Counted from the first letter of the stretch, positions 1 to 64,000 are shown. The stretch: DNA of 64,000 bases from an uncultured Pelagibacteraceae bacterium (GCA_902524945.1 CABZFF010000002.1:79811-143810), one strand, 5' to 3'. Numbers and translations: made by a program. The notes: a model not told the origin generated them from the letters alone.

Positions 1-188
1 CCGACGACTTTTTAAATATGTTAAAAAATAAATCGAAAATCACTTTAAACAGCTTATCAGAAGATCAAATAACAACTATATCCTCTTTATCAGGAGTTCA
101 GGAATTTCCAATGAGAATCAAATGTGCTACTATGGCATGGCACACACTTTTATCAGCATTAGATAAAAAGGTTCAAAATAATGAGTGA
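1..188 (+). CDS. sufU: SUF system NifU-family Fe-S scaffold/sulfur-transfer protein, 3' partial
   Basis: Manual translation from nt 3 gives ...LSGVQEFPMRIKCATMAWHTLLSAL...NE* (TGA 186-188); the FPxRxKCAxxxWH motif is typical of SufU; lies upstream of sufT. Confidence 0.88.
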   Translation, partial: DDFLNMLKNKSKITLNSLSEDQITTISSLSGVQEFPMRIKCATMAWHTLLSALDKKVQNNE

Positions 189-483
189 TTTGAAAGAAAA
201 AATTATTACCGAAATAAAAAAAATTTACGATCCAGAAATTCCAGTTAATATTTATGAATTGGGTTTGATATATAAAATCGAAGTTAATGAGGAAAATAAA
301 GTGATTGTTGAAATGACATTAACTTCACCGAATTGCCCCGTAGCTGAAAGTTTGCCAAACTCAGTTAAAGAGAATATATTAAAGATTGAGGGGATTAATG
401 ATGTTGATTTAAAGTTAGTTTGGGATCCTCCATGGACAAAAGATAAAATGTCTGAAGCAGCAAAATTAGAGTTGAATTTATGA
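181..483 (+). CDS. sufT: DUF59/SufT Fe-S assembly protein
   Basis: DPEIPVNIYELGLIY, MTLTSPNCP and WDPPW motifs. Confidence 0.92.
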   Translation: MSDLKEKIITEIKKIYDPEIPVNIYELGLIYKIEVNEENKVIVEMTLTSPNCPVAESLPNSVKENILKIEGINDVDLKLVWDPPWTKDKMSEAAKLELNL

Positions 484-818
484 GTGAACAAGTAATTAAA
501 CTAAGTGACAATGCAGCCAAAAGAATAAAACTTATCATGTCTAAAGCTGAACAATCCGCGGTAGGTGTGAGAGTTGGTGTAAAATCAGGCGGTTGTGCTG
601 GAATGTCTTACGTAATGGAATATGCAAAAGAAGTAAAGCCTAATGAAGAGGTAATAGAGGAAAAGGGAGTAAAAGTTTTTATAGATCCAAAAGCTATAAT
701 TTATTTATTAGGAACAGAAATGGACTACAAAAAAGAAAAATTTTCTTCTCAGTTTGTATTTAAAAATCCCAACGAAACAGAACGTTGCGGATGCGGAGAA
801 TCCTTCAAAATAGCTTAA
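480..818 (+). CDS. iscA: A-type Fe-S carrier (HesB/IscA/SufA family)
   Basis: GGCAGMSY and C-terminal CGCGESF motifs. Confidence 0.92.
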   Translation: MSEQVIKLSDNAAKRIKLIMSKAEQSAVGVRVGVKSGGCAGMSYVMEYAKEVKPNEEVIEEKGVKVFIDPKAIIYLLGTEMDYKKEKFSSQFVFKNPNETERCGCGESFKIA

Positions 819-849
819 TATTTAAAATAGATTTAGGGTTGTTTTATAT

Positions 850-872
850 AAATTAAGTTATTAACTTAATTT
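850..872. promoter_or_regulatory. Perfect 11-1-11 palindrome (operator candidate or AT-rich terminator hairpin) just upstream of the glutaminase start
   Basis: AAATTAAGTTA-T-TAACTTAATTT, ending 6 nt before the ATG at 879. Confidence 0.4.
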
Positions 873-878
873 TATTAT

Positions 879-2903
879 ATGAAAACTATATCTAATAAAG
901 ATATGTTATCTCTACTGGATAAGCTAAAAGCTAAGTCTAAAAGGGAAGCAAATATATTTTTCTCTTTATGTGAGAAAGATAGTGAAATAATTTCAACAAA
1001 AAAATTTAAAGATGTTTTGTTAAATTCAGGCTTAAGAGCCAAAGATAAAAGATTATATAATCTTTTTCAAAATTTAGATGCCCATGGTGATAGAATTGTA
1101 TTTGAGGATTTTATAGATATTATTCGAAGTTCAGAGTTGATTGTTGAAAAAGCATTACGAGGTGAACTCTCGATACCAGATTTTAGCTACTTTGCAAAAA
1201 ATTTAGACAACATGTTTGATGAGGTTAAAAAAATTAAATCAGGAGAATTGGCTTCGTATATTCCACCATTAGCCAATGTTGATCCAGACCAATTCGGTGT
1301 TGCAATTGTTACAACTGACGGTCAAATATATCAAAGAGGCGACAGTGAAGTTGATTTTTCAATTCAATCTATGTGTAAACCTTTTAATTACTGCTTTGCA
1401 ATGGAAAAATTAGGATTAGAAAAAGTCCATCAACATGTTGGTCAAGAACCTTCAGGAAGACAATTTGATGATCTTACTCTATTAGCTAGATCTGCTGTCG
1501 GTCAACTTAATCGCATACCTTTTAATCCAATGGTCAACGCTGGCGCTATAATGACAGCAGGTCTCATAGGTCCAGAGGACTCCCACAGTCAAAGATTGAG
1601 ATATATAAGACAACAATTTGGAAGATTAATAGGGTGGTCTCCAAAAGGTGAATTTAATACAGAGTTACCTAGATTTAATAAAGATATGGCACGACAGGAA
1701 AATTTTACAGGATATAACAATATTGCCATGGGTTATCTTTTGATGGCTACAGGCAATTTACCTCATACTAAAACTAAGTTGCACAACGACATTCATCCCG
1801 ATCAAGATGAATTTGATTTTTATTCTGAACCTGCAGTCACAGAAGCTCTTAAACTTTATTTTAGCATATGTTCATTAGAGATGACCTCAGTAAATTTTGC
1901 AACAGCTGCTGCTACACTTGCAAATAGCGGTGTTTGTCCTATTTCTCAAGATCGTGTGTTAAGCCAGAAAACAGTAAGAAACTGTTTACCTGTTTTACAA
2001 ACTAGTGGAATGTATAATGCCAGCGGTACATTCTTTCAACAAGTGGGATTACCAGCAAAAAGTGGAGTAGGAGGAGGAGTTATATTGATAGTTCCAAGAT
2101 TAATGGGAATATGTATTTTCTCTCCTCGTTTAGACGAACAAGGCAATAGTGTTAGAGGAATTGAAATGGCAAAAAAAATTACGTCTAAATATTTAGTTCA
2201 TACTTTTGATGGGACAATGACAGATACAGACCGTCTTGATCCAAAAATACCAATTTCAAAGTGGCGCGCTAATAGTTGTGGAGAAGCTATTTGGGCAGCA
2301 AGTAACGGCAATATTAGAACGTTGGAACGACTAGTGAGCGAACAAAGAGATCTTCAAATTGGAGATTACGATATGAGAACACCTTTGCATTTAGCATCAG
2401 CAGAAGGTCAGCTTGAAGCAGTTAAATTTTTACTTAAACAAGGTGTTAAACCAATTCCTGATCGTTGGGGAGGCTATGGTTATTTCGATGCAAAAAATAA
2501 TAACCATAAAGATATCGTAAAAGAATACGAAAAACTTGATATTAATTACACTCAAGCATCACATTTAGTAGAAGACCCAAATGGAAAGACAGATAAAATG
2601 GCAATTTATGATGATGAATTGGCAGTTATCGAATTATTATTTGCTGCTTTTGAAAATAACGTTGAGGGTATTCGAACCTTAATTGCAAAAGGAGTACCTG
2701 TACACGCAGGAGACTATGACTCTAGAACAGCTTTACATCTTGCAGCTGCTGAGGGTTGTATGGAGGTAGTTGAGTATTTAGTCTCGCATGGACACCCGCT
2801 ATTTGTTCGCGATAGATGGGGTGCTACACCTTTAGATGAGGCCAAGAGGGAAAAAAGAAAATCTGTATATAATTTTCTAAAAGATTTTAAGTTAAAAACT
2901 TAA
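879..2903 (+). CDS. glsA: Glutaminase with N-terminal EF-hand-like region and two C-terminal ankyrin-repeat modules
   Basis: Catalytic FSIQSMCKPF (SxxK), NPMVNAGAI, GMYNASG and GLPAKSGVGG motifs; ankyrin motifs DYDMRTPLHLASAEG and DYDSRTALHLAAAEG...DRWGATPLDEA. Confidence 0.93.
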   Translation: MKTISNKDMLSLLDKLKAKSKREANIFFSLCEKDSEIISTKKFKDVLLNSGLRAKDKRLYNLFQNLDAHGDRIVFEDFIDIIRSSELIVEKALRGELSIPDFSYFAKNLDNMFDEVKKIKSGELASYIPPLANVDPDQFGVAIVTTDGQIYQRGDSEVDFSIQSMCKPFNYCFAMEKLGLEKVHQHVGQEPSGRQFDDLTLLARSAVGQLNRIPFNPMVNAGAIMTAGLIGPEDSHSQRLRYIRQQFGRLIGWSPKGEFNTELPRFNKDMARQENFTGYNNIAMGYLLMATGNLPHTKTKLHNDIHPDQDEFDFYSEPAVTEALKLYFSICSLEMTSVNFATAAATLANSGVCPISQDRVLSQKTVRNCLPVLQTSGMYNASGTFFQQVGLPAKSGVGGGVILIVPRLMGICIFSPRLDEQGNSVRGIEMAKKITSKYLVHTFDGTMTDTDRLDPKIPISKWRANSCGEAIWAASNGNIRTLERLVSEQRDLQIGDYDMRTPLHLASAEGQLEAVKFLLKQGVKPIPDRWGGYGYFDAKNNNHKDIVKEYEKLDINYTQASHLVEDPNGKTDKMAIYDDELAVIELLFAAFENNVEGIRTLIAKGVPVHAGDYDSRTALHLAAAEGCMEVVEYLVSHGHPLFVRDRWGATPLDEAKREKRKSVYNFLKDFKLKT

Positions 2904-4306
2904 CAACTATAGTACATTTCGTATTCAATAGGATGCGGAGTATCTTGAAAGTTGTTTACTTCTTCCATTTTTAAGTCAATATAAGCATTTATTTGATCAT
3001 CAGTAAATACTCCACCCTCAGTTAAAAATTTTCTATCTTCATCTAATGCAACGCAAGCCTGCCTTAATGACGAGCAAACTGTTGGAATTCCTTTAACTTC
3101 TTCAGGGCCTAAGGCATACAAGTCTTGATCCATTGGCTTACCAGGCTTAATTTTATTTTTTATACCATCTATTCCAGCCATTAGCATAGATGCAAAAGTT
3201 AAATAAGGATTTCCAGATGCGTCTCCGAACCTAACTTCTACTCTTTTTCCTTTTGTGCTCGTGCTAAATGGTATTCTACAACTTGCGGATCTATTTCTAG
3301 ATGAATATGCTAAAAGTACTGGAGCTTCAAAACCAGGTATTAATCGTTTGTAACTATTAGTTGAAGCATTTGAAAAGGCGTTAAGTGCTCTGGCATGCTT
3401 AATAATACCACCAATGTAAAACAAGCATGTATCGGATAACCCGGCGTATTTGTCTCCAGCAAATAAAGGTTTTTCACCACTAAAAATTGATTGATGAACA
3501 TGCATTCCTGAACCGTTATCGTTCTTTACCGGTTTAGGCATGAATGTAGCTGTTTTACCAAAAGAGTGAGCTACATTATGAACTGCGTATTTATAAATTT
3601 GCATAGCATCACCTTGGTTAACTAAAGTATTAAATAATGTTCCTAGTTCATGTTGACTAGGTGCAACTTCATGGTGATGTTTTTCAACTTTAACACCCAT
3701 GTCTCTCATCGCTTTTAAACATTCAGATCTTAAATCTTGGGCGCTATCGACTGGTGGTACAGGGAAATACCCTCCTTTGACTTTTGGCCTGTGTCCCATA
3801 TTACCATTCTCGTATACTTTTCCAGTATTATAAGGACCTTCGGCACTATCGACTTCATAACTTACTTTATTCATTTGGTTCGAAAACCTTACATCATCAA
3901 ATACAAAAAATTCTGGTTCAGGACCAAAATAAGCCTTATCTCCTATCTTAGTTTTTTTAAGATATTCTTCTGCTTTTTTTGCTGTTGATCGTGGATCTCT
4001 CTCATAAAATGTTTTAGAGATTGGATCCATTACATCACAAAAAAGAGATAATGTAGTATGTGAAAAAAACGGATCAATAAAACTGCTTGTTAGATCAGGC
4101 TTTAAAATCATATCTGACTCATTAATTGCTTTCCAACCAGCAATAGAGGAACCGTCAAAGAAAATTCCATCGTTAAGCATATCTTCATCTACAGTCATCA
4201 AGTCCTGAGTTACATGCTGTAATTTACCTCTTGGATCAGTAAATCTTAAATCTACGTATTCAACTTGTTTATCTTTGATAAGCTTTAGTATATTTTTAGC
4301 ACTCAT
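2900..4306 (-). CDS. glnA: Glutamine synthetase type I
   Basis: FDGSSIAGW, HHHEVA, FMPKP, NGSGMHVHQS, GFEAPVLLAYSSRNRS; adenylylation-site Tyr in DQDLY. Confidence 0.98.
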   Translation of the reverse strand: MSAKNILKLIKDKQVEYVDLRFTDPRGKLQHVTQDLMTVDEDMLNDGIFFDGSSIAGWKAINESDMILKPDLTSSFIDPFFSHTTLSLFCDVMDPISKTFYERDPRSTAKKAEEYLKKTKIGDKAYFGPEPEFFVFDDVRFSNQMNKVSYEVDSAEGPYNTGKVYENGNMGHRPKVKGGYFPVPPVDSAQDLRSECLKAMRDMGVKVEKHHHEVAPSQHELGTLFNTLVNQGDAMQIYKYAVHNVAHSFGKTATFMPKPVKNDNGSGMHVHQSIFSGEKPLFAGDKYAGLSDTCLFYIGGIIKHARALNAFSNASTNSYKRLIPGFEAPVLLAYSSRNRSASCRIPFSTSTKGKRVEVRFGDASGNPYLTFASMLMAGIDGIKNKIKPGKPMDQDLYALGPEEVKGIPTVCSSLRQACVALDEDRKFLTEGGVFTDDQINAYIDLKMEEVNNFQDTPHPIEYEMYYSC

Positions 4307-4430
4307 TTGATTGTACCTTACTATTTAGAAATTTAACTAATTAAAACATATATAATGAAATTTTTTGTAAGAACAATTAAAAACTGATATTAGGTATGCA
4401 TTTTATACATAAATACAATCTAGAATTGAA

Positions 4431-5318
4431 ATGAGAGAAGCAAATACATTTGAGTTATCACTATTAATTTTATTAGCAGTTATATGGGGCTCATCATTTT
4501 TTAATATCAAAATAGCAACTTATTCTTATGATCCAATTACACTCGCGTTAGTAAGAGTTATTTTTGCTAGCATTCCCCTTTTACTTATTTGCAAATTAAG
4601 GAAAATTAAGATTGAAGCTTTTACAGAAAATTGGAAATGGTATGCATTGATTGGATTGTTTAATATCGCTATACCATTTGTATTAATAGCTATTGGAACT
4701 GCAAAAATTAATAGTTACCTGGCTGCAATTTTAATGAGCACCACTCCTTTGAGCGGTTCAATACTCGCTCATTTTTTCACAAAAGATGAAAAATTATCTT
4801 TTTACAAATCTTTAGGTGTTTTAATCGGTTTTAGTGGAATTGTTTTATTATTTTTTGATAAAGTTGTCATCAATAGTGAAAATTATATTTTTGCATTAAT
4901 TACTATCCTAGGATCAACATTTTATTGTATTGGTGGTCTTTTAACCTTAAAACTTAAAAATGAAAAAAACGAAAATGTTACTACTTCAACTACATTATGG
5001 TCAGTGATTTTTTTATTACCTTTTTCATTAATACTAGAAAGCCCTTGGAACTCTAACCCAACATTAGCATCAACATTGTCATTATTTTATTTGGGTGTAA
5101 TTGCTACTGGTTTTGCGTGGTTAATAAGATTTAGAATACTAACTGTAAACGGGCTAGTTTTTCAAACTCAAGTAGCATATTTAATTCCAATTTTTGGAAT
5201 TATTTTTGGTTATTTTTTAATGGATGAAATAATTACTTGGAGAGTTTTAGTTTCATTAGTTATAATCCTTTTAGGAATTTTTATATTTAAAAAAAATAAT
5301 AAAGGAAACAAAGAATAA
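4431..5318 (+). CDS. EamA/DMT family transporter
   Basis: About 10 TM helices; IWGSSF motif; duplicated EamA pattern. Confidence 0.88.
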   Translation: MREANTFELSLLILLAVIWGSSFFNIKIATYSYDPITLALVRVIFASIPLLLICKLRKIKIEAFTENWKWYALIGLFNIAIPFVLIAIGTAKINSYLAAILMSTTPLSGSILAHFFTKDEKLSFYKSLGVLIGFSGIVLLFFDKVVINSENYIFALITILGSTFYCIGGLLTLKLKNEKNENVTTSTTLWSVIFLLPFSLILESPWNSNPTLASTLSLFYLGVIATGFAWLIRFRILTVNGLVFQTQVAYLIPIFGIIFGYFLMDEIITWRVLVSLVIILLGIFIFKKNNKGNKE

Positions 5319-6380
5319 ATGGGATCAGAGTCTATCGAAGCAAGTTTTTTATCAATTTTTGCTTTAATCAGTTTTTTTATTTTTTTACTTGTCAGCAAGT
5401 ACTCTTACAAAATTAAAGGAGGCGCTTTACTTGATAGTGATTTTTCGAAACCGCAAGCATTTCACACCACTGTAGTAACTCGAAGCGGGGGAGTGGCCGC
5501 AATTATTTCTTTAAGCATTTTTTTTGCAATTTATTATTTGTTATACACAAAAATTTTATATGACTATATTTTGATAAGTTATTCTGTTTTTTTTGTTGGA
5601 TTTTTGGACGATCTAAGAATTAACATAAAGCCATTAAGACGATTAATTATTATGGTTTTTCTTCTCTTTTTAATTATTTATATCTTACCTATAAAAATTT
5701 TTAATATCGATATACCATTTTTAATTCCATTAATGTCTTACAATTTGTTCTCTTCAATATTCGTATTATTATGTTTTTTATTTATTATAAATGGCTCTAA
5801 TTTAATAGATGGATTTAATGGTTTGTTGGCGATAAATTTAATTATTATAAATTCAATATTAACGTATTTAAACTTGAATAATCAAAATTTAGAATTTTCA
5901 ATTTTGTTGATTTCCCAAATTATAATACTTTTATCTTTTTTATTATTTAATTTTCCAAGTGCAAAAATCTTTCTTGGTGATAGCGGGGCTTATACTATGG
6001 GAGCCTTAACTAGTTTAAATACTATAATTACTAATAATTTGAATCCTAATATTTCCTCATTTTTCTTTTGTTCACTTCTATTTTATTTATTTTTTGAGGT
6101 ATTCTTCTCATTTTTGAGAAAATTATCACAAAACAAATCTCCTATTTATCCAGATGATAAACATTTACATATGCTGAGTTTTTATAAGATTTCTAATATT
6201 TATGAAAAAAATAAAGCTAATTACTTAAATTCACTCATAATAAATATTTTTTATTTAATTTTAATAATTCCTGGGTTGTACATATTAGAAGATCCTCAAT
6301 TAAGTAAGTATTGGTTTTTTATCTTATTATTAATTTACCTAGTAATTTACTCAACACTTTATCGTTTAATAAAAAATTAA
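5319..6380 (+). CDS. WecA/TagO-like polyprenyl-phosphate HexNAc-1-phosphate transferase (MraY-like family)
   Basis: GFLDDL, NLIDGFNGL, FLGDSGAY and PDDKHLH motifs; polytopic membrane protein. Confidence 0.85.
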   Translation: MGSESIEASFLSIFALISFFIFLLVSKYSYKIKGGALLDSDFSKPQAFHTTVVTRSGGVAAIISLSIFFAIYYLLYTKILYDYILISYSVFFVGFLDDLRINIKPLRRLIIMVFLLFLIIYILPIKIFNIDIPFLIPLMSYNLFSSIFVLLCFLFIINGSNLIDGFNGLLAINLIIINSILTYLNLNNQNLEFSILLISQIIILLSFLLFNFPSAKIFLGDSGAYTMGALTSLNTIITNNLNPNISSFFFCSLLFYLFFEVFFSFLRKLSQNKSPIYPDDKHLHMLSFYKISNIYEKNKANYLNSLIINIFYLILIIPGLYILEDPQLSKYWFFILLLIYLVIYSTLYRLIKN

Positions 6381-6408
6381 TTTGATATATAAAACTCGTT
6401 TAAGAATT

Positions 6409-6493
6409 GGGCAAGTGGCGGAATTGGTATACGCGCTGGTCTTAGAAACCAGTGCCGCAAGGCTTAAGAGTTCGAGTCTCTTCTTGCCCACCA
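6409..6493 (+). tRNA. tRNA-Leu(TAG)
   Basis: Acceptor stem GGGCAAG/CTTGCCC-A-CCA, anticodon arm CTGGT-CTTAGAA-ACCAG, long variable arm, TTCGA T-loop. Confidence 0.97.
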
Positions 6494-6500
6494 AAACATT

Positions 6501-7871
6501 ATGAAAGTAGAAATAAAATCAAAAAAAGGACTTAGAACAATTTTATCCATTATAGTTAATAAAAAAAATATAAAGTCAAAAATGGATGAGAAACTTAAAG
6601 AGCTTCAAAAAGAAATTGCTTTAAAAGGATTTAGGCCAGGCAAAGTTCCGCCGGAAGTAATTAAAAATCAATTTGGTAAAACTATTTACGGCGAAGTTAT
6701 CGACAAAATTTTAAGAGAGACAACTACTAAAGCTATAGACGAAAAAAAATTAAAAGTTGCTGGTCAACCTAAAATTGATTTAAAACAGTTTGGTGAGGGA
6801 AAAGATTTGAATTACGAGCTTCAGATAGACTGTTTACCAAGCGTAACTTTAAAAAGTTTTGATAAGTTTAAAGCTACAAGCTTTAAAATAAAGCTAGAGG
6901 ATAAAATTATTGATAACAAATTAAAAGAAATTGCAAATCAAAATAAACAGTTTGAGGAAAGAAATGCAAATGAAAGAGCAATCAACGGAGATCAAGTTAT
7001 CTTTGATTATTCAGCCACAGTTGATGGTAATAAATTTGATGGTGGTGAAGGAAAAAGTGTTCAGTTAGAGTTAGGAAAAGATCTATTTTTAAAAGGTTTT
7101 GACTCTCAGTTATTAGGTGTAAAAAAAAATGATACAAAAATTTTAAACGCTGTGCTGCCACCTAACCATCCTAAAAAGGAACTTGCCAATAAAAAATCGA
7201 AGTTTGAATGTAAAATTCTTAATGTAAAAAAACCCAAGGAAAGTAAAGTTGATGACAATTTTGCAAAATTGATGGGCGCAAAAAATGTCAAAGACTTAAA
7301 ATCCTTGATTGAAAAACAAATTTCGAGTCAATATTCGCAGGCATTAAATTCAATAACAAAAAAAGAAATTTTAGATCAAATAGAAAAAAATCACCAAGTT
7401 GACTTACCTCAAAATTTAATTGATCAAGAAATTTTAATAATGACACAAAACTTAAAACCAGAAGAAAAAGAAAAATATAAATCAAATAATGAAAAACTAG
7501 CCAAATCAAGAATAAAACTAGGCTTAATACTTAACGAGTATGGAGAAAAAAATAATTTAAAAGTATCTGATGAGGAAGTTAAAAATGAAATACAAAAACA
7601 AATAAAAGGAATGCCGGGTCAAGAAAAAATGATTTTTGAGTATTACCAAAAAAATCCAAGTGCTACTCAAAATTTAAAAGGTTCTTTATACGAGGAAAAA
7701 ATTGTAGAACTAATAAAATCGAAAATTAAAATCACATCTAAAGAAATTAACTCAGTTGAGGCTGAAAAAATTATTGCAAGTTTTAATAAACCAAATGCAA
7801 TCGAAGAGAAATCCAAACCAGAGCCCTCTACAAAAATTAAGTCTAAATCAAAAAAAATTAGTAAAAAGTAA
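6501..7871 (+). CDS. tig: Trigger factor
   Basis: GFRPGKVP ribosome-binding motif, FKBP domain, tig-clpP-clpX-lon synteny. Confidence 0.97.
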   Translation: MKVEIKSKKGLRTILSIIVNKKNIKSKMDEKLKELQKEIALKGFRPGKVPPEVIKNQFGKTIYGEVIDKILRETTTKAIDEKKLKVAGQPKIDLKQFGEGKDLNYELQIDCLPSVTLKSFDKFKATSFKIKLEDKIIDNKLKEIANQNKQFEERNANERAINGDQVIFDYSATVDGNKFDGGEGKSVQLELGKDLFLKGFDSQLLGVKKNDTKILNAVLPPNHPKKELANKKSKFECKILNVKKPKESKVDDNFAKLMGAKNVKDLKSLIEKQISSQYSQALNSITKKEILDQIEKNHQVDLPQNLIDQEILIMTQNLKPEEKEKYKSNNEKLAKSRIKLGLILNEYGEKNNLKVSDEEVKNEIQKQIKGMPGQEKMIFEYYQKNPSATQNLKGSLYEEKIVELIKSKIKITSKEINSVEAEKIIASFNKPNAIEEKSKPEPSTKIKSKSKKISKK

Positions 7872-7893
7872 TCAATAGTTGTATAAGGCTTCT

Positions 7894-8505
7894 ATGAGTC
7901 GTAATTTTGAAGAAAAAATGAATAGTCTTATCCCTATGGTTGTTGAGCAAACCAGTAAAGGTGAAAGAGCCTATGATATTTATTCTAGACTTTTAAAAGA
8001 AAGAATAGTTTTTTTAGTTGGCCCTGTTAATGATGCTGTAGCATCATTAGTCACTGCACAATTATTATTTTTAGAATCTGAAAATCCAAACAAGGAAATA
8101 AATTTTTATATTAACAGCCCAGGAGGTTTGGTAACCGCAGGCTTAGGTATTTATGATACAATGCAATATATTAATTCTCCTGTATCGACTTTATGCATAG
8201 GACAAGCATCTTCAATGGGTTCATTTTTGTTAGCAGCAGGAGAAAAAGGCAAAAGATTTTCTCTTCCAAATTCAAGAATAATGGTTCATCAACCCTCTGC
8301 TGGTTTTCAAGGCCAGGCAACTGATATTCAAATTCATGCCAAAGAAATATTATCTTTGAAAGAAAGGCTCAATAAAATTTATTCTAAACATACCGGAAAA
8401 AACATAAATGAGATTTCTGAAGCTTTAGAGAGAGATAATTTTATGACAGCGGATGAAGCAAAAAAATTCGGTCTAATTGACTCCGTTGTGGAAAAAAGAA
8501 AATAA
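7894..8505 (+). CDS. clpP: ATP-dependent Clp protease proteolytic subunit
   Basis: [31 protein letters not shown]; ATG 7894 preferred over TTG 7879. Confidence 0.98.
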
Positions 8506-8538
8506 AGCACTAGATATAGCTTATCTTACAACTTCAAC

Positions 8539-8567
8539 TTGATATGCCAATCCTGGATAATTATAAT
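8539..8567 (+). promoter_or_regulatory. Sigma70-type promoter of clpX
   Basis: TTGATA (8539-8544)-N17-TATAAT (8562-8567), ending 17 nt before the clpX ATG. Confidence 0.7.
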
Positions 8568-8584
8568 GAATGTATTGATTCGTT

Positions 8585-9838
8585 ATGAGTGAAAAAAATA
8601 ACAAAAATATTCTTTACTGTTCTTTTTGCGGAAAGAGCCAACACGAAGTCAGAAAATTAATTGCTGGCCCAACAGTTTTTATTTGTGACGAATGTGTTGA
8701 GCTCTGCATGGACATTATCAAAGAGGAAAATAAAAGTTCTTTTATAAAACATCAAGATGGCGTTCCTTCACCAAAAGAGATTTGTACTGTACTTGATGAA
8801 TATGTCATAGGACAGAAGCTTGCAAAAGAAATTTTATCAGTGGCTGTTCACAACCATTACAAAAGACTTAACCATGTAACAAAAAATAATAAAGAAGTCG
8901 AATTATCAAAATCTAATATTTTATTAGTTGGTCCAACTGGGTGTGGAAAAACCCTTTTAGCTCAAACTCTTGCAAGAATTTTAGATGTTCCTTTTACTAT
9001 GGCAGACGCAACAACATTGACAGAAGCAGGTTATGTCGGAGAAGATGTAGAGAATATTATATTAAAATTATTGCAAGCTGCAGATTATAATGTTGAAAAA
9101 GCTCAAAGAGGAATTGTTTACATAGATGAAGTAGATAAAATAAGTAGAAAATCTGAAAATCCTTCTATAACAAGAGATGTTTCTGGAGAAGGAGTACAAC
9201 AAGCATTATTGAAAATAATGGAAGGTACAATAGCTAGTGTTCCTCCTCAAGGTGGAAGAAAACATCCTCAGCAAGAATTTTTACAAGTAGACACAACAAA
9301 TATTCTATTTATTTGTGGAGGAGCATTTGCTGGGCTTGAAAAATTAATTGATAGCAGAGGTAAAGGAAGCTCAATTGGATTTGGAGCAAAAGTAAAAAAT
9401 TACAAAGAACAGCCTTTATCAGAAATTATGAAATTGTTAGAGCCTGAAGATTTAATTAAATATGGTTTAATTCCTGAATTTATTGGAAGAATGCCAATTA
9501 TCGCTACTTTAGATGACTTAGATGAAAAATCTCTGGTGAAAATTTTAAAAGAACCAAAAAACTCCTTAATCAAACAATACAAAAGATTATTTGAGTTTGA
9601 AGATGTAGAATTAGAATTCAAAGACGATGCAGTTTTAGAAATTGCTAAAAAAGCTATTTCAAAAAAAACTGGTGCTAGAGGTTTAAGATCTATTTTAGAG
9701 AACATTCTATTGAAAACAATGTTTGAATTACCTGATATGGAGGATGTAATCAAAGTGACCGTAGACAGCTCTTCTGTTAAAGGCAAATCAGAACCCATTG
9801 TCACATACGGTAAAAAATCATCAACATCAGTAGCTTAA
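8585..9838 (+). CDS. clpX: Clp protease ATP-binding subunit ClpX
   Basis: CSFCGK zinc finger, GPTGCGKT Walker A, IGF loop. Confidence 0.98.
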
Positions 9839-9852
9839 ACTTTAATTTGCTT

Positions 9853-9880
9853 CTTGAAATTATCATATTAATTGTCATAT
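9853..9880 (+). promoter_or_regulatory. Possible RpoH (sigma32)-type promoter of lon
   Basis: CTTGAA (9853-9858)-N15-GTCATAT (9874-9880), 9 nt before the ATG; resembles heat-shock consensus CTTGAA..CCCATAT. Confidence 0.4.
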
Positions 9881-9889
9881 TAAGTATTA

Positions 9890-12274
9890 ATGAAAACTTC
9901 TTATTTAAAACCCTTATTACCATTGAGAGATATAGTTATATTTCCATCAATGGTCGTTCCTTTATTTGTAGGTAGGGAAAAATCAATTAAAGCCTTACAA
10001 GAAGTAATGAAGGCTGATAAATCAATAATTTTGGTTACACAAAAAAATTCAGAGGTCGACGATCCTGAGAGTAAAGATCTTTATCAGTACGGCTGTTTGA
10101 GTAAAGTTCTACAACTTTTGAAATTACCTGATGGCACAGTTAAGGTTTTAGTAGAGGGGGAAAAAAGAGTAAAAATATTAAAATATGTCGAAGAAAAAAC
10201 AGATTATTTAAATTGCGAGGTAGAAATAATTGAAGATCAAAATGTTACAAAAGATCTCGATCAATTAGCAATAGGTCTTGTTAAAAAATTTGAAAGATTA
10301 CAATTATTAAGTAAAAAAGATGTGAATGATAGTTCTTCAAATATAAAAAATTTAAAAAATCCTTCTCAAATAGCAAATAATATTTCTGCTAACTTAAACA
10401 TTCAAATATTTGAGAAGCAGGAACTATTAGAAATAACTGATTTAAAGAAAAAATTAGAAAAAATTCATTCATTTATTGAAAAAGAAACAAGTGTGATCTC
10501 TGTTGAGAAAAAAATAAGAGGAAGAGTAAAAAATCAAATGGAAAAGACTCAAAGAGAGTATTATTTAAACGAACAATTGAAAGCAATTCAAAAAGAGTTA
10601 GGCGAGATAGATGAAGGCAAAGACGAAATGACCTCTATATCAAGAGCTATTACAGAAGCGAAAATGCCTAAATTAGCAAAAGAAAAGTGTTTATCAGAAC
10701 TGAAGAAATTAAAAGCAATGAGTCCGATGTCAGCAGAAGCTACAGTTGTGAGAAATTATTTAGACTGGATGACAGAGCTACCTTGGTCAAACAAAACTAA
10801 AACTAATACTGATTTAGTTAATGCCCAAAAAATTTTAGACGAAGATCACTACGGATTAGAAAAGGTTAAAGAAAGAATTATAGAGTTTCTTGCAGTGCAA
10901 AAAAGAATTCAAAAAATGAAAGGTCCAATACTGTGTTTAGTTGGACCCCCTGGAGTAGGAAAAACTTCTTTAGGAAAATCTATAGCTAAAGCTACTAATA
11001 GAAAATTTATTAGGATTTCACTTGGAGGAATCAGGGATGAAGCAGAGATAAGAGGCCATAGGCGAACTTATATTGGCTCATTACCAGGAAAAATAATTCA
11101 AATGATGAAAAAAGCAGGTACGAAAAATCCTCTATTTTTATTAGATGAAATAGATAAAGTTGGAAATGATTATAGAGGAGATCCATCTTCTGCTCTTCTC
11201 GAAGCTTTAGATCCTGAACAGAATAAAGAATTCAATGATCATTATTTAGAGGTAGATTATGACCTCTCAGATGTTATGTTTGTAACAACTGCTAACACTC
11301 TTAACATTTTACCACCATTGCTTGATAGAATGGAAGTAATTAGATTGTCTGGGTACACCGAAGATGAAAAAGTAAATATTTCTCAGAAATTTTTAATTCC
11401 CAATCAAAGTAAAAATAATGGTTTAAAAAATGAGGAATGGGCTATTAATGAGGAAATTAATAGAAAAATAATAAGGAACTACACTAGAGAGTCCGGAGTA
11501 AGAAATCTTGAAAGAGAAATTTCTAAAATAGCGAGAAAACTCGTTAAGAAAATTGATAGCAAACAAAAAATAAATAACCCGATTAATGAAAGTGACTTAA
11601 AAGATTTACTTGGCGTTCAGAAATTTAATTACGGAGAGATAGAAGAGGAAAATAGAATAGGAGTTGTTACCGGTCTAGCTTGGACAGAAGTTGGAGGAGA
11701 AATTCTTAAGATCGAGTCTGCAGTAATGCCTGGGAAAGGCAAAATGCAAATAACTGGAAAATTAGGTGATGTGATGCAAGAGTCTGTAAAAGCAGCTAAG
11801 TCATACATAAGATCTAAAAGCTTAGACTATGGAATAATACCACCAATTTTCGATAAAAAAGATTTTCATATACATGTTCCTGAAGGAGCTACACCTAAGG
11901 ATGGACCTTCAGCAGGAGTAGGAATGGTAACTTCAATTATTTCTGCAATTACAGAAATACCAGTGAATAAAAATGTTGCTATGACTGGAGAGATAACATT
12001 GAGAGGATTAGTTTTGCCAATAGGCGGACTGAAAGAGAAATTATTGGCTGCTCACAGAGCTGGAATTAAAAAAGTTTTAATTCCTATTGAAAATAAAAAA
12101 GATCTTGTGGAGGTTCCAAAAACTATTTTACAATCAATGGAGATATTACCAGTTAAAAACGTAGATGAAGTTCTAAAGGTCGCATTAGTGAAACCACTTA
12201 AAAGAGTAGAATGGGTTGAAGTTGACCAAATTTCAAAAAAAGCTAAAGAAAAAGAGGAATTAAGTAGACATTAA
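9890..12274 (+). CDS. lon: Lon (La) ATP-dependent protease
   Basis: LPLRD N-domain, GPPGVGKTS, PKDGPSAG catalytic Ser, GGLKEK. Confidence 0.98.
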   Translation: MKTSYLKPLLPLRDIVIFPSMVVPLFVGREKSIKALQEVMKADKSIILVTQKNSEVDDPESKDLYQYGCLSKVLQLLKLPDGTVKVLVEGEKRVKILKYVEEKTDYLNCEVEIIEDQNVTKDLDQLAIGLVKKFERLQLLSKKDVNDSSSNIKNLKNPSQIANNISANLNIQIFEKQELLEITDLKKKLEKIHSFIEKETSVISVEKKIRGRVKNQMEKTQREYYLNEQLKAIQKELGEIDEGKDEMTSISRAITEAKMPKLAKEKCLSELKKLKAMSPMSAEATVVRNYLDWMTELPWSNKTKTNTDLVNAQKILDEDHYGLEKVKERIIEFLAVQKRIQKMKGPILCLVGPPGVGKTSLGKSIAKATNRKFIRISLGGIRDEAEIRGHRRTYIGSLPGKIIQMMKKAGTKNPLFLLDEIDKVGNDYRGDPSSALLEALDPEQNKEFNDHYLEVDYDLSDVMFVTTANTLNILPPLLDRMEVIRLSGYTEDEKVNISQKFLIPNQSKNNGLKNEEWAINEEINRKIIRNYTRESGVRNLEREISKIARKLVKKIDSKQKINNPINESDLKDLLGVQKFNYGEIEEENRIGVVTGLAWTEVGGEILKIESAVMPGKGKMQITGKLGDVMQESVKAAKSYIRSKSLDYGIIPPIFDKKDFHIHVPEGATPKDGPSAGVGMVTSIISAITEIPVNKNVAMTGEITLRGLVLPIGGLKEKLLAAHRAGIKKVLIPIENKKDLVEVPKTILQSMEILPVKNVDEVLKVALVKPLKRVEWVEVDQISKKAKEKEELSRH

Positions 12275-12277
12275 TTT

Positions 12278-13159
12278 TTAATCAAGCCAAATCTTAAACT
12301 TTTCCCTATTATCTAAAATATATTGCGGTAAAAAGCCGTCAGTTTCTTTTATCAGTTTAACACCTGAACTCCATTTTTTCTCTCTTTTATCAGCGCTGTG
12401 GTCATAAAATATTTTTTTTTGATTAATTATTTTTTCTACATCTTCAACCCCCATCCCGCTTTCTTCATATTCTAAATGATGTAAAAAATTTTTCATTTTA
12501 AAGTCTATTTGTTCAGGAGACTTTATATTCGTAAAATGCCATCCCCCGTTTTCTACAAAATTTATATTGTTATATTTAGTCTTTGAAAAAATTAAATCCA
12601 ATCTCCAAAGTGGGTATTTTTTAGATTTAACATTTCTTAACCATTGAGGGCTTTTTAAATGTTTTTTTTTACACAATTTTGAACCATACCATTTAAAATT
12701 TTGATGTAATAAATTAAATTTGTAATAATACATTTTTTGTTCAAAAAAAGTAATTTTACACTTATATTTAAAATTTTTTAGATTAGGTATTTCATCTACG
12801 TCACTAATAAGTACAAAAGTATCATCATTGAAATTTTTGATTGCAGAGTACAAATGATTTCTTTGAAAATTTTCTCTCAATAAAGCGTTATCTAATATTT
12901 TTGAATTTTTAGTTTCTTGATTATCATTTTGCTGGATTAATCTAAGATTATTTGGTTGTTTTGTGAGTGGAATATAAATTATTTTGTCTTTAAACTTTTT
13001 ATAATTATTGATATTAAACTTTAATTCTCTGTTTGTTCCGTTATGATTAAAATTTGCCTCACAAATGACAAAATGAGATATGTATTTATCTAAAATGTTT
13101 AGACGAATATCTAAAATCATTTCTTCATCAAAGAACATAAAACAATCGATGAAATTCAT
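12278..13159 (-). CDS. Glycosyltransferase family 17-like protein (beta-1,4-GlcNAc transferase III-like)
   Basis: IDCFMFFDE...LDIRLNIL...FVICE, RENFQRN, LISDVDEIP (DxD) and GGWHFT motifs characteristic of GT17. Confidence 0.82.
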   Translation of the reverse strand: MNFIDCFMFFDEEMILDIRLNILDKYISHFVICEANFNHNGTNRELKFNINNYKKFKDKIIYIPLTKQPNNLRLIQQNDNQETKNSKILDNALLRENFQRNHLYSAIKNFNDDTFVLISDVDEIPNLKNFKYKCKITFFEQKMYYYKFNLLHQNFKWYGSKLCKKKHLKSPQWLRNVKSKKYPLWRLDLIFSKTKYNNINFVENGGWHFTNIKSPEQIDFKMKNFLHHLEYEESGMGVEDVEKIINQKKIFYDHSADKREKKWSSGVKLIKETDGFLPQYILDNREKFKIWLD

Positions 13160-13210
13160 TATAATTGAGTTATATTAAAACTTATTATAAGTAAATATCA
13201 TCATTTAAAT

Positions 13211-15769
13211 ATGGCAAAAAAAATAATCATTACTGGTGGTCTTGGATATATAGGGACTGAGCTTTGTAAACTCTACTCAGGCGTGAGCTGGAATCACAAA
13301 ATAACTATTATTGATAATAGGTTTATATCACATCGAGTGAGTCAATTACGTAAATGGAATATGGAATTTATTCAAGGAGATATTTTAGATAAAGAATTTG
13401 TAAAAAAATACTTTATTGATGCTGATGTGGTTCATCATTTAGCGGGAGTTACAAATGTGCCTAGAACTAAGCTAGACTCAAACCCAGCACAAGATGAAAA
13501 AATTAAACAAGTTGGAGTTGAAGGGACACAAAATATTTTAAATAGCATAACTCAAAAATGTAAGATTATTTTTCCATCCACCCACGTTGTTTTTGAAGGG
13601 ATTAATGATGTGAGAAAGGATATTAATGAAGAAGAAATTACAAAACCTATTTTAGCTTATTCTTCCTCCAAAGCTATGAACGAAAATCAATTAAAAAAGT
13701 CTGGAAAAAATTATGTAATACTTCGATTAGGTTCTGTTTACGGATATTCCTCTGATACTATGCGTATAGATATTATGCCTAATTTATTTTCAAAAATTAC
13801 ATCACAAAACGGGACCTTAAAACTTTTTGCTGGAGGCAGACAACTTAAAAGTCTTGTACCACTTATTGACGTAGCGAGATGTTTTAAATTTATGGAGGAA
13901 AAAGATGAAATTAAATCGCAGATTTTTAATTTAACCAAGGATACCGTTACAGTTAAGAGCGTAGCACAAATTTGTAAAAAATATAACAAGAAAGTAGAGT
14001 TGAAAGAGACGAATGATGAAGTTCCTAATTTAGGATTTTCATTATCAAACAAAAAACTAATCAACAACGGTTTTAAATTTCTTTATAATCTTGATGAAAG
14101 TATTAAAGAAATGATCACAAAATGGTCTGCTCAAAATTTCATTAAAGATTTAGAATATGTAAAAGATGGAGAAAATTTATTTAAGGATGAAAGAGGTAAA
14201 ATTAGCAATCACGAGCTTACTGAACCTATAAATTTAATAGGATTGATTGACTCAAAAAAAGGAACTATTAGAGCTAACCATTATCATCCCCAACAAGAGC
14301 AAAAATGTTTATTTATTAAGGGGCAAATAATTGAGATATTTCAAGATATATTAAATCCAGACTCTCCAAAAATAACCCAAGTAATAAATGAGGGACAACT
14401 TTCTGTTATTAAACCGAATGTTGCTCACGCTATGGTTTTTACGAAAGATACCACTTTTTTAAATTTAGTAAGAGGAGAAAGAAACCACGAAAATTATGGT
14501 ATCACTCATACAATAAAAAATGTGTTTGTTGACAAGAAAGAAAAAAATTTACTTTTAAATTGTTACAAGTTTGATTGTAGATGTTGTGGAAATAAAAATT
14601 TAAAACGAGTTGTTTCTTTAGGATACCAACCTCTTGCTAATAATTTAATTAGTACAAAAAATGAGAAATATGAAACTTATCCCTTAGAAGTTAATTACTG
14701 TGAAAAATGTCATAATTGTCAACTTTCTGTATCTGTTGATCCTAAAAAAATGTTCTCTAACTATTTGTATACCTCTTCAACTTCCAAGATTTTTCGAGGG
14801 CATTTCGTAGATGCTGCAAAAAAATATGTTAAAGAATTTAAATTGAAAAAGAAAAAATCTTATATAATTGATATTGGTAGCAATGATGGTGTTGCTTTGA
14901 AACCATTTTTAGACTTAGGTTTTAAAAATGTTTTAGGTATTGAACCTGCAAAAAATTTAGCCAAAATAGCAAATAAAAATAAAATTAAAACTTTTAATGG
15001 ATTTCTAGAGAGTAAAAATTTAAAAAAAATAAAAAAAAACGCAGACCTAATATTAGCTTCAAATGTATTTGCACATTCTGATAAACTCAAAGATATGGCA
15101 GAATGTATGTTGAAATTAATAAATAAAAAAGGCACTATTATTATTGAGGTTCAGTATTTAATAAATACTTTAAAAGATTTAACGTTTGATAATATATACC
15201 ACGAACATTATAATTATTGGTCTCTGACGTCGCTAGTAAATTTCTTTAATCAATTTAATGTAAAAATATTTAGGTGTGAAACAATTAATACTCATGGTGG
15301 TTCAATAAGAATTTATATAAGAAAGGGTAAAGAAGTAAAAATTGAACAGAGTGTAAAAAAAATGTTAAGGGAGGAAGAAATTTTTGGTATCAAAAAATAT
15401 GATACTTACAGAGAATTTGGGCAAAAAGTTTATGAAATAAGAAAAAACGTAAGAAAAAATATAAAAAAAATGAGAAAAGAGAACAGAAAAATAATCGGTT
15501 ACGGTGCTCCAGCTAAAGCGACCACTGCTTTAAACTTTTTTGGCATATCAAATGAAATAGAATTTATTGTAGAAGATAATAAGTTAAAACATAATAAAAT
15601 AATTCCTGGCGTTAAAATTCCAATTAGAAGTAAGTCATATGTTAAAGACAAAAATAATACCTTAATAGTATTAGCTTGGAATTTTTATGAGGATATTAAA
15701 AAAAATAATTTAAATCTATCTAAAAATATTATTAACATTAAAGATTTAGAGACTAATAAGTTGTCATAA
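13211..15769 (+). CDS. Three-domain NDP-sugar modifying enzyme: NAD-dependent epimerase/reductase (SDR) + cupin isomerase/epimerase + Zn-binding SAM-dependent C-methyltransferase
   Basis: TGGLGYIG and YSSSK (aa ~1-305); DERG...RANHYH...VAHAM cupin (aa ~315-440); CRCC...PLAN...CEKC, DIGSNDG, FDNIYHEH, HGGSIR, GYGAPAK, LAWNF (aa ~455-852). Confidence 0.88.
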   Translation: MAKKIIITGGLGYIGTELCKLYSGVSWNHKITIIDNRFISHRVSQLRKWNMEFIQGDILDKEFVKKYFIDADVVHHLAGVTNVPRTKLDSNPAQDEKIKQVGVEGTQNILNSITQKCKIIFPSTHVVFEGINDVRKDINEEEITKPILAYSSSKAMNENQLKKSGKNYVILRLGSVYGYSSDTMRIDIMPNLFSKITSQNGTLKLFAGGRQLKSLVPLIDVARCFKFMEEKDEIKSQIFNLTKDTVTVKSVAQICKKYNKKVELKETNDEVPNLGFSLSNKKLINNGFKFLYNLDESIKEMITKWSAQNFIKDLEYVKDGENLFKDERGKISNHELTEPINLIGLIDSKKGTIRANHYHPQQEQKCLFIKGQIIEIFQDILNPDSPKITQVINEGQLSVIKPNVAHAMVFTKDTTFLNLVRGERNHENYGITHTIKNVFVDKKEKNLLLNCYKFDCRCCGNKNLKRVVSLGYQPLANNLISTKNEKYETYPLEVNYCEKCHNCQLSVSVDPKKMFSNYLYTSSTSKIFRGHFVDAAKKYVKEFKLKKKKSYIIDIGSNDGVALKPFLDLGFKNVLGIEPAKNLAKIANKNKIKTFNGFLESKNLKKIKKNADLILASNVFAHSDKLKDMAECMLKLINKKGTIIIEVQYLINTLKDLTFDNIYHEHYNYWSLTSLVNFFNQFNVKIFRCETINTHGGSIRIYIRKGKEVKIEQSVKKMLREEEIFGIKKYDTYREFGQKVYEIRKNVRKNIKKMRKENRKIIGYGAPAKATTALNFFGISNEIEFIVEDNKLKHNKIIPGVKIPIRSKSYVKDKNNTLIVLAWNFYEDIKKNNLNLSKNIINIKDLETNKLS

Positions 15770-16286
15770 GATCTTTCCACAATTCATAAATATTTCTCAC
15801 GCTTTCAAAAAAATAATTTAAATAATACTCAGAGGCCGGTATTTTTGAAATTATAAACGCCTGTGAAAAATATAAAATACGCGATAATGCTACTACTAAA
15901 AAAATAAATACAATCATTGAGTTGTAAAATCCGAAAGAAACTTCTCCTTTTTCTTTTTTACTCATTTTGTTTATAGGCTGCGAGTCATTAATTTTGATAC
16001 CATGTTTTTTTGCTAAATATTCTGGTGAGTACAAACTAATTTCTCTTGTCTTTTTTGGAGTTGTTTTTTTTATTTTTTTTGGTTTTTTAATTTTTTGTTG
16101 GGCTGGCTTAAGTTTCGAAACTACTTTTTGTGGTAGAGAAATCGATTGATTTTTGCTGATAATCCCCTCAGGGAATTGTTTCCATTTATTCCCGCATGAA
16201 CCACACTGAACCATTCTTCCAGATGCGGTTATAGCACTATCAGGAACAACAAATTTTTTACTGCAGGAATTACAATTCAAAATCAT
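15753..16286 (-). CDS. MJ0042-family zinc-ribbon bitopic membrane protein (ZitP-like)
   Basis: N-terminal CNSC...VPDSAI...GRMVQCGSCGNKW, Lys-rich linker, one TM helix near the C-terminus. Confidence 0.82.
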   Translation of the reverse strand: MILNCNSCSKKFVVPDSAITASGRMVQCGSCGNKWKQFPEGIISKNQSISLPQKVVSKLKPAQQKIKKPKKIKKTTPKKTREISLYSPEYLAKKHGIKINDSQPINKMSKKEKGEVSFGFYNSMIVFIFLVVALSRILYFSQAFIISKIPASEYYLNYFFESVRNIYELWKDLMTTY

Positions 16287-16340
16287 ACAATGCCAATAAT
16301 ACTGCTATTTATATAAATTACACTACAATTTAAATACTTT

Positions 16341-16369
16341 TTTACTTTATAAAATTTTTATTGTATATC
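16341..16369 (+). promoter_or_regulatory. Possible sigma70 promoter for tRNA-Val/Asp
   Basis: TTTACT (16341-16346)-N17-TATATC (16364-16369), ending 17 nt before the tRNA. Confidence 0.35.
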
Positions 16370-16386
16370 TCGATTTTATTTAATTA

Positions 16387-16462
16387 GGGCGGTTAGCTCA
16401 GTTGGTAGAGCATCTCGTTTACACCGAGAGGGTCATAGGTTCGAGTCCTTTACCGCCCACCA
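16387..16462 (+). tRNA. tRNA-Val(TAC)
   Basis: GGGCGGT/ACCGCCC-A-CCA acceptor stem; anticodon arm TCTCG-TTTACAC-CGAGA. Confidence 0.97.
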
Positions 16463-16470
16463 TTAAATAA

Positions 16471-16548
16471 GGGGGTGTAGCTCAGTTTGGTTAGAGCGCC
16501 TGCCTGTCACGCAGGAGGTCGCGGGTTCGAGTCCCGTCACTCCCGCCA
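16471..16548 (+). tRNA. tRNA-Asp(GTC)
   Basis: Anticodon arm CCTGC-CTGTCAC-GCAGG, GGTTCGAGTCC T-arm, encoded CCA. Confidence 0.97.
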
Positions 16549-16553
16549 CTAAT

Positions 16554-16590
16554 TGATAATGATTTTCATCTAAAAAGTTGAAAATTATCA
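16554..16590. promoter_or_regulatory. Fur-box-like 7-1-7 site within an imperfect inverted repeat upstream of nuoA
   Basis: TGATAATGATTTTCA (16554-16568; 1 mismatch to TGATAATnATTATCA) followed by TGAAAATTATCA (16579-16590). Confidence 0.35.
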
Positions 16591-16682
16591 TTTATAGATC
16601 AACATATATGCTTCCTTCTGTCCTGTACTCTTCAGCCAAAAATGTTATAAAGAATTACTATTAATATAAGAATCCTTAAACT

Positions 16683-16704
16683 TAGGTATTAAGGTAGGTA
16701 TTAA
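16683..16704 (+). repeat. 10-bp direct repeat just upstream of nuoA
   Basis: TAGGTATTAA at 16683-16692 and 16695-16704. Confidence 0.6.
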
Positions 16705-16712
16705 TAAAAAAA

Positions 16713-17081
16713 ATGATTTATAACTTTTTAACAGATTACTTATCTATAATAATTTTTTTATTTATAGCTTTATTTTTAAGCTTAGGATTTGTGGTTGCAA
16801 ACTTTTTAGCTTCACCATCTAATCCTGATCCTGAAAAACTATCTGCTTACGAATGTGGTTTTGAGGCTTTTGATGATTCTAGAATGGAATTTGACGTTCG
16901 ATTTTATCTTGTAGCAATATTGTTTATAATTTTTGATCTTGAAATAGCGTTTCTTTTTCCATGGGCGATCAGTCTTGGAAGTCTTGGAGCATTGGGTTTT
17001 TGGTCAATGATGATTTTTTTATCAATTTTAACTATAGGATTTATTTATGAGTGGAAAAAAGGAGCTTTAGAATGGGAATAA
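16713..17081 (+). CDS. nuoA: NADH-quinone oxidoreductase subunit A
   Basis: [28 protein letters not shown]. Confidence 0.97.
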
Positions 17082-17608
17082 AGTTAAATTTATATTCAGA
17101 AAAAGAAAAACAAATACCAGAGGAATTCAAAGAATTAGCCAAAGATTTTGCTGAAAAAGGTTTCATCACAACATCTTCAGAAAATCTGATTAATTGGGCA
17201 AGAACAGGTTCATTACATTGGATGACCTTTGGTTTAGCGTGTTGCGCTGTTGAGATGATGCAAACATCTATGCCAAGATATGATCTTGAAAGATTTGGTG
17301 CAGCACCTAGAGCTTCACCTAGACAATCCGACGTGATGATTGTTGCAGGAACTTTAACAAATAAAATGGCTCCAGCATTGAGAAAAGTTTATGATCAAAT
17401 GCCAGAACCTAGGTATGTTGTATCTATGGGAAGCTGTGCAAATGGAGGAGGTTATTATCATTATTCTTACTCTGTTGTAAGAGGATGTGATAAGATTGTT
17501 CCCGTAGACATTTACATACCTGGATGTCCACCGTCAGCAGAGGCACTCCTTTACGGAATTTTACAATTACAAAAAAAAATTAGAAGAGAAGGTAATTTTC
17601 AAAGGTAA
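17072..17608 (+). CDS. nuoB: NADH-quinone oxidoreductase subunit B
   Basis: [22 protein letters not shown]; ATG 17072. Confidence 0.97.
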
Positions 17609-17611
17609 TAC

Positions 17612-18226
17612 ATGATAGAAGATTTAAAAAAACTCGAAAAATTAATTAATTCTGAGCTCACAAGCAAGATTCAAAAATCGATAATAGAAAACAAAGAACT
17701 ATTAATTGAAATAAATGAAAAAGATCTAATAGAAGTGGTGCAATTTTTAAAATCAAACGACAAATGTAAATTTAGACAATTAGTTGACATTGCTGGAGTA
17801 GATTATCCTGAGGAAGAAAAACGTTTTCTACTTGTATATCTTTTTTTATCCCACGAAAATAATTTAAGGATAAAGCTCTCTATCAATTTTGAACCAAACC
17901 AAATAATAAATTCCATCACAAAAATTTTCCCCTCAGCAAATTGGATGGAGAGAGAAGTTTTTGATATGTATGGTGTCAAATTCAAAAATCACCCAGATCT
18001 TAGAAGAATACTTACAGATTATGGTTTTAAAGGACATCCTTTAAGAAAAGATTTTCCTTTAACTGGTTTTAATGAGGTTCGATACAGTGAGAAAGAAAAA
18101 AAAGTAATTTATGAACCCGTTAAACTTGAACAAAATTATAGAAATTTTGATTTTGAAAGCCCATGGGAAGGTACAAGTTATTTAAAAGAGATAAAAAAAG
18201 TTGAAAAAGATGGTAAAAAAAACTAA
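17612..18226 (+). CDS. nuoC: NADH-quinone oxidoreductase subunit C
   Basis: EREVFDMYG...[22 protein letters not shown]. Confidence 0.97.
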
Positions 18227-19385
18227 GACATTAAATTTAAATTTTGGCCCACAACACCCTGCTGCACACGGTGTGTTGAGATTAATACTAGAATTAGATG
18301 GAGAAGTAGTAGAAAAAGCTGACCCACATATAGGTTTACTTCATAGGGGCACAGAAAAATTGATCGAACAAAAAACCTACACACAAGCCTTACCCTATTT
18401 TGACCGGTTGGATTATGTTGCTCCAATGAACCAAGAACATGCATTTGCACTCGCTTCTGAAAAACTCTTAAATATTGAAGTTCCAATAAGAGCAAAATAT
18501 ATTAGAGTAATTTTTTGTGAAATAGGTAGAATTTTAAGTCATATTCTAAATGTTACAACTCAAGCATTAGATGTAGGGGCGCTCACACCTTCCTTATGGG
18601 GTTTTGAAGAAAGAGAAACTCTAATGACTTTTTATGAAAGAGCTTCTGGCTCAAGGCTACATGCAAATTATTTTAGGACGGGGGGAGTTCATCAAGACAT
18701 TCCTTTAAAACTAGTTGAGGATATTGAAAAATTCTGTAGGTCGTTCCCAAAAATTATCGATGACCTTGAAGCATTACTCACAGACAACCGTATATTCAAA
18801 CAACGGAATGTCGAAATTGGAATCGTTTCTAAGCAAGAGGCATTAGACCATAGTTTTTCAGGCGTAATGTTGAGAGGTTCTGGTGTTCCTTGGGATTTAA
18901 GAAGATCTCAACCATACGAAATTTATAATGATTTAGATTTTAAAATCCCTATTGGAAAAAATGGTGACTGTTATGACCGTTATCTTTGTAGGATTGAAGA
19001 AATGAGAGAAAGCGTGAAAATTATTTTACAATGTATAGAGAAACTTCCAAAAGGCCCAGTCAAATCGATTGATGGTAAAGTATCTCCACCTAATAGAGAG
19101 GATCTTAAACAATCTATGGAAGCATTAATTCACCACTTTAAGCTATTTACTGAAGGCTATAGAGTCCCCAGCGGAAACGTATATACCGCAGTTGAAGCTC
19201 CAAAAGGAGAATTTGGAGTTTACCTGATATCAGACGGTACCAACAAGCCTTATAGATGTAAAATACGAGCACCAGGATTTTCTCACCTTCAAGCAATGGA
19301 CTACTTAATCCGAGGCCATATGTTAGCAGATGTGCCAGCTGTGCTTGGTTCTCTGGATATAGTTTTTGGAGAGGTAGATAGATGA
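18210..19385 (+). CDS. nuoD: NADH-quinone oxidoreductase subunit D
   Basis: [29 protein letters not shown]. Confidence 0.98.
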
Positions 19386-19987
19386 GTTTAAAAAAAGTCC
19401 ATGATGATCAACCTAAAGAATTTGAATTCTCCAGCGAGAATTTAAAAAAGGCTGATGACATTTTAAAAATGTATCCTGAAAAAAATAAAAAAAGCGCTGT
19501 TATGCCTTTTCTTTATCTGGCTCAAAGGCAGAATAACAATTGGATACCTTTAGCAGCTATGAAGTATATCGCTAATTTTTTATCAATGCCATATATATCA
19601 GTCTATGAAGTAGCTACTTTCTATTCAATGTATAACTTAGCACCTGTAGGAAAATATTTTGTCCAAGTTTGTACAACAACACCTTGTTTAATTCGTGGAG
19701 CTGATAAAATTGTGAAACTTTGTAAAGAAAATATATCACCAAAAGAAAATGAAATTTCAAAAAAGGGTAATTGTTCTTGGATGGAAGTTGAATGCTTGGG
19801 AGCTTGTGTGAGCGCTCCTATGATTCAAATTAATGAGAGCTACTATGAAGATCTAGATGAAAAAAGCACTAAAGCAATTTTAGAATCTTTAATTAAAGAT
19901 AAACCTTTAAAGCCTGGTTCATTCAGAGGTAGAAAAAATACTAGCCCTGAAAAGAAACAATTAGAAAGTGGAGAATATCGTGCTTAA
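19382..19987 (+). CDS. nuoE: NADH-quinone oxidoreductase subunit E
   Basis: [21 protein letters not shown]. Confidence 0.97.
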
Positions 19988-21311
19988 ACCAGAAAATAGA
20001 ATATTTAAAAATCTTTATAATGAATTTGGCTGGGAAATTGAATATGCAAAAAAAAGAGACGACTGGAAAGATACTAAAAATATAATTTCTAAAGGTAGAG
20101 AGTGGATCATTAATGAAGTAAAAATATCTGAGTTGAGAGGTAGAGGTGGCGCAGGTTTTTCAACAGGTCTTAAGTGGTCGTTTGCCCCTAAAGAGATTGG
20201 TTCGAGACCTCACTATCTTGTCATTAATGCTGACGAGTCCGAACCTGGAACTTGCAAAGATAGAGATATATTAAGATACGAACCTCAAAAATTAATTGAA
20301 GGCTGTTTAATTGCTGGATATGCTGTAAATGCCCATGTTTGTTATATTTATATAAGAGGGGAATACTTTAATGAAGGAAAAAGGCTTCAGGAAGCGATTG
20401 ACCAAGCTTATGAAAAAAAATATTTAGGAAAAAATGCATGTGGTTCTGGTTGGGATTTCGATATTCACATACATTATGGAGCAGGTGCGTATATTTGTGG
20501 TGAAGAAACTGCTTTATTAGAAAGCATTGAAGGAAATAAAGGTCAACCCAGACTGAAACCTCCTTTTCCTGCGCTCGTGGGATTATATGGTTGTCCAACA
20601 ATTGTAAACAATGTTGAAACAATAGCAGTGGTGCCTACAATTTTAAGGAGAGGCGGAAAATGGTTCGCATCTATCGGTAAGCCAAAAAATACAGGAACAA
20701 AAATATTTTGTATTTCTGGAAATGTGAACTCTCCTTGTAATGTAGAAGAAGAAATGGGAATTCCTTTAAAAGAACTTATTGAGAAACACGCAGGCGGCGT
20801 AGTGGGTGGTTGGGAAAATCTTCAAGCGGTAATACCTGGAGGATCTTCAATGCCTTTATTATCAAAAAAAATATCTGAAACTATAAGAATGGATTTTGAC
20901 TCGTTAATTGAGAATAAAAGTGGGCTTGGTACTGCTGGTATAGTCGTTATAAATAAAGACCAAGACATTGTTTCTTGTATGGCTAGAATAGCGAGGTTCT
21001 ACAAACACGAAAGTTGTGGACAGTGCACACCTTGTAGAGAAGGCGCAGGGTGGATGTGGAGAATTTTAGATAGAGTTGAAAAAAGAAAAGCTACTTATGG
21101 TGATATTGAGTTACTATCTGATGTAACAAAACAAATAGAAGGTCACACTATTTGTGCTTTTGGAGAGGGTTCTGCTTGGCCAGTGCAAGGTTTATTAAGA
21201 CATTTCAGAAAAGAGGTCGAAAACCGTTGTAGAGAAGAACCATTAATAAAAAAGAAATTAAACAATCCTTACTTGGTGGATCAACATTTATTGGAGAATA
21301 AGAATGCCTAA
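19980..21311 (+). CDS. nuoF: NADH-quinone oxidoreductase subunit F
   Basis: [40 protein letters not shown]; start GTG 19980 (or 19968). Confidence 0.97.
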
Positions 21312-23358
21312 AATAACAATAAATGGAAAAGAAATAGAATTCGAAAAAGGAATGACAGTTCTTCAGGCATGTGAACTGGCAGATGTTGAAATACCGAGGT
21401 TTTGTTATCATGAAAAATTGTCAATAGCTGGAAATTGCAGAATGTGTTTAGTAGAGATGGAAAAATCTCCAAAACCAATTGCATCATGTGCAATGCCTGC
21501 TACAGAAGGTATGAATATAAAAACAAACACAAATCTTGTAGAAAAAGCAAGAAAAGGTGTGATGGAGTTTTTGCTTGCCAACCATCCTTTAGATTGTCCA
21601 GTTTGTGATCAAGGAGGAGAATGCGATCTACAAGATCAATCAATGTATTATGGAGTAGATAAGTCAAGGTTTGTAGAAAACAAAAGACAAGTTAAAGAAA
21701 AATACATGGGTCCACTTATAAAAACTCAAATGACCAGATGTATTCATTGTACCAGATGTGTAAGATTTGCGACTGAAGTAGCCGGGATTCCAGAAATTGG
21801 AGCCATTGGTAGAGGAGAGAATATGGAAATTACAACTTATCTTGAGAAAGCTATGGAGTCTGAACTTTCCGCAAATGTAATAGACCTATGTCCAGTGGGA
21901 GCCCTAACTTCTAAACCTTATGCTTTCGAAGCCAGACCATGGGAACTTAAAAAAACTGAGAGCATAGATGTAATGGATGCCGTTGGCTCAAATATTAGAG
22001 TTGATACATATAATTGGGAGGTAAAAAGAATTCTTCCTAAACTTAATAACGATATTAATGAGGAGTGGATTTCAGATAAAACAAGGTATTCATGTGATGG
22101 GCTACTTAAGCAACGATTAGAAGTTCCTTATGTGAAAAAAAATAATAAATTACAAAAATCAAATTGGGATGAGGCAATTTCTATTTTAATAGAAAAAATT
22201 AATACAACAAACCCGAATGAAATTGGCGGTCATATAGGGGACATGGTTAATTTAGAAAACGCATTAGCTTTCAAAAAACTTTTCTCAATTTTAAAAGTAA
22301 CTAACTTAGAATTTAGAGAAAGAAATTTTTATATAAATTCAAAAGAAAAAAGTAATTATATATTTAATTCTTCAATAAAAGGCATAGAAGAAGCCGACCT
22401 AGTTCTTTTGATCGGCACTAATCCTAGACATGAAGCAACTATGCTTAATGCTAGAATAAGAAAAGCGTATGCCCAGAGACAAATCCCTATTTTTTCAGTA
22501 GGTGATCCTGGCGACTTAACATATGATTATACTGTAATTGGAAATTCTACTGATACTATAAAAAAAATACTCAATAAAGAGCTAGAGTTTTCAAAAAAAT
22601 TATTATCTTCAAAAAAACCTATTATCATTATCGGGGAGTCAGCTTTAGAGTTAAAAAGCGGCCAATATATAATTGAAGAATTTAAAAAATTTTTAAAAAA
22701 AAATAATTTTATTAATAAAGATTGGAATAGTTTAAATTTTCTTCCACAAAATGCTTCTACAGTAGGTTTGATAGATTTACAAATACTACCAAATCAAAAA
22801 GAAAAAAACTCATTTTTTGAAAAGTTAAAAAATAACGAATTTAAAGTATTGTATCTTTTAAGTTCAGATAATTTAGATATCAAAAAAAATAATGAGTTTA
22901 TTATTTATCAAGGAAGCCATGGTGATAGAGGTGCAGAGATAGCAGATCTAATTCTTCCTAGTGCTGCATTTACTGAACAAAACGGACTTTATGAAAATCT
23001 TGAGGGTAGAGTACAAGAGTGTAAAAAAGCTTCTTATCCCATAGGGGAAGCTTTAGAGGATTGGAGAGTTTTTAATTTGATCTTAAAAAAACTTAAAAAA
23101 AACGAAAACTTATCTAATTTTGATTCATTAAGAAAAGAAGTTTTAGAACTAATTCCGAATTTTACAAAATTAAATGATTTACCAAGTTATAATGAGATCG
23201 AGTTTATTAATTTGCCCTCAAACTTTGTAAGTGAAAAAGTTATAATAAAAGAATTAGATTATTTTTTTACTAACGCAATATCGAGAGCATCTAAAACAAT
23301 GAGTGAATGTCGGCAAATTAAAAAAGACTCAAAAAAAACTGGTACGGATAATTTATGA
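21304..23358 (+). CDS. nuoG: NADH-quinone oxidoreductase subunit G
   Basis: [36 protein letters not shown]. Confidence 0.97.
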
Positions 23359-24362
23359 TAGAGTATTTACAAATATTAGGAGAAGAAGTTTATAAAATTA
23401 TTTTTTTTATAGTTCCAATCCTTGTATCAGTGGCTATGATTGTCTGGCTTGATAGAAGAGTATGGGGTTTAGTACAAAAAAGAAGAGGGCCAAATGTTGT
23501 TGGTCCTTTTGGACTTTTTCAAACATTAGCTGATGCATTAAAATATATATTTAAAGAGATTATCATTCCTGCAAGTGCCAATAGAATTGTCTTCATTCTT
23601 GCACCGATTGTGACTATGACATTAGCTTTAGTTGCTTGGGCAGTAATTCCGATGAGTGAAAGTTTAGTTTTAGCAGACATTAATGTTGGGGTATTGTATT
23701 TATTTGCAGTCTCCTCTCTTGGTGTTTATGGTATTATAATGGGCGGCTGGGCATCTAACTCAAAGTACCCTTTTTTAGGTGCCATTAGGTCTGCCGCACA
23801 AATGGTTTCATATGAAGTTTCGATTGGAATTATTATTATTAATGTTCTTCTGTGCGTTGGATCCTTAAATTTAAATGACATTGTTATTGCACAAAAAGAA
23901 TTATGGTATGTAATACCTCTTTTTCCAATGTTCGTAATTTTTTTTATATCTGCGCTTGCAGAAACAAATAGACCGCCTTTTGATTTACCTGAAGCAGAAG
24001 CAGAATTAGTAGCCGGTTATCAAACTGAATATTCAGGTATGATGTATGCCATGTTTTGGCTTGGAGAGTATGCAAATATACTTTTAATGTGTGCGATGGG
24101 CTCAATACTTTTCCTTGGTGGGTGGCTACCAATTTTAGATATTTATCCACTTAATATAATCCCGGCACCTATTTGGATGATAACAAAAATTTTATTTTTA
24201 TTTTTATTATTTGCTCTTATTAAAGCAATAGTTCCAAGATATAGATATGATCAACTTATGAGGTTAGGTTGGAAAATATTTTTACCTTTTTCTTTAATTT
24301 ATCTTGTTTTGACAGCAAGTTTCTTATTCTATTTTGACAAACTACCAAAGGTGAATATTTGA
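23355..24362 (+). CDS. nuoH: NADH-quinone oxidoreductase subunit H
   Basis: [33 protein letters not shown]. Confidence 0.97.
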
Positions 24363-24847
24363 TGAATATAGGAAGACTTTTAAAAACTATTTTTTTAGTT
24401 GAGTTTGTTTCAGGGCTTTTTATGGCAATAAAAGAATTATTTAGAAAATCGAAAACGATAAATTACCCTTTCGAAAAAGGGCCAATTAGCCCTCGAATGA
24501 GAGGTGAACACGCTCTGAGAAGATACCCTAATGGAGAGGAGAGGTGTATCGCATGTAAACTATGCGAAGCTGTTTGCCCTGCTCAAGCTATTACAATTGA
24601 ATCTACAGAGAGGTCTGATGGTAGTAGAAAAACAACAAGGTATGACATTGATATGCTAAAATGTATATATTGTGGACTTTGTCAGGAGTCATGTCCGGTA
24701 GATGCTATTGTGCAAGGACCCAACTTCGAGTTTGCCACAGAAACTAGAGAAGAGCTTTATTATAATAAAGAAAAGCTTTTAGAAAATGGAGATAGATGGG
24801 AGTCAGTTATAGCAAACAACATCAAGTTAGATAAACCCTACAGATAG
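24362..24847 (+). CDS. nuoI: NADH-quinone oxidoreductase subunit I
   Basis: Two CxxCxxCxxxCP ferredoxin motifs; TINYPFEK. Confidence 0.97.
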
Positions 24848-25474
24848 ATGATAATCCACTCAATTTTCTTTTATTTCTTTTCAGTTATAGCAATTTTTTC
24901 TTCTTTAATGGTTATAACTTCGCGAAGTACAATTAATTCAGTTTTCTTTTTAATATTAGATTTCATTTCAGTTGGTTGCCTTTTTATTATGGTAGGGGCT
25001 GAATTTTTGGGGATGATACTTTTAATTGTATACGTTGGAGCAGTTGCTGTTTTATTTTTATTTGTAGTTATGATGCTAAATGTAGCTGAGCAAAAACAGT
25101 CATGGTTTATTGGAAAAAAATCAACTCATATTCCCACAGGTTTAATTGTAAGTGTATTAATCTTACTAGAGTTATTGGTTGTTGTTGGTGGTTGGAAATA
25201 TAAAGAAAATGTAATGTCTAGCAGTTCTTTAATTATTTCAGAGACCTCCAATACTCATCAATTAGGATTAGTTATGTACACCGATTATATTTTATACTTT
25301 CAATTAGCAGGTATAGTCCTTCTTTTGGCAATGATTGGTGCTATCCTATTAACGTTTAGGGAGAGGGTGGGTGTTAAAAAGCAAAGTTATATTAATCAAA
25401 TTTCTAGAAACCCATCAACTGCAGTAGAACTTGTAGAGACAAAATCTAATCAAGGAGTAAAAATCGATGATTGA
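24848..25474 (+). CDS. nuoJ: NADH-quinone oxidoreductase subunit J
   Basis: AEFL...[17 protein letters not shown]. Confidence 0.96.
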
Positions 25475-25778
25475 AATTGGTTTAGGACATTATTTATCGT
25501 TAGGAGCTATTATTTTTTTCTTAGGTGTAATAGGAATTTTCTTAAATAGGAAAAATGTAATAGTTATATTAATGTCTATTGAGTTAATTTTACTAGCAGT
25601 AAATATAAATTTGATATCTTTTTCTATTTTTTCAGGTGATATTGTTGGCCAAATTTTTACTATGCTTATATTAACAGTTGCAGCAGCAGAAGCAGCCATA
25701 GGTCTTGCAATTATAGTAGTTTATTACAGAAATAGAGGATCTATAAGAGTTGAAGACATCCACGGTATGAAAGGATAA
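25467..25778 (+). CDS. nuoK: NADH-quinone oxidoreductase subunit K
   Basis: [20 protein letters not shown]. Confidence 0.96.
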
Positions 25779-27686
25779 ATGGAATACGCAATATTATTTT
25801 TACCTTTAGTCGGTTCTATAATAGGGTATTTGGGTAGATCATTAACAAAGTTTTTCGCAGAAATAACTACAAGTTTATTTGTAAGTATCTCGGCTATTCT
25901 GTCAATTATTGTTTTTTGGAATGGAGTACAAAACAATATTTTTGGAAATTATTTGATTTTTGAATGGATAAGTTCTGGTAATTTCACGGCTAACTGGTCA
26001 ATTAAAATAGATCCACTAAGCTCAATAATGTTAGTAGTTGTTACTTTTGTTTCAGCAATAGTACATATTTATTCTATCGGTTATATGCATCACGACCCTC
26101 ACAAACCGAGATTTATGTCCTATTTATCACTATTTACTTTCTCAATGTTAGCTTTAGTTGTTTCAGATAATTTTTTACAACTTTTTTTTGGATGGGAGGG
26201 AGTTGGTTTATGTTCATATTTACTAATAGGTTTTTGGTATAAAAAAGAAAAAGCAAATAATGCTGCGATAAAAGCGTTTATTGTAAATAGAATAGGAGAT
26301 TTTGGTCTTGCGATAGGGATCTTTTTGATTTTTTTCTTTTTTGGTACTATTAATTTTGATGAAGTTTTTCAGGCTGCAAATCAGTATACAGAAAAACAAT
26401 TAGTCTTTTTTGGCTTTGAGTCAAATTTGATTACTTTGATATGTATATTTTTATTTATTGGAGCCATGGGAAAATCTGCACAATTTTTACTTCATACTTG
26501 GCTACCTGATGCAATGGAGGGTCCTACTCCAGTTTCAGCGTTAATTCATGCTGCCACAATGGTAACGGCAGGGGTATTCCTTGTAGTTAGATGCTCACCT
26601 CTATTTGAGTTTTCTCAAGTAGCCTTAAATTTAGTTACTATTGTTGGAATGGTTACAGCAATATTTGCTGCGTCCGTTGCTTTAGTACAAAATGATATAA
26701 AAAAAATAGTAGCTTACTCAACATGCAGCCAACTAGGTTATATGTTTTTTGCTGCAGGAATTGGAGCATATCATGTAGCGATGTTTCATTTGTTTACTCA
26801 TGCTTTCTTTAAAGCACTTCTATTTTTAGGTGCTGGTTCTGTAATACATGCTTTCAAAGACGAGCAAGACATAAGAAACATGGGCGGAGTGCGAAAAAAA
26901 CTTCCTTACACATATGTTTTTATGTTATTAGGAACCTTAGCGTTAACAGGGTTTCCATTTCTTTCAGGTTTTTATTCAAAGGATGCTATTATAGAATTTG
27001 CATATCTTAAAAATTCCTCTTTAGGAAATTATGCAGCAACAGTTGGTATTCTTACAGCGCTGTTAACATCTATTTATTCATGGAGACTGTTTTTTAAAGC
27101 TTTTCATGGCCCCTATAATAACAAAAAAATTTCAATAGATGAGACCCAAGAGTCCCCACTAGTGATGCTAATTCCCTTGATGTTTTTAGGGGTTGGTTCA
27201 ATATTTGTGGGGTATATTTTTAAAAATACCTTTATCGGGTCTCATAGTAATGATTTTTGGCAAACATCAATCTTTTTTTTAAATGAAATAAAATATGGCG
27301 CTATACCACTTTGGTTTTTATTACTTACTCCGATCTTAGTTGTGATCTCTATACCTATTTCATATTACTTATATGTTTTGAAACCAAATGTTTTAGAGGA
27401 TTTTAAAAATACCAACATGCCTTTGTATAATTTTTTACTCAACAAATGGTATATAGATGAATTTTATGAAAAAATATTTGTTACTCCAGCGAAAAAAATA
27501 GGTTCTTTTTTTTGGAAAAAAGGAGATATTGGTATTATAGATAAGTTTGGTCCTGATGGTATTTCTAAATTAGTTAAAATTATTTCAAGTAAAACAGGGC
27601 GCTTACAAACGGGATTTATTTATGATTACGCTTTTGTTATGCTCTTAGGTTTATCTATTTTACTTACTTATTTGATATTAAAATAA
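25779..27686 (+). CDS. nuoL: NADH-quinone oxidoreductase subunit L
   Basis: GKSAQ...WLPDAMEGPTPVSALIHAATMV, HAFFKALLFL. Confidence 0.97.
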   Translation: MEYAILFLPLVGSIIGYLGRSLTKFFAEITTSLFVSISAILSIIVFWNGVQNNIFGNYLIFEWISSGNFTANWSIKIDPLSSIMLVVVTFVSAIVHIYSIGYMHHDPHKPRFMSYLSLFTFSMLALVVSDNFLQLFFGWEGVGLCSYLLIGFWYKKEKANNAAIKAFIVNRIGDFGLAIGIFLIFFFFGTINFDEVFQAANQYTEKQLVFFGFESNLITLICIFLFIGAMGKSAQFLLHTWLPDAMEGPTPVSALIHAATMVTAGVFLVVRCSPLFEFSQVALNLVTIVGMVTAIFAASVALVQNDIKKIVAYSTCSQLGYMFFAAGIGAYHVAMFHLFTHAFFKALLFLGAGSVIHAFKDEQDIRNMGGVRKKLPYTYVFMLLGTLALTGFPFLSGFYSKDAIIEFAYLKNSSLGNYAATVGILTALLTSIYSWRLFFKAFHGPYNNKKISIDETQESPLVMLIPLMFLGVGSIFVGYIFKNTFIGSHSNDFWQTSIFFLNEIKYGAIPLWFLLLTPILVVISIPISYYLYVLKPNVLEDFKNTNMPLYNFLLNKWYIDEFYEKIFVTPAKKIGSFFWKKGDIGIIDKFGPDGISKLVKIISSKTGRLQTGFIYDYAFVMLLGLSILLTYLILK

Positions 27687-27687
27687 A

Positions 27688-29166
27688 ATGAATTTTCCAA
27701 TACTGTCTACTTTAATTTTTTTACCTTTGGTTAGTTCATTTTTTATTATTTTGTCGAGGGAAAAAAAAAATAATTATAGTTCAATCTATATTTCTCTATT
27801 TAGCAGTATCGCTACATTTTTTCTATCATTATTCTTATGGTATTCTTTAGATATTAATACCTCAGACTTTCAGTTCGTAGAGGACAAATCTTGGATAAAC
27901 AATTTTATAAAATTTAAGTTAGGAGTAGACGGAATATCAATACTTTTTATTGTTTTAACAACATTTATCACTCCAATTTGTATTATCTCTTGTATCAATA
28001 GTGTTAAAGTAAGAGTCAAAGAATTCCTGATCGCAATATTAATCTTAGAAACTTTTATGATCGGTGTATTCTGTTCTCTCGATCTTGTGATATTTTATTT
28101 ATTCTTTGAGGCAGGCTTGATACCTATGTTCCTTATCATTGGAGTCTGGGGCGGACCAAGAAGAGTTTATTCTGCATTTAAATTTTTTCTATTTACTTTA
28201 CTTGGTTCAGTTTTAATGCTCGTAGCAATCATAGTAATTTACTGGTTAACAGGAACTACTGATATAACTCAGATATATGAATTAAAAATACCAAAAGAAT
28301 ATCAAAATATCCTCTGGTTAGCTTTTTTTAGCTCTTTTGCTGTCAAAATGCCCATGTGGCCAGTTCATACATGGCTACCAGATGCTCATGTTGAAGCACC
28401 GACGGCAGGTTCAGTTATTTTAGCAGCAATTTTATTAAAAATGGCTGGCTATGGGTTTTTAAGATTTTCAATTCCAATGTTTCCTGTTGCTTCAGAATAT
28501 TTTACTCCATTGATTTATACTCTTAGTATAATAGCAATTATTTACACCTCTTTGGTAGCACTAATGCAAGATGATATGAAAAAATTGATTGCTTACTCTT
28601 CAGTTGCTCATATGGGGTATGTAACTTTAGGAATCTTTACATTAACAAAACAAGGTATTGAAGGAAGTATATATCAAATGATAAGTCATGGTTTAATATC
28701 AGCAGCATTATTCTTGTGTGTTGGAGTAGTTTATGACAGGTTACATTCAAGAATGATCAGTACTTACGGTGGATTAGTAAATTATATACCAAAGTACTCT
28801 TTTTTATTTTTAATATTTGCTTTAGCCGCGCTCGGTTTACCTGGAACTTCAGGATTTTTAGGAGAGTTTCTTGTTTTAACTGGAACTTTTCAAAAAAGTT
28901 ACCTTGCAGCCATGTTAGCTACCTTTGGAGTGGTATTAGGAGCTGCATATATGCTTTGGCTTACTAAAAGAGTCATATTTGGTTTTGCAAATAATTCAGA
29001 AATTAAAAATTTGAATGACATAAATAGATCTGAAATTATAATGCTGGTTACATTAGCCTTTTTAATTCTTTTTTTTGGTTTTTACCCACTACCAATAATG
29101 GAAACTTTTAGTGTCTCGGTTAATAGCTTAATTAGCAATTACGAAACAGCATTAACTTCAAATTAG
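27688..29166 (+). CDS. nuoM: NADH-quinone oxidoreductase subunit M
   Basis: HTWLPDAHVEAPTAGS, LIAYSSVAHMG. Confidence 0.97.
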   Translation: MNFPILSTLIFLPLVSSFFIILSREKKNNYSSIYISLFSSIATFFLSLFLWYSLDINTSDFQFVEDKSWINNFIKFKLGVDGISILFIVLTTFITPICIISCINSVKVRVKEFLIAILILETFMIGVFCSLDLVIFYLFFEAGLIPMFLIIGVWGGPRRVYSAFKFFLFTLLGSVLMLVAIIVIYWLTGTTDITQIYELKIPKEYQNILWLAFFSSFAVKMPMWPVHTWLPDAHVEAPTAGSVILAAILLKMAGYGFLRFSIPMFPVASEYFTPLIYTLSIIAIIYTSLVALMQDDMKKLIAYSSVAHMGYVTLGIFTLTKQGIEGSIYQMISHGLISAALFLCVGVVYDRLHSRMISTYGGLVNYIPKYSFLFLIFALAALGLPGTSGFLGEFLVLTGTFQKSYLAAMLATFGVVLGAAYMLWLTKRVIFGFANNSEIKNLNDINRSEIIMLVTLAFLILFFGFYPLPIMETFSVSVNSLISNYETALTSN

Positions 29167-29167
29167 T

Positions 29168-30583
29168 ATGATTAATAATTTAAATATAATGCTTCCTGAA
29201 ATTTTCTTATCTTTATCCATTTTTTCTGTTTTAATGATCGGTGTTTTTATTAAAAATAGTTTTAATATAGTTTTTAACTTAACATCATTGATAATTGTTG
29301 TGGCAGTTGCAATTATTTTATCAAGCCCAAATAATGTAGAAAAAATTTTTTTAAATAGTTTCACAAGAGATGCTTTTTCAAACTATTTCAAAATATTAAT
29401 ACTTTTGTCGTCTCTTTTTGTTATTAATTCTTCAAAAAATTTTATTATAGATAATAAATTGGATAAATTCGAATACCCAATAATTATTTTATTATCAATT
29501 TTAGGGATGTTTTTTATGGTAAGTGCCAACGATTTAATTCTTTTTTACTTAGGCTTAGAGTTACAATCATTATCCTTATATATTCTCGCGTCTATAGATA
29601 GAGATAACTTAAGATCTACAGAGTCCGGCATAAAATATTTTGTACTTAGCGCACTCTCTTCTGGATTATTATTATATGGTTGCTCATTATTATATGGATT
29701 CACTGGTTCTACAAATTTTGATTTCATAGCTGTTGAACTTACTAAAGAAAATACAGGTGCTGTATTTGCAATGGTATTTATACTAGTTGGACTTGCTTTT
29801 AAAGTTTCAGCAGTCCCATTTCATATGTGGACTCCCGATGTCTATGAGGGAGCTCCAACGTCAATAACAAGTTATTTTGCCGTTGTGCCAAAAGTTGCTG
29901 GACTAGCTTTATTAATTAAATTTATGTTTATCCCATTTTCAAATATCTTATTGGAATGGCAAACAATTATAATCTTTTTATCTATAGCATCGATGATTTT
30001 AGGTGCAGTTGCAGCTATGATACAAAAAAATTTTAAAAGACTTTTGGCTTATAGTTCTATCGGCCACATCGGATACGCTCTGGCTGGAGTTGCTACAGGT
30101 TCGGTATCAGGTTACGAGAGCGCAATAGTTTATATATCAATCTATGTTATTATGAATATAGGGGCGTTCTCTTGTTTATATTTATTAAAAAAAGACGGTA
30201 AATATAAAGAAAATATTTCTGATTTATCAGGAGTTTCAAAAAAACATCCTTTACTGGCTATTTCACTTTTAATAATTTTATTTTCTTTAGCGGGAGTCCC
30301 TCCACTAGGGGGATTTTTTGCTAAATTTTACGTTTTTGTAGCGGTTTTAGAAAGAGAAATGTATGCATTAGCAATTATCGGTTTATTGACTACAGTTATG
30401 TCAGCATTTTATTATTTAAAAATTATAAAGACTATTTATTTTGATGATAGTCTTATTACCTTTGAGTTAACAAAAAATAAGACTGCCCAAGTTTCCATTT
30501 TCACCAGCTGTATGATTTTAGTAACATTTTTTTTATATCCCTCTGTTTTGAACAATATAGTAAATTCTTTATTCGCTAGTTAA
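29168..30583 (+). CDS. nuoN: NADH-quinone oxidoreductase subunit N
   Basis: FKVSAVPFHMWTPDVYEGAP, LLAYSSIGHIG. Confidence 0.97.
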   Translation: MINNLNIMLPEIFLSLSIFSVLMIGVFIKNSFNIVFNLTSLIIVVAVAIILSSPNNVEKIFLNSFTRDAFSNYFKILILLSSLFVINSSKNFIIDNKLDKFEYPIIILLSILGMFFMVSANDLILFYLGLELQSLSLYILASIDRDNLRSTESGIKYFVLSALSSGLLLYGCSLLYGFTGSTNFDFIAVELTKENTGAVFAMVFILVGLAFKVSAVPFHMWTPDVYEGAPTSITSYFAVVPKVAGLALLIKFMFIPFSNILLEWQTIIIFLSIASMILGAVAAMIQKNFKRLLAYSSIGHIGYALAGVATGSVSGYESAIVYISIYVIMNIGAFSCLYLLKKDGKYKENISDLSGVSKKHPLLAISLLIILFSLAGVPPLGGFFAKFYVFVAVLEREMYALAIIGLLTTVMSAFYYLKIIKTIYFDDSLITFELTKNKTAQVSIFTSCMILVTFFLYPSVLNNIVNSLFAS

Positions 30584-31146
30584 TGAGGATAAAAATTAAA
30601 AAGTTTAAAGCAGTAAATAGCACTAACACCGTAGCTTTAAAACTTATAAAAAAAAATATATACGCGCCAACTTTAGTTACATCACAAATACAAACCAAAG
30701 GTAGAGGTAGAGTTGGAAAGAAGTGGATTTCTCAAAAAGGAAATCTTTTTATTTCTATATTTTTTAAACTTGATAAGACAAAAATAAATTTTAAGCAATT
30801 TGCAATATTGAATGCATTTTTACTTAAAAAATTGATATCAAAGGTAATCTCTAAAAGAATTTACATAAAATGGCCAAATGATTTATTATTTAACAAACAT
30901 AAATTATGTGGAATTTTACAAGAATTAGTTCAATTTAATAATATTGATTATTTAATAGTGGGAATTGGTTTAAATACAAATATGGCCCCACGAAACAAAA
31001 GCTTTAAATCGACTAGTTTAAAAAATATATTAAATAAAAAAATAAGTAATAAAAAAATTTTGAAAGATCTAATTCAAGCATATGAAAAACTTCTAAGAGA
31101 AAAAAATAAATTATCTTTTTTAGATCTAAAGGAAAAATATAAATAA
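30583..31146 (+). CDS. birA: Biotin--[acetyl-CoA-carboxylase] ligase (short, catalytic domain only)
   Basis: STN, QTKGRGR, KWPND, KLCGIL, GIGLN; nuoN-birA synteny. Confidence 0.92.
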   Translation: MRIKIKKFKAVNSTNTVALKLIKKNIYAPTLVTSQIQTKGRGRVGKKWISQKGNLFISIFFKLDKTKINFKQFAILNAFLLKKLISKVISKRIYIKWPNDLLFNKHKLCGILQELVQFNNIDYLIVGIGLNTNMAPRNKSFKSTSLKNILNKKISNKKILKDLIQAYEKLLREKNKLSFLDLKEKYK

Positions 31147-31150
31147 TAAA

Positions 31151-31897
31151 ATGAACTTTATCGTAGGCGATATCGGAAATACTTCAACAAGAATCTGTTT
31201 ATTTAATCATAAATCAAAAATATTAAAGTCAATTATATTTGATACAAAAAATATTTTTTTGAGAAGTTTTTTAAAAAAAACTTTAAAAAAACTTTACAAG
31301 AAAAATTTAAGAAGTGAAATTTTATTTTCATGTGTAGTACCCTTAGCTTTGAAAAAAATTAAACAAAATCTCAAAGATACAAATTTCAAAGTATTTGAAA
31401 TAAAAAATCTTAAGTTAAAAAAATTGATAAAAATAAATATTAAAAACATAAATCAACTTGGATCAGATAGAATTGTAAATTCCATCGAAGGTAAAAAATT
31501 TAATAACTGTTTGATAATTGATTTTGGAACCGCTACAACATTTGATATTGTAAAAAACAAAATATATGAAGGAGGTGTAATTGCTCCAGGTGTTAAACTG
31601 TCAATAAAAAATTTAAGCCAAGCAACTGCTTTACTTCCGATGTTTAATTTAAAAAAAAAACAAAAAAGCTATGGTAAAAATACTAAAGATGCACTAAATG
31701 CAGGGTTTATATGGGGTTATGAAGGTTTAATAAATAATATAATTAATAGAATTACACTTAATTGGAAAATGGATTATAAAATAATACTCACCGGTGGATA
31801 TGCAAATTTCTTTAAAAAAATTGTTAAGAAAAAATCCATAGTTGATCAAAATATTACAATCAAAGGAGTATCTAGAGTTTATAAAGAATTATTATGA
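31151..31897 (+). CDS. coaX: Type III pantothenate kinase
   Basis: DIGNT, LGSDR, IDFGTATT, GGVIAPG, TGG. Confidence 0.94.
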   Translation: MNFIVGDIGNTSTRICLFNHKSKILKSIIFDTKNIFLRSFLKKTLKKLYKKNLRSEILFSCVVPLALKKIKQNLKDTNFKVFEIKNLKLKKLIKINIKNINQLGSDRIVNSIEGKKFNNCLIIDFGTATTFDIVKNKIYEGGVIAPGVKLSIKNLSQATALLPMFNLKKKQKSYGKNTKDALNAGFIWGYEGLINNIINRITLNWKMDYKIILTGGYANFFKKIVKKKSIVDQNITIKGVSRVYKELL

Positions 31898-33555
31898 GTA
31901 AAGAGGAATTTCTTTTTTGTCCCTTAGGCGGATCAGGCGAGATAGGTGGAAACATGAATTTATACGCTTATGGAAATGAAGAGAGTCAAAAATGGATAAT
32001 CGTGGATATGGGCGTTTCATTTGCTGATGATTCGGTCCCAGGAGTAGATTTGATAATGCCAGATGCAGGATTTATAATTGATAAAAAAAATGATTTACTT
32101 GGTATTGTTTTAACACACGCTCATGAAGATCACATCGGAGCAGTTGCTCACATATGGCCAAATCTAAAATGCAAAATATACGCAACTCCATTTACTGCTG
32201 CTCTTATTCTTGAAAAATTTAAAGAAAAAAAAATAGATATTTCTTCTTATCTAGAAGTAGTTCCACTTAATAGTAAAATTAAACTGGGAGATTTTGAAAT
32301 CGATTTTGTAACTTTAACTCACTCCATTCTAGAGCCAAATGGTTTAAGTATTAAAACTCCACTTGGAACCGTCCTTCACACCGGCGATTGGAAAATTGAT
32401 CCGAACCCATTAATTGGAGGTCAAATAGATCAACAAAAATTAAAATCTATTGGGGACAACGGTGTGTCCGCAATGATTTGTGACTCCACAAATATTTTTA
32501 CCCCCGGCAGAGCAGGCTCAGAATCAGAGGTTAGAGACAGTTTACTTAGAATAATGGAAATCAAAACTAACAGAATTCTCGTTACGTCTTTTGCTTCAAA
32601 CGTGGCCAGAATGGAGTCTATTTTTTATTGTGCAAAAAAAACAGGGAGAAATATTTGTTTAGTTGGTAGATCTATGCAGAGAATTTATAAAGCTGCAAGA
32701 AAATGTGGTTATCTGAAAGGCCTTATAGATCCTTTGGAACCTAAGGATGCAAAAAAAATACCAAAAAATAAAATCTTATATTTAGCTACCGGCAGTCAAG
32801 GCGAACCGATGGGAGCAATGAATAGAATAATTAATAATGTCCATCCAGAAGTTCATCTAGACAGCGGGGATTGTGTAATTTTCTCATCTAAGATTATTCC
32901 CGGAAATGAAAAAAAACTTTATAATTTGCAAAATTTAATTGTAAAAAATAAAATGGAGATGATAAGTGAGGAAAATGCCTTCGTTCATGTTTCAGGACAC
33001 CCTAATAGAGACGATTTAAAAGATATGTATAAATGGGTAAAACCCCAATGTGTAATACCAGTTCATGGAGAGCACCGCCATATGGCCGAACATGTTTCCT
33101 TTGCAAAAGAAATGCAAGTTCCAAAATCATTATTGATTGAGAATGGGGATATAATTAAAATTTTACCAGGAAATAAACCAGAAATTATAGATAAAGCTCC
33201 GTCAGGAAAAGTTTATCTTGATGGAAGTATAAACGTTGAAACAGACTCTAAATCTATTAAAGACAGAAAAAACTTATCTGTAAACGGATATCTCGAAATT
33301 ACTTTAATAGTTTCAAATAATGGCAGTGTAAAAAAACCTGTAATTTCTTACAAAGGAATACCAGAAACTAATGAGGACAATGCTTTTATTTTTGATATGG
33401 AAGATGAAATAATGAATATTTGTCGAACTTTTTCGATGGATAACAAAAAACAACAACATAATCTAATTGAAACATTAAAACAAAATTGTAGAAGAATAAT
33501 TAAGGAAAAAACAGGAAAAAAACCTTTTACTAATATTAACATAGCTAGAATTTGA
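31894..33555 (+). CDS. rnj: Ribonuclease J
   Basis: PLGGSGEIGGN, THAHEDHIG, HTGDWK, HVSGH, PVHGE. Confidence 0.95.
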   Translation: MSKEEFLFCPLGGSGEIGGNMNLYAYGNEESQKWIIVDMGVSFADDSVPGVDLIMPDAGFIIDKKNDLLGIVLTHAHEDHIGAVAHIWPNLKCKIYATPFTAALILEKFKEKKIDISSYLEVVPLNSKIKLGDFEIDFVTLTHSILEPNGLSIKTPLGTVLHTGDWKIDPNPLIGGQIDQQKLKSIGDNGVSAMICDSTNIFTPGRAGSESEVRDSLLRIMEIKTNRILVTSFASNVARMESIFYCAKKTGRNICLVGRSMQRIYKAARKCGYLKGLIDPLEPKDAKKIPKNKILYLATGSQGEPMGAMNRIINNVHPEVHLDSGDCVIFSSKIIPGNEKKLYNLQNLIVKNKMEMISEENAFVHVSGHPNRDDLKDMYKWVKPQCVIPVHGEHRHMAEHVSFAKEMQVPKSLLIENGDIIKILPGNKPEIIDKAPSGKVYLDGSINVETDSKSIKDRKNLSVNGYLEITLIVSNNGSVKKPVISYKGIPETNEDNAFIFDMEDEIMNICRTFSMDNKKQQHNLIETLKQNCRRIIKEKTGKKPFTNINIARI

Positions 33556-33809
33556 TGGGTATAACAGGCTCCATAATCGTATATGTGATGATTTGGTGGA
33601 TAATTTTTTTTTCAGTTTTACCAATCGGAATACAATCTAATAAAGAAGTTTTTAAAGAAAAAATAGGTGGTATGGATCCAGGGGCTCCAAAAAATCCGAA
33701 AATTGCAAAAAAATTTTTGTTAACTACATTAATTACTACCATAATTTTTGCAGTTATATATTATCTTGTAAGTATTGATTTACTAAATTTAAGAGAATTT
33801 TTACAATAA
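33555..33809 (+). CDS. DUF1467 family membrane protein
   Basis: WWIIFFSVLPIG...GMDPGAP pattern; rnj-DUF1467-proS synteny of Alphaproteobacteria. Confidence 0.85.
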   Translation: MGITGSIIVYVMIWWIIFFSVLPIGIQSNKEVFKEKIGGMDPGAPKNPKIAKKFLLTTLITTIIFAVIYYLVSIDLLNLREFLQ

Positions 33810-35122
33810 TGTACCTTTCAAAATTATTCATTCCAATTACTAAAGACCTTCCTACAGAGGCTAAAATAAAATCTCACCAACTTATGTTAAGAACTGGGAT
33901 GATTAAACAATCTTCAGCTGGGATTTATTCCTGGCTCCCGCTAGGATTCAAAGTAATGAAAAAAATTGAACAGATTGTAAGAGAAGAGCAAAACTTTATA
34001 GGTGCTCAAGAAATGTTAATGCCAACTATACAGTCATCTGAAATATGGAAAGAGAGTGGTAGATATGATGATTATGGTGAAGAGATGCTAAGAATTAAAG
34101 ATCGTCAAGGGAGAGAGATGCTCTATGGACCAACAAATGAGGAGTTGATTACAGATATATTTAGGTCAAGCGTTAAATCTTATAAGTCACTCCCTCAATT
34201 ACTTTACCATATTCAATGGAAATTCAGGGATGAAATAAGACCCAGATTTGGTGTGATGAGATGCAAAGAGTTTTACATGAAAGACGCTTATTCTTTTGAC
34301 CTTTCAGATGATGAAGCAAAAAAATCTTATAATAAAATGTTTTTTTCTTACCTAAAAACTTTTCAAAGGCTAGGTTTGAAAGCTATACCAATGGCAGCAG
34401 ATACTGGGCCTATCGGAGGAGATCTTTCACACGAATTTGTAATATTAGCTGAAACTGGTGAAAGTCAAATTTATGCTGATAAAAATATATTTGAAATAGA
34501 TCTAAATAATTACAAGTTCAACGATCAATCACTCAAAAAAATGCGAGATGATTTTTCTCAAATTTATGCTGTAACAGATGATAAATACAAAGAAGAAGAA
34601 TTTAATGATAAAGTGAAAAAAGATAACCAAATGAAAACAAAGGGGATTGAAGTTGGACACATTTTTTATTTTAGTGACAAATATTCTAAACCAATGAATT
34701 GTTTAATTGACGATAAAGATGGAAAAAAAACCTCCGTTAAAATGGGCTCATATGGGATCGGCGTTTCAAGACTAGTAGGAGCTACTATTGAAGCAAATTA
34801 TAATAATGATGTAATGAAATGGCCTAAATCTATATCTCCATTTGATGCAGTAATCATACCGAGCATAAGTAAAAATAATAAAGAAAACTTAGAAAAAGCT
34901 GAAAAAATTTATAAGGAACTTCAAAAACAAAATATTGACGTATTGTTGGATGATGTTGACGAGAATATGTCGAATAAATTTAAAAAACATGATTTAATAG
35001 GCGTTCCGTATCAGATTATAATAGGCTCAAAGTCTGATGGGATCAATTTAGAATTCAAAGAATTAAACGATAAAAGCGAATTATTAAGTCTGGACAAAAT
35101 TAAATCAAAACTAAAAAATTAA
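33809..35122 (+). CDS. proS: Proline--tRNA ligase (short alphaproteobacterial type without editing domain)
   Basis: SHQLMLR, GPTNEE, FRDEIRPRFG, GIEVGHIF, MGSYGIGVSR. Confidence 0.97.
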   Translation: MYLSKLFIPITKDLPTEAKIKSHQLMLRTGMIKQSSAGIYSWLPLGFKVMKKIEQIVREEQNFIGAQEMLMPTIQSSEIWKESGRYDDYGEEMLRIKDRQGREMLYGPTNEELITDIFRSSVKSYKSLPQLLYHIQWKFRDEIRPRFGVMRCKEFYMKDAYSFDLSDDEAKKSYNKMFFSYLKTFQRLGLKAIPMAADTGPIGGDLSHEFVILAETGESQIYADKNIFEIDLNNYKFNDQSLKKMRDDFSQIYAVTDDKYKEEEFNDKVKKDNQMKTKGIEVGHIFYFSDKYSKPMNCLIDDKDGKKTSVKMGSYGIGVSRLVGATIEANYNNDVMKWPKSISPFDAVIIPSISKNNKENLEKAEKIYKELQKQNIDVLLDDVDENMSNKFKKHDLIGVPYQIIIGSKSDGINLEFKELNDKSELLSLDKIKSKLKN

Positions 35123-35126
35123 TAAA

Positions 35127-36359
35127 TTGTTTACAAAAGCAGAGAGAATCATTTCTTTAAGAAATTTGAGGCCTAAAAAGAAAGAGGGTTTTTTAAAAAT
35201 TATTTCAATATTTTCTTTTTTAGGAATCACTTTAGGTGTTTCAATTTTGATTATTGTAATGTCTGTTATGAATGGTTTTAAAACAGATTTAACTAAAAAA
35301 ATTTTAGGATTGAATCCGCATATTGTAATTCAGCCTAACAGTTTTAAAATAAATGATGAATTTATTAGTCAAATCAAAAACAATTTTGAAAAAATAAGTA
35401 TCAGCAAGTCATTTAAAGGCGAAGGAATTATTATAAGTAACAATAAAGCTAAAGGTATCATTTTAAAAGGAGTCGATAAAAACGAGAAAAATATCAAGGA
35501 ATTTTTTAATACTTTTATTTCTAGAGGTGACTTGAAAAATTTGAAATCCAACGAGTTGTTTATTGGTTCAGAACTTGCATTTAACTTAAACTTACAAATA
35601 GGAGATACGGTTAACCTAATGTCATCTGCTTTTATTTCTACTCCTCTGGGGAGTTTGCCTAAACAAGAAAATTTTAAAATTGCAGGAGTGTTTAATACCG
35701 GTTTTGTAGAATTTGATCAAAACATTATTTTTATGAATATAAAAGACGCACTATCAATTTTTAACAAAGAAATTAATGATCAAGATATTGAAGTTTATTT
35801 GGAAGATCCATTGAAAGCTAATATTTATAAAGAGAAAATTCAAAAAATTAACAAAAATTATTTTATTTATACTTGGTCTGATTTGAATAAATCATTATTC
35901 AGTGCTTTAAAAGTAGAAAGAAATGTAATGTTTATAATTCTTTCATTAATAGTGGTTGTGGCAGCATTTAATATAATTTCTGGACTCACAATACTTATAA
36001 AAAATAAGACAAAAGAAATTGCTATTTTAAAAACCTTGGGTTTGAGCAACAAGTCTATAAAAAAATCTTTCTTTTTGACAGGTTTGACCATTGGTTTTTT
36101 TGCAACAACGACGGGTGTAATTTTGGGAACTTTAATTTCTATAAATATTGAAAAAATAAGATTGTTTCTTTCTGCAGTCTTTAACTTTGAAATATTTCCA
36201 TCTGATATTTATTTTTTAGATAAATTACCAAGTGAAATAAATTTATTTTCAATTTCAATAATATTTACAATTTCTTTGATTATTTCAGCTATTGCCTCAT
36301 TTTTACCTGCTGCAAAAATTTCAAATATGAGCACTTTCAGAGCATTAAGATATGAGTAA
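35127..36359 (+). CDS. lolC: Lipoprotein-releasing ABC transporter permease (LolC/E)
   Basis: IVMSVMNGF, VAAFNIISGL, KTKEIAILKTLG, ALRYE. Confidence 0.93.
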   Translation: MFTKAERIISLRNLRPKKKEGFLKIISIFSFLGITLGVSILIIVMSVMNGFKTDLTKKILGLNPHIVIQPNSFKINDEFISQIKNNFEKISISKSFKGEGIIISNNKAKGIILKGVDKNEKNIKEFFNTFISRGDLKNLKSNELFIGSELAFNLNLQIGDTVNLMSSAFISTPLGSLPKQENFKIAGVFNTGFVEFDQNIIFMNIKDALSIFNKEINDQDIEVYLEDPLKANIYKEKIQKINKNYFIYTWSDLNKSLFSALKVERNVMFIILSLIVVVAAFNIISGLTILIKNKTKEIAILKTLGLSNKSIKKSFFLTGLTIGFFATTTGVILGTLISINIEKIRLFLSAVFNFEIFPSDIYFLDKLPSEINLFSISIIFTISLIISAIASFLPAAKISNMSTFRALRYE

Positions 36360-37038
36360 AATTTTATTAGAAATAACTAATCTTAAAAAAAGCTACGAAC
36401 ATATAAATGGCTCAATAACTGTTTTCAAAAATTTTAATTTAAAAGTAAAAAATGGTGAACTAGTTGCGTTGGTTGGACCATCAGGTTCGGGAAAATCTTC
36501 ATTACTTCATTTAATAGCTTTATTAGATGAACCTTCTAAAGGTAAAATAATTATCGATAACCACAAAATAGACGGGCTATCTAATGATCAAAAAGATGAG
36601 TTGAGGAGAAAAAATATTTCAATTATATTTCAAGATAACAATTTATTGTCGGATTTTACCGCCATTGAAAATGTAATGATGCCTCTAATAATTAAGGGAG
36701 AAAATAATAAAATTATCTTTGATAAAGCTAAACAAATTTTGAAAGATATCAGAATTTATGACAGGTCTAATCATTTTCCAAATGAACTGTCAGGCGGGGA
36801 GCAACAAAGAGTAGCAATCGCAAGAGCATTAATTGCAGAGACAAAATTAATTTTAGCTGACGAACCTACAGGAAATTTAGACTTCAATACCTCAAAAGAA
36901 ATTTTTTCACTTTTTTTAAAATTAAAAAAACTTGGTAAAACGGTTATATTTGCAACTCATAATAGAGAACTTGCTAACAGGGCTGATTACAAGTTGTTTA
37001 TTTCTAATGGTAATATAAAACGGGTTAATGCTCGTTAG
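36352..37038 (+). CDS. lolD: Lipoprotein-releasing ABC transporter ATP-binding protein
   Basis: GPSGSGKS, LSGGEQQRVAIARAL, ADEPTGNLD; follows lolC/E. Confidence 0.93.
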   Translation: MSKILLEITNLKKSYEHINGSITVFKNFNLKVKNGELVALVGPSGSGKSSLLHLIALLDEPSKGKIIIDNHKIDGLSNDQKDELRRKNISIIFQDNNLLSDFTAIENVMMPLIIKGENNKIIFDKAKQILKDIRIYDRSNHFPNELSGGEQQRVAIARALIAETKLILADEPTGNLDFNTSKEIFSLFLKLKKLGKTVIFATHNRELANRADYKLFISNGNIKRVNAR

Positions 37039-40000
37039 TAATAAAGAATTTAATCATATCAAAATCCATACACAATATTCTATCTGTGAAGGAGCAATAA
37101 AAATTGATGATTTGGCGGAATTTTCAAAATCTAATAAAATTAAATGTCTTGGTCTTGCCGATAGTTTAAATCTGTGTGGTGCATTAGAATTTTCAGAAAA
37201 GTTGTCTAAAGCAGGAACGTTCCCAATTATAGGAAGTCAAATTAACCTTAAAATGCATAATGTTATTGGAAAAATAACCTTGTATGCTAAGTCTGAAATT
37301 GGCTATAAAAACTTAACAAAATTATCATCTTTAAGTTATTTAGATGGTAGAGAAAATGAGGATCCTGCATGTAAAATCGAAGATTTAATTGCTAATAGTA
37401 GTGATCTTATACTTTTAACAGGAAGCCACAGAGATTTTTTTGGTAAATTATTTGAGGTTAATAAAATAAAAAATTTGTTGGATACGGCAAATACTCTAAA
37501 GAATTGCTTTAAGAATAGAATTTATTTTGAAATTCAGCGACATTATGAAAATGAGGAAAAAAATTATGAAAATTTTATTTTAAATTTATCAAAGTCTTTA
37601 GATATACCATTAATTGCTACACAAGAAGTTTTTTATATCAAAGAAGAAATGTACGAGGCTCATGATGCTTTGACATGTATTGGTAACAAAAATTTTGTCT
37701 ACGACCAGAGTAGATTTAAATATAGTAGCCATCATTATTTAAAAAACCATAATGATTTACTGGCTCTTTATGAGGATATCCCGGAAGCTTTAGAAAATAA
37801 TTTTAATTTTCATTTAAGATTTAATTTTAAACCAAAAAAATCAAAACCTATTTTACCATCTATTGCAAATGAGCAGAGCAGTTCCCCTGAAGATGAGCTT
37901 TCTAAATTAGCAAACGATGGATTAGAAGATAGATTCAAAAATTATATTTTTTACAATTCATCTGAAAAAGAACATGACATTAAAAACTTTTATAGAGATA
38001 GACTAAAGCATGAAATCAAAATTATAAATTCTATGGACTATGCAAGTTATTTTCTAATAGTTTCTGATTATATCAAATGGGCTAAGAAAAATTCTATTCC
38101 TGTGGGTCCTGGAAGAGGATCTGGCGCTGGTTCCCTTGTAGCGTATTGTTTGGATATTACGGATCTAGATCCAATTAAATATGATCTTATTTTTGAAAGA
38201 TTTTTGAATCCAGATCGTATTTCAATGCCTGACTTTGACATAGATTTTTGTGAGGAAAAGAGAGATAGAGTATTTGAATATTTGAAAACTAAATATAAAG
38301 ATGGAGTGGCTCACATAATAACCTTTGGTAAATTAAAAGCCAGAATGGCACTTAGAGATGTAGGTAGAGTACTTGGCTTACCTTATGGACATGTAGATAG
38401 ACTTTGCAAAATGGTTCCTTTTGATCCATCTAGACCATTATCATTAAAAGAGTCGATTGATAGAGAGCCAAGATTTAAAGAAGAAATAAAAAAGAACTCT
38501 AAAGTTGAAAAACTTTTAGAACTTTCGTTAAAATTAGAGGGTTTAAATAGAAACATGGCAACGCATGCTGCAGGAGTAGTAATAGCTGGAGATAAATTAG
38601 CTGAACAGTTTCCACTCTATGTGGATCATAATTCAAATTTAATTTTACCATCGACTCAGTTCGATATGTATTCATCAGAGAATGCAGGATTAGTAAAATT
38701 TGATTTACTTGGTTTAAAAACTTTAACTGTAATCGACAAAACTTTAAAGATGTTGAAAAATAAAAATATCGAATTAGATATTCATAAAATTGATCTTGAT
38801 GATAAAAAAGTTTTTTCTTTATTATCTACAGGTGAGACTACTGGTCTGTTCCAACTAGAAAGTGCTGGAATGAGGGAAGCTATAAAACAGATGCAACCAA
38901 ATAGGTTTGACGATATAATTGCGCTTGTAGCATTGTACCGCCCAGGACCTATGAGTAATATACCGATTTACAATGATTGTAAAAATAATTTAAAAGAACC
39001 GGACTATATTCATCCAACGTTAAAAGAGATTTTAAAACCCACATATGGAATTATTATTTATCAAGAACAAGTTATGCAAATTGCACAAACTCTAGCAGGG
39101 TTTACAGCAGGCGAGGCTGACATTTTAAGACGCGCAATGGGAAAGAAAAAAAAAGCAGAATTAGACAAACAAAAAGAGAGGTTTGTAAATGGAGCAATTA
39201 AAAATGGTATATCAAAAGATGTAGCTAATTTTGTTTTTACAAAAATAGAGCCATTTGCACAGTATGGTTTTAATAAAAGTCACGCTGCAGCATACGCTTT
39301 AATTGCCTATCAAACAGCTTTTTTGAAAACTTATCATAAAGAGGATTTTATAGCCGCCACAATGTCTACAGAATTAACAAATACTTCTAAATTGAGAGAG
39401 TTTGTTGAAGAATTAAAAAGACTTAAGGTTAATATTGTTAGGCCTTCAATAAATGAATGTTTTGCAGAATTTAAAGCAAAAAATGAAAAAATTTATTATG
39501 GATTAGGAGCAATTAAAAATGTGGGTCATGAAGCAATTTTTAATATTATTAGAGAGAGAGAAGAAAGAGGAAAATTTAATTCACTAGAAAATTTTATTAA
39601 TAGAATAGACTCTAAAGATGTTAATAAGTTACAATTGGAAGGGTTAACAAAAGCCGGAGTTTTTGATGAATTTGATAAGGATAGAGGAAAAATTTTTAAT
39701 TCGATACCAAAAATTTTACAAGAAATAAAAAATGTTAATGATAATAAAAAAAATAATCAAACAAGTCTCTTTGAAAGTGTTGGTAATTTAGATAATAAAT
39801 TTACCTTTCTGCCTTCAACTCCTTGGAAGCAAAAGGAACTTTTGACCGAAGAATTTAAATCATTAGGATTTTATATTTCAGATCACCCTTTAAATGAGTA
39901 CAAAGATATATTTAACCAACTAAAAATAATTTCTTACGAGGAATTTATTAATAATGACCTTAATGAAAGTTTGGTTGCTGGCACAATTATGTCTGTTAAT

Positions 40001-40441
40001 GAAAAGAAAAGTGCAAAAGGCACACCATATGCGATCATAAAATTTAGTGATAAGAAAGGTGAATTTGAATTGTTTTTATTTGCGGAATTATTAATAAATA
40101 ATAGAGATAAACTAATCGAGTCCGAGTCTTTTGTTTTGACACTTCAAAAGGATAAAACATCTAGTGACCTGACAAAAAAAAGAATTAATGTTAAAAAAAT
40201 TCTTAGTTTACAAGATGTCGTTAATAAACCTTACTCAAAAATTACTATTGAACTTAAAGAAAACTTTGATTTAGATGAAATTAAAAAAATTCTTTCACAA
40301 ACTGGAAGCACAAAAGTCGACTTAGTTTTCCATAGTCAAAATAAAAAAGCTAATTATTCATTGCAAAATAATCGTAAAATCGATTTAAGTCACATAAAAG
40401 CATTAAAAGCTAAGAAATATGTCACAAAAATAACAGTTTAG
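37028..40441 (+). CDS. dnaE: DNA polymerase III alpha subunit
   Basis: PHP domain, GPGRGSGAGS, PDFDIDF, FNKSHAAAY; no intein visible. Confidence 0.98.
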   Translation: MLVSNKEFNHIKIHTQYSICEGAIKIDDLAEFSKSNKIKCLGLADSLNLCGALEFSEKLSKAGTFPIIGSQINLKMHNVIGKITLYAKSEIGYKNLTKLSSLSYLDGRENEDPACKIEDLIANSSDLILLTGSHRDFFGKLFEVNKIKNLLDTANTLKNCFKNRIYFEIQRHYENEEKNYENFILNLSKSLDIPLIATQEVFYIKEEMYEAHDALTCIGNKNFVYDQSRFKYSSHHYLKNHNDLLALYEDIPEALENNFNFHLRFNFKPKKSKPILPSIANEQSSSPEDELSKLANDGLEDRFKNYIFYNSSEKEHDIKNFYRDRLKHEIKIINSMDYASYFLIVSDYIKWAKKNSIPVGPGRGSGAGSLVAYCLDITDLDPIKYDLIFERFLNPDRISMPDFDIDFCEEKRDRVFEYLKTKYKDGVAHIITFGKLKARMALRDVGRVLGLPYGHVDRLCKMVPFDPSRPLSLKESIDREPRFKEEIKKNSKVEKLLELSLKLEGLNRNMATHAAGVVIAGDKLAEQFPLYVDHNSNLILPSTQFDMYSSENAGLVKFDLLGLKTLTVIDKTLKMLKNKNIELDIHKIDLDDKKVFSLLSTGETTGLFQLESAGMREAIKQMQPNRFDDIIALVALYRPGPMSNIPIYNDCKNNLKEPDYIHPTLKEILKPTYGIIIYQEQVMQIAQTLAGFTAGEADILRRAMGKKKKAELDKQKERFVNGAIKNGISKDVANFVFTKIEPFAQYGFNKSHAAAYALIAYQTAFLKTYHKEDFIAATMSTELTNTSKLREFVEELKRLKVNIVRPSINECFAEFKAKNEKIYYGLGAIKNVGHEAIFNIIREREERGKFNSLENFINRIDSKDVNKLQLEGLTKAGVFDEFDKDRGKIFNSIPKILQEIKNVNDNKKNNQTSLFESVGNLDNKFTFLPSTPWKQKELLTEEFKSLGFYISDHPLNEYKDIFNQLKIISYEEFINNDLNESLVAGTIMSVNEKKSAKGTPYAIIKFSDKKGEFELFLFAELLINNRDKLIESESFVLTLQKDKTSSDLTKKRINVKKILSLQDVVNKPYSKITIELKENFDLDEIKKILSQTGSTKVDLVFHSQNKKANYSLQNNRKIDLSHIKALKAKKYVTKITV

Positions 40442-40485
40442 AGTATTGATTTTTTAGTGCGTTTGTATATATCAGTGAATGATTT

Positions 40486-40557
40486 CGCACACAGTTTCAA
40501 GGGCATTGCCCTACCGGTCCTTAAATGGAATTACTGTGGTGGATAAACCGGAAAACT
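40486..40557 (+). ncRNA. rpsB (ribosomal protein S2) leader RNA, autoregulatory pseudoknot
   Basis: Stem CACAGT (40490-95)/ACTGTG (40533-38), inner hairpin AGGGC/GCCCT, pseudoknot pair CCGGT (40514-18)/ACCGG (40547-51) just before the ATG; possible promoter TTGATT-N16-TATATC at 40446-40473. Confidence 0.75.
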
Positions 40558-41301
40558 ATGAACGTACCAAAAATAGATATTAAGCAATTATTAGAAGCAG
40601 GTGTGCACCTTGGGCATAAGACACTAAGGTGGAACCCAAAAATGAAAAAATATATTTTTGGTGAAAAAAACTCAATTCATATAATTGATTTAACACAAAC
40701 AGTTGATTATTTAAAAAATGCACTTGTTCAAGTACATAAAATAATTTCTGACGGAGGAAAACTTTTAGTTGTTTCTACAAAAAAACAAGCTTCAGAACAA
40801 GTAAGTGAGTTAGCAAAAGAAACAGGACAATATTACGTAAACTACCGATGGTTAGGTGGTATGCTTACAAATTGGAATACAATTCAAAATTCAATTAAAA
40901 GATTAAAAAAATTAGATGAACAACTAAACAAAGAAAATATTGGATTTACAAAAAAAGAAATTTTAAAATTTAGCAAGGAAAGAGAAAAACTTAAAAGATC
41001 ACTTGGAGGTATTGCAGAAATGAAAAAAACTCCTGATTTAATATTTATAATAGATACTAATATAGAGTCTTTAGCCGTTGCTGAAGCCAAAAAACTTGGT
41101 ATACCAATTGTAGCGGTTTTAGATACTAATTCCGATCCAACTGGGATAGATTTTCCTATTCCAGGGAATGATGATGCTCGAAGATCAATAAATCTTTATT
41201 GTGAATTACTAAAAAACACTATTAAGGATGCTGAAAAATTTATCAAAGGAACTGAAGAAAAAAAAGATAAAGAAAAAAAAATTGAGTCTAAAAATAAGTA
41301 G
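40558..41301 (+). CDS. rpsB: 30S ribosomal protein S2
   Basis: [31 protein letters not shown]; ATG 40558 chosen because 40525 lies inside the leader. Confidence 0.98.
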
Positions 41302-41319
41302 TTCTCTAAATATTTCACA

Positions 41320-42186
41320 ATGTCAAATACAGACCTATTAGAAAATATAAAAAAGTTAAGAGAAATGACTGGAGTTGGCTTTAAAGATTGTAAAGCTGCA
41401 TTAGATGAAACAAATGGAGATTTAGAAAAATCAGTTGAATTTTTGAGAAAAAAAGGTATCGCAAAAGCGTCAAAAAAAATGAGTCGGACAGCCTCAGAGG
41501 GTCTTGTTTTAATTAAAGAAGAAAAAGGTATAATCTCAATTATTGAAGTAAATAGTGAAACTGATTTTGTTGCAAAAAATAAAGATTTTATAAATTTTTG
41601 TAAGGAATTATCTGAAATTAATTTTTCAACAAAAGGTAACTTAGATTTAGTTAAAGAAACCAAAATGGCTAACGGATATTTAGTAAAAGATAATTTAGTT
41701 AATTTAATTGCAAAAATAGGTGAAAAAATAATTATTAGAAGAAGTAATTACTTTGATAACTCTACAGGAATGAATTTTTTTTATGTTCATTCTAGTATTG
41801 AAAAAAATATTGGTAAAATAATTTCAGTAGTTAAAATAGATGGGATTTTAAAAGATAAAAATGAAGATATAGGAACAAAGATCGCAATGCATATTGCTGC
41901 ATCTAATCCCTTAGCTATTGAAAAAGAAGATATCGAAGAAGAGATAGTTAAAAAAGAACTTGAAATAATCAAAGCTGAAATAGAAAATTCAGGTAAACCA
42001 GCTGATATTGTAGAAAAAATCTCTAAAGGTAAGATAACAAAATTTTTAAATGACAATTCACTGTTAAACCAAGTTTGGATAATGGATCCTAAAAAAAAGG
42101 TAAAAGATATTCTAAAAGAAAATTCTGTAGGAAAAGAGATTCAGATCATAGATTTTGTTAAATATAAAGTTGGAGAAGGTATTTAA
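41320..42186 (+). CDS. tsf: Translation elongation factor Ts
   Basis: LREMTGVG...CKAAL, EVNSETDFVAKN. Confidence 0.98.
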   Translation: MSNTDLLENIKKLREMTGVGFKDCKAALDETNGDLEKSVEFLRKKGIAKASKKMSRTASEGLVLIKEEKGIISIIEVNSETDFVAKNKDFINFCKELSEINFSTKGNLDLVKETKMANGYLVKDNLVNLIAKIGEKIIIRRSNYFDNSTGMNFFYVHSSIEKNIGKIISVVKIDGILKDKNEDIGTKIAMHIAASNPLAIEKEDIEEEIVKKELEIIKAEIENSGKPADIVEKISKGKITKFLNDNSLLNQVWIMDPKKKVKDILKENSVGKEIQIIDFVKYKVGEGI

Positions 42187-42747
42187 ATGAGCAATGAGTT
42201 TAATGAAAAAAATTATTCTTCTAAAATGGAAAAAAGTATCCATTCTTTTAAAAAAGATATTTCAACATTAAGAACTGGAAGAGCAAACACTAACATGCTT
42301 GATACGATAAAAGTAGACGTATATGGTCAATTAATGCCAATAGACCAACTAAGCACTATAAGCGTGCCTGAAGCAAGATTAATTTCAATTCAAGTATGGG
42401 ATAAAGCGAACACAACATTAATAGAATCCGCAATTCAAAAATCAGAACTAGGAATAAACCCTCAAATAGACGGCCAAACAATAAGATTAAGAATTCCGGA
42501 TTTGACGGAGGAAAGAAGGAAAGATTTGATTAAGATATTAAAAAATATGGGTGAAAAAAGTAAAATTGCTATTAGAAATATTAGAAGAGAAGGTAATGAG
42601 GATCTTAAAAAAAAACTAAAAGATAAAATAATCTCAGAGGATCAAAATAAAAATTTTGAAAAGAATATTCAAAAAATCACTGACCTTAATATTGAAACAA
42701 TTGAGAAAATTTTGTCTGAGAAAGAAAAAGAGATTAGTCAAATATGA
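42187..42747 (+). CDS. frr: Ribosome recycling factor
   Basis: LRTGRAN, LTEERRKDL, IRNIRR. Confidence 0.98.
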   Translation: MSNEFNEKNYSSKMEKSIHSFKKDISTLRTGRANTNMLDTIKVDVYGQLMPIDQLSTISVPEARLISIQVWDKANTTLIESAIQKSELGINPQIDGQTIRLRIPDLTEERRKDLIKILKNMGEKSKIAIRNIRREGNEDLKKKLKDKIISEDQNKNFEKNIQKITDLNIETIEKILSEKEKEISQI

Positions 42748-43412
42748 ATAAACTCAACCATATTGCTTTTATTATGGATGGCAATGGGCGTTGGGGAAAG
42801 AAGAAAAATAAAGGAAGAAATTATGGTCATTTGAAAGGAGTAGATACTGTAAAAAAAATAGTTAAATCTTCTATCAAATTTAAAATTCCAATTTTAACCT
42901 TTTATGTGTTTTCATCTGAAAACTGGAGGAGACCGAAAACTGAGGTAAATTTTTTATTCAAACTTATTAAAAATTACTTTTCAAATGAAATAGATAGCGT
43001 CATGGAACAGGGTATAAAAATAAATATAATTGGAGAAATAAATAAGTTATCTCATGAATTACAAAAAATATTGAATAGATCCACAGTTCTCACAAAAAAC
43101 AATAATAAAATAATTGTAAATTTGGCAATTAATTATGGATCAAAAAATGAAATTATTAATGCATTTAAAAAGGTAAAAAAAAGATTTAGCATGAGAAAAT
43201 TTGAAAATTGTCTTTATACAAAAAAATTACCAAACCCGGATATTTTGGTGAGAACCGGAGGGCAACAAAGGTTGAGCAATTTTATGTTATGGCAACTAGC
43301 TTACACAGAATTGTTTTTTTTAAGTAAATTGTGGCCTGATTTTAATTCCACAGATTTAAAAAAAATAATTACGAAATTTAAAAAAATTAAAAGAAACTTT
43401 GGAGCAATTTGA
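42744..43412 (+). CDS. uppS: Undecaprenyl diphosphate synthase
   Basis: HIAFIMDGNGRW, FSSENW, RTGGQQRLSNFMLWQ. Confidence 0.97.
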   Translation: MNKLNHIAFIMDGNGRWGKKKNKGRNYGHLKGVDTVKKIVKSSIKFKIPILTFYVFSSENWRRPKTEVNFLFKLIKNYFSNEIDSVMEQGIKINIIGEINKLSHELQKILNRSTVLTKNNNKIIVNLAINYGSKNEIINAFKKVKKRFSMRKFENCLYTKKLPNPDILVRTGGQQRLSNFMLWQLAYTELFFLSKLWPDFNSTDLKKIITKFKKIKRNFGAI

Positions 43413-44059
43413 TATTAAATAATCTAAAAACTCGTATTTTCACTTCAATAATTTTATTAGCATTATTAGTTTTAATTATTAGTTATAAATTTTTTCTCAT
43501 ATTTTTTTCATTAATCTTGGGAGTTTTTTCAATTTTAGAATTTTTTAATATTACTCAAAAAATATTTAAAAAAAAAACATTATCTCTAATATTAAATTGT
43601 TTATTCACAACTTACATTTTTACATTTTGTTTAATTTTCATAACTTTTTCTGATCTAGTAGGTTTAAAAATAATAATCTATCTTCTTTTATTTGGTTGTA
43701 TCGCTTCAGATTTAGGTGGATATATAATTGGAAAAATATTTAAGGGTCCAAAATTAAGTAAGATAAGTCCTAATAAAACTATTTCAGGAGCAATCGGATC
43801 TATTTTGTTTACTACTTGTACTATTTACTTATTCAGTATTTATTTTTATATAAACTTAAATACTAATTTAATAATAGTTAGTCTTCTTTTATCAATTGGC
43901 TGTCAAACAGGTGATTTATTTTTTTCATTTTTAAAAAGGAGAGCAAAAATAAAAGACACTGGCAATATTCTTCCAGGACATGGAGGGGTATTGGATAGGA
44001 TTGACGGAATTTTATTTGGAGTGCCAATTGGTTTAATTACATTATTTTTAATTTATTAG
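43409..44059 (+). CDS. cdsA: Phosphatidate cytidylyltransferase
   Basis: ISPNKT, GDL..S.LKR, KDTG.ILPGHGG.LDRID. Confidence 0.95.
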   Translation: MILNNLKTRIFTSIILLALLVLIISYKFFLIFFSLILGVFSILEFFNITQKIFKKKTLSLILNCLFTTYIFTFCLIFITFSDLVGLKIIIYLLLFGCIASDLGGYIIGKIFKGPKLSKISPNKTISGAIGSILFTTCTIYLFSIYFYINLNTNLIIVSLLLSIGCQTGDLFFSFLKRRAKIKDTGNILPGHGGVLDRIDGILFGVPIGLITLFLIY

Positions 44060-45229
44060 ATGACAAAATATATTTCAATTCTTGGATCAACAGGTTCTAT
44101 AGGTAGGTCCGCATTAAGTATTTTTGAAAAAAAAAAAACCTTCAAATTAAATTTACTATCAGCTAATTCGAACAAAAAAATAATTATTTATCAAATAAGA
44201 AAATATAAACCTAAATATTTTGTTATAACTGATTATTTTATTTACAAAAAAATTAGAGATAAGTTTAATAATAAAAAAACAAAAATTCTAAATAATTTTG
44301 AAAATTTGAATTTTAAAAAAAAAACTGATATTACAATTTCAGCTATTCCAGGAATTACAGGGCTGAAACCAACATTAAATATGATTAGATTTAGTAAAAA
44401 AATATTAATTGCAAATAAAGAGTCTATAATATGTGGATGGAACTTAATTCAAAATAGTTCTATCAAATATAAAACCAAAATTATTCCAGTTGACTCTGAA
44501 CATTTTTCAATTTTGATGTTACTTAAAAATCATCAAATGAAAGAGATTAAAAAAATTTTTATAACAGCATCTGGGGGGCCTTTTTTAAATTACGATACAA
44601 GAAAATTTAAATCAATAAAACCAAGTGATGCTTTAAGACACCCAACATGGAAAATGGGAAGGAAGATTACGATTGACTCTTCAACTTTAATGAACAAAAT
44701 ATTTGAGCTAATTGAAGCAAGAAAACTTTTTAATATTCCCCAAGATAAACTTGATATTCTGATTCACCCAGAGTCTTTGGTTCACGCAATAATTCAATTT
44801 AAGAATGGATTAACTAAATTTCTTTATCACGAAACCTCAATGTTGATCCCATTAGCAAATGCTATATTCGAAAACAATTTAATTATTGAAAATTTTTACA
44901 AAAATAAAAAAATTCTTAAAAAAAAAATAGATAATCTAACTTTTCAAAAAGTAAACAGAAAAACTTTTCCAATTATTTCTATTAAAGATAAGATTTTTAA
45001 ATATCCCTCAACCTCAATAATCATTAATGCAGCAAATGAAATATTAGTTGATCAATTTTTGCGAAAAAAGATACCTTTTTTAACGATTTCTAAAACCATT
45101 GTGAGTATTCTAAATGGCAGAAATTATAAAAAATATGCTATAAGAAAACCTAAAAATATCAAGGAAATAATACAAATCGATTACTGGGCACGTGAATATA
45201 CTTTAAAATTTTTAAAAAACCATGATTAG
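44060..45229 (+). CDS. dxr: 1-deoxy-D-xylulose-5-phosphate reductoisomerase
   Basis: LGSTGSIG, ANKE, VDSEH, TASGGPF, HPTWKMG, NAANE. Confidence 0.95.
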   Translation: MTKYISILGSTGSIGRSALSIFEKKKTFKLNLLSANSNKKIIIYQIRKYKPKYFVITDYFIYKKIRDKFNNKKTKILNNFENLNFKKKTDITISAIPGITGLKPTLNMIRFSKKILIANKESIICGWNLIQNSSIKYKTKIIPVDSEHFSILMLLKNHQMKEIKKIFITASGGPFLNYDTRKFKSIKPSDALRHPTWKMGRKITIDSSTLMNKIFELIEARKLFNIPQDKLDILIHPESLVHAIIQFKNGLTKFLYHETSMLIPLANAIFENNLIIENFYKNKKILKKKIDNLTFQKVNRKTFPIISIKDKIFKYPSTSIIINAANEILVDQFLRKKIPFLTISKTIVSILNGRNYKKYAIRKPKNIKEIIQIDYWAREYTLKFLKNHD

Positions 45230-47453
45230 AAATCTTATAGTTTTGATTTTATTTATACTATCTTTTTCGACCGCTAAGTCAGAAATAGTTAATAAAATAA
45301 TAATTGAGGGAAATAATAGAGTGTCAGATCAAACTATTATTTTATACGGAGAAATTGAAAAAAACAAAGATCTATCTAATAGTGATATAAACGATATTTT
45401 AAATAATTTATATTCCACTGATTTCTTTGAAAATGTAAAAGTTGAACTTAATAATAATATTTTAAAAATTACTTTAAAAGAATATCCAATTATTAACCAA
45501 TTAATAATTACCGGTGAAAAAAAGAATGCCTATGTAGACCAGATTAAAAAACTAATTAAAACAAAAGAAAAAAAATCATTTATTAAATCTTATTTAACAA
45601 ATGATATTGATATAATTAAAAAGTTATATTCTTCATTAGGTTATAATTTTGCAAAAGTTGATACAAAAATAAGAACTATTGATAAAGGCAACTTAGAGTT
45701 GTTGATTCAGATTGACCGCGGTCAACAAACAAAAATTGCTTCAGTAAACTTTATCGGAAATAAAGAATTTAGATCCAAAAGGTTAAGAGCTGTTATTGCA
45801 AGCGAGGAAGATAAATTTTGGAAATTTATATCAAGAAATACAAATTTGAGTGAAAATTTAATTAACTTAGATAAAAGATTATTATTGAATTATTATAAAT
45901 CAAATGGTTTCTACGATGTAAAGATAAGTTCAAATATTGCTGAACTAAATAAAGAGGGAAATGTCAACCTAGTTTATTCAATTGAAGAAGGAGAACGATA
46001 TTCAATTAATAAAATTTCTACAAATGTCGATGACGTTTTAGATAAAAAAATTTTTTTTCCTCTAAATGATATTTATCAAAATTATATTGGTGATTATTAT
46101 TCTCCTTTTAAAATTAAAAAGCTTTTAGAAGAAATTGATATTTTAATTGAGGAAAATAATTTACAATTTATTGAGCATAATGTGCAGGAAGTTGTCGGAA
46201 AAGAAACTATTGATATTGTGTTTAATATTTTTGAGGGAAAAAAGAATTTAATTGAAAGAATAAATATTACAGGTAACAACACAACAAATGAGGATGTTAT
46301 CAGAGGAGAACTTATTCTAGATGAAGGAGATCCACTTACAAGTCTAAATTTAGAAAAATCGATTGCAGAAATTAAAGCAAGAAGATTATTTAGTGATGTA
46401 GTTTATAAAGTAAGAGATGGGAGTCAAGAAAATCTGAAAATAATTGATATTGAAGTTGAGGAATTGCCAACAGGTGAAATTAGTGCCGGAGCTGGAATAG
46501 GAACTTCAGGAGGTACTATCGCTTTTAGTGTCAAAGAAAACAACTGGTTAGGACAAGGAAAACAAGTAGCTTTTGACGTCCAACTTAATGACGAGTCAAT
46601 TATTGGATCAATTAATTTAACTGATCCAAATTACGATTTCTTGGGAAATTCTGTATATTATGGATTTTCAAATGAAAAAAATGACAAACCAAATCAAGGT
46701 TTCGAAAATTCAATAGTAAGCGGATCTGTTGGAACTTCTTTTGAGCAATACAGAGATGTAAATTTAAATCTCGGACTAAGTGCAAGTTACGATGATTTAC
46801 AAACAGACAGCACAGCATCAGATTCCTTAAAAAAACAGTCAGGTACATTCGAGGAAATTGCTACAAGTTACGGATTTACTTATGATCAAAGAGATAGGGC
46901 ATTTATGCCGACTAGCGGTTCAATTTTAAGTTTTGGTCAAAGTTTTCCAATTCATGCAGACAAAAAATTTATATATAATAGACTCAATACAAGTTTCTAT
47001 AAATCATTTAGTGAAAATATTGTTGGTGCAACAAAATTTTTTGTATCGTCTGTAAATGGCTTAGGTGAAGATGATGTAAGAATAAGTAAAAGGCAACTAT
47101 TAAGCCAAAAAAGAATACGTGGTTTTGAAAGGAATAAAATTGGTCCTGTAGATGGGAATGACCATGTAGGAGGTAATTATTCTGCAGCTTTAAATTTTGA
47201 AACAAACTTACCAAAAGCACTTCCAGAAAGTTACAATGCAGATGTTGGTTTCTTTTTAGATTTTGGAAGTGTTTGGGGTGTTGATTATGACAGCTCAATA
47301 GACGATAGCAATATAATCAGATCAACTACTGGAGTAAAGCTTGACTGGATGTCACCTATAGGCCCTATGAATTTTGTTTTTTCTCAAAATTTAAACAAAG
47401 CTGATACTGATGTAACAGAAAGCTTTACATTTAATTTAGGTACTACATTTTAA
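45222..47453 (+). CDS. bamA: Outer membrane protein assembly factor BamA
   Basis: POTRA repeats, NWLGQG, IRGF, SPIGP, C-terminal F. Confidence 0.96.
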   Translation: MIRNLIVLILFILSFSTAKSEIVNKIIIEGNNRVSDQTIILYGEIEKNKDLSNSDINDILNNLYSTDFFENVKVELNNNILKITLKEYPIINQLIITGEKKNAYVDQIKKLIKTKEKKSFIKSYLTNDIDIIKKLYSSLGYNFAKVDTKIRTIDKGNLELLIQIDRGQQTKIASVNFIGNKEFRSKRLRAVIASEEDKFWKFISRNTNLSENLINLDKRLLLNYYKSNGFYDVKISSNIAELNKEGNVNLVYSIEEGERYSINKISTNVDDVLDKKIFFPLNDIYQNYIGDYYSPFKIKKLLEEIDILIEENNLQFIEHNVQEVVGKETIDIVFNIFEGKKNLIERINITGNNTTNEDVIRGELILDEGDPLTSLNLEKSIAEIKARRLFSDVVYKVRDGSQENLKIIDIEVEELPTGEISAGAGIGTSGGTIAFSVKENNWLGQGKQVAFDVQLNDESIIGSINLTDPNYDFLGNSVYYGFSNEKNDKPNQGFENSIVSGSVGTSFEQYRDVNLNLGLSASYDDLQTDSTASDSLKKQSGTFEEIATSYGFTYDQRDRAFMPTSGSILSFGQSFPIHADKKFIYNRLNTSFYKSFSENIVGATKFFVSSVNGLGEDDVRISKRQLLSQKRIRGFERNKIGPVDGNDHVGGNYSAALNFETNLPKALPESYNADVGFFLDFGSVWGVDYDSSIDDSNIIRSTTGVKLDWMSPIGPMNFVFSQNLNKADTDVTESFTFNLGTTF

Positions 47454-47455
47454 AA

Positions 47456-47977
47456 ATGACATTTAAAAAAACATTAGCAATAATATTTTTTTTATTCCTT
47501 GGTCAAACCATAGTAATGGCTGACACAACTCATTATTTAGATTTTAAATTCATCTTGAACGAAAGTGAAGCTGGTAAGAAAGCTCAGACTGAACTTAAGA
47601 ATAAACTTGAAAATGGATTCAAAAATATAAAAAATAAAGAGTCAAAACTACAAGAGGAAGAAAAGAAGATTATAGAACAAAAAAAAATAATTTCACCTGA
47701 AGATTATAAAAATAAAGTATCAGAATTGAGAAAAAAAGTGTCTTCGCTTCAAAAACAAAGAAATAATCTTTTACAATCTGTCGCTAAATCTAGATCAAAA
47801 GCGAGAACTCAACTTTTAAATAATTTAAATCCAATTTTAAAAGACTATATGAAAGAAAAAAATATTAAAATCATTGTTGATAAAAAAAATATCCTTCTTG
47901 CTGATGAAAGTTTAGATATTACTAAAGATATTATTTCTTTATTAAATAAAAAAATTAAATCTTTAAAGATCAATTAG
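47456..47977 (+). CDS. skp: OmpH/Skp periplasmic chaperone
   Basis: Signal peptide, ILNESEAGK, coiled coil, DITKDII; bamA-skp-lpxD synteny. Confidence 0.9.
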   Translation: MTFKKTLAIIFFLFLGQTIVMADTTHYLDFKFILNESEAGKKAQTELKNKLENGFKNIKNKESKLQEEEKKIIEQKKIISPEDYKNKVSELRKKVSSLQKQRNNLLQSVAKSRSKARTQLLNNLNPILKDYMKEKNIKIIVDKKNILLADESLDITKDIISLLNKKIKSLKIN

Positions 47978-47983
47978 ATTTGA

Positions 47984-48949
47984 ATGAATTCGAATTTTTT
48001 TTTTAAAAAAAAAAAACTTAAAATTAAACAAATATTTCCTGAATTAAGTTTTAAGAAAGATATAATTATTAATGATGTGAAACCACTTCATACAGCAAAA
48101 AAAAACGATCTAACTTTCTTTGACTCGGCAAAATACAAAGATCAAGCTATAAATACTAATGCATTTGCATGCATTACTACATCAAAGTTAGAAAAATTAT
48201 TACCTAAAAAAATTGAAAAAATTATTGTATTAAACGTTCTTTTAGAGCTCGCAAAAATATTAAAAAAAATTTATCCGGATGCCGATGTAGATCATCCTGA
48301 TTTATCATTAAGACCACCATTAAAAAAAAAATATAAGACTGTTAAATTTGGAAATAATGTTTTAATTGGTAAAAATGTAAATATTGGTAAAAATACATCT
48401 ATAGGTTCAAATACTATAATAGAAAAAAATGTATTTATAGGAAAAGATTGTGTTGTAGGATCTAATGTAGTTATAAAAAATTCGATTTTAGGAAATAGAA
48501 TTATGTTACAAGATGGATGTAAAATTGGCCAGAAAGGATTTGGATTTATACCATTAAAAAATAAAAATTTAAAATTTCCTCATATTGGTAAAGTTATTAT
48601 CAAAAATGATGTTGAAATTGCCTCAAATTGTACTATCGATCGAGGTTCAGTAGATGATACAGTTATTGGAGAAAATACCTACTTAGATAACCAGGTGCAT
48701 GTTGCTCACAATGTAAAAATTGGATCAAATTGCATGATAGCAGGTCAAGTTGGATTTGCTGGAAGTTCAACTATAGGAGACAATGTTTCAATTGGTGGGC
48801 AAGCTGGTATATCTGGACATCTAAAAATTGGAAATAATGTTAAAATTGGTGGTGGAAGCGGAGTAGTTAAAAATATCGAAGACAATCAAGTAGTTATGGG
48901 TTATCCAGCAGTTCCACTAAAAATATTTTTAAAAAAAAATAATGATTGA
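47984..48949 (+). CDS. lpxD: UDP-3-O-acyl-glucosamine N-acyltransferase
   Basis: Hexapeptide repeats, GFGF, IDRG, DNQVHVAHNV. Confidence 0.96.
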   Translation: MNSNFFFKKKKLKIKQIFPELSFKKDIIINDVKPLHTAKKNDLTFFDSAKYKDQAINTNAFACITTSKLEKLLPKKIEKIIVLNVLLELAKILKKIYPDADVDHPDLSLRPPLKKKYKTVKFGNNVLIGKNVNIGKNTSIGSNTIIEKNVFIGKDCVVGSNVVIKNSILGNRIMLQDGCKIGQKGFGFIPLKNKNLKFPHIGKVIIKNDVEIASNCTIDRGSVDDTVIGENTYLDNQVHVAHNVKIGSNCMIAGQVGFAGSSTIGDNVSIGGQAGISGHLKIGNNVKIGGGSGVVKNIEDNQVVMGYPAVPLKIFLKKNND

Positions 48950-49406
48950 AAAAGAAATTAATAAAAAAGTTATCGAGGGTTTGCTTCCACATCGTGAACC
49001 AATGTTGTTAATTGATAAACTTACAAATATTGTACCATTAAAATCTGCAACTGCCATTATGTATGTAAAAAAAAATGGCTTTTATGTGCAAGGACACTTT
49101 CCTGGTCAACCAGTAATGCCCGGAGTTTTAATTGTTGAGGCTTTTGGTCAAGCTGCTGCTGCTTTAACTGCACACGGAATAGATTCTAAAGAATATGAAA
49201 ACAAACTAGTTTTTTTAATGAGTGTTGATAAAGCAAGATTTAGGAATCCAGTTATACCTGATTGCGAACTTCATTTAGATATAGAAGCGATAAGATCTCA
49301 TGGAAGAGTTTGGAAATATAAGGGTATAGCAAAAGTTGACGGTAAAAGAATGGCCGATGCAGAATGGTCAGCCACAATAGTTGATAAAAAAAATAATGAT
49401 ACATAA
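48942..49406 (+). CDS. fabZ: 3-hydroxyacyl-ACP dehydratase
   Basis: LPHREPMLLID, GHFPGQPVMPGVLIVEA. Confidence 0.96.
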   Translation: MIEKEINKKVIEGLLPHREPMLLIDKLTNIVPLKSATAIMYVKKNGFYVQGHFPGQPVMPGVLIVEAFGQAAAALTAHGIDSKEYENKLVFLMSVDKARFRNPVIPDCELHLDIEAIRSHGRVWKYKGIAKVDGKRMADAEWSATIVDKKNNDT

Positions 49407-50175
49407 TTCAAGTGTAATAGATAAAAACGCTAAAATTTCAAAGAACGTAAAAATCGGTCCGTTTTGTTATATAGGACCGAATGTCAAATTAGCAGAGAAT
49501 GTAGAATTAGTATCAAATGTACACATAGAGGGAAGTACATCAGTCGGATCTAATACAAAAATATTTCCATTTGCAAGTATAGGAACACAACCTCAAGATC
49601 TAAAATTTAAAGGGGAGAAAACTATTTTAGAAATTGGAAAAAATAATTTAATTCGAGAGTACGTAACTATTAATCCTGGAACTGCAGGCGGAGGATCAAA
49701 AACAATAATCGGTGATAATTGTTTATTTATGATTTCATCACATATTGCTCATGATTGTATAATTGGAAATAACGTAATCATAGCAAACAATGTGCCTCTA
49801 GGAGGACATGTAACAATTGAAGACTCGGTTGTCATAGGTGGCAATTCTGCTGTCCAACAATTTACAAGAATTGGTAGACTAGCAATGATTGGTGGAATGA
49901 CAGGCGTGCTCAAGGACGTAATTCCGTTTGGTTTATCTATAGGTAATAGAAATTATTTACAAGGTCTTAATTTAATTGGTTTACGGAGACAGAAATACGA
50001 CAATCAAAAAATTATGGGGTTAGATAAAGCTTTTAAAGATATATTTGCCTCTAAAAATCTTCACGAAAATTTAAGTAAGATTAATGGTGAATATAAAGAT
50101 AATGAATTAGTAAGTGAAGTTATTAAATTTATAGAAAAAGATAAAAAAAGACCGATTTGTTCACCGCTTAGTTAA
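49396..50175 (+). CDS. lpxA: UDP-N-acetylglucosamine O-acyltransferase
   Basis: PQDLKFKG, IREYVTINPGT, HIAHDC, GLNLIGLRR. Confidence 0.97.
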   Translation: MIHNSSVIDKNAKISKNVKIGPFCYIGPNVKLAENVELVSNVHIEGSTSVGSNTKIFPFASIGTQPQDLKFKGEKTILEIGKNNLIREYVTINPGTAGGGSKTIIGDNCLFMISSHIAHDCIIGNNVIIANNVPLGGHVTIEDSVVIGGNSAVQQFTRIGRLAMIGGMTGVLKDVIPFGLSIGNRNYLQGLNLIGLRRQKYDNQKIMGLDKAFKDIFASKNLHENLSKINGEYKDNELVSEVIKFIEKDKKRPICSPLS

Positions 50176-50182
50176 AATATTT

Positions 50183-50974
50183 ATGATTGGGTTAATTTTT
50201 GGAGAAACAGAATTTCCAAAATATATATTAAAAAAAATTAAAAGAAAAAGTAAATACTTAATTATAGATTTAACAAAAAAAAAAATATTTAAAAAAGATA
50301 AAAATTCTTACTCAGTATCTATTGGTCAATTTGGCAAAATTATTTCAATACTGAAATCAAAAAATTGTAAAAAAGTTTTATTTGCAGGAAAAGTAACAAA
50401 ACCAAATTTTAAATCTATAAAATTGGATTTTAAAGGAATTTATTACATGCCAAAAATTATAAAAAGTTCGAAATTAGGCGATGCAGCAATTTTAAAACAA
50501 ATTATAAATATTTTAAAAAAAGAAAAGATTCAAACTGTTAGATCAAACAAATTTACTCCAGAAATAAGTCTGCCTAAGGGAAATTACACATCAATTAAAC
50601 CAAATACCTCTGATAAAAAAGATATTCTTTGTGGGCAAAAAGCTCTAAAAAAGTCTGGTAATTTTTCATTTACCCAAGGCGCTATTTGTAGAAATAATAA
50701 AATTTTAACAATTGAGGGAAGAGGCGGAACACAAAAAATGATTAAAAAAGTGAAAAAAATAACTAAATTTCCTAATGGAGTACTAATAAAATTCCCAAAA
50801 AAAAGACAAGACTTGAGAGTCGATCTTCCAACTGTAGGATTAGAAACTTTGAAACAATGTAAAATGGCAGGACTAAAAGGAATAGTTCTAAAACATAAAT
50901 TAAATATTTTTTTAAATAAAAGTCAAAGTGTTCAATATGCAAATAGAAATAAAATGTTTATCTTAATTAAATGA
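50183..50974 (+). CDS. lpxI: UDP-2,3-diacylglucosamine diphosphatase LpxI
   Basis: FAGKV.KP, GDAAIL, IEG..GT, QDLRVDLPTVG; position after lpxA. Confidence 0.9.
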   Translation: MIGLIFGETEFPKYILKKIKRKSKYLIIDLTKKKIFKKDKNSYSVSIGQFGKIISILKSKNCKKVLFAGKVTKPNFKSIKLDFKGIYYMPKIIKSSKLGDAAILKQIINILKKEKIQTVRSNKFTPEISLPKGNYTSIKPNTSDKKDILCGQKALKKSGNFSFTQGAICRNNKILTIEGRGGTQKMIKKVKKITKFPNGVLIKFPKKRQDLRVDLPTVGLETLKQCKMAGLKGIVLKHKLNIFLNKSQSVQYANRNKMFILIK

Positions 50975-52026
50975 AAAAATTATTATCAATTTTTCTTCTA
51001 CTATTCACAAATTTAAGTGCTGAAGACTTTAGATTAGAGAAAATTGTTCAAGGGTTTGATAGCCCATGGAGCTTAACATTTATAGACAACCAAAATTTAT
51101 TGGTTACAGAAAAACCAGGAAATATAAAATTTATAAATTTAAAAGAAAAAAAAATAAAAGATATAAGCCATAATCTTAAGGTCTTAGAAGATGGCCAGGG
51201 AGGGTTATTAGATATACTTCACAATGAAAGCATTGTATTTGTTTCATATTCTGAAAATAGATCAAACGGAATGTCTAGCACCTCTGTTGCAAGAGCAAAA
51301 CTTAATACTGAGAAACTTAATTTTAAAAACATCTTTCAAGCCCAACCCCCTATAAATTCTGGATATCATTTTGGATCTAGACTAGTCATAAAAAATAAAC
51401 ATTTATATGTAACCGCTGGTGAGAGAGGACAAGGAATGATAGCCCAAGATCATACTAAACATCCTGGAAGTATTATAAGAATTAACTTAGATGGATCGAT
51501 ACCAAAAGATAATCCAAAATTTATTAATAAAAAAGATTGGTTACCTGAAATTTATCAAATTGGAGTTAGAAATCCTCAGGGCATGTCTCTTTCACCATTT
51601 GATGACAAAATATATTTGACCAATCATGGTGCTAGAGGGGGTGATTGGTTTGGGACAGCAAATTTTGCAGAAAACTATGGATGGAAGATTTTAGGTTGGG
51701 GAGGAACTAATTACTCTGGAACTAAAATTGGTCCAAAATGGAAACCTGGCTTTACAAAAGCAATAAAATACTGGGTTCCTTCTATCGCAGTAAGTGCTAT
51801 GACAATTTATAAAGGTGAAACATTTAAAGAATGGAACGGTGAAGCTTTAATTACATCTCTGAAAGATCAATCTTTAAGAAAAATAAGATTTAATAAATCA
51901 AATTTTATCGATGAAAAAATTTTATTCAAAGGTGATATAGGAAGAATAAGAGATATCAAAATACATGAGAGCGGAGATCTTTATTTACTATCTGACAAGG
52001 GCGAACTTTGGAGAATGTATAAGTGA
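50971..52026 (+). CDS. PQQ-dependent soluble aldose/sorbosone dehydrogenase (GSDH/YliI-like beta-propeller), secreted
   Basis: Signal peptide; PW.L.F, GQGGLLD, HFGSRL, GER, G.RNPQG, HG.RGGD, NYGW, GRIRD. Confidence 0.9.
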   Translation: MKKLLSIFLLLFTNLSAEDFRLEKIVQGFDSPWSLTFIDNQNLLVTEKPGNIKFINLKEKKIKDISHNLKVLEDGQGGLLDILHNESIVFVSYSENRSNGMSSTSVARAKLNTEKLNFKNIFQAQPPINSGYHFGSRLVIKNKHLYVTAGERGQGMIAQDHTKHPGSIIRINLDGSIPKDNPKFINKKDWLPEIYQIGVRNPQGMSLSPFDDKIYLTNHGARGGDWFGTANFAENYGWKILGWGGTNYSGTKIGPKWKPGFTKAIKYWVPSIAVSAMTIYKGETFKEWNGEALITSLKDQSLRKIRFNKSNFIDEKILFKGDIGRIRDIKIHESGDLYLLSDKGELWRMYK

Positions 52027-53153
52027 AAAAAATATTTATTTTAACAGGTGAGCCGTCCGGAGACAAACTCGCATCAAAAGTAATTAAAGAATTTAAAAAA
52101 GATAATGCCGAAATCGAGTATTTAAGTGTAGGAGGTGAAAATTTAGAAGCTTTAGGAATAAAATCAATTTATGATTTAAAAGAGATTACCTACATAGGTT
52201 TTACAAATGTTATAAAAAATATTTTCAAAATTAATAAAAAAATCAATGAAACTGTAAAAGCTATAAAAGATTTTAATCCAGATATTTTATTTACAGTTGA
52301 TAGTCCTGATTTTACTTTAAGAGTTGCTGAGCGCATAAAAAAACAAGATCCAAAGATAAAAACAATTCATTATGTTGCACCACAAGTTTGGGTTTGGAGA
52401 GAAGGAAGGGTTAAGAAAATTAAAAAGTTTATTGATCACATATTATTATTATTTAATTTTGAAAAACCGTATTTTGATAAAGAGAATATGAGCAATGAAT
52501 TTGTGGGCCATCCCTTATTAGATGAGTCTTCTGAAGGTAAAATCGATATCAACCAAATATTTGAAAAAAATAAAGCGTTAATATCAATTTTTCCAGGAAG
52601 TAGAAAAACTGAAATTGAAGTTTTAATGCCTATACTTTTAGATTTTATAAAATTAATGAATAAAAATTATCAAGATTTTATTTATATATTTCACTCGACA
52701 AAGCAACATTATAATTTAATTCAATCTTACGTAAAATCTCAAAATATAAGTAACTGTGAAATTATTAGTGATGATAAAATAAAGTCTCATACTCTTAAGA
52801 AATCTGTATTTGCAGTCGCTAAGTCGGGAACGGTCTCACTTGAAATTTGCAAATCTAAAGTTCCATCTATCATTCTCTATAAAATGAATTTTTTAAATTA
52901 TTTGATTGTAAGGACTTTAGTAAAAGTAAAATTTGCCAATATTATTAATATTGCTGCAGGTAAAGAGGTAATACCCGAATTACTTCAATCTAAGTGTAAT
53001 CCAAAAGATTTATTTAAATCTGTAAGTTCTTTTATTGATGATCCAAATAAGATTAAGGAGCAGGTTGAAAAGACTCAATCGATACTAAATACATTTAAAA
53101 CTGATATTTCCTCATCAACACTTGCTAGTAGAGCTTTAAGTAAATATTTATAA
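52023..53153 (+). CDS. lpxB: Lipid-A-disaccharide synthase
   Basis: GEPSGD, DSPDF, HYVAPQVWVWR, FVGHP, PGSR, KSGT, PELLQ. Confidence 0.97.
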   Translation: MKKIFILTGEPSGDKLASKVIKEFKKDNAEIEYLSVGGENLEALGIKSIYDLKEITYIGFTNVIKNIFKINKKINETVKAIKDFNPDILFTVDSPDFTLRVAERIKKQDPKIKTIHYVAPQVWVWREGRVKKIKKFIDHILLLFNFEKPYFDKENMSNEFVGHPLLDESSEGKIDINQIFEKNKALISIFPGSRKTEIEVLMPILLDFIKLMNKNYQDFIYIFHSTKQHYNLIQSYVKSQNISNCEIISDDKIKSHTLKKSVFAVAKSGTVSLEICKSKVPSIILYKMNFLNYLIVRTLVKVKFANIINIAAGKEVIPELLQSKCNPKDLFKSVSSFIDDPNKIKEQVEKTQSILNTFKTDISSSTLASRALSKYL

Positions 53154-53154
53154 A

Positions 53155-54066
53155 TTACTGGTATTTTGCTTTTTTCAAAGCATCAGCACATATTTTTTGG
53201 GTTAATATTGCTTCATTTATTAAAAGATTTTTTTTATTTTCAATAAATTTTTTTAAACAATCTAAGTATGACTTTCTGTGTCTTACAGAAAAGTCATTAT
53301 ATAACGTCTCTTTGTTAGAAAAATTGTCAGAGTCTAGTGAAAATTTTTCACCTTGAACTTTAATTTTTTCAAAATTTCCAAATCTGCACTTTCTACTAAA
53401 TATTATTTCGACGACTATTCCATTCTTGAGTTTTAGATTGACTACTGCATCTGAGAAATCTCCTTTATTTAAGAAATCCTCAGTACTAATTGATTTTGAA
53501 ATTACAATCATTTTCTCTGGTTTCGAATTACTTAACCAACAAGCTAAATCAAAAAAATGAAATCCTTTATCAAAAAAAAGGCCTCCATTTCTAATTGATA
53601 AATCAACATTATGGTTGGCCGATCTAGATATTATTTCGATATAATTAATTCTTTTTTTGCTAACTTTCTTTTTTAAAGCAACATACTCTTTTGCAAATCT
53701 ACGATTTAAACCAGCACAAAATTTAATTTTATGCTTTTTTATTAAGTTTTTGAGTTTACCAAGTTTATTATTATTATTTGTAATTGGTTTTTCACAATAG
53801 ATCATTTTCTTAAATTTTATCAATCTTTTTATATAAAAATCATGTGTTGTTGTAGGTGATGCAATTACAAATAGTTCTATATCTTTTTTTTTCAATATAC
53901 TATTGAAGTCTTTGGAGGTCTTGCATCTAAATTTTTTAGATAGTCTTTTGCTTAGATTGTAATTTTTATCAAAAATATAATCTAATGAAGTGTTTTTTAT
54001 TTTCATTAAACTTTCGCAATGAATTATACCTACTTTTGATAATCCTATCACACAGGATTTTATCAT
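53155..54066 (-). CDS. Gfo/Idh/MocA family oxidoreductase (inositol 2-dehydrogenase-like)
   Basis: IG...G..H, ASPTTTH, CEKP, GLNRRF, GGLFFDKGFHFFD. Confidence 0.88.
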   Translation of the reverse strand: MIKSCVIGLSKVGIIHCESLMKIKNTSLDYIFDKNYNLSKRLSKKFRCKTSKDFNSILKKKDIELFVIASPTTTHDFYIKRLIKFKKMIYCEKPITNNNNKLGKLKNLIKKHKIKFCAGLNRRFAKEYVALKKKVSKKRINYIEIISRSANHNVDLSIRNGGLFFDKGFHFFDLACWLSNSKPEKMIVISKSISTEDFLNKGDFSDAVVNLKLKNGIVVEIIFSRKCRFGNFEKIKVQGEKFSLDSDNFSNKETLYNDFSVRHRKSYLDCLKKFIENKKNLLINEAILTQKICADALKKAKYQ

Positions 54067-55197
54067 TTAAAAAGCTACCCACTTTTTTTTGGATGATGAC
54101 TTTACACATCCATCTATAAATCTTGCTGTAAGTAAACCCTCGTATGCAGTTGGAAAATAAAACCTTTTGTTGCTATTTTTTGAATTAATTTTTATTGCAA
54201 TTTCTCTATACAAATTAGAAAAAGCGCTCAAATATCCCTCAGGATGACCGTATTTTATTCTTGAAAAGTTTTTTGAGAAAGCACTTTCATTGAAACCTCT
54301 TTCTAAAACTTTTGTAGCTCCATTAGCAGCATTATATTTCAAATAGTTGGGATCATTCTGCACCCATTCTAAACTTCCCTTTGAACCAAATACTCTTATT
54401 CGTAATCCATAAACACCACCCTTAGCAGTGGTTGATGCCCAAAATAAACCCTTCGCTCCATTCTCATAATTTATGAAAACTTGAGCATTTGTATCAAATC
54501 TAATTTTTTTTGAATATTGTTTGATATCTGCAAATAATCTTTTTCCTTTAAGACCAGTAATGTAATTACATAAATGATATGCATGAGATCCTATTTCATT
54601 TAGCACAGTAGAAACTCCGGCTATTTTTTTATCTAACTTCCATTTAAATATCTTTTTTGCAGAATCAGGAGTAACTTTTTTACCATTAGACCAGTCCTGG
54701 ACATATTCGACATTAATATACTCAATATTTCCAAGTTTCTTATCTTCCACCAATTTTTTAGCATGCCTTACCATTGGGTAGGCTGAATAATTATGTGTAA
54801 GTCCGTAAACAATTTTTTTATTATTCTTAATTGTCTTATAAAGTTTTTTAGCTTGAGTTAGAGAACCTGCAAAAGGTTTATCGGAAATTACATGAATGTT
54901 ATTTTTAATAAATAATTCTGCTATCTCTTGGTGACTTCCAGGAGGTGTCATAATTGCCACCACATCAATACCATTTTTAATTTTTTTTTCAAAATAGCAA
55001 AGATCTTTATAATTTTTGTAACATCTATTTTTTTTTATACCTATACTTGTCCCAAAAGATTGATTAATTCTAAAATTTCTTGAAAAAACGCCTGCTACGA
55101 TCTCATATTTATCATCAAATCTTGAGGCAATTCTATGTACATGACCAATCCAAGATCCAGGACCACCACCAATGATACCAAGTTTAAGTCTTTTCAT
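54067..55197 (-). CDS. Gfo/Idh/MocA family oxidoreductase
   Basis: GIIGGG.GSWIG.VH, TP...H, HVISDKP, HNYSAYPMVR, YVQDW, GHPEGY. Confidence 0.9.
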   Translation of the reverse strand: MKRLKLGIIGGGPGSWIGHVHRIASRFDDKYEIVAGVFSRNFRINQSFGTSIGIKKNRCYKNYKDLCYFEKKIKNGIDVVAIMTPPGSHQEIAELFIKNNIHVISDKPFAGSLTQAKKLYKTIKNNKKIVYGLTHNYSAYPMVRHAKKLVEDKKLGNIEYINVEYVQDWSNGKKVTPDSAKKIFKWKLDKKIAGVSTVLNEIGSHAYHLCNYITGLKGKRLFADIKQYSKKIRFDTNAQVFINYENGAKGLFWASTTAKGGVYGLRIRVFGSKGSLEWVQNDPNYLKYNAANGATKVLERGFNESAFSKNFSRIKYGHPEGYLSAFSNLYREIAIKINSKNSNKRFYFPTAYEGLLTARFIDGCVKSSSKKKWVAF

Positions 55198-56642
55198 TAG
55201 TTTACTCTTATTTTTTTTCCAGTTTTAGTACTTCTTAGTATGGCATCAAATATTTTAAGCGATTGCAAGCCATCATTTCCACTTACTTTTGGTTTAGCTT
55301 TTCCAGACACAACATCGCATAAGTGATCAATTTGATTTATTAAAGTAAATCTGCTCAAACGAATATTAAGATCCTTATGATAGATTGGTTTCCACCAACT
55401 TCTCTCACCTCTATTATACCAATGTTTTAAATTAGGAAATTGTATCGAGCCTTTCGTCCCCCCAATAAAATATGCTGATTGATTTGTTATAGGGTATGCA
55501 GGATTTTCTCCAGCTGTAAGCTCATAACTGTAAGGAGCTACAATTGTATCAGAAACACTTAATGTACATAAAGTGCCTGATCTAAAAATAAAATTAACTA
55601 TTGCGGTATCTTCAACTTCATATTTTCTAATTTTATTTGAGGTTGTTGCTTGAACATGTGTTATGGGACCTAGCAAGTAACAAATAAGATCAATATCATG
55701 TACTAGATTAATACCTAGAGGACCTCCTCCTTTTTTAATACGCCATTTTTCTTTGTACCAATCTTTATTTTTGTATAACCAGCACATAACATTAGCAGCA
55801 ACAATTTTTCCAAGATTTCCGCTATCAATTTGTTTCTTTACTTTAGTTACGATACTGTTGTGCCTTCTATGATAGCCAATAAGTAGATGAGTTTTATTTT
55901 TTTTTGAGCTTTGAATAATTTTTTTTGCTTTTGAAATATTATCAGAAATTGGTTTTTCTAATAAAACAGGTATTTTTGAATTTAAAAAACTTATCGTATG
56001 TTTTTCATGAAATTGATTGGGTGTAGCTACAATTACAGCATCTGGTTTATTGTTATTAAGTAATTCAGTCGACGATCTGTAGAATGGAACTTTAAATTTT
56101 TTAGCATGTGCTATAGAATTTTTATTCACATCTACAATTGAATGGAGTTTTGCTTTTTTTGAAACCCTTAAAGCTTTTAAATGTTGACTTCCCATCAATC
56201 CAATCCCAACAACTGCAATCTTTATTTTGTTTTTCACTTTAAATTTGAAATTGAATTTATAGTTATTTTGCCGATAGCCGCTTTTTATGACTTTAAGGTA
56301 GTATTTTGCAGGCTTTAAAATAGGAGTTTTTCTTTTCATGAAGTAATACATTACATTTTTATTTTTTTTATTAAAAAATTTTTTTATATATAACTTAGGA
56401 TAGTCTTCGTATCTATCTAATTTTTTCTCAGTTGTTTTATCTATTTCATAGATAATACCTTTCACACTTGAACCCTTTTTTCTTTGTATATCTGGTACCC
56501 TATATTTTGATCTAAAGACTAATTCAAAATTTTTTAAAATATGCTTGCTTAGATATTTAGCGTTTTTATATTTTTTTAAAAAAATTTTTTTATTAAGATT
56601 TGTACCATAAGCAAAGTACAAACGTTTCTTAGTATTTATCAT
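55197..56642 (-). CDS. Fusion of a gamma-glutamylcyclotransferase-like domain and a Gfo/Idh/MocA oxidoreductase
   Basis: N-terminal LYFAYGTNL...V.GIIY...LDRYE.YP..Y (GGCT/AIG2 fold), then IAVVGIGLMG, ATPN..H, EKP, GYHRRH, GGG...INLVHDID; ATG 56642 overlaps the upstream TAA. Confidence 0.82.
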   Translation of the reverse strand: MINTKKRLYFAYGTNLNKKIFLKKYKNAKYLSKHILKNFELVFRSKYRVPDIQRKKGSSVKGIIYEIDKTTEKKLDRYEDYPKLYIKKFFNKKNKNVMYYFMKRKTPILKPAKYYLKVIKSGYRQNNYKFNFKFKVKNKIKIAVVGIGLMGSQHLKALRVSKKAKLHSIVDVNKNSIAHAKKFKVPFYRSSTELLNNNKPDAVIVATPNQFHEKHTISFLNSKIPVLLEKPISDNISKAKKIIQSSKKNKTHLLIGYHRRHNSIVTKVKKQIDSGNLGKIVAANVMCWLYKNKDWYKEKWRIKKGGGPLGINLVHDIDLICYLLGPITHVQATTSNKIRKYEVEDTAIVNFIFRSGTLCTLSVSDTIVAPYSYELTAGENPAYPITNQSAYFIGGTKGSIQFPNLKHWYNRGERSWWKPIYHKDLNIRLSRFTLINQIDHLCDVVSGKAKPKVSGNDGLQSLKIFDAILRSTKTGKKIRVN

Positions 56643-57292
56643 TAAAAAATTTTGTTTGAGATTTGAACTTGGTCTGGATGAATACAAGCTTTACCACCAA
56701 AACCTAATTTTTTTACAAAATTACATGATTTTTCAAATCCATTTAAATCTTTAAAGTTTAAAAAAGAAGTATCTATTGGACTCTTAATATTTTTGGATTT
56801 ATTTACTATATTTTTTCTAAATTCTAATATTTCTTTTTCATCTTCTGAAATCTTAAGATTTATAGATTTAGCTAAATCATGAGAGCCAAAAGATATAATT
56901 TGAATTCTTTCCGAAAAAGAGCAAATTTCCTCAAGATTAGCTAGACCGTTTATACTTTCCAAAATTGGGATTATATCAGTTTTCAATTTCTCAGTTTTTT
57001 TTAATAATATATCTATCTCAATTAATTGTTTTTTTGTTTCTGTAAATGGAAGAAATATTCCAGGGAATTTTTCTGATGTAACAAATTCTAAATCTGAATT
57101 ATTATTTATCCTTATATATGTTTGATCTTTATTGACATTGCATTCTTTAATTATTTTTTTAGCCTGATCTTTCTGATCTTCAGGAACAGTTGATTCTAAG
57201 TCAAGAACTATTAAATCTGAATTTAATGTATAAGCTTTTTTAATTTTTTTTTCTTCATGTCCCGGAACAAATAAAACAGATCTATATTTCAT
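56642..57292 (-). CDS. CitE/HpcH-HpaI family CoA-ester lyase, C-terminally short
   Basis: RSVLFVPG, LDLE, YIRIN, PILES, FGSHDL, GFGGKACIHPDQV. Confidence 0.85.
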   Translation of the reverse strand: MKYRSVLFVPGHEEKKIKKAYTLNSDLIVLDLESTVPEDQKDQAKKIIKECNVNKDQTYIRINNNSDLEFVTSEKFPGIFLPFTETKKQLIEIDILLKKTEKLKTDIIPILESINGLANLEEICSFSERIQIISFGSHDLAKSINLKISEDEKEILEFRKNIVNKSKNIKSPIDTSFLNFKDLNGFEKSCNFVKKLGFGGKACIHPDQVQISNKIF

Positions 57293-58370
57293 ATTTACTT
57301 AATTTATTGTAATCCAGGTCAATACCTAGACCTGGTCCTGAAGGTAATTTATATTTCCCATTTAATGCTCTTTTGAAATTAGGGTAAAATTCTTGATCGA
57401 TATCTAAATAGAATCTCTCAATATAGGTATCTTTTTCCATTAATGAAGCTAATTGAAGTGTAGCTAAAAAACCTGGTCCAAAATAAGCAGTGTGAGGCAT
57501 TACAGAGACATTATTTTTTTCTGCATGCTGAATAATTTTGAACATTTCATAAATACCACCAACTTTAATTACTGATGGTTGAACAAAAGTAACTGCTTTT
57601 TGTTTGATTATTGATTTAAACTCAAATTCTGTACACGCATTCTCCCCGCAGGCTATGGGTATTCCAAGTTCTTCATTCAATTTTGCAAGAGTTTCATAAT
57701 CTTCCGGCGGGTAAATAGGTTCTTCCAACCAAGTTAGTTTCATACTTTTTAAAAAATCTTTTTTGGATAATGTTTCTTCATAAGTCCAAGGACAATTAGT
57801 ATCTAACATTAAAGGAAGATTACCTGTTCCTTTTCTTCCAGCTTCAATGCAATCATTTTCTATTTCATGAAGTTTTATAGCTTGGTAACCATCATCTAAT
57901 GATCGCTTACATTTTTGCTCTATAATTTTTGGATCTCCATATCTAAAAAGACTTGAATAGGCTTTAAATAGATCTTTATTTTTTTTTCCTAACAATTCAT
58001 GAATTGGCTTATTTTTTTCTTTGCCTAAAGCATCCCATAATGCAATTTCAACACCAGATATTGCAAATATCGTTATCCCGTATCTGCCAAATAAGTGCAA
58101 AGATTTTTGAAGAGTTAAAAGAAGTTCCGGTATATTACTCATATCTTTTCCAACGAGTAAAGGAGCCACCATTTCTTCAATTGCTATTTTTACTGCTTTC
58201 CAACTTGTATAACCAAAGGCTTCACCCCAACCAGTGATACCTTTATCTGTTTCAATTTTTACTAAGTTAAATTCTAAACTTTTCCATTCTTTTCCATGAA
58301 AAATTACCTTTTTTCCTCCATGGCTAAACGGCATACTCAAAGTGATTGCTTTGATTGATTTAATTTTCAT
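57282..58370 (-). CDS. Mandelate racemase/muconate lactonizing (enolase superfamily) enzyme
   Basis: GWGEA, SGVEIALWD, KLH, LDTN, WLEEP, GEN, QPSVIKVGG, PH, PGLG. Confidence 0.92.
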   Translation of the reverse strand: MKIKSIKAITLSMPFSHGGKKVIFHGKEWKSLEFNLVKIETDKGITGWGEAFGYTSWKAVKIAIEEMVAPLLVGKDMSNIPELLLTLQKSLHLFGRYGITIFAISGVEIALWDALGKEKNKPIHELLGKKNKDLFKAYSSLFRYGDPKIIEQKCKRSLDDGYQAIKLHEIENDCIEAGRKGTGNLPLMLDTNCPWTYEETLSKKDFLKSMKLTWLEEPIYPPEDYETLAKLNEELGIPIACGENACTEFEFKSIIKQKAVTFVQPSVIKVGGIYEMFKIIQHAEKNNVSVMPHTAYFGPGFLATLQLASLMEKDTYIERFYLDIDQEFYPNFKRALNGKYKLPSGPGLGIDLDYNKLSKYEI

Positions 58371-59140
58371 TATCTAAATTTTTTGAAATTTGGCTTTCTT
58401 TTTTCTAGAAAGGCCTTTGCGCCTTCAGCCTGTTCTCCAGTTTTAAAATAATCAGGAGCAACTTCCTCGACCATACCTTTTTGGGTAATTTTTAAAATTT
58501 CTTCAAATTGTTTTCTAAAACTGGCCTTTAATATCTTTAAACAAGTTGGTGCAGCTTTTAAAATTTCATCGCCATACTTTTTAACTTCCTCATCTAATTT
58601 ATCTTTCTTCACTACTGAATTTACCAAACCCCAATTCATCATCTCTTTTGCTGAGTATCTTTTGCAAGTCATCCACATTTCTCTTGCACGTTTGTGTCCT
58701 AAAATATTTGCAGAGTGGGCAACTATAGCTCCTCCTGCTGGAGAACCAACTCTGGGGCCATTTTGACCAAATATAGAATTTTCACTTGCAATAGTTAAAT
58801 CACAAAAGTAAGCCATATGATTTCCACCACCAATCGCGTATCCATCCACTTTAGCTATGATTGGTTTGCTACATTTTGTTAAGTGAATGTGAAATTCGTA
58901 TTCATGATCTTGAAATTCTATAGAGCTTTCCCAGTTCATATCTCCACCTGAGCAAAATGCTCTATCTCCAGAACCTGATAAAACAATTACTCCAACTTCT
59001 TTATCTTTTTCTGCAGCGTCGAGAGATGCCTTAAGTTCTTGAAGAGTTACTGGTGTAAAAGCGTTTAATACCTTAGGTCTATTAATAGTGACATGAGCGT
59101 AATCACCTTTAACTTCATATAATATATCTTTAAATTGCAT
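58370..59140 (-). CDS. Crotonase superfamily protein, BadI/MenB-like
   Basis: NRP.VLNAF, AFCSGGD, GYAIGGGN, FGQNGPRVGS, KRAREMW..C.RY, AFLEKRKPNF. Confidence 0.88.
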   Translation of the reverse strand: MQFKDILYEVKGDYAHVTINRPKVLNAFTPVTLQELKASLDAAEKDKEVGVIVLSGSGDRAFCSGGDMNWESSIEFQDHEYEFHIHLTKCSKPIIAKVDGYAIGGGNHMAYFCDLTIASENSIFGQNGPRVGSPAGGAIVAHSANILGHKRAREMWMTCKRYSAKEMMNWGLVNSVVKKDKLDEEVKKYGDEILKAAPTCLKILKASFRKQFEEILKITQKGMVEEVAPDYFKTGEQAEGAKAFLEKRKPNFKKFR

Positions 59141-61043
59141 GAGATCTAATCTCCTCTACAGATTCTGGATTTAATAGCGTTGATAAATCACCTGGATCTT
59201 GGTTTGCTAAACATGATTTTATAACTCTTCTCATAATTTTCATATTTCTTGTTTTAGGCAAATCTTTTACAAAAATTACCTTATCAGGCTTAAATGATTT
59301 CCCTAAATCTTTTATAACTAAATCTTCAAAAAAACTTTCTTTTTGATCATTATTTTCTGCAGGAACTATAGATAAAATTATTTTTGACCCTTTATTTGCG
59401 TCAGGTATTCCAACAGCAGCAACCTCTTTTACTTTTCCACTTTTTACTATTACACTCTCAAGCTCAGAAGGACCTATTCTTTTACCTGATACTTTAATGG
59501 TATCATCAGATCTACCATGTAAATACCAATGACCATCAGCATCTCTACTTGCAAGATCACCATGCACCCAATAATCTTTAATTACGCTCCAATAATTATC
59601 GATGTAACGCTTATCATCATTCCATAAGCTCTTAGTTAATCCGATTGATGATTTTCTCATGACTAATTCGCCCATTTCATTTGTGGAAACTTTTTGTCCA
59701 TCTAAATTTAAGATATCCGCGCTCATTCCAGGAATAGGAGCATTAAAAGATCCAACCTTAAAAGGACGATGTAAACAACAATGTAATATAGAACCAGAAA
59801 CCTCAGTGCCCCCAGCTGAATTCATAATAGGAACTTTTGATTTTCCTATGACTTGAAATAACCATTTCCAAGGTTTTTCTGTCCAAGGTTCTCCTCCCGT
59901 ACAAATCATTCTTAATGAACTTAAATCTAAATCTTTAAAACGTTTTTCATCTTTAATCATTTGTGCTCTGATGAGAGCAGGGGAAAGCTCTGTCCAGGAA
60001 ACCTTATATTTTTCTATTAGTTTCCAAAAACGAACTTCATCAGGAAAATCAGGAACTCCCTCAGCTATTACCATTTGCGCTCCATGTGCAGAAGCTATTG
60101 TTGCAGACTTAGAACCCACCATCCATCCCATATCAGCCATACACAAATGAATATCAGTTTGTTTAAAGTCTGCTAAAACTCCTTCATCAAAAGACATCTT
60201 AGCAACTAAACCAATATGGGTATAAACACATCCTTTCGGTTTTCCAGTTGTACCTGATGTAAAGTGGATAATAGCAGGATCTTCAGCATCAGTTTCCTCT
60301 GTCTTTAAATTATCAGAAACATTTTGAAAATTTTCCCAATTAAAGATTTTCTTTCCTTTCTCTTTTCCCAATAAAAAAATTTTTTCTAAAGAAATGACTT
60401 GATCTAATTCACTTTTGATTTGATCAAACATTCTTATTTCTTTTGCTTTTCTAAATGTTTTTTCAACAGTAAAAATACCTTTAGCTTTTGCTATGTTGAG
60501 TCTTTCAATAACTGCCTTTGGTCCATATCCAGAGAATAAAGGTAGCACTACACACCCAATTTTTAAAATAGCAAAGTAAGCAATGTAAGTTTCTATAAAT
60601 TGAGGCATGTAAAGTGCGATCACATCACCTTTTTTAAAGCCATTTATTTTTAAAGTATTCCCAATTTTTGAGATTTGCTTATCAAATCCTTTATAAGTAA
60701 TTGAGCTTTCTTTCCCGTCTTCTCTTTCGGCAAAAATAAAAGTATCTTTAAAAAATTCCTTATCTTTATGTCGATCTATACAATTTAAAACTATATTAGT
60801 TTTTCCCCCGATACACCACTTTGTCCAAGGAGTCCCTTTTGTTTCATCTGATATTTTTGAGTAAGGTTTATAAAATTTTAAATCTGAAAATTTTATTACA
60901 CTGTCCCATAACCATCCTGGATCAGAAAAACTTTTTTTTTCTAACTCATCATAATTTTTTAATTTACAATGCTGTATAAACTTAGTCAGCTTTGAATTTT
61001 CAATTTGCTCTTTTGATGGTTGCCAAATAATTTCTTTAGACAC
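59130..61043 (-). CDS. AMP-forming acyl-CoA synthetase (acetoacetate/acetate-CoA ligase-like)
   Basis: FTSGTTGKPKG, ADMGWMVG, GGTE, HGD, GRSDDTIKVSGKR, LPKTRNMK. Confidence 0.92.
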   Translation of the reverse strand: MSKEIIWQPSKEQIENSKLTKFIQHCKLKNYDELEKKSFSDPGWLWDSVIKFSDLKFYKPYSKISDETKGTPWTKWCIGGKTNIVLNCIDRHKDKEFFKDTFIFAEREDGKESSITYKGFDKQISKIGNTLKINGFKKGDVIALYMPQFIETYIAYFAILKIGCVVLPLFSGYGPKAVIERLNIAKAKGIFTVEKTFRKAKEIRMFDQIKSELDQVISLEKIFLLGKEKGKKIFNWENFQNVSDNLKTEETDAEDPAIIHFTSGTTGKPKGCVYTHIGLVAKMSFDEGVLADFKQTDIHLCMADMGWMVGSKSATIASAHGAQMVIAEGVPDFPDEVRFWKLIEKYKVSWTELSPALIRAQMIKDEKRFKDLDLSSLRMICTGGEPWTEKPWKWLFQVIGKSKVPIMNSAGGTEVSGSILHCCLHRPFKVGSFNAPIPGMSADILNLDGQKVSTNEMGELVMRKSSIGLTKSLWNDDKRYIDNYWSVIKDYWVHGDLASRDADGHWYLHGRSDDTIKVSGKRIGPSELESVIVKSGKVKEVAAVGIPDANKGSKIILSIVPAENNDQKESFFEDLVIKDLGKSFKPDKVIFVKDLPKTRNMKIMRRVIKSCLANQDPGDLSTLLNPESVEEIRSHAI

Positions 61044-61048
61044 AAGTC

Positions 61049-61993
61049 TTATACGTACATACCCTCTTTAATCTTAATAATATTATACATGAGGTCATTT
61101 AAAGGTGTTTTAATCCCATGTTTTTTTCCAATTTTAGACACAGCTCCACTTATGAAATCAATTTCTGTTTTTCTATGCTTTACAACATCGAATGCCATAG
61201 ATGATTTATTGGTTTGTCTTGAGTCTACTATTCTGTTGAACATTTCTAAACAATCACTTTCACTAACATCAACTCCATCGGCTTTTGCTACTTCTCTAGT
61301 TTCAAGGATTATATCCTTACCTAATTTTCGAGACATAGTCTGATTTTTATTAGAAATGTATAAATCTGTATGATGTAAATCGAATATTGCAGATAACGGA
61401 CCAATTGCTGTTAAAGCAAATAATTTCATCCATTTTCTTCTTTTGATATTTTCTTCTGCAATAGTTTCTAAGCCATGTGCAGTAAAAGTTTCAGCTAAAT
61501 CTTTTACCCTTTCACTTGAACCACCTTCGTATTCACCAATCCATGATGGCAAACTTGCGTGGTTTTGAATTATTCCAGGACCTTGAATACTAGAAGCTTG
61601 TGTTGTAGAACCACCTAAAACTTTTTCTTTACCAGCTATTTTTTGCATGATTTCTTCATGCCCAATACCATTTTGAAATGACATTAACACTGTATTATCT
61701 CCGATAATATTTTTTGAATTGGATAAAGCTTGCTCTAAAGCTGTAGCTTTACACATAATAATTATTGCATCGACTGGCTTTAAAGTTTTTGGATCAGTTG
61801 TAGCATGGATTTTTACTATTCTATCTCCGCCATGACCCATCATTTTTAAACCTTTACTATTAATTTCGTCTACATGTTCTTTCCAAACATCAATAAGATG
61901 AACCTCTAAACCTTTTTCAGCTAACAACCCACCGAAAAGACAGCCCATAGCACCAGCACCTAATACTGCAACTTTTGTATCTTTCTTTATCAT
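61049..61993 (-). CDS. Ketopantoate reductase (PanE/ApbA) family protein
   Basis: VLGAGAMG, CKA, FQNGIG, W.KL, SSMAFD, TEIDFISG. Confidence 0.88.
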   Translation of the reverse strand: MIKKDTKVAVLGAGAMGCLFGGLLAEKGLEVHLIDVWKEHVDEINSKGLKMMGHGGDRIVKIHATTDPKTLKPVDAIIIMCKATALEQALSNSKNIIGDNTVLMSFQNGIGHEEIMQKIAGKEKVLGGSTTQASSIQGPGIIQNHASLPSWIGEYEGGSSERVKDLAETFTAHGLETIAEENIKRRKWMKLFALTAIGPLSAIFDLHHTDLYISNKNQTMSRKLGKDIILETREVAKADGVDVSESDCLEMFNRIVDSRQTNKSSMAFDVVKHRKTEIDFISGAVSKIGKKHGIKTPLNDLMYNIIKIKEGMYV

Positions 61994-63030
61994 TAAGCTT
62001 TCATTTTAACTTGAACACCAAAGAAGCCTGTTGGCTTGATCATTAAAACAACAATCATTAATAAAAAGGCGTATAAATCTTTGTGACTTCCAGAAATATA
62101 AAAAGAAGAAGCTGTTTCAAATATTCCAACTGTAAAACCTCCAACTATTGCACCAGGCAGATTACCAAAACCACCTACGACCGCAGCAGCAAAAGCTTTC
62201 ATAAGAATGATATAACCCATGAATACAACAACTTGATAAGTTGGACCTACTAAAGTTCCTCCGATACCTGCTATGGCACAGGCAATACCAAAAATAATTG
62301 ATATGTATAGTGGCACGTTTATTCCAACTAGATTTGAAACATCTTTAGAGTAAGCTACGGCTCTGATACCTAATCCCATTTTTGTTTTATTTAAAAAGAA
62401 CCAAAGACCTGCTGCTACAGATAAACCAACGACTATCATCCAAATATAAGTAATCGGTAAAAATAGTCCTCCTATTTCCATTGGCAAACCTAATTCAGCA
62501 GGGAAAGGTTTTGCTACTGGATTCCAAATTAAATAAGCAACGTTTATTAAAACCACTGAAAGACCAAATCCACATATGATTATTCCCATTCCAGCTACGG
62601 TGTAACCACCACCTTTTTTTGTTAGAGGTCTTAAGAAAACTCTTTCAATAAAAACTCCAAATAAACCCATTGAAACAAAGGCTGTAAATAAACAAACAAC
62701 ATAAATTATCCAACCATAAGCATCAGGAAATATATTAAAAATCCAGTCTTGATTACCTAAAAGATTAAACATAGTCAGACCGGCAAAAGCACCTATCATG
62801 AAAAATTCACCGTGAGAAAAATTAACTACATCTAGACCTGTGTAGATTAACGAAATTCCAAGAGCAACTAAGCCATAAATAATACCAACAGATAGACCAA
62901 TTGTTAAAACTGATTTAAGTGACTCAATACTCATATCGGGGCTGCTTACACACCAGCCGATGTAAAGAAGCACGAATGTTCCGAATATGATATTTTCACC
63001 TTTTTTTCCGATTCTCAATTTATTAAACAT
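61993..63030 (-). CDS. livH: Branched-chain amino acid-type ABC transporter permease (LivH-like)
   Basis: G..YGLVALG.SLI....VVNFSHGE, GLGIRAVA, KAFAAAVVGGFG, KPTGFFG. Confidence 0.9.
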   Translation of the reverse strand: MFNKLRIGKKGENIIFGTFVLLYIGWCVSSPDMSIESLKSVLTIGLSVGIIYGLVALGISLIYTGLDVVNFSHGEFFMIGAFAGLTMFNLLGNQDWIFNIFPDAYGWIIYVVCLFTAFVSMGLFGVFIERVFLRPLTKKGGGYTVAGMGIIICGFGLSVVLINVAYLIWNPVAKPFPAELGLPMEIGGLFLPITYIWMIVVGLSVAAGLWFFLNKTKMGLGIRAVAYSKDVSNLVGINVPLYISIIFGIACAIAGIGGTLVGPTYQVVVFMGYIILMKAFAAAVVGGFGNLPGAIVGGFTVGIFETASSFYISGSHKDLYAFLLMIVVLMIKPTGFFGVQVKMKA

Positions 63031-63742
63031 TGGCTTTAGTACCCCCAAGATAAGACTCTTTTACACTTTCGTCGTACATTAATTTCTTACTATCGCCCTC
63101 AACATTTATCACACCGTCTTTAATTACATATCCGTAATCAGCAAGCAATAATGCCATCCTAATATTTTGTTCTACCACAAGAACTGTTAATCCATCTTGT
63201 CTAATTCTATTAATATTTTTAAAGATATCTAAAACTATTTGAGGCGCTAGAGCAGCACTGGGCTCGTCTAGCATTATCATTTTAGGATTAGACATTAACC
63301 CTCTTCCAATACATAACATTTGCAACTCTCCACCTGATAAAGTTGCGGCCAACTGATCTTTTCTTTCATTTAATCTTGGAAAATAGTTATAAACTTTTTC
63401 TAAATTATCTGACAGTTGTTGTTTGCTTTTTAAAATAAATCCACCTAATTTTAAATTTTCAGTGACAGACATTGCAGGGAAAACATCCTTTCCTTGAGTT
63501 ACCTGTACTAATCCTCTTCCAACTATTTCGTGAGCAGGCAAGTTTTGAATTTGCTCACCGTTAAATTCGATTGTACCTTTCCATGATCTAATTAATCCAG
63601 ATGCAGCTCTTAAGATAGTTGATTTGCCTGTCCCATTACCACCGAGCAATGCAACTATAGATTGTTTCTCAACTTTCATATTAGCTCCATTTAAAATTTG
63701 TACAGAGCCATATCCAGAAATAAGTTGATCTATCTTAAGCAA
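63023..63742 (-). CDS. livF: Branched-chain amino acid-type ABC transporter ATP-binding protein (LivF-like)
   Basis: GGNGTGKST, TLSGGE.QML, LDEPS, VEQN, YLGG; TTG start with GGAGG SD at 63747-63751. Confidence 0.92.
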   Translation of the reverse strand: MLKIDQLISGYGSVQILNGANMKVEKQSIVALLGGNGTGKSTILRAASGLIRSWKGTIEFNGEQIQNLPAHEIVGRGLVQVTQGKDVFPAMSVTENLKLGGFILKSKQQLSDNLEKVYNYFPRLNERKDQLAATLSGGELQMLCIGRGLMSNPKMIMLDEPSAALAPQIVLDIFKNINRIRQDGLTVLVVEQNIRMALLLADYGYVIKDGVINVEGDSKKLMYDESVKESYLGGTKANV

Positions 63743-63797
63743 TTATCCTCCAAATTTTTTTCTTGATTTACCAAAAATGTAACTATTAGTCATAGAC

Positions 63798-63827
63798 ATT
63801 ATAACTATTATTTTATAGCCTTAGCAA
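63798..63827 (-). promoter_or_regulatory. Sigma70-type promoter for the leftward catabolic operon
   Basis: Minus strand TTGCTA (63827-63822)-N18-TATAAT (63803-63798). Confidence 0.5.
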
Positions 63828-63853
63828 CAATTAAATAACAAATGGGGGAAATA

Positions 63854-64000
63854 ATGAATAAACTAAAATTTGTTTTTTCAGCAATTGTCTTTTCCGCAGG
63901 TTTAGTGATCACAACTTTAGCTCAAGCAGAAACAATCAAAATTGGTGTTTCTTTTAGAATGCTATCTGATGTTGGTTACAAACACGGAGAGTTAATTACT
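63854..64000 (+). CDS. ABC transporter periplasmic substrate-binding protein (LivJ/K-like), 5' partial
   Basis: Manual translation MNKLKFVFSAIVFSAGLVITTLAQA-ETIKIGVSFRMLS...; signal peptide with AQA cleavage site, then the IKIG motif typical of Leu-binding-type SBPs; GGGGG SD; divergent from livF. Confidence 0.75.
   Translation, partial: MNKLKFVFSAIVFSAGLVITTLAQAETIKIGVSFRMLSDVGYKHGELIT

What the first reader, a model, noticed from the sequence alone, without database searches (positions are those of the whole stretch)
53155..63742. Uncharacterised 10-gene CoA-dependent catabolic operon with a LIV-type transporter
Ten minus-strand genes overlap or lie within 5 bp of each other behind one sigma70-like promoter. 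In order they are livF, livH, a PanE-like 2-oxoacid reductase, an acetoacetyl-CoA-synthetase-like ligase, a BadI/MenB-like crotonase, an enolase-superfamily enzyme, a CitE-like lyase, a GGCT-Gfo fusion and two more Gfo/Idh/MocA dehydrogenases. A binding-protein gene is divergent. Established family chemistry: Gfo/Idh enzymes oxidise polyol/cyclitol hydroxyls, AACS-like ligases activate (keto)acids, BadI-type crotonases cleave cyclic beta-ketoacyl-CoA, MR-type enzymes dehydrate or racemise hydroxy acids, and CitE-type lyases do retro-aldol cleavage of CoA esters. Inference: a pathway for a hydroxylated, possibly cyclic or amino-acid-conjugated organic acid from dissolved organic matter. It matches no pathway I can name; the substrate is unknown, and the last Gfo genes may be a separate module.
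Basis: inference. Interest (0 to 1): 0.7.

Follow-up and report, generated by a model that had tools for sequence, protein, structure and literature searches.

The report
Mosaic SAR11 organic-acid catabolic island
This is a real accessory gene island of the ocean bacterium SAR11, apparently transcribed at sea, that pairs a nutrient importer with unusual enzymes for breaking down a still-unidentified hydroxylated organic acid, but it is a patchwork of modules rather than one fixed ten-gene pathway.

Summary
The ten tightly packed minus-strand ORFs exist and their family assignments hold. Four corrections apply.

1. **The "GGCT-Gfo fusion" is a 1-nt deletion.** All fetched relatives and most metagenome and metatranscriptome contigs have two separate genes.
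2. **The cluster is larger.** The SBP arm continues on contig C23 as 2OG oxygenase, livM, livG, PhyH dioxygenase and EamA.
3. **It is a mosaic.** In SAR11 the constant genes are PhyH, the five LIV genes, PanE, ligase, crotonase, enolase-type enzyme, CitE and gfo1. GGACT, gfo2, gfo3 and the 2OG oxygenase vary. A PanE-2OG-PhyH-EamA module stands alone in another genus.
4. **Four enzymes depart from their namesakes.**
   - The ligase has an enlarged acyl pocket.
   - The crotonase lacks the MenB/BadI catalytic Asp.
   - The enolase-type enzyme has K-x-H and Q-P-S in place of K-x-K and Q-P-D.
   - CitE ends at the hinge Phe, so it has no lid or catalytic Asp.

The island occurs in 58 of 401 Pelagibacteraceae genomes, in two genera. 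It matches no described pathway (bad/ali, men, iol). The substrate is unknown; sugar-acid-like chemistry combined with a CoA branch fits best. Another reader of this scan saw the same ligase-crotonase-enolase triad on other DNA.

The parts
63854..64000 (+). 5' end of the divergent periplasmic binding-protein gene (Peripla_BP_6, HAAT/LIV type). It has a signal peptide ending AQA/E. The gene is cut by the contig end about 1 kb after the window. The full-length relative is 400 aa.
63743..63853 (.). 111-bp divergent intergenic region with the best sigma70-like match (TTGCTA-18-TATAAT, minus strand, 63827-63798) and SD-like GGAGGA and GGGGGA sequences. No Rfam element was found.
63023..63742 (-). 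livF-like ABC ATPase (239 aa)
61993..63048 (-). livH-like permease (BPD_transp_2, 351 aa from the TTG start)
61049..61993 (-). PanE/ApbA-family 2-oxoacid/2-hydroxyacid oxidoreductase (314 aa). It is cluster-specific in these genera and not housekeeping. Its nearest solved structure is 3wfi (133 bits), well ahead of E. coli KPR (about 70 bits).
59130..61043 (-). ACS-family AMP-forming CoA ligase (637 aa, ACAS_N plus AMP-binding). Acetate-pocket residues are replaced (W414 to G, V386 to G, V310/T311 to M/V, S. enterica numbering). The catalytic Lys is kept.
58370..59140 (-). Crotonase of a distinct MenB/BadI-related clade (256 aa). The GQNGPRVGSPA motif is invariant, with Ala in place of the catalytic Asp, and the Tyr loop is shortened.
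57282..58370 (-). Enolase-superfamily enzyme (362 aa) of a small subfamily. The D190/E216/E243 metal ligands and His293 are kept. The beta2 motif is K166-L-H168, and beta6 reads Q-P-S266 instead of Q-P-D.
56642..57292 (-). Lid-less CitE/HpcH-fold protein (216 aa). The Arg and the Glu/Asp Mg ligands are kept. The protein ends at the conserved hinge Phe, so the C-terminal lid with its pantetheine contacts and catalytic Asp is absent. DLED has become DLES.
56240..56642 (-). GGACT/AIG2-like small gene (134 aa from the ATG at 56642). It is accessory, being absent from many SAR11 versions. In this window it is fused in frame to gfo1.
56242..56243 (.). Site of the 1-nt deletion relative to relatives and environmental contigs. 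It removes the GGACT stop (TAT TAA) and creates the apparent fusion.
55197..56237 (-). gfo1: Gfo/Idh/MocA dehydrogenase (346 aa from the GTG), a core member of the SAR11 cluster. Nearest structures are WlbA-type sugar 3-dehydrogenases (about 100 bits).
54067..55197 (-). gfo2: Gfo/Idh/MocA dehydrogenase (376 aa), accessory
53155..54066 (-). gfo3: short Gfo/Idh/MocA dehydrogenase (303 aa), accessory and divergent (54-93% identity among relatives). Its stop lies 1 nt from the convergent lpxB stop.

Best explanation
The locus is an accessory, mosaic catabolic island of two SAR11 (Pelagibacteraceae) genera. It encodes a complete five-component HAAT/LIV-type ABC importer, split over two divergent operons. 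Alongside it are enzymes that most likely take up and degrade a hydroxylated carboxylic acid, probably sugar-acid-like or a 2-hydroxy acid. The route would combine steps on the free acid with steps on a CoA thioester.

Proposed roles (the order is inferred, not shown):
- Gfo-type dehydrogenases oxidise hydroxyl or hemiacetal groups.
- The K-x-H/Q-P-S enolase-superfamily enzyme removes the alpha-proton of the free carboxylate and dehydrates or epimerises it, giving or handling a 2-oxo-3-deoxy (4-hydroxy-2-oxo) acid.
- The PanE-type enzyme interconverts 2-oxo and 2-hydroxy forms.
- The lid-less CitE/HpcH-fold Mg enzyme makes or breaks a C-C bond next to a 2-oxo or 2-hydroxy acid, possibly without CoA.
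- The ACS-like ligase, with its enlarged pocket, activates a C3-C6 acid.
- The Asp-less MenB/BadI-clade crotonase transforms that CoA ester.
- The PhyH and 2OG-Fe(II) dioxygenases on the other arm add hydroxyl groups.

GGACT, gfo2 and gfo3 are optional add-ons. The substrate is not identified.
For: Shown:
- Tight co-directional packing.
- Constant gene set and order in about 45 SAR11 contigs at 70-100% identity with intact ORFs.
- The missing transporter parts and PhyH lie on contig C23 of the same genome.
- PanE occurs only together with the crotonase in genera g1 and g2.
- RNA-library contigs from two studies cover 30/30 and 26/30 bins and bridge the livF/livH, livH/panE, lig/crot, crot/enol and GGACT/gfo1 junctions.
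- The ligase keeps its catalytic motifs but has W414G and V386G.
- ACAS_N-type ligase and GSPA crotonase are adjacent in SAR11, L069, L241, L071/L072 and Burkholderiales.
- lig-crot-enol is kept in SAR11, L069 and L241.
- The enolase subfamily sits with an NAD-epimerase-type dehydrogenase, a mutarotase and an MFS transporter in L357; with an SMP-30 lactonase in L069, L323 and L347; and with an NAD-epimerase-type gene in SAR11 L054.
- Its best NCBIfam hits are arabinonate and galactonate dehydratases.
- The alternative tails carry DUF1907, an HpaH-like FAH hydratase, an SDR and a PanB-like gene. DUF1907 is a beta-keto sugar-acid decarboxylase in humans (PMC12337341).

Inferred: the direction (catabolic, because of the importer), the order of steps and the substrate class.
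Against: - No substrate is identified, and LIV-type binding proteins are not known sugar-acid binders.
- In about 25 long metagenome loci the enolase subfamily is not next to the ligase or crotonase, so the free-acid and CoA parts may be independent.
- In L241 the triad has no transporter and sits among housekeeping genes, which would also fit biosynthesis.
- Module A (PanE-2OG-PhyH-EamA) stands alone in another genus.
- The lid-less CitE may be inactive.
- RNA-library contigs can contain DNA and cannot prove a single transcript.
- All family assignments are by homology below the curated equivalog cutoffs.
Confidence: 0.5

Rival explanations
1. First reader's model. One ten-gene CoA-dependent pathway in which the acid is activated by the ligase, a cyclic beta-ketoacyl-CoA is opened by a BadI-type crotonase, and a CitE-type lyase performs retro-aldol cleavage of a CoA ester. 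The substrate would be a cyclic or amino-acid-conjugated acid.
For: The families are right. Ligase-crotonase adjacency is conserved across phyla. A full-length CitE follows the triad in L069, and a CitE lies nearby in Burkholderiales. In genus g8 the related module A lies beside inositol-like genes (Gfo, ThDP enzyme, aldehyde dehydrogenase).
Against: There is no acyl-CoA dehydrogenase or BadH/BadK partner. The SAR11 CitE lacks the lid that binds pantetheine and carries the catalytic Asp. Only 8 of the 10 genes are constant, and the fusion is an indel.
Confidence: 0.15
2. The genes are neighbours in an island hot-spot next to lpxB but belong to two or three functionally independent modules for different substrates. 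These would be LIV importer plus ligase-crotonase; enolase-CitE-Gfo sugar-acid oxidation; and the PanE-2OG-PhyH-EamA module.
For: Module A stands alone in g8. The enolase subfamily usually lacks ligase or crotonase neighbours. TRAP, M24 hydrolase and epimerase genes are inserted between crot and enol in L054/L042. The tails vary. L311 shows a rearranged architecture.
Against: The modules are interleaved rather than merely adjacent: PanE lies between livH and the ligase, 2OG between SBP and livM, and PhyH after livG. The genes are translationally coupled. The same 12 genes stay together across two genera. Three unrelated lineages keep lig-crot-enol. L072 combines lig and crot with PanE, PhyH and DUF1907.
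Confidence: 0.25
3. The core is biosynthetic or salvage rather than catabolic. It could be a MenC/MenE/MenB-like three-step unit making a cyclic CoA product, or a pantoate-related route using PanE (and the PanB-like gene in variants).
For: The triad stands alone among housekeeping genes in L241. PanE passes the TIGR00745 subfamily cutoff and is the only PanE in the genome. A PanB-like gene occurs in variants.
Against: MenB, MenC and ligase scores are far below cutoffs and catalytic residues differ. High-quality genomes of the same genus lack both the cluster and PanE, so it is not essential. The genome has its own PanB and PanC elsewhere. The cluster is welded to an importer.
Confidence: 0.07

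Closest known systems
Menaquinone steps MenC (o-succinylbenzoate synthase), MenE (OSB-CoA ligase) and MenB (DHNA-CoA synthase)
   Same: The same three superfamilies (enolase, AMP-forming ligase, crotonase) are encoded side by side. The crotonase's nearest solved structures are type-I MenB (200-215 bits).
   Different: The ligase is ACS-like (637 aa, ACAS_N) and not MenE-like. The enolase-type enzyme resembles acid-sugar dehydratases rather than OSBS (62 against a cutoff of 200). The crotonase has Ala for the catalytic Asp and a shorter Tyr loop. There are no menD/F/H/A genes here, and the cluster is linked to an importer.
Cyclohexanecarboxylate/benzoate bad-ali pathway (AliA, AliB, BadK, BadH, BadI) of Rhodopseudomonas palustris
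   Same: A LIV-type transporter, CoA ligase and BadI-related crotonase occur in one locus. JGI annotates homologs as 2-ketocyclohexanecarboxyl-CoA hydrolase.
   Different: The BadI model scores 246 against a cutoff of 468. The Asp is replaced. There is no acyl-CoA dehydrogenase, no BadH-type SDR and no BadK in the window. Enolase, CitE, PanE and Gfo genes have no counterpart.
Non-phosphorylative sugar and aldarate routes (sugar dehydrogenase, lactonase, enolase-superfamily dehydratase, HpcH/HpaI aldolase such as GarL, and a reductase such as GarR); from established knowledge
   Same: A Gfo dehydrogenase, enolase-superfamily enzyme, HpcH/CitE-fold Mg lyase and NAD(P) reductase lie in one operon. 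A lactonase is present in L069. The same enolase subfamily sits with a mutarotase and a sugar-type dehydrogenase in L357. An SDR plus FAH-family pair occurs in variant tails.
   Different: The transporter is LIV-type and not a sugar type. The lyase is CitE-like by sequence and not a GarL/YfaU-type aldolase. A CoA ligase, a crotonase and two Fe/2OG dioxygenases are added. The dehydratase active site is atypical.
CitE-like CoA-ester lyases (malyl-CoA lyase, CLYBL, Rv2498c, RipC)
   Same: TIM-barrel HpcH_HpaI domain. The Arg and the Glu/Asp Mg ligands are conserved. The best solved-structure hits are CLYBL 5vxc (69 bits), 8khl and malyl-CoA lyase.
   Different: The protein ends at the hinge Phe. 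The domain-swapped lid (about 55 aa) that binds pantetheine and carries the conserved catalytic Asp is absent in all SAR11 copies but present in L069 and Hydrogenophaga (PMC3832036).

Membership tests
BadI (2-ketocyclohexanecarboxyl-CoA hydrolase) / bad-ali pathway | Score above the curated equivalog cutoff of TIGR03210 | tested here: not met
   245.7 bits against a cutoff of 467.6
BadI / MenB | Catalytic Asp in the GS-x-D motif (E. coli MenB Asp163) | tested here: not met
   GSPAGG aligned against GSFDGG. Ser-Pro-Ala is invariant in 10 clade members.
bad-ali pathway | Partner genes: acyl-CoA dehydrogenase (AliB), hydratase (BadK), SDR (BadH) | tested here: not met
   None among the ten ORFs or on the C23 arm
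MenB / MenC / MenE (menaquinone) | Equivalog scores for MenB (TIGR01929) and MenC (TIGR01928), and a MenE-type ligase | tested here: not met
   MenB 233 against 343. MenC 62 against 201. The ligase's best hit is ACS; the o-succinylbenzoate-CoA ligase model scores 154 against 748.
myo-inositol iol pathway | IolG equivalog score, plus IolD (ThDP hydrolase), IolE, IolB and IolC in the cluster | tested here: not met
   IolG model TIGR04380 scores 141, 50 and 156 against a cutoff of 355 for the three Gfo proteins. There is no ThDP enzyme, inosose dehydratase or kinase in the window cluster. An IolD-like ThDP enzyme is seen only beside the g8 module.
Acetyl-CoA synthetase (acetate-specific) | Acetate pocket Trp414 with Val386 and Val310/Thr311 (S. 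enterica numbering) | tested here: not met
   DTWWQTE aligns to NSAGGTE. V386 aligns to G, and VT to MV. Equivalog score 461 against 725.
AMP-forming acyl-CoA ligase superfamily | AMP-binding core, C-terminal domain and catalytic Lys in the LPKTRSGK motif | tested here: met
   PF00501 232 bits and PF13193 54 bits. TSGTTGKPKG and LPKTRNMKIMRR are present.
CitE-like CoA-ester lyase superfamily | TIM barrel with Arg and Glu/Asp Mg ligands | tested here: met
   R4, E85 and D139 are invariant with full-length homologs
CitE-like CoA-ester lyase superfamily | C-terminal domain-swapped lid with pantetheine contacts and the conserved catalytic Asp | tested here: not met
   All SAR11 copies (213-217 aa) end at the hinge Phe216. 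L069 and L209 continue for about 55-60 aa with the VDxxxVDxP segment. The role of the lid is taken from PMC3832036.
Enolase superfamily, MR subgroup | Three carboxylate metal ligands at the ends of beta3, beta4 and beta5 | tested here: met
   D190, E216 and E243 are invariant
Enolase superfamily, MR subgroup | K-x-K at beta2 and a His-Asp dyad at beta7/beta6 | tested here: not met
   K166-L-H168 and Q-P-S266, with His293 kept. The same signature occurs in 60 of 90 full-length representatives.
HAAT/LIV-type ABC importer | Binding protein, two permeases and two ATPases | tested here: met
   SBP, livF and livH lie on C2; livM and livG lie on C23 of the same genome. All five are contiguous in relatives such as L029. 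Substrate specificity was not tested.
Ketopantoate reductase (housekeeping PanE) | Present as part of pantothenate synthesis irrespective of the island | tested here: not met
   In genera g1 and g2, PanE (40/137 and 20/35) tracks the crotonase (38/137 and 19/35) and lies 3 kb from it. High-quality genomes of the same genus lack both.

The most novel reading that the evidence does not exclude
The island encodes an undescribed hybrid pathway for an abundant but unrecognised marine dissolved-organic-matter compound, such as a sugar-acid-, cyclitol- or 2-hydroxy-acid-type molecule. In this reading three enzyme superfamilies carry out new chemistry: an Asp-less MenB/BadI-clade crotonase working with an ACS-like ligase, a K-x-H/Q-P-S enolase-superfamily enzyme, and a lid-less CitE that has become CoA-independent.
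Probability: 0.3. Interest if true: 0.8.

Novelty: new variant of a known kind. Interest (0 to 1): 0.6.

Why it matters
SAR11 is the most abundant heterotroph in the surface ocean, and its tiny genomes keep few genes without use. This is a 12-gene accessory island, plus optional genes. It is found in about one in seven sampled Pelagibacteraceae genomes, in metagenomes from several studies and in metatranscriptome libraries, so it probably marks a carbon source that separates ecotypes.

The island contains four enzymes that depart from their characterised relatives at defining residues. It therefore offers concrete targets for assigning function in the crotonase, enolase and CitE superfamilies. 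The binding protein offers a direct handle for identifying the compound.

The corrections made here matter for anyone who would clone these genes: the fusion is an indel, the second arm carries dioxygenases, the architecture is mosaic, and CitE is lid-less.

Tried and rejected
- **PanE as housekeeping ketopantoate reductase.** Rejected by co-occurrence.
- **L084/L036 (one contig) as an independent fusion.** Rejected: a stop codon separates the two genes in one frame.
- **Burkholderiales/Bradyrhizobium 59% crotonase family as orthologous clusters.** Their adjacent ligase is only 22-25% identical and the contexts differ (ETF, CoA-transferases, PrpD), so they were not used for substrate inference.
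- **Universal lig-crot-enol triad.** Rejected: about 25 long metagenome loci with the enolase subfamily lack ligase and crotonase.
- **Regulatory RNA.** No Rfam match at E <= 1 in 53000-64000.
- **Promoter and terminator scan.** Counts were not above shuffled sequence.
- **Literature.** Searches for SAR11 with these enzyme names, for PhyH, for PanE and for crotonase plus enolase-superfamily clusters found nothing relevant.
- **DUF1907 in the window's genome.** Not found; the genome is 86.6% complete and the control genomes also gave no match.
- **Specific substrates considered and not supported by any test:** pantoate, mandelate-type 2-hydroxy acids, aldarates, deoxy-sugar acids, ectoine-like compounds, mycosporine-like amino acids, hydroxycinnamates.

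Full report
**Organism and setting.** The window has about 30% GC. It lies on contig C2 (79811-143810) of a 1.01-Mb, 86.6%-complete genome in 30 contigs. Related loci are almost all single-cell genomes labelled Pelagibacteraceae/SAR11. The genes convergent on the cluster are lpxA, lpxI, a GSDH-family gene and lpxB, so the cluster abuts core lipid-A genes.

**Observation.** Ten minus-strand ORFs occupy 53155-63742. Junctions are overlaps of 26, 1, 11, 1, 11, 1 and 1 nt or gaps of 5, 2 and 0 nt. Every curated equivalog score is far below its cutoff, for example:

| Model | Score (bits) | Cutoff (bits) |
|---|---|---|
| BadI | 246 | 468 |
| MenB | 233 | 343 |
| ACS | 461 | 725 |
| CitE | 109 | 443 |
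| IolG | up to 156 | 355 |

Only the PanE subfamily model passes (247 against 141). The divergent gene is a Peripla_BP_6 binding protein with a signal peptide, and it is cut by the contig end. The best sigma70-like site lies in the 111-bp intergenic region. Such sites are no more common than in shuffled sequence (48 found against 54.2 expected). No Rfam element is present.

**The "fusion".**
- In near-identical relatives the GGACT part and the Gfo part lie in different frames.
- An alignment shows that the window lacks one base (AAAT-TT against AAATATT). That base completes the GGACT stop codon (TAT TAA), 2 nt before the Gfo GTG start.
- Of the fetched loci, 58 have the two parts in different frames and 74 have Gfo only. 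The two apparent single-frame cases, L084 and L036 (two extracts of one contig), have a stop codon between the genes.
- Public contigs carry the extra base at 56242 in DNA run X1 (26.2 of 26.2 depth), RNA runs X15 (16.4 of 16.4) and X17 (3.1 of 3.1), and partly in DNA run X2 (38.4 of 82.3).
- The fused ORF is therefore an assembly error or at most a minority allele.
- The likely GGACT start is the ATG at 56642, which overlaps the citE stop by one base.

**True extent.** In relatives with longer flanks the other arm reads SBP, 2OG-Fe(II) oxygenase (288 aa), livM, livG, PhyH-family dioxygenase (327 aa), EamA. In the window's own genome these genes are on the 3.9-kb contig C23. The transporter is therefore complete, and two dioxygenases belong to the locus.

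**Mosaic structure.**
- A presence/absence matrix over about 45 distinct SAR11 contigs shows a constant set: PhyH, livG, livM, SBP, livF, livH, panE, lig, crot, enol, citE and gfo1.
- The variable genes are the 2OG oxygenase, GGACT, gfo2 and gfo3.
- An alternative tail carries an SDR, a 256-aa FAH-family protein related to HpaH/MhpD hydratases, DUF1907 and a PanB-like gene.
- L054 and L042 have a TRAP transporter, an M24 creatinase-type hydrolase and an NAD-epimerase-type gene inserted between crot and enol.
- The metagenome contig L311 shows yet another arrangement.
- In a third genus (g8, complete 1.4-1.5 Mb genomes) a module of PanB-like, a 137-aa gene and DUF1907, divergent from PanE, 2OG, PhyH and EamA, stands alone. 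Its shared genes are 48-77% identical to the island's versions (PanE, DUF1907 and PanB-like 71-77%, 2OG and PhyH 61-64%, EamA 48%). It lies beside Gfo, a 614-aa ThDP enzyme, an aldehyde dehydrogenase and an HpcH aldolase.
- DUF1907 was recently shown to be the beta-keto-L-gulonate decarboxylase in humans (PMC12337341).

**Distribution.** The crotonase was found in 58 of 401 Pelagibacteraceae genomes, only in genera g1 (38/137) and g2 (19/35), and in none of 136 genomes of g8. PanE-family genes track it in g1 and g2 (40/137 and 20/35) at a distance of 3 kb. High-quality genomes of the same genus lack both. The genome has its own PanB and PanC elsewhere. PanE is thus part of the island and not a housekeeping gene.

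**Outside SAR11.**
- L069 (a Hyphomicrobiales MAG) has Gfo, livG and livM divergent from livF, livH, an unassigned 263-aa gene, an SMP-30 lactonase, a second crotonase, an unassigned 246-aa gene, lig, crot, enol and a full-length CitE.
- L241 (a 1.7-Mb MAG) has lig-crot-enol alone among housekeeping genes.
- Chloroflexi L071 and L072 have SDR-lig-crot. L072 also has DUF1907, PanE and PhyH.
- Another reader of this scan noted the same triad in another genome (e1-2868768).
- In Burkholderiales and Bradyrhizobium, a 57-60% identical crotonase follows a very divergent ACAS_N ligase in a CoA-transferase, PrpD, CitE and ETF context.

**Enzyme peculiarities.**
- *Ligase.* Against Salmonella ACS, W414 becomes G, V386 becomes G and V310/T311 become M/V. 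The catalytic Lys motif is kept.
- *Crotonase.* GSFDGG becomes GSPAGG. GQNGPRVGSPA is invariant in ten members from SAR11 to Mycobacterium.
- *Enolase-type enzyme.* The metal ligands and the beta7 His are kept. Beta2 is K-L-H and beta6 is Q-P-S instead of Q-P-D.
  - Only 368 representative clusters reach E <= 1e-30 among 1.84 billion proteins.
  - 60 of 90 full-length top hits share the signature.
- *CitE.* All SAR11 copies are 213-217 aa and end at the conserved hinge Phe, whereas the L069 and Hydrogenophaga homologs continue.
  - In malyl-CoA lyases the missing domain is a domain-swapped lid.
  - That lid binds pantetheine and carries the presumed catalytic Asp conserved in the superfamily (PMC3832036).
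- *PanE.* It is nearest to 3wfi (133 bits) and much further from E. coli KPR (about 70 bits).
- *gfo1.* It is nearest to WlbA-type sugar 3-dehydrogenases at only about 100 bits.

**Test of the triad.** A metagenome scan with an alignment of divergent signature-bearing enolase members returned 80 loci. Apart from the SAR11-type contig L311, none of about 25 long loci has the ligase or crotonase nearby. Some have the SMP-30 lactonase, LIV parts or a second enolase paralog. In L357 the operon reads MFS transporter, NAD-epimerase-type dehydrogenase, enolase-type gene, aldose 1-epimerase, OprD porin. The wider context of this subfamily is therefore oxidation of sugars to acids, acting on free acids. 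The ligase-crotonase pair is a separate unit that has joined it in a few lineages.

**Expression and environment.** Marine metagenome runs hold about half of the operon's 31-mers; 20 runs from 9 studies hold the stretch or part of it. Metatranscriptome contigs from two studies cover 30/30 and 26/30 bins and bridge five gene junctions. RNA libraries may contain DNA, and contigs cannot prove a single transcript.

**Interpretation.** The locus is a real, conserved accessory island, apparently transcribed, that couples an importer to enzymes for a hydroxylated organic acid. It mixes free-acid chemistry (Gfo, enolase type, PanE, lid-less CitE) with CoA chemistry (ligase, crotonase) and oxygenases.
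- It is not the bad/ali, men or iol pathway.
- The specific mechanistic assignments (BadI ring cleavage, CitE cleavage of CoA esters, a GGCT-Gfo fusion enzyme, one fixed ten-gene operon) do not.
- The substrate remains unknown, and the order of steps is inference.

Noticed in passing
window 50971-52026 (+): A GSDH-family (glucose/sorbosone dehydrogenase, PF07995) gene sits between lpxI and lpxB inside the lipid-A gene string lpxA-lpxI-GSDH-lpxB. It is conserved in relatives, and in L054 it lies directly after gfo1.
   Followed up: partly
window 53152 and 63853: Environmental contigs differ from the window by single-base deletions at 53152 (next to the lpxB stop; X1, X2 and X15) and at 63853 (just before the SBP ATG; minority depth in X1 and X2). 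These could be further homopolymer-type assembly errors or polymorphisms.
   Followed up: no
L238 (G080:C1:752500-772400) and L239: In another SAR11 genus a stand-alone module (PanB-like, a 137-aa gene and DUF1907, divergent from PanE, 2OG oxygenase, PhyH and EamA) lies beside Gfo genes, a 614-aa ThDP enzyme, an aldehyde dehydrogenase, an HpcH aldolase, a D-2-hydroxyacid dehydrogenase and TRAP/ABC transporters. It looks like an uncharacterised polyol or sugar-acid locus in complete Pelagibacter genomes.
   Followed up: partly
L054 10816-15714 (and L042): A SAR11 variant of the island has DctP, an M24 creatinase/prolidase-type hydrolase, DctQ, DctM and an NAD-epimerase-type gene inserted between the crotonase and a 60%-identical enolase-type gene.
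   Followed up: partly
L209 (Hydrogenophaga sp. ANAO-22) 2362-15405: The GSPA crotonase clade in Burkholderiales follows a 660-aa ACAS_N ligase. Around it are ETF alpha/beta, a second ligase, a crotonase, two family-III CoA-transferases, MmgE/PrpD and a full-length CitE. This is a widespread uncharacterised acid-CoA cluster.
   Followed up: partly
L311 (metagenome contig Ga0222652_1000002): A third architecture of the island: livH and livF on one strand, and SBP, 2OG oxygenase, lig, crot, enol, citE, gfo1 and gfo3 on the other. No PanE hit lies between them.
   Followed up: no
They were not examined here.
   Followed up: no
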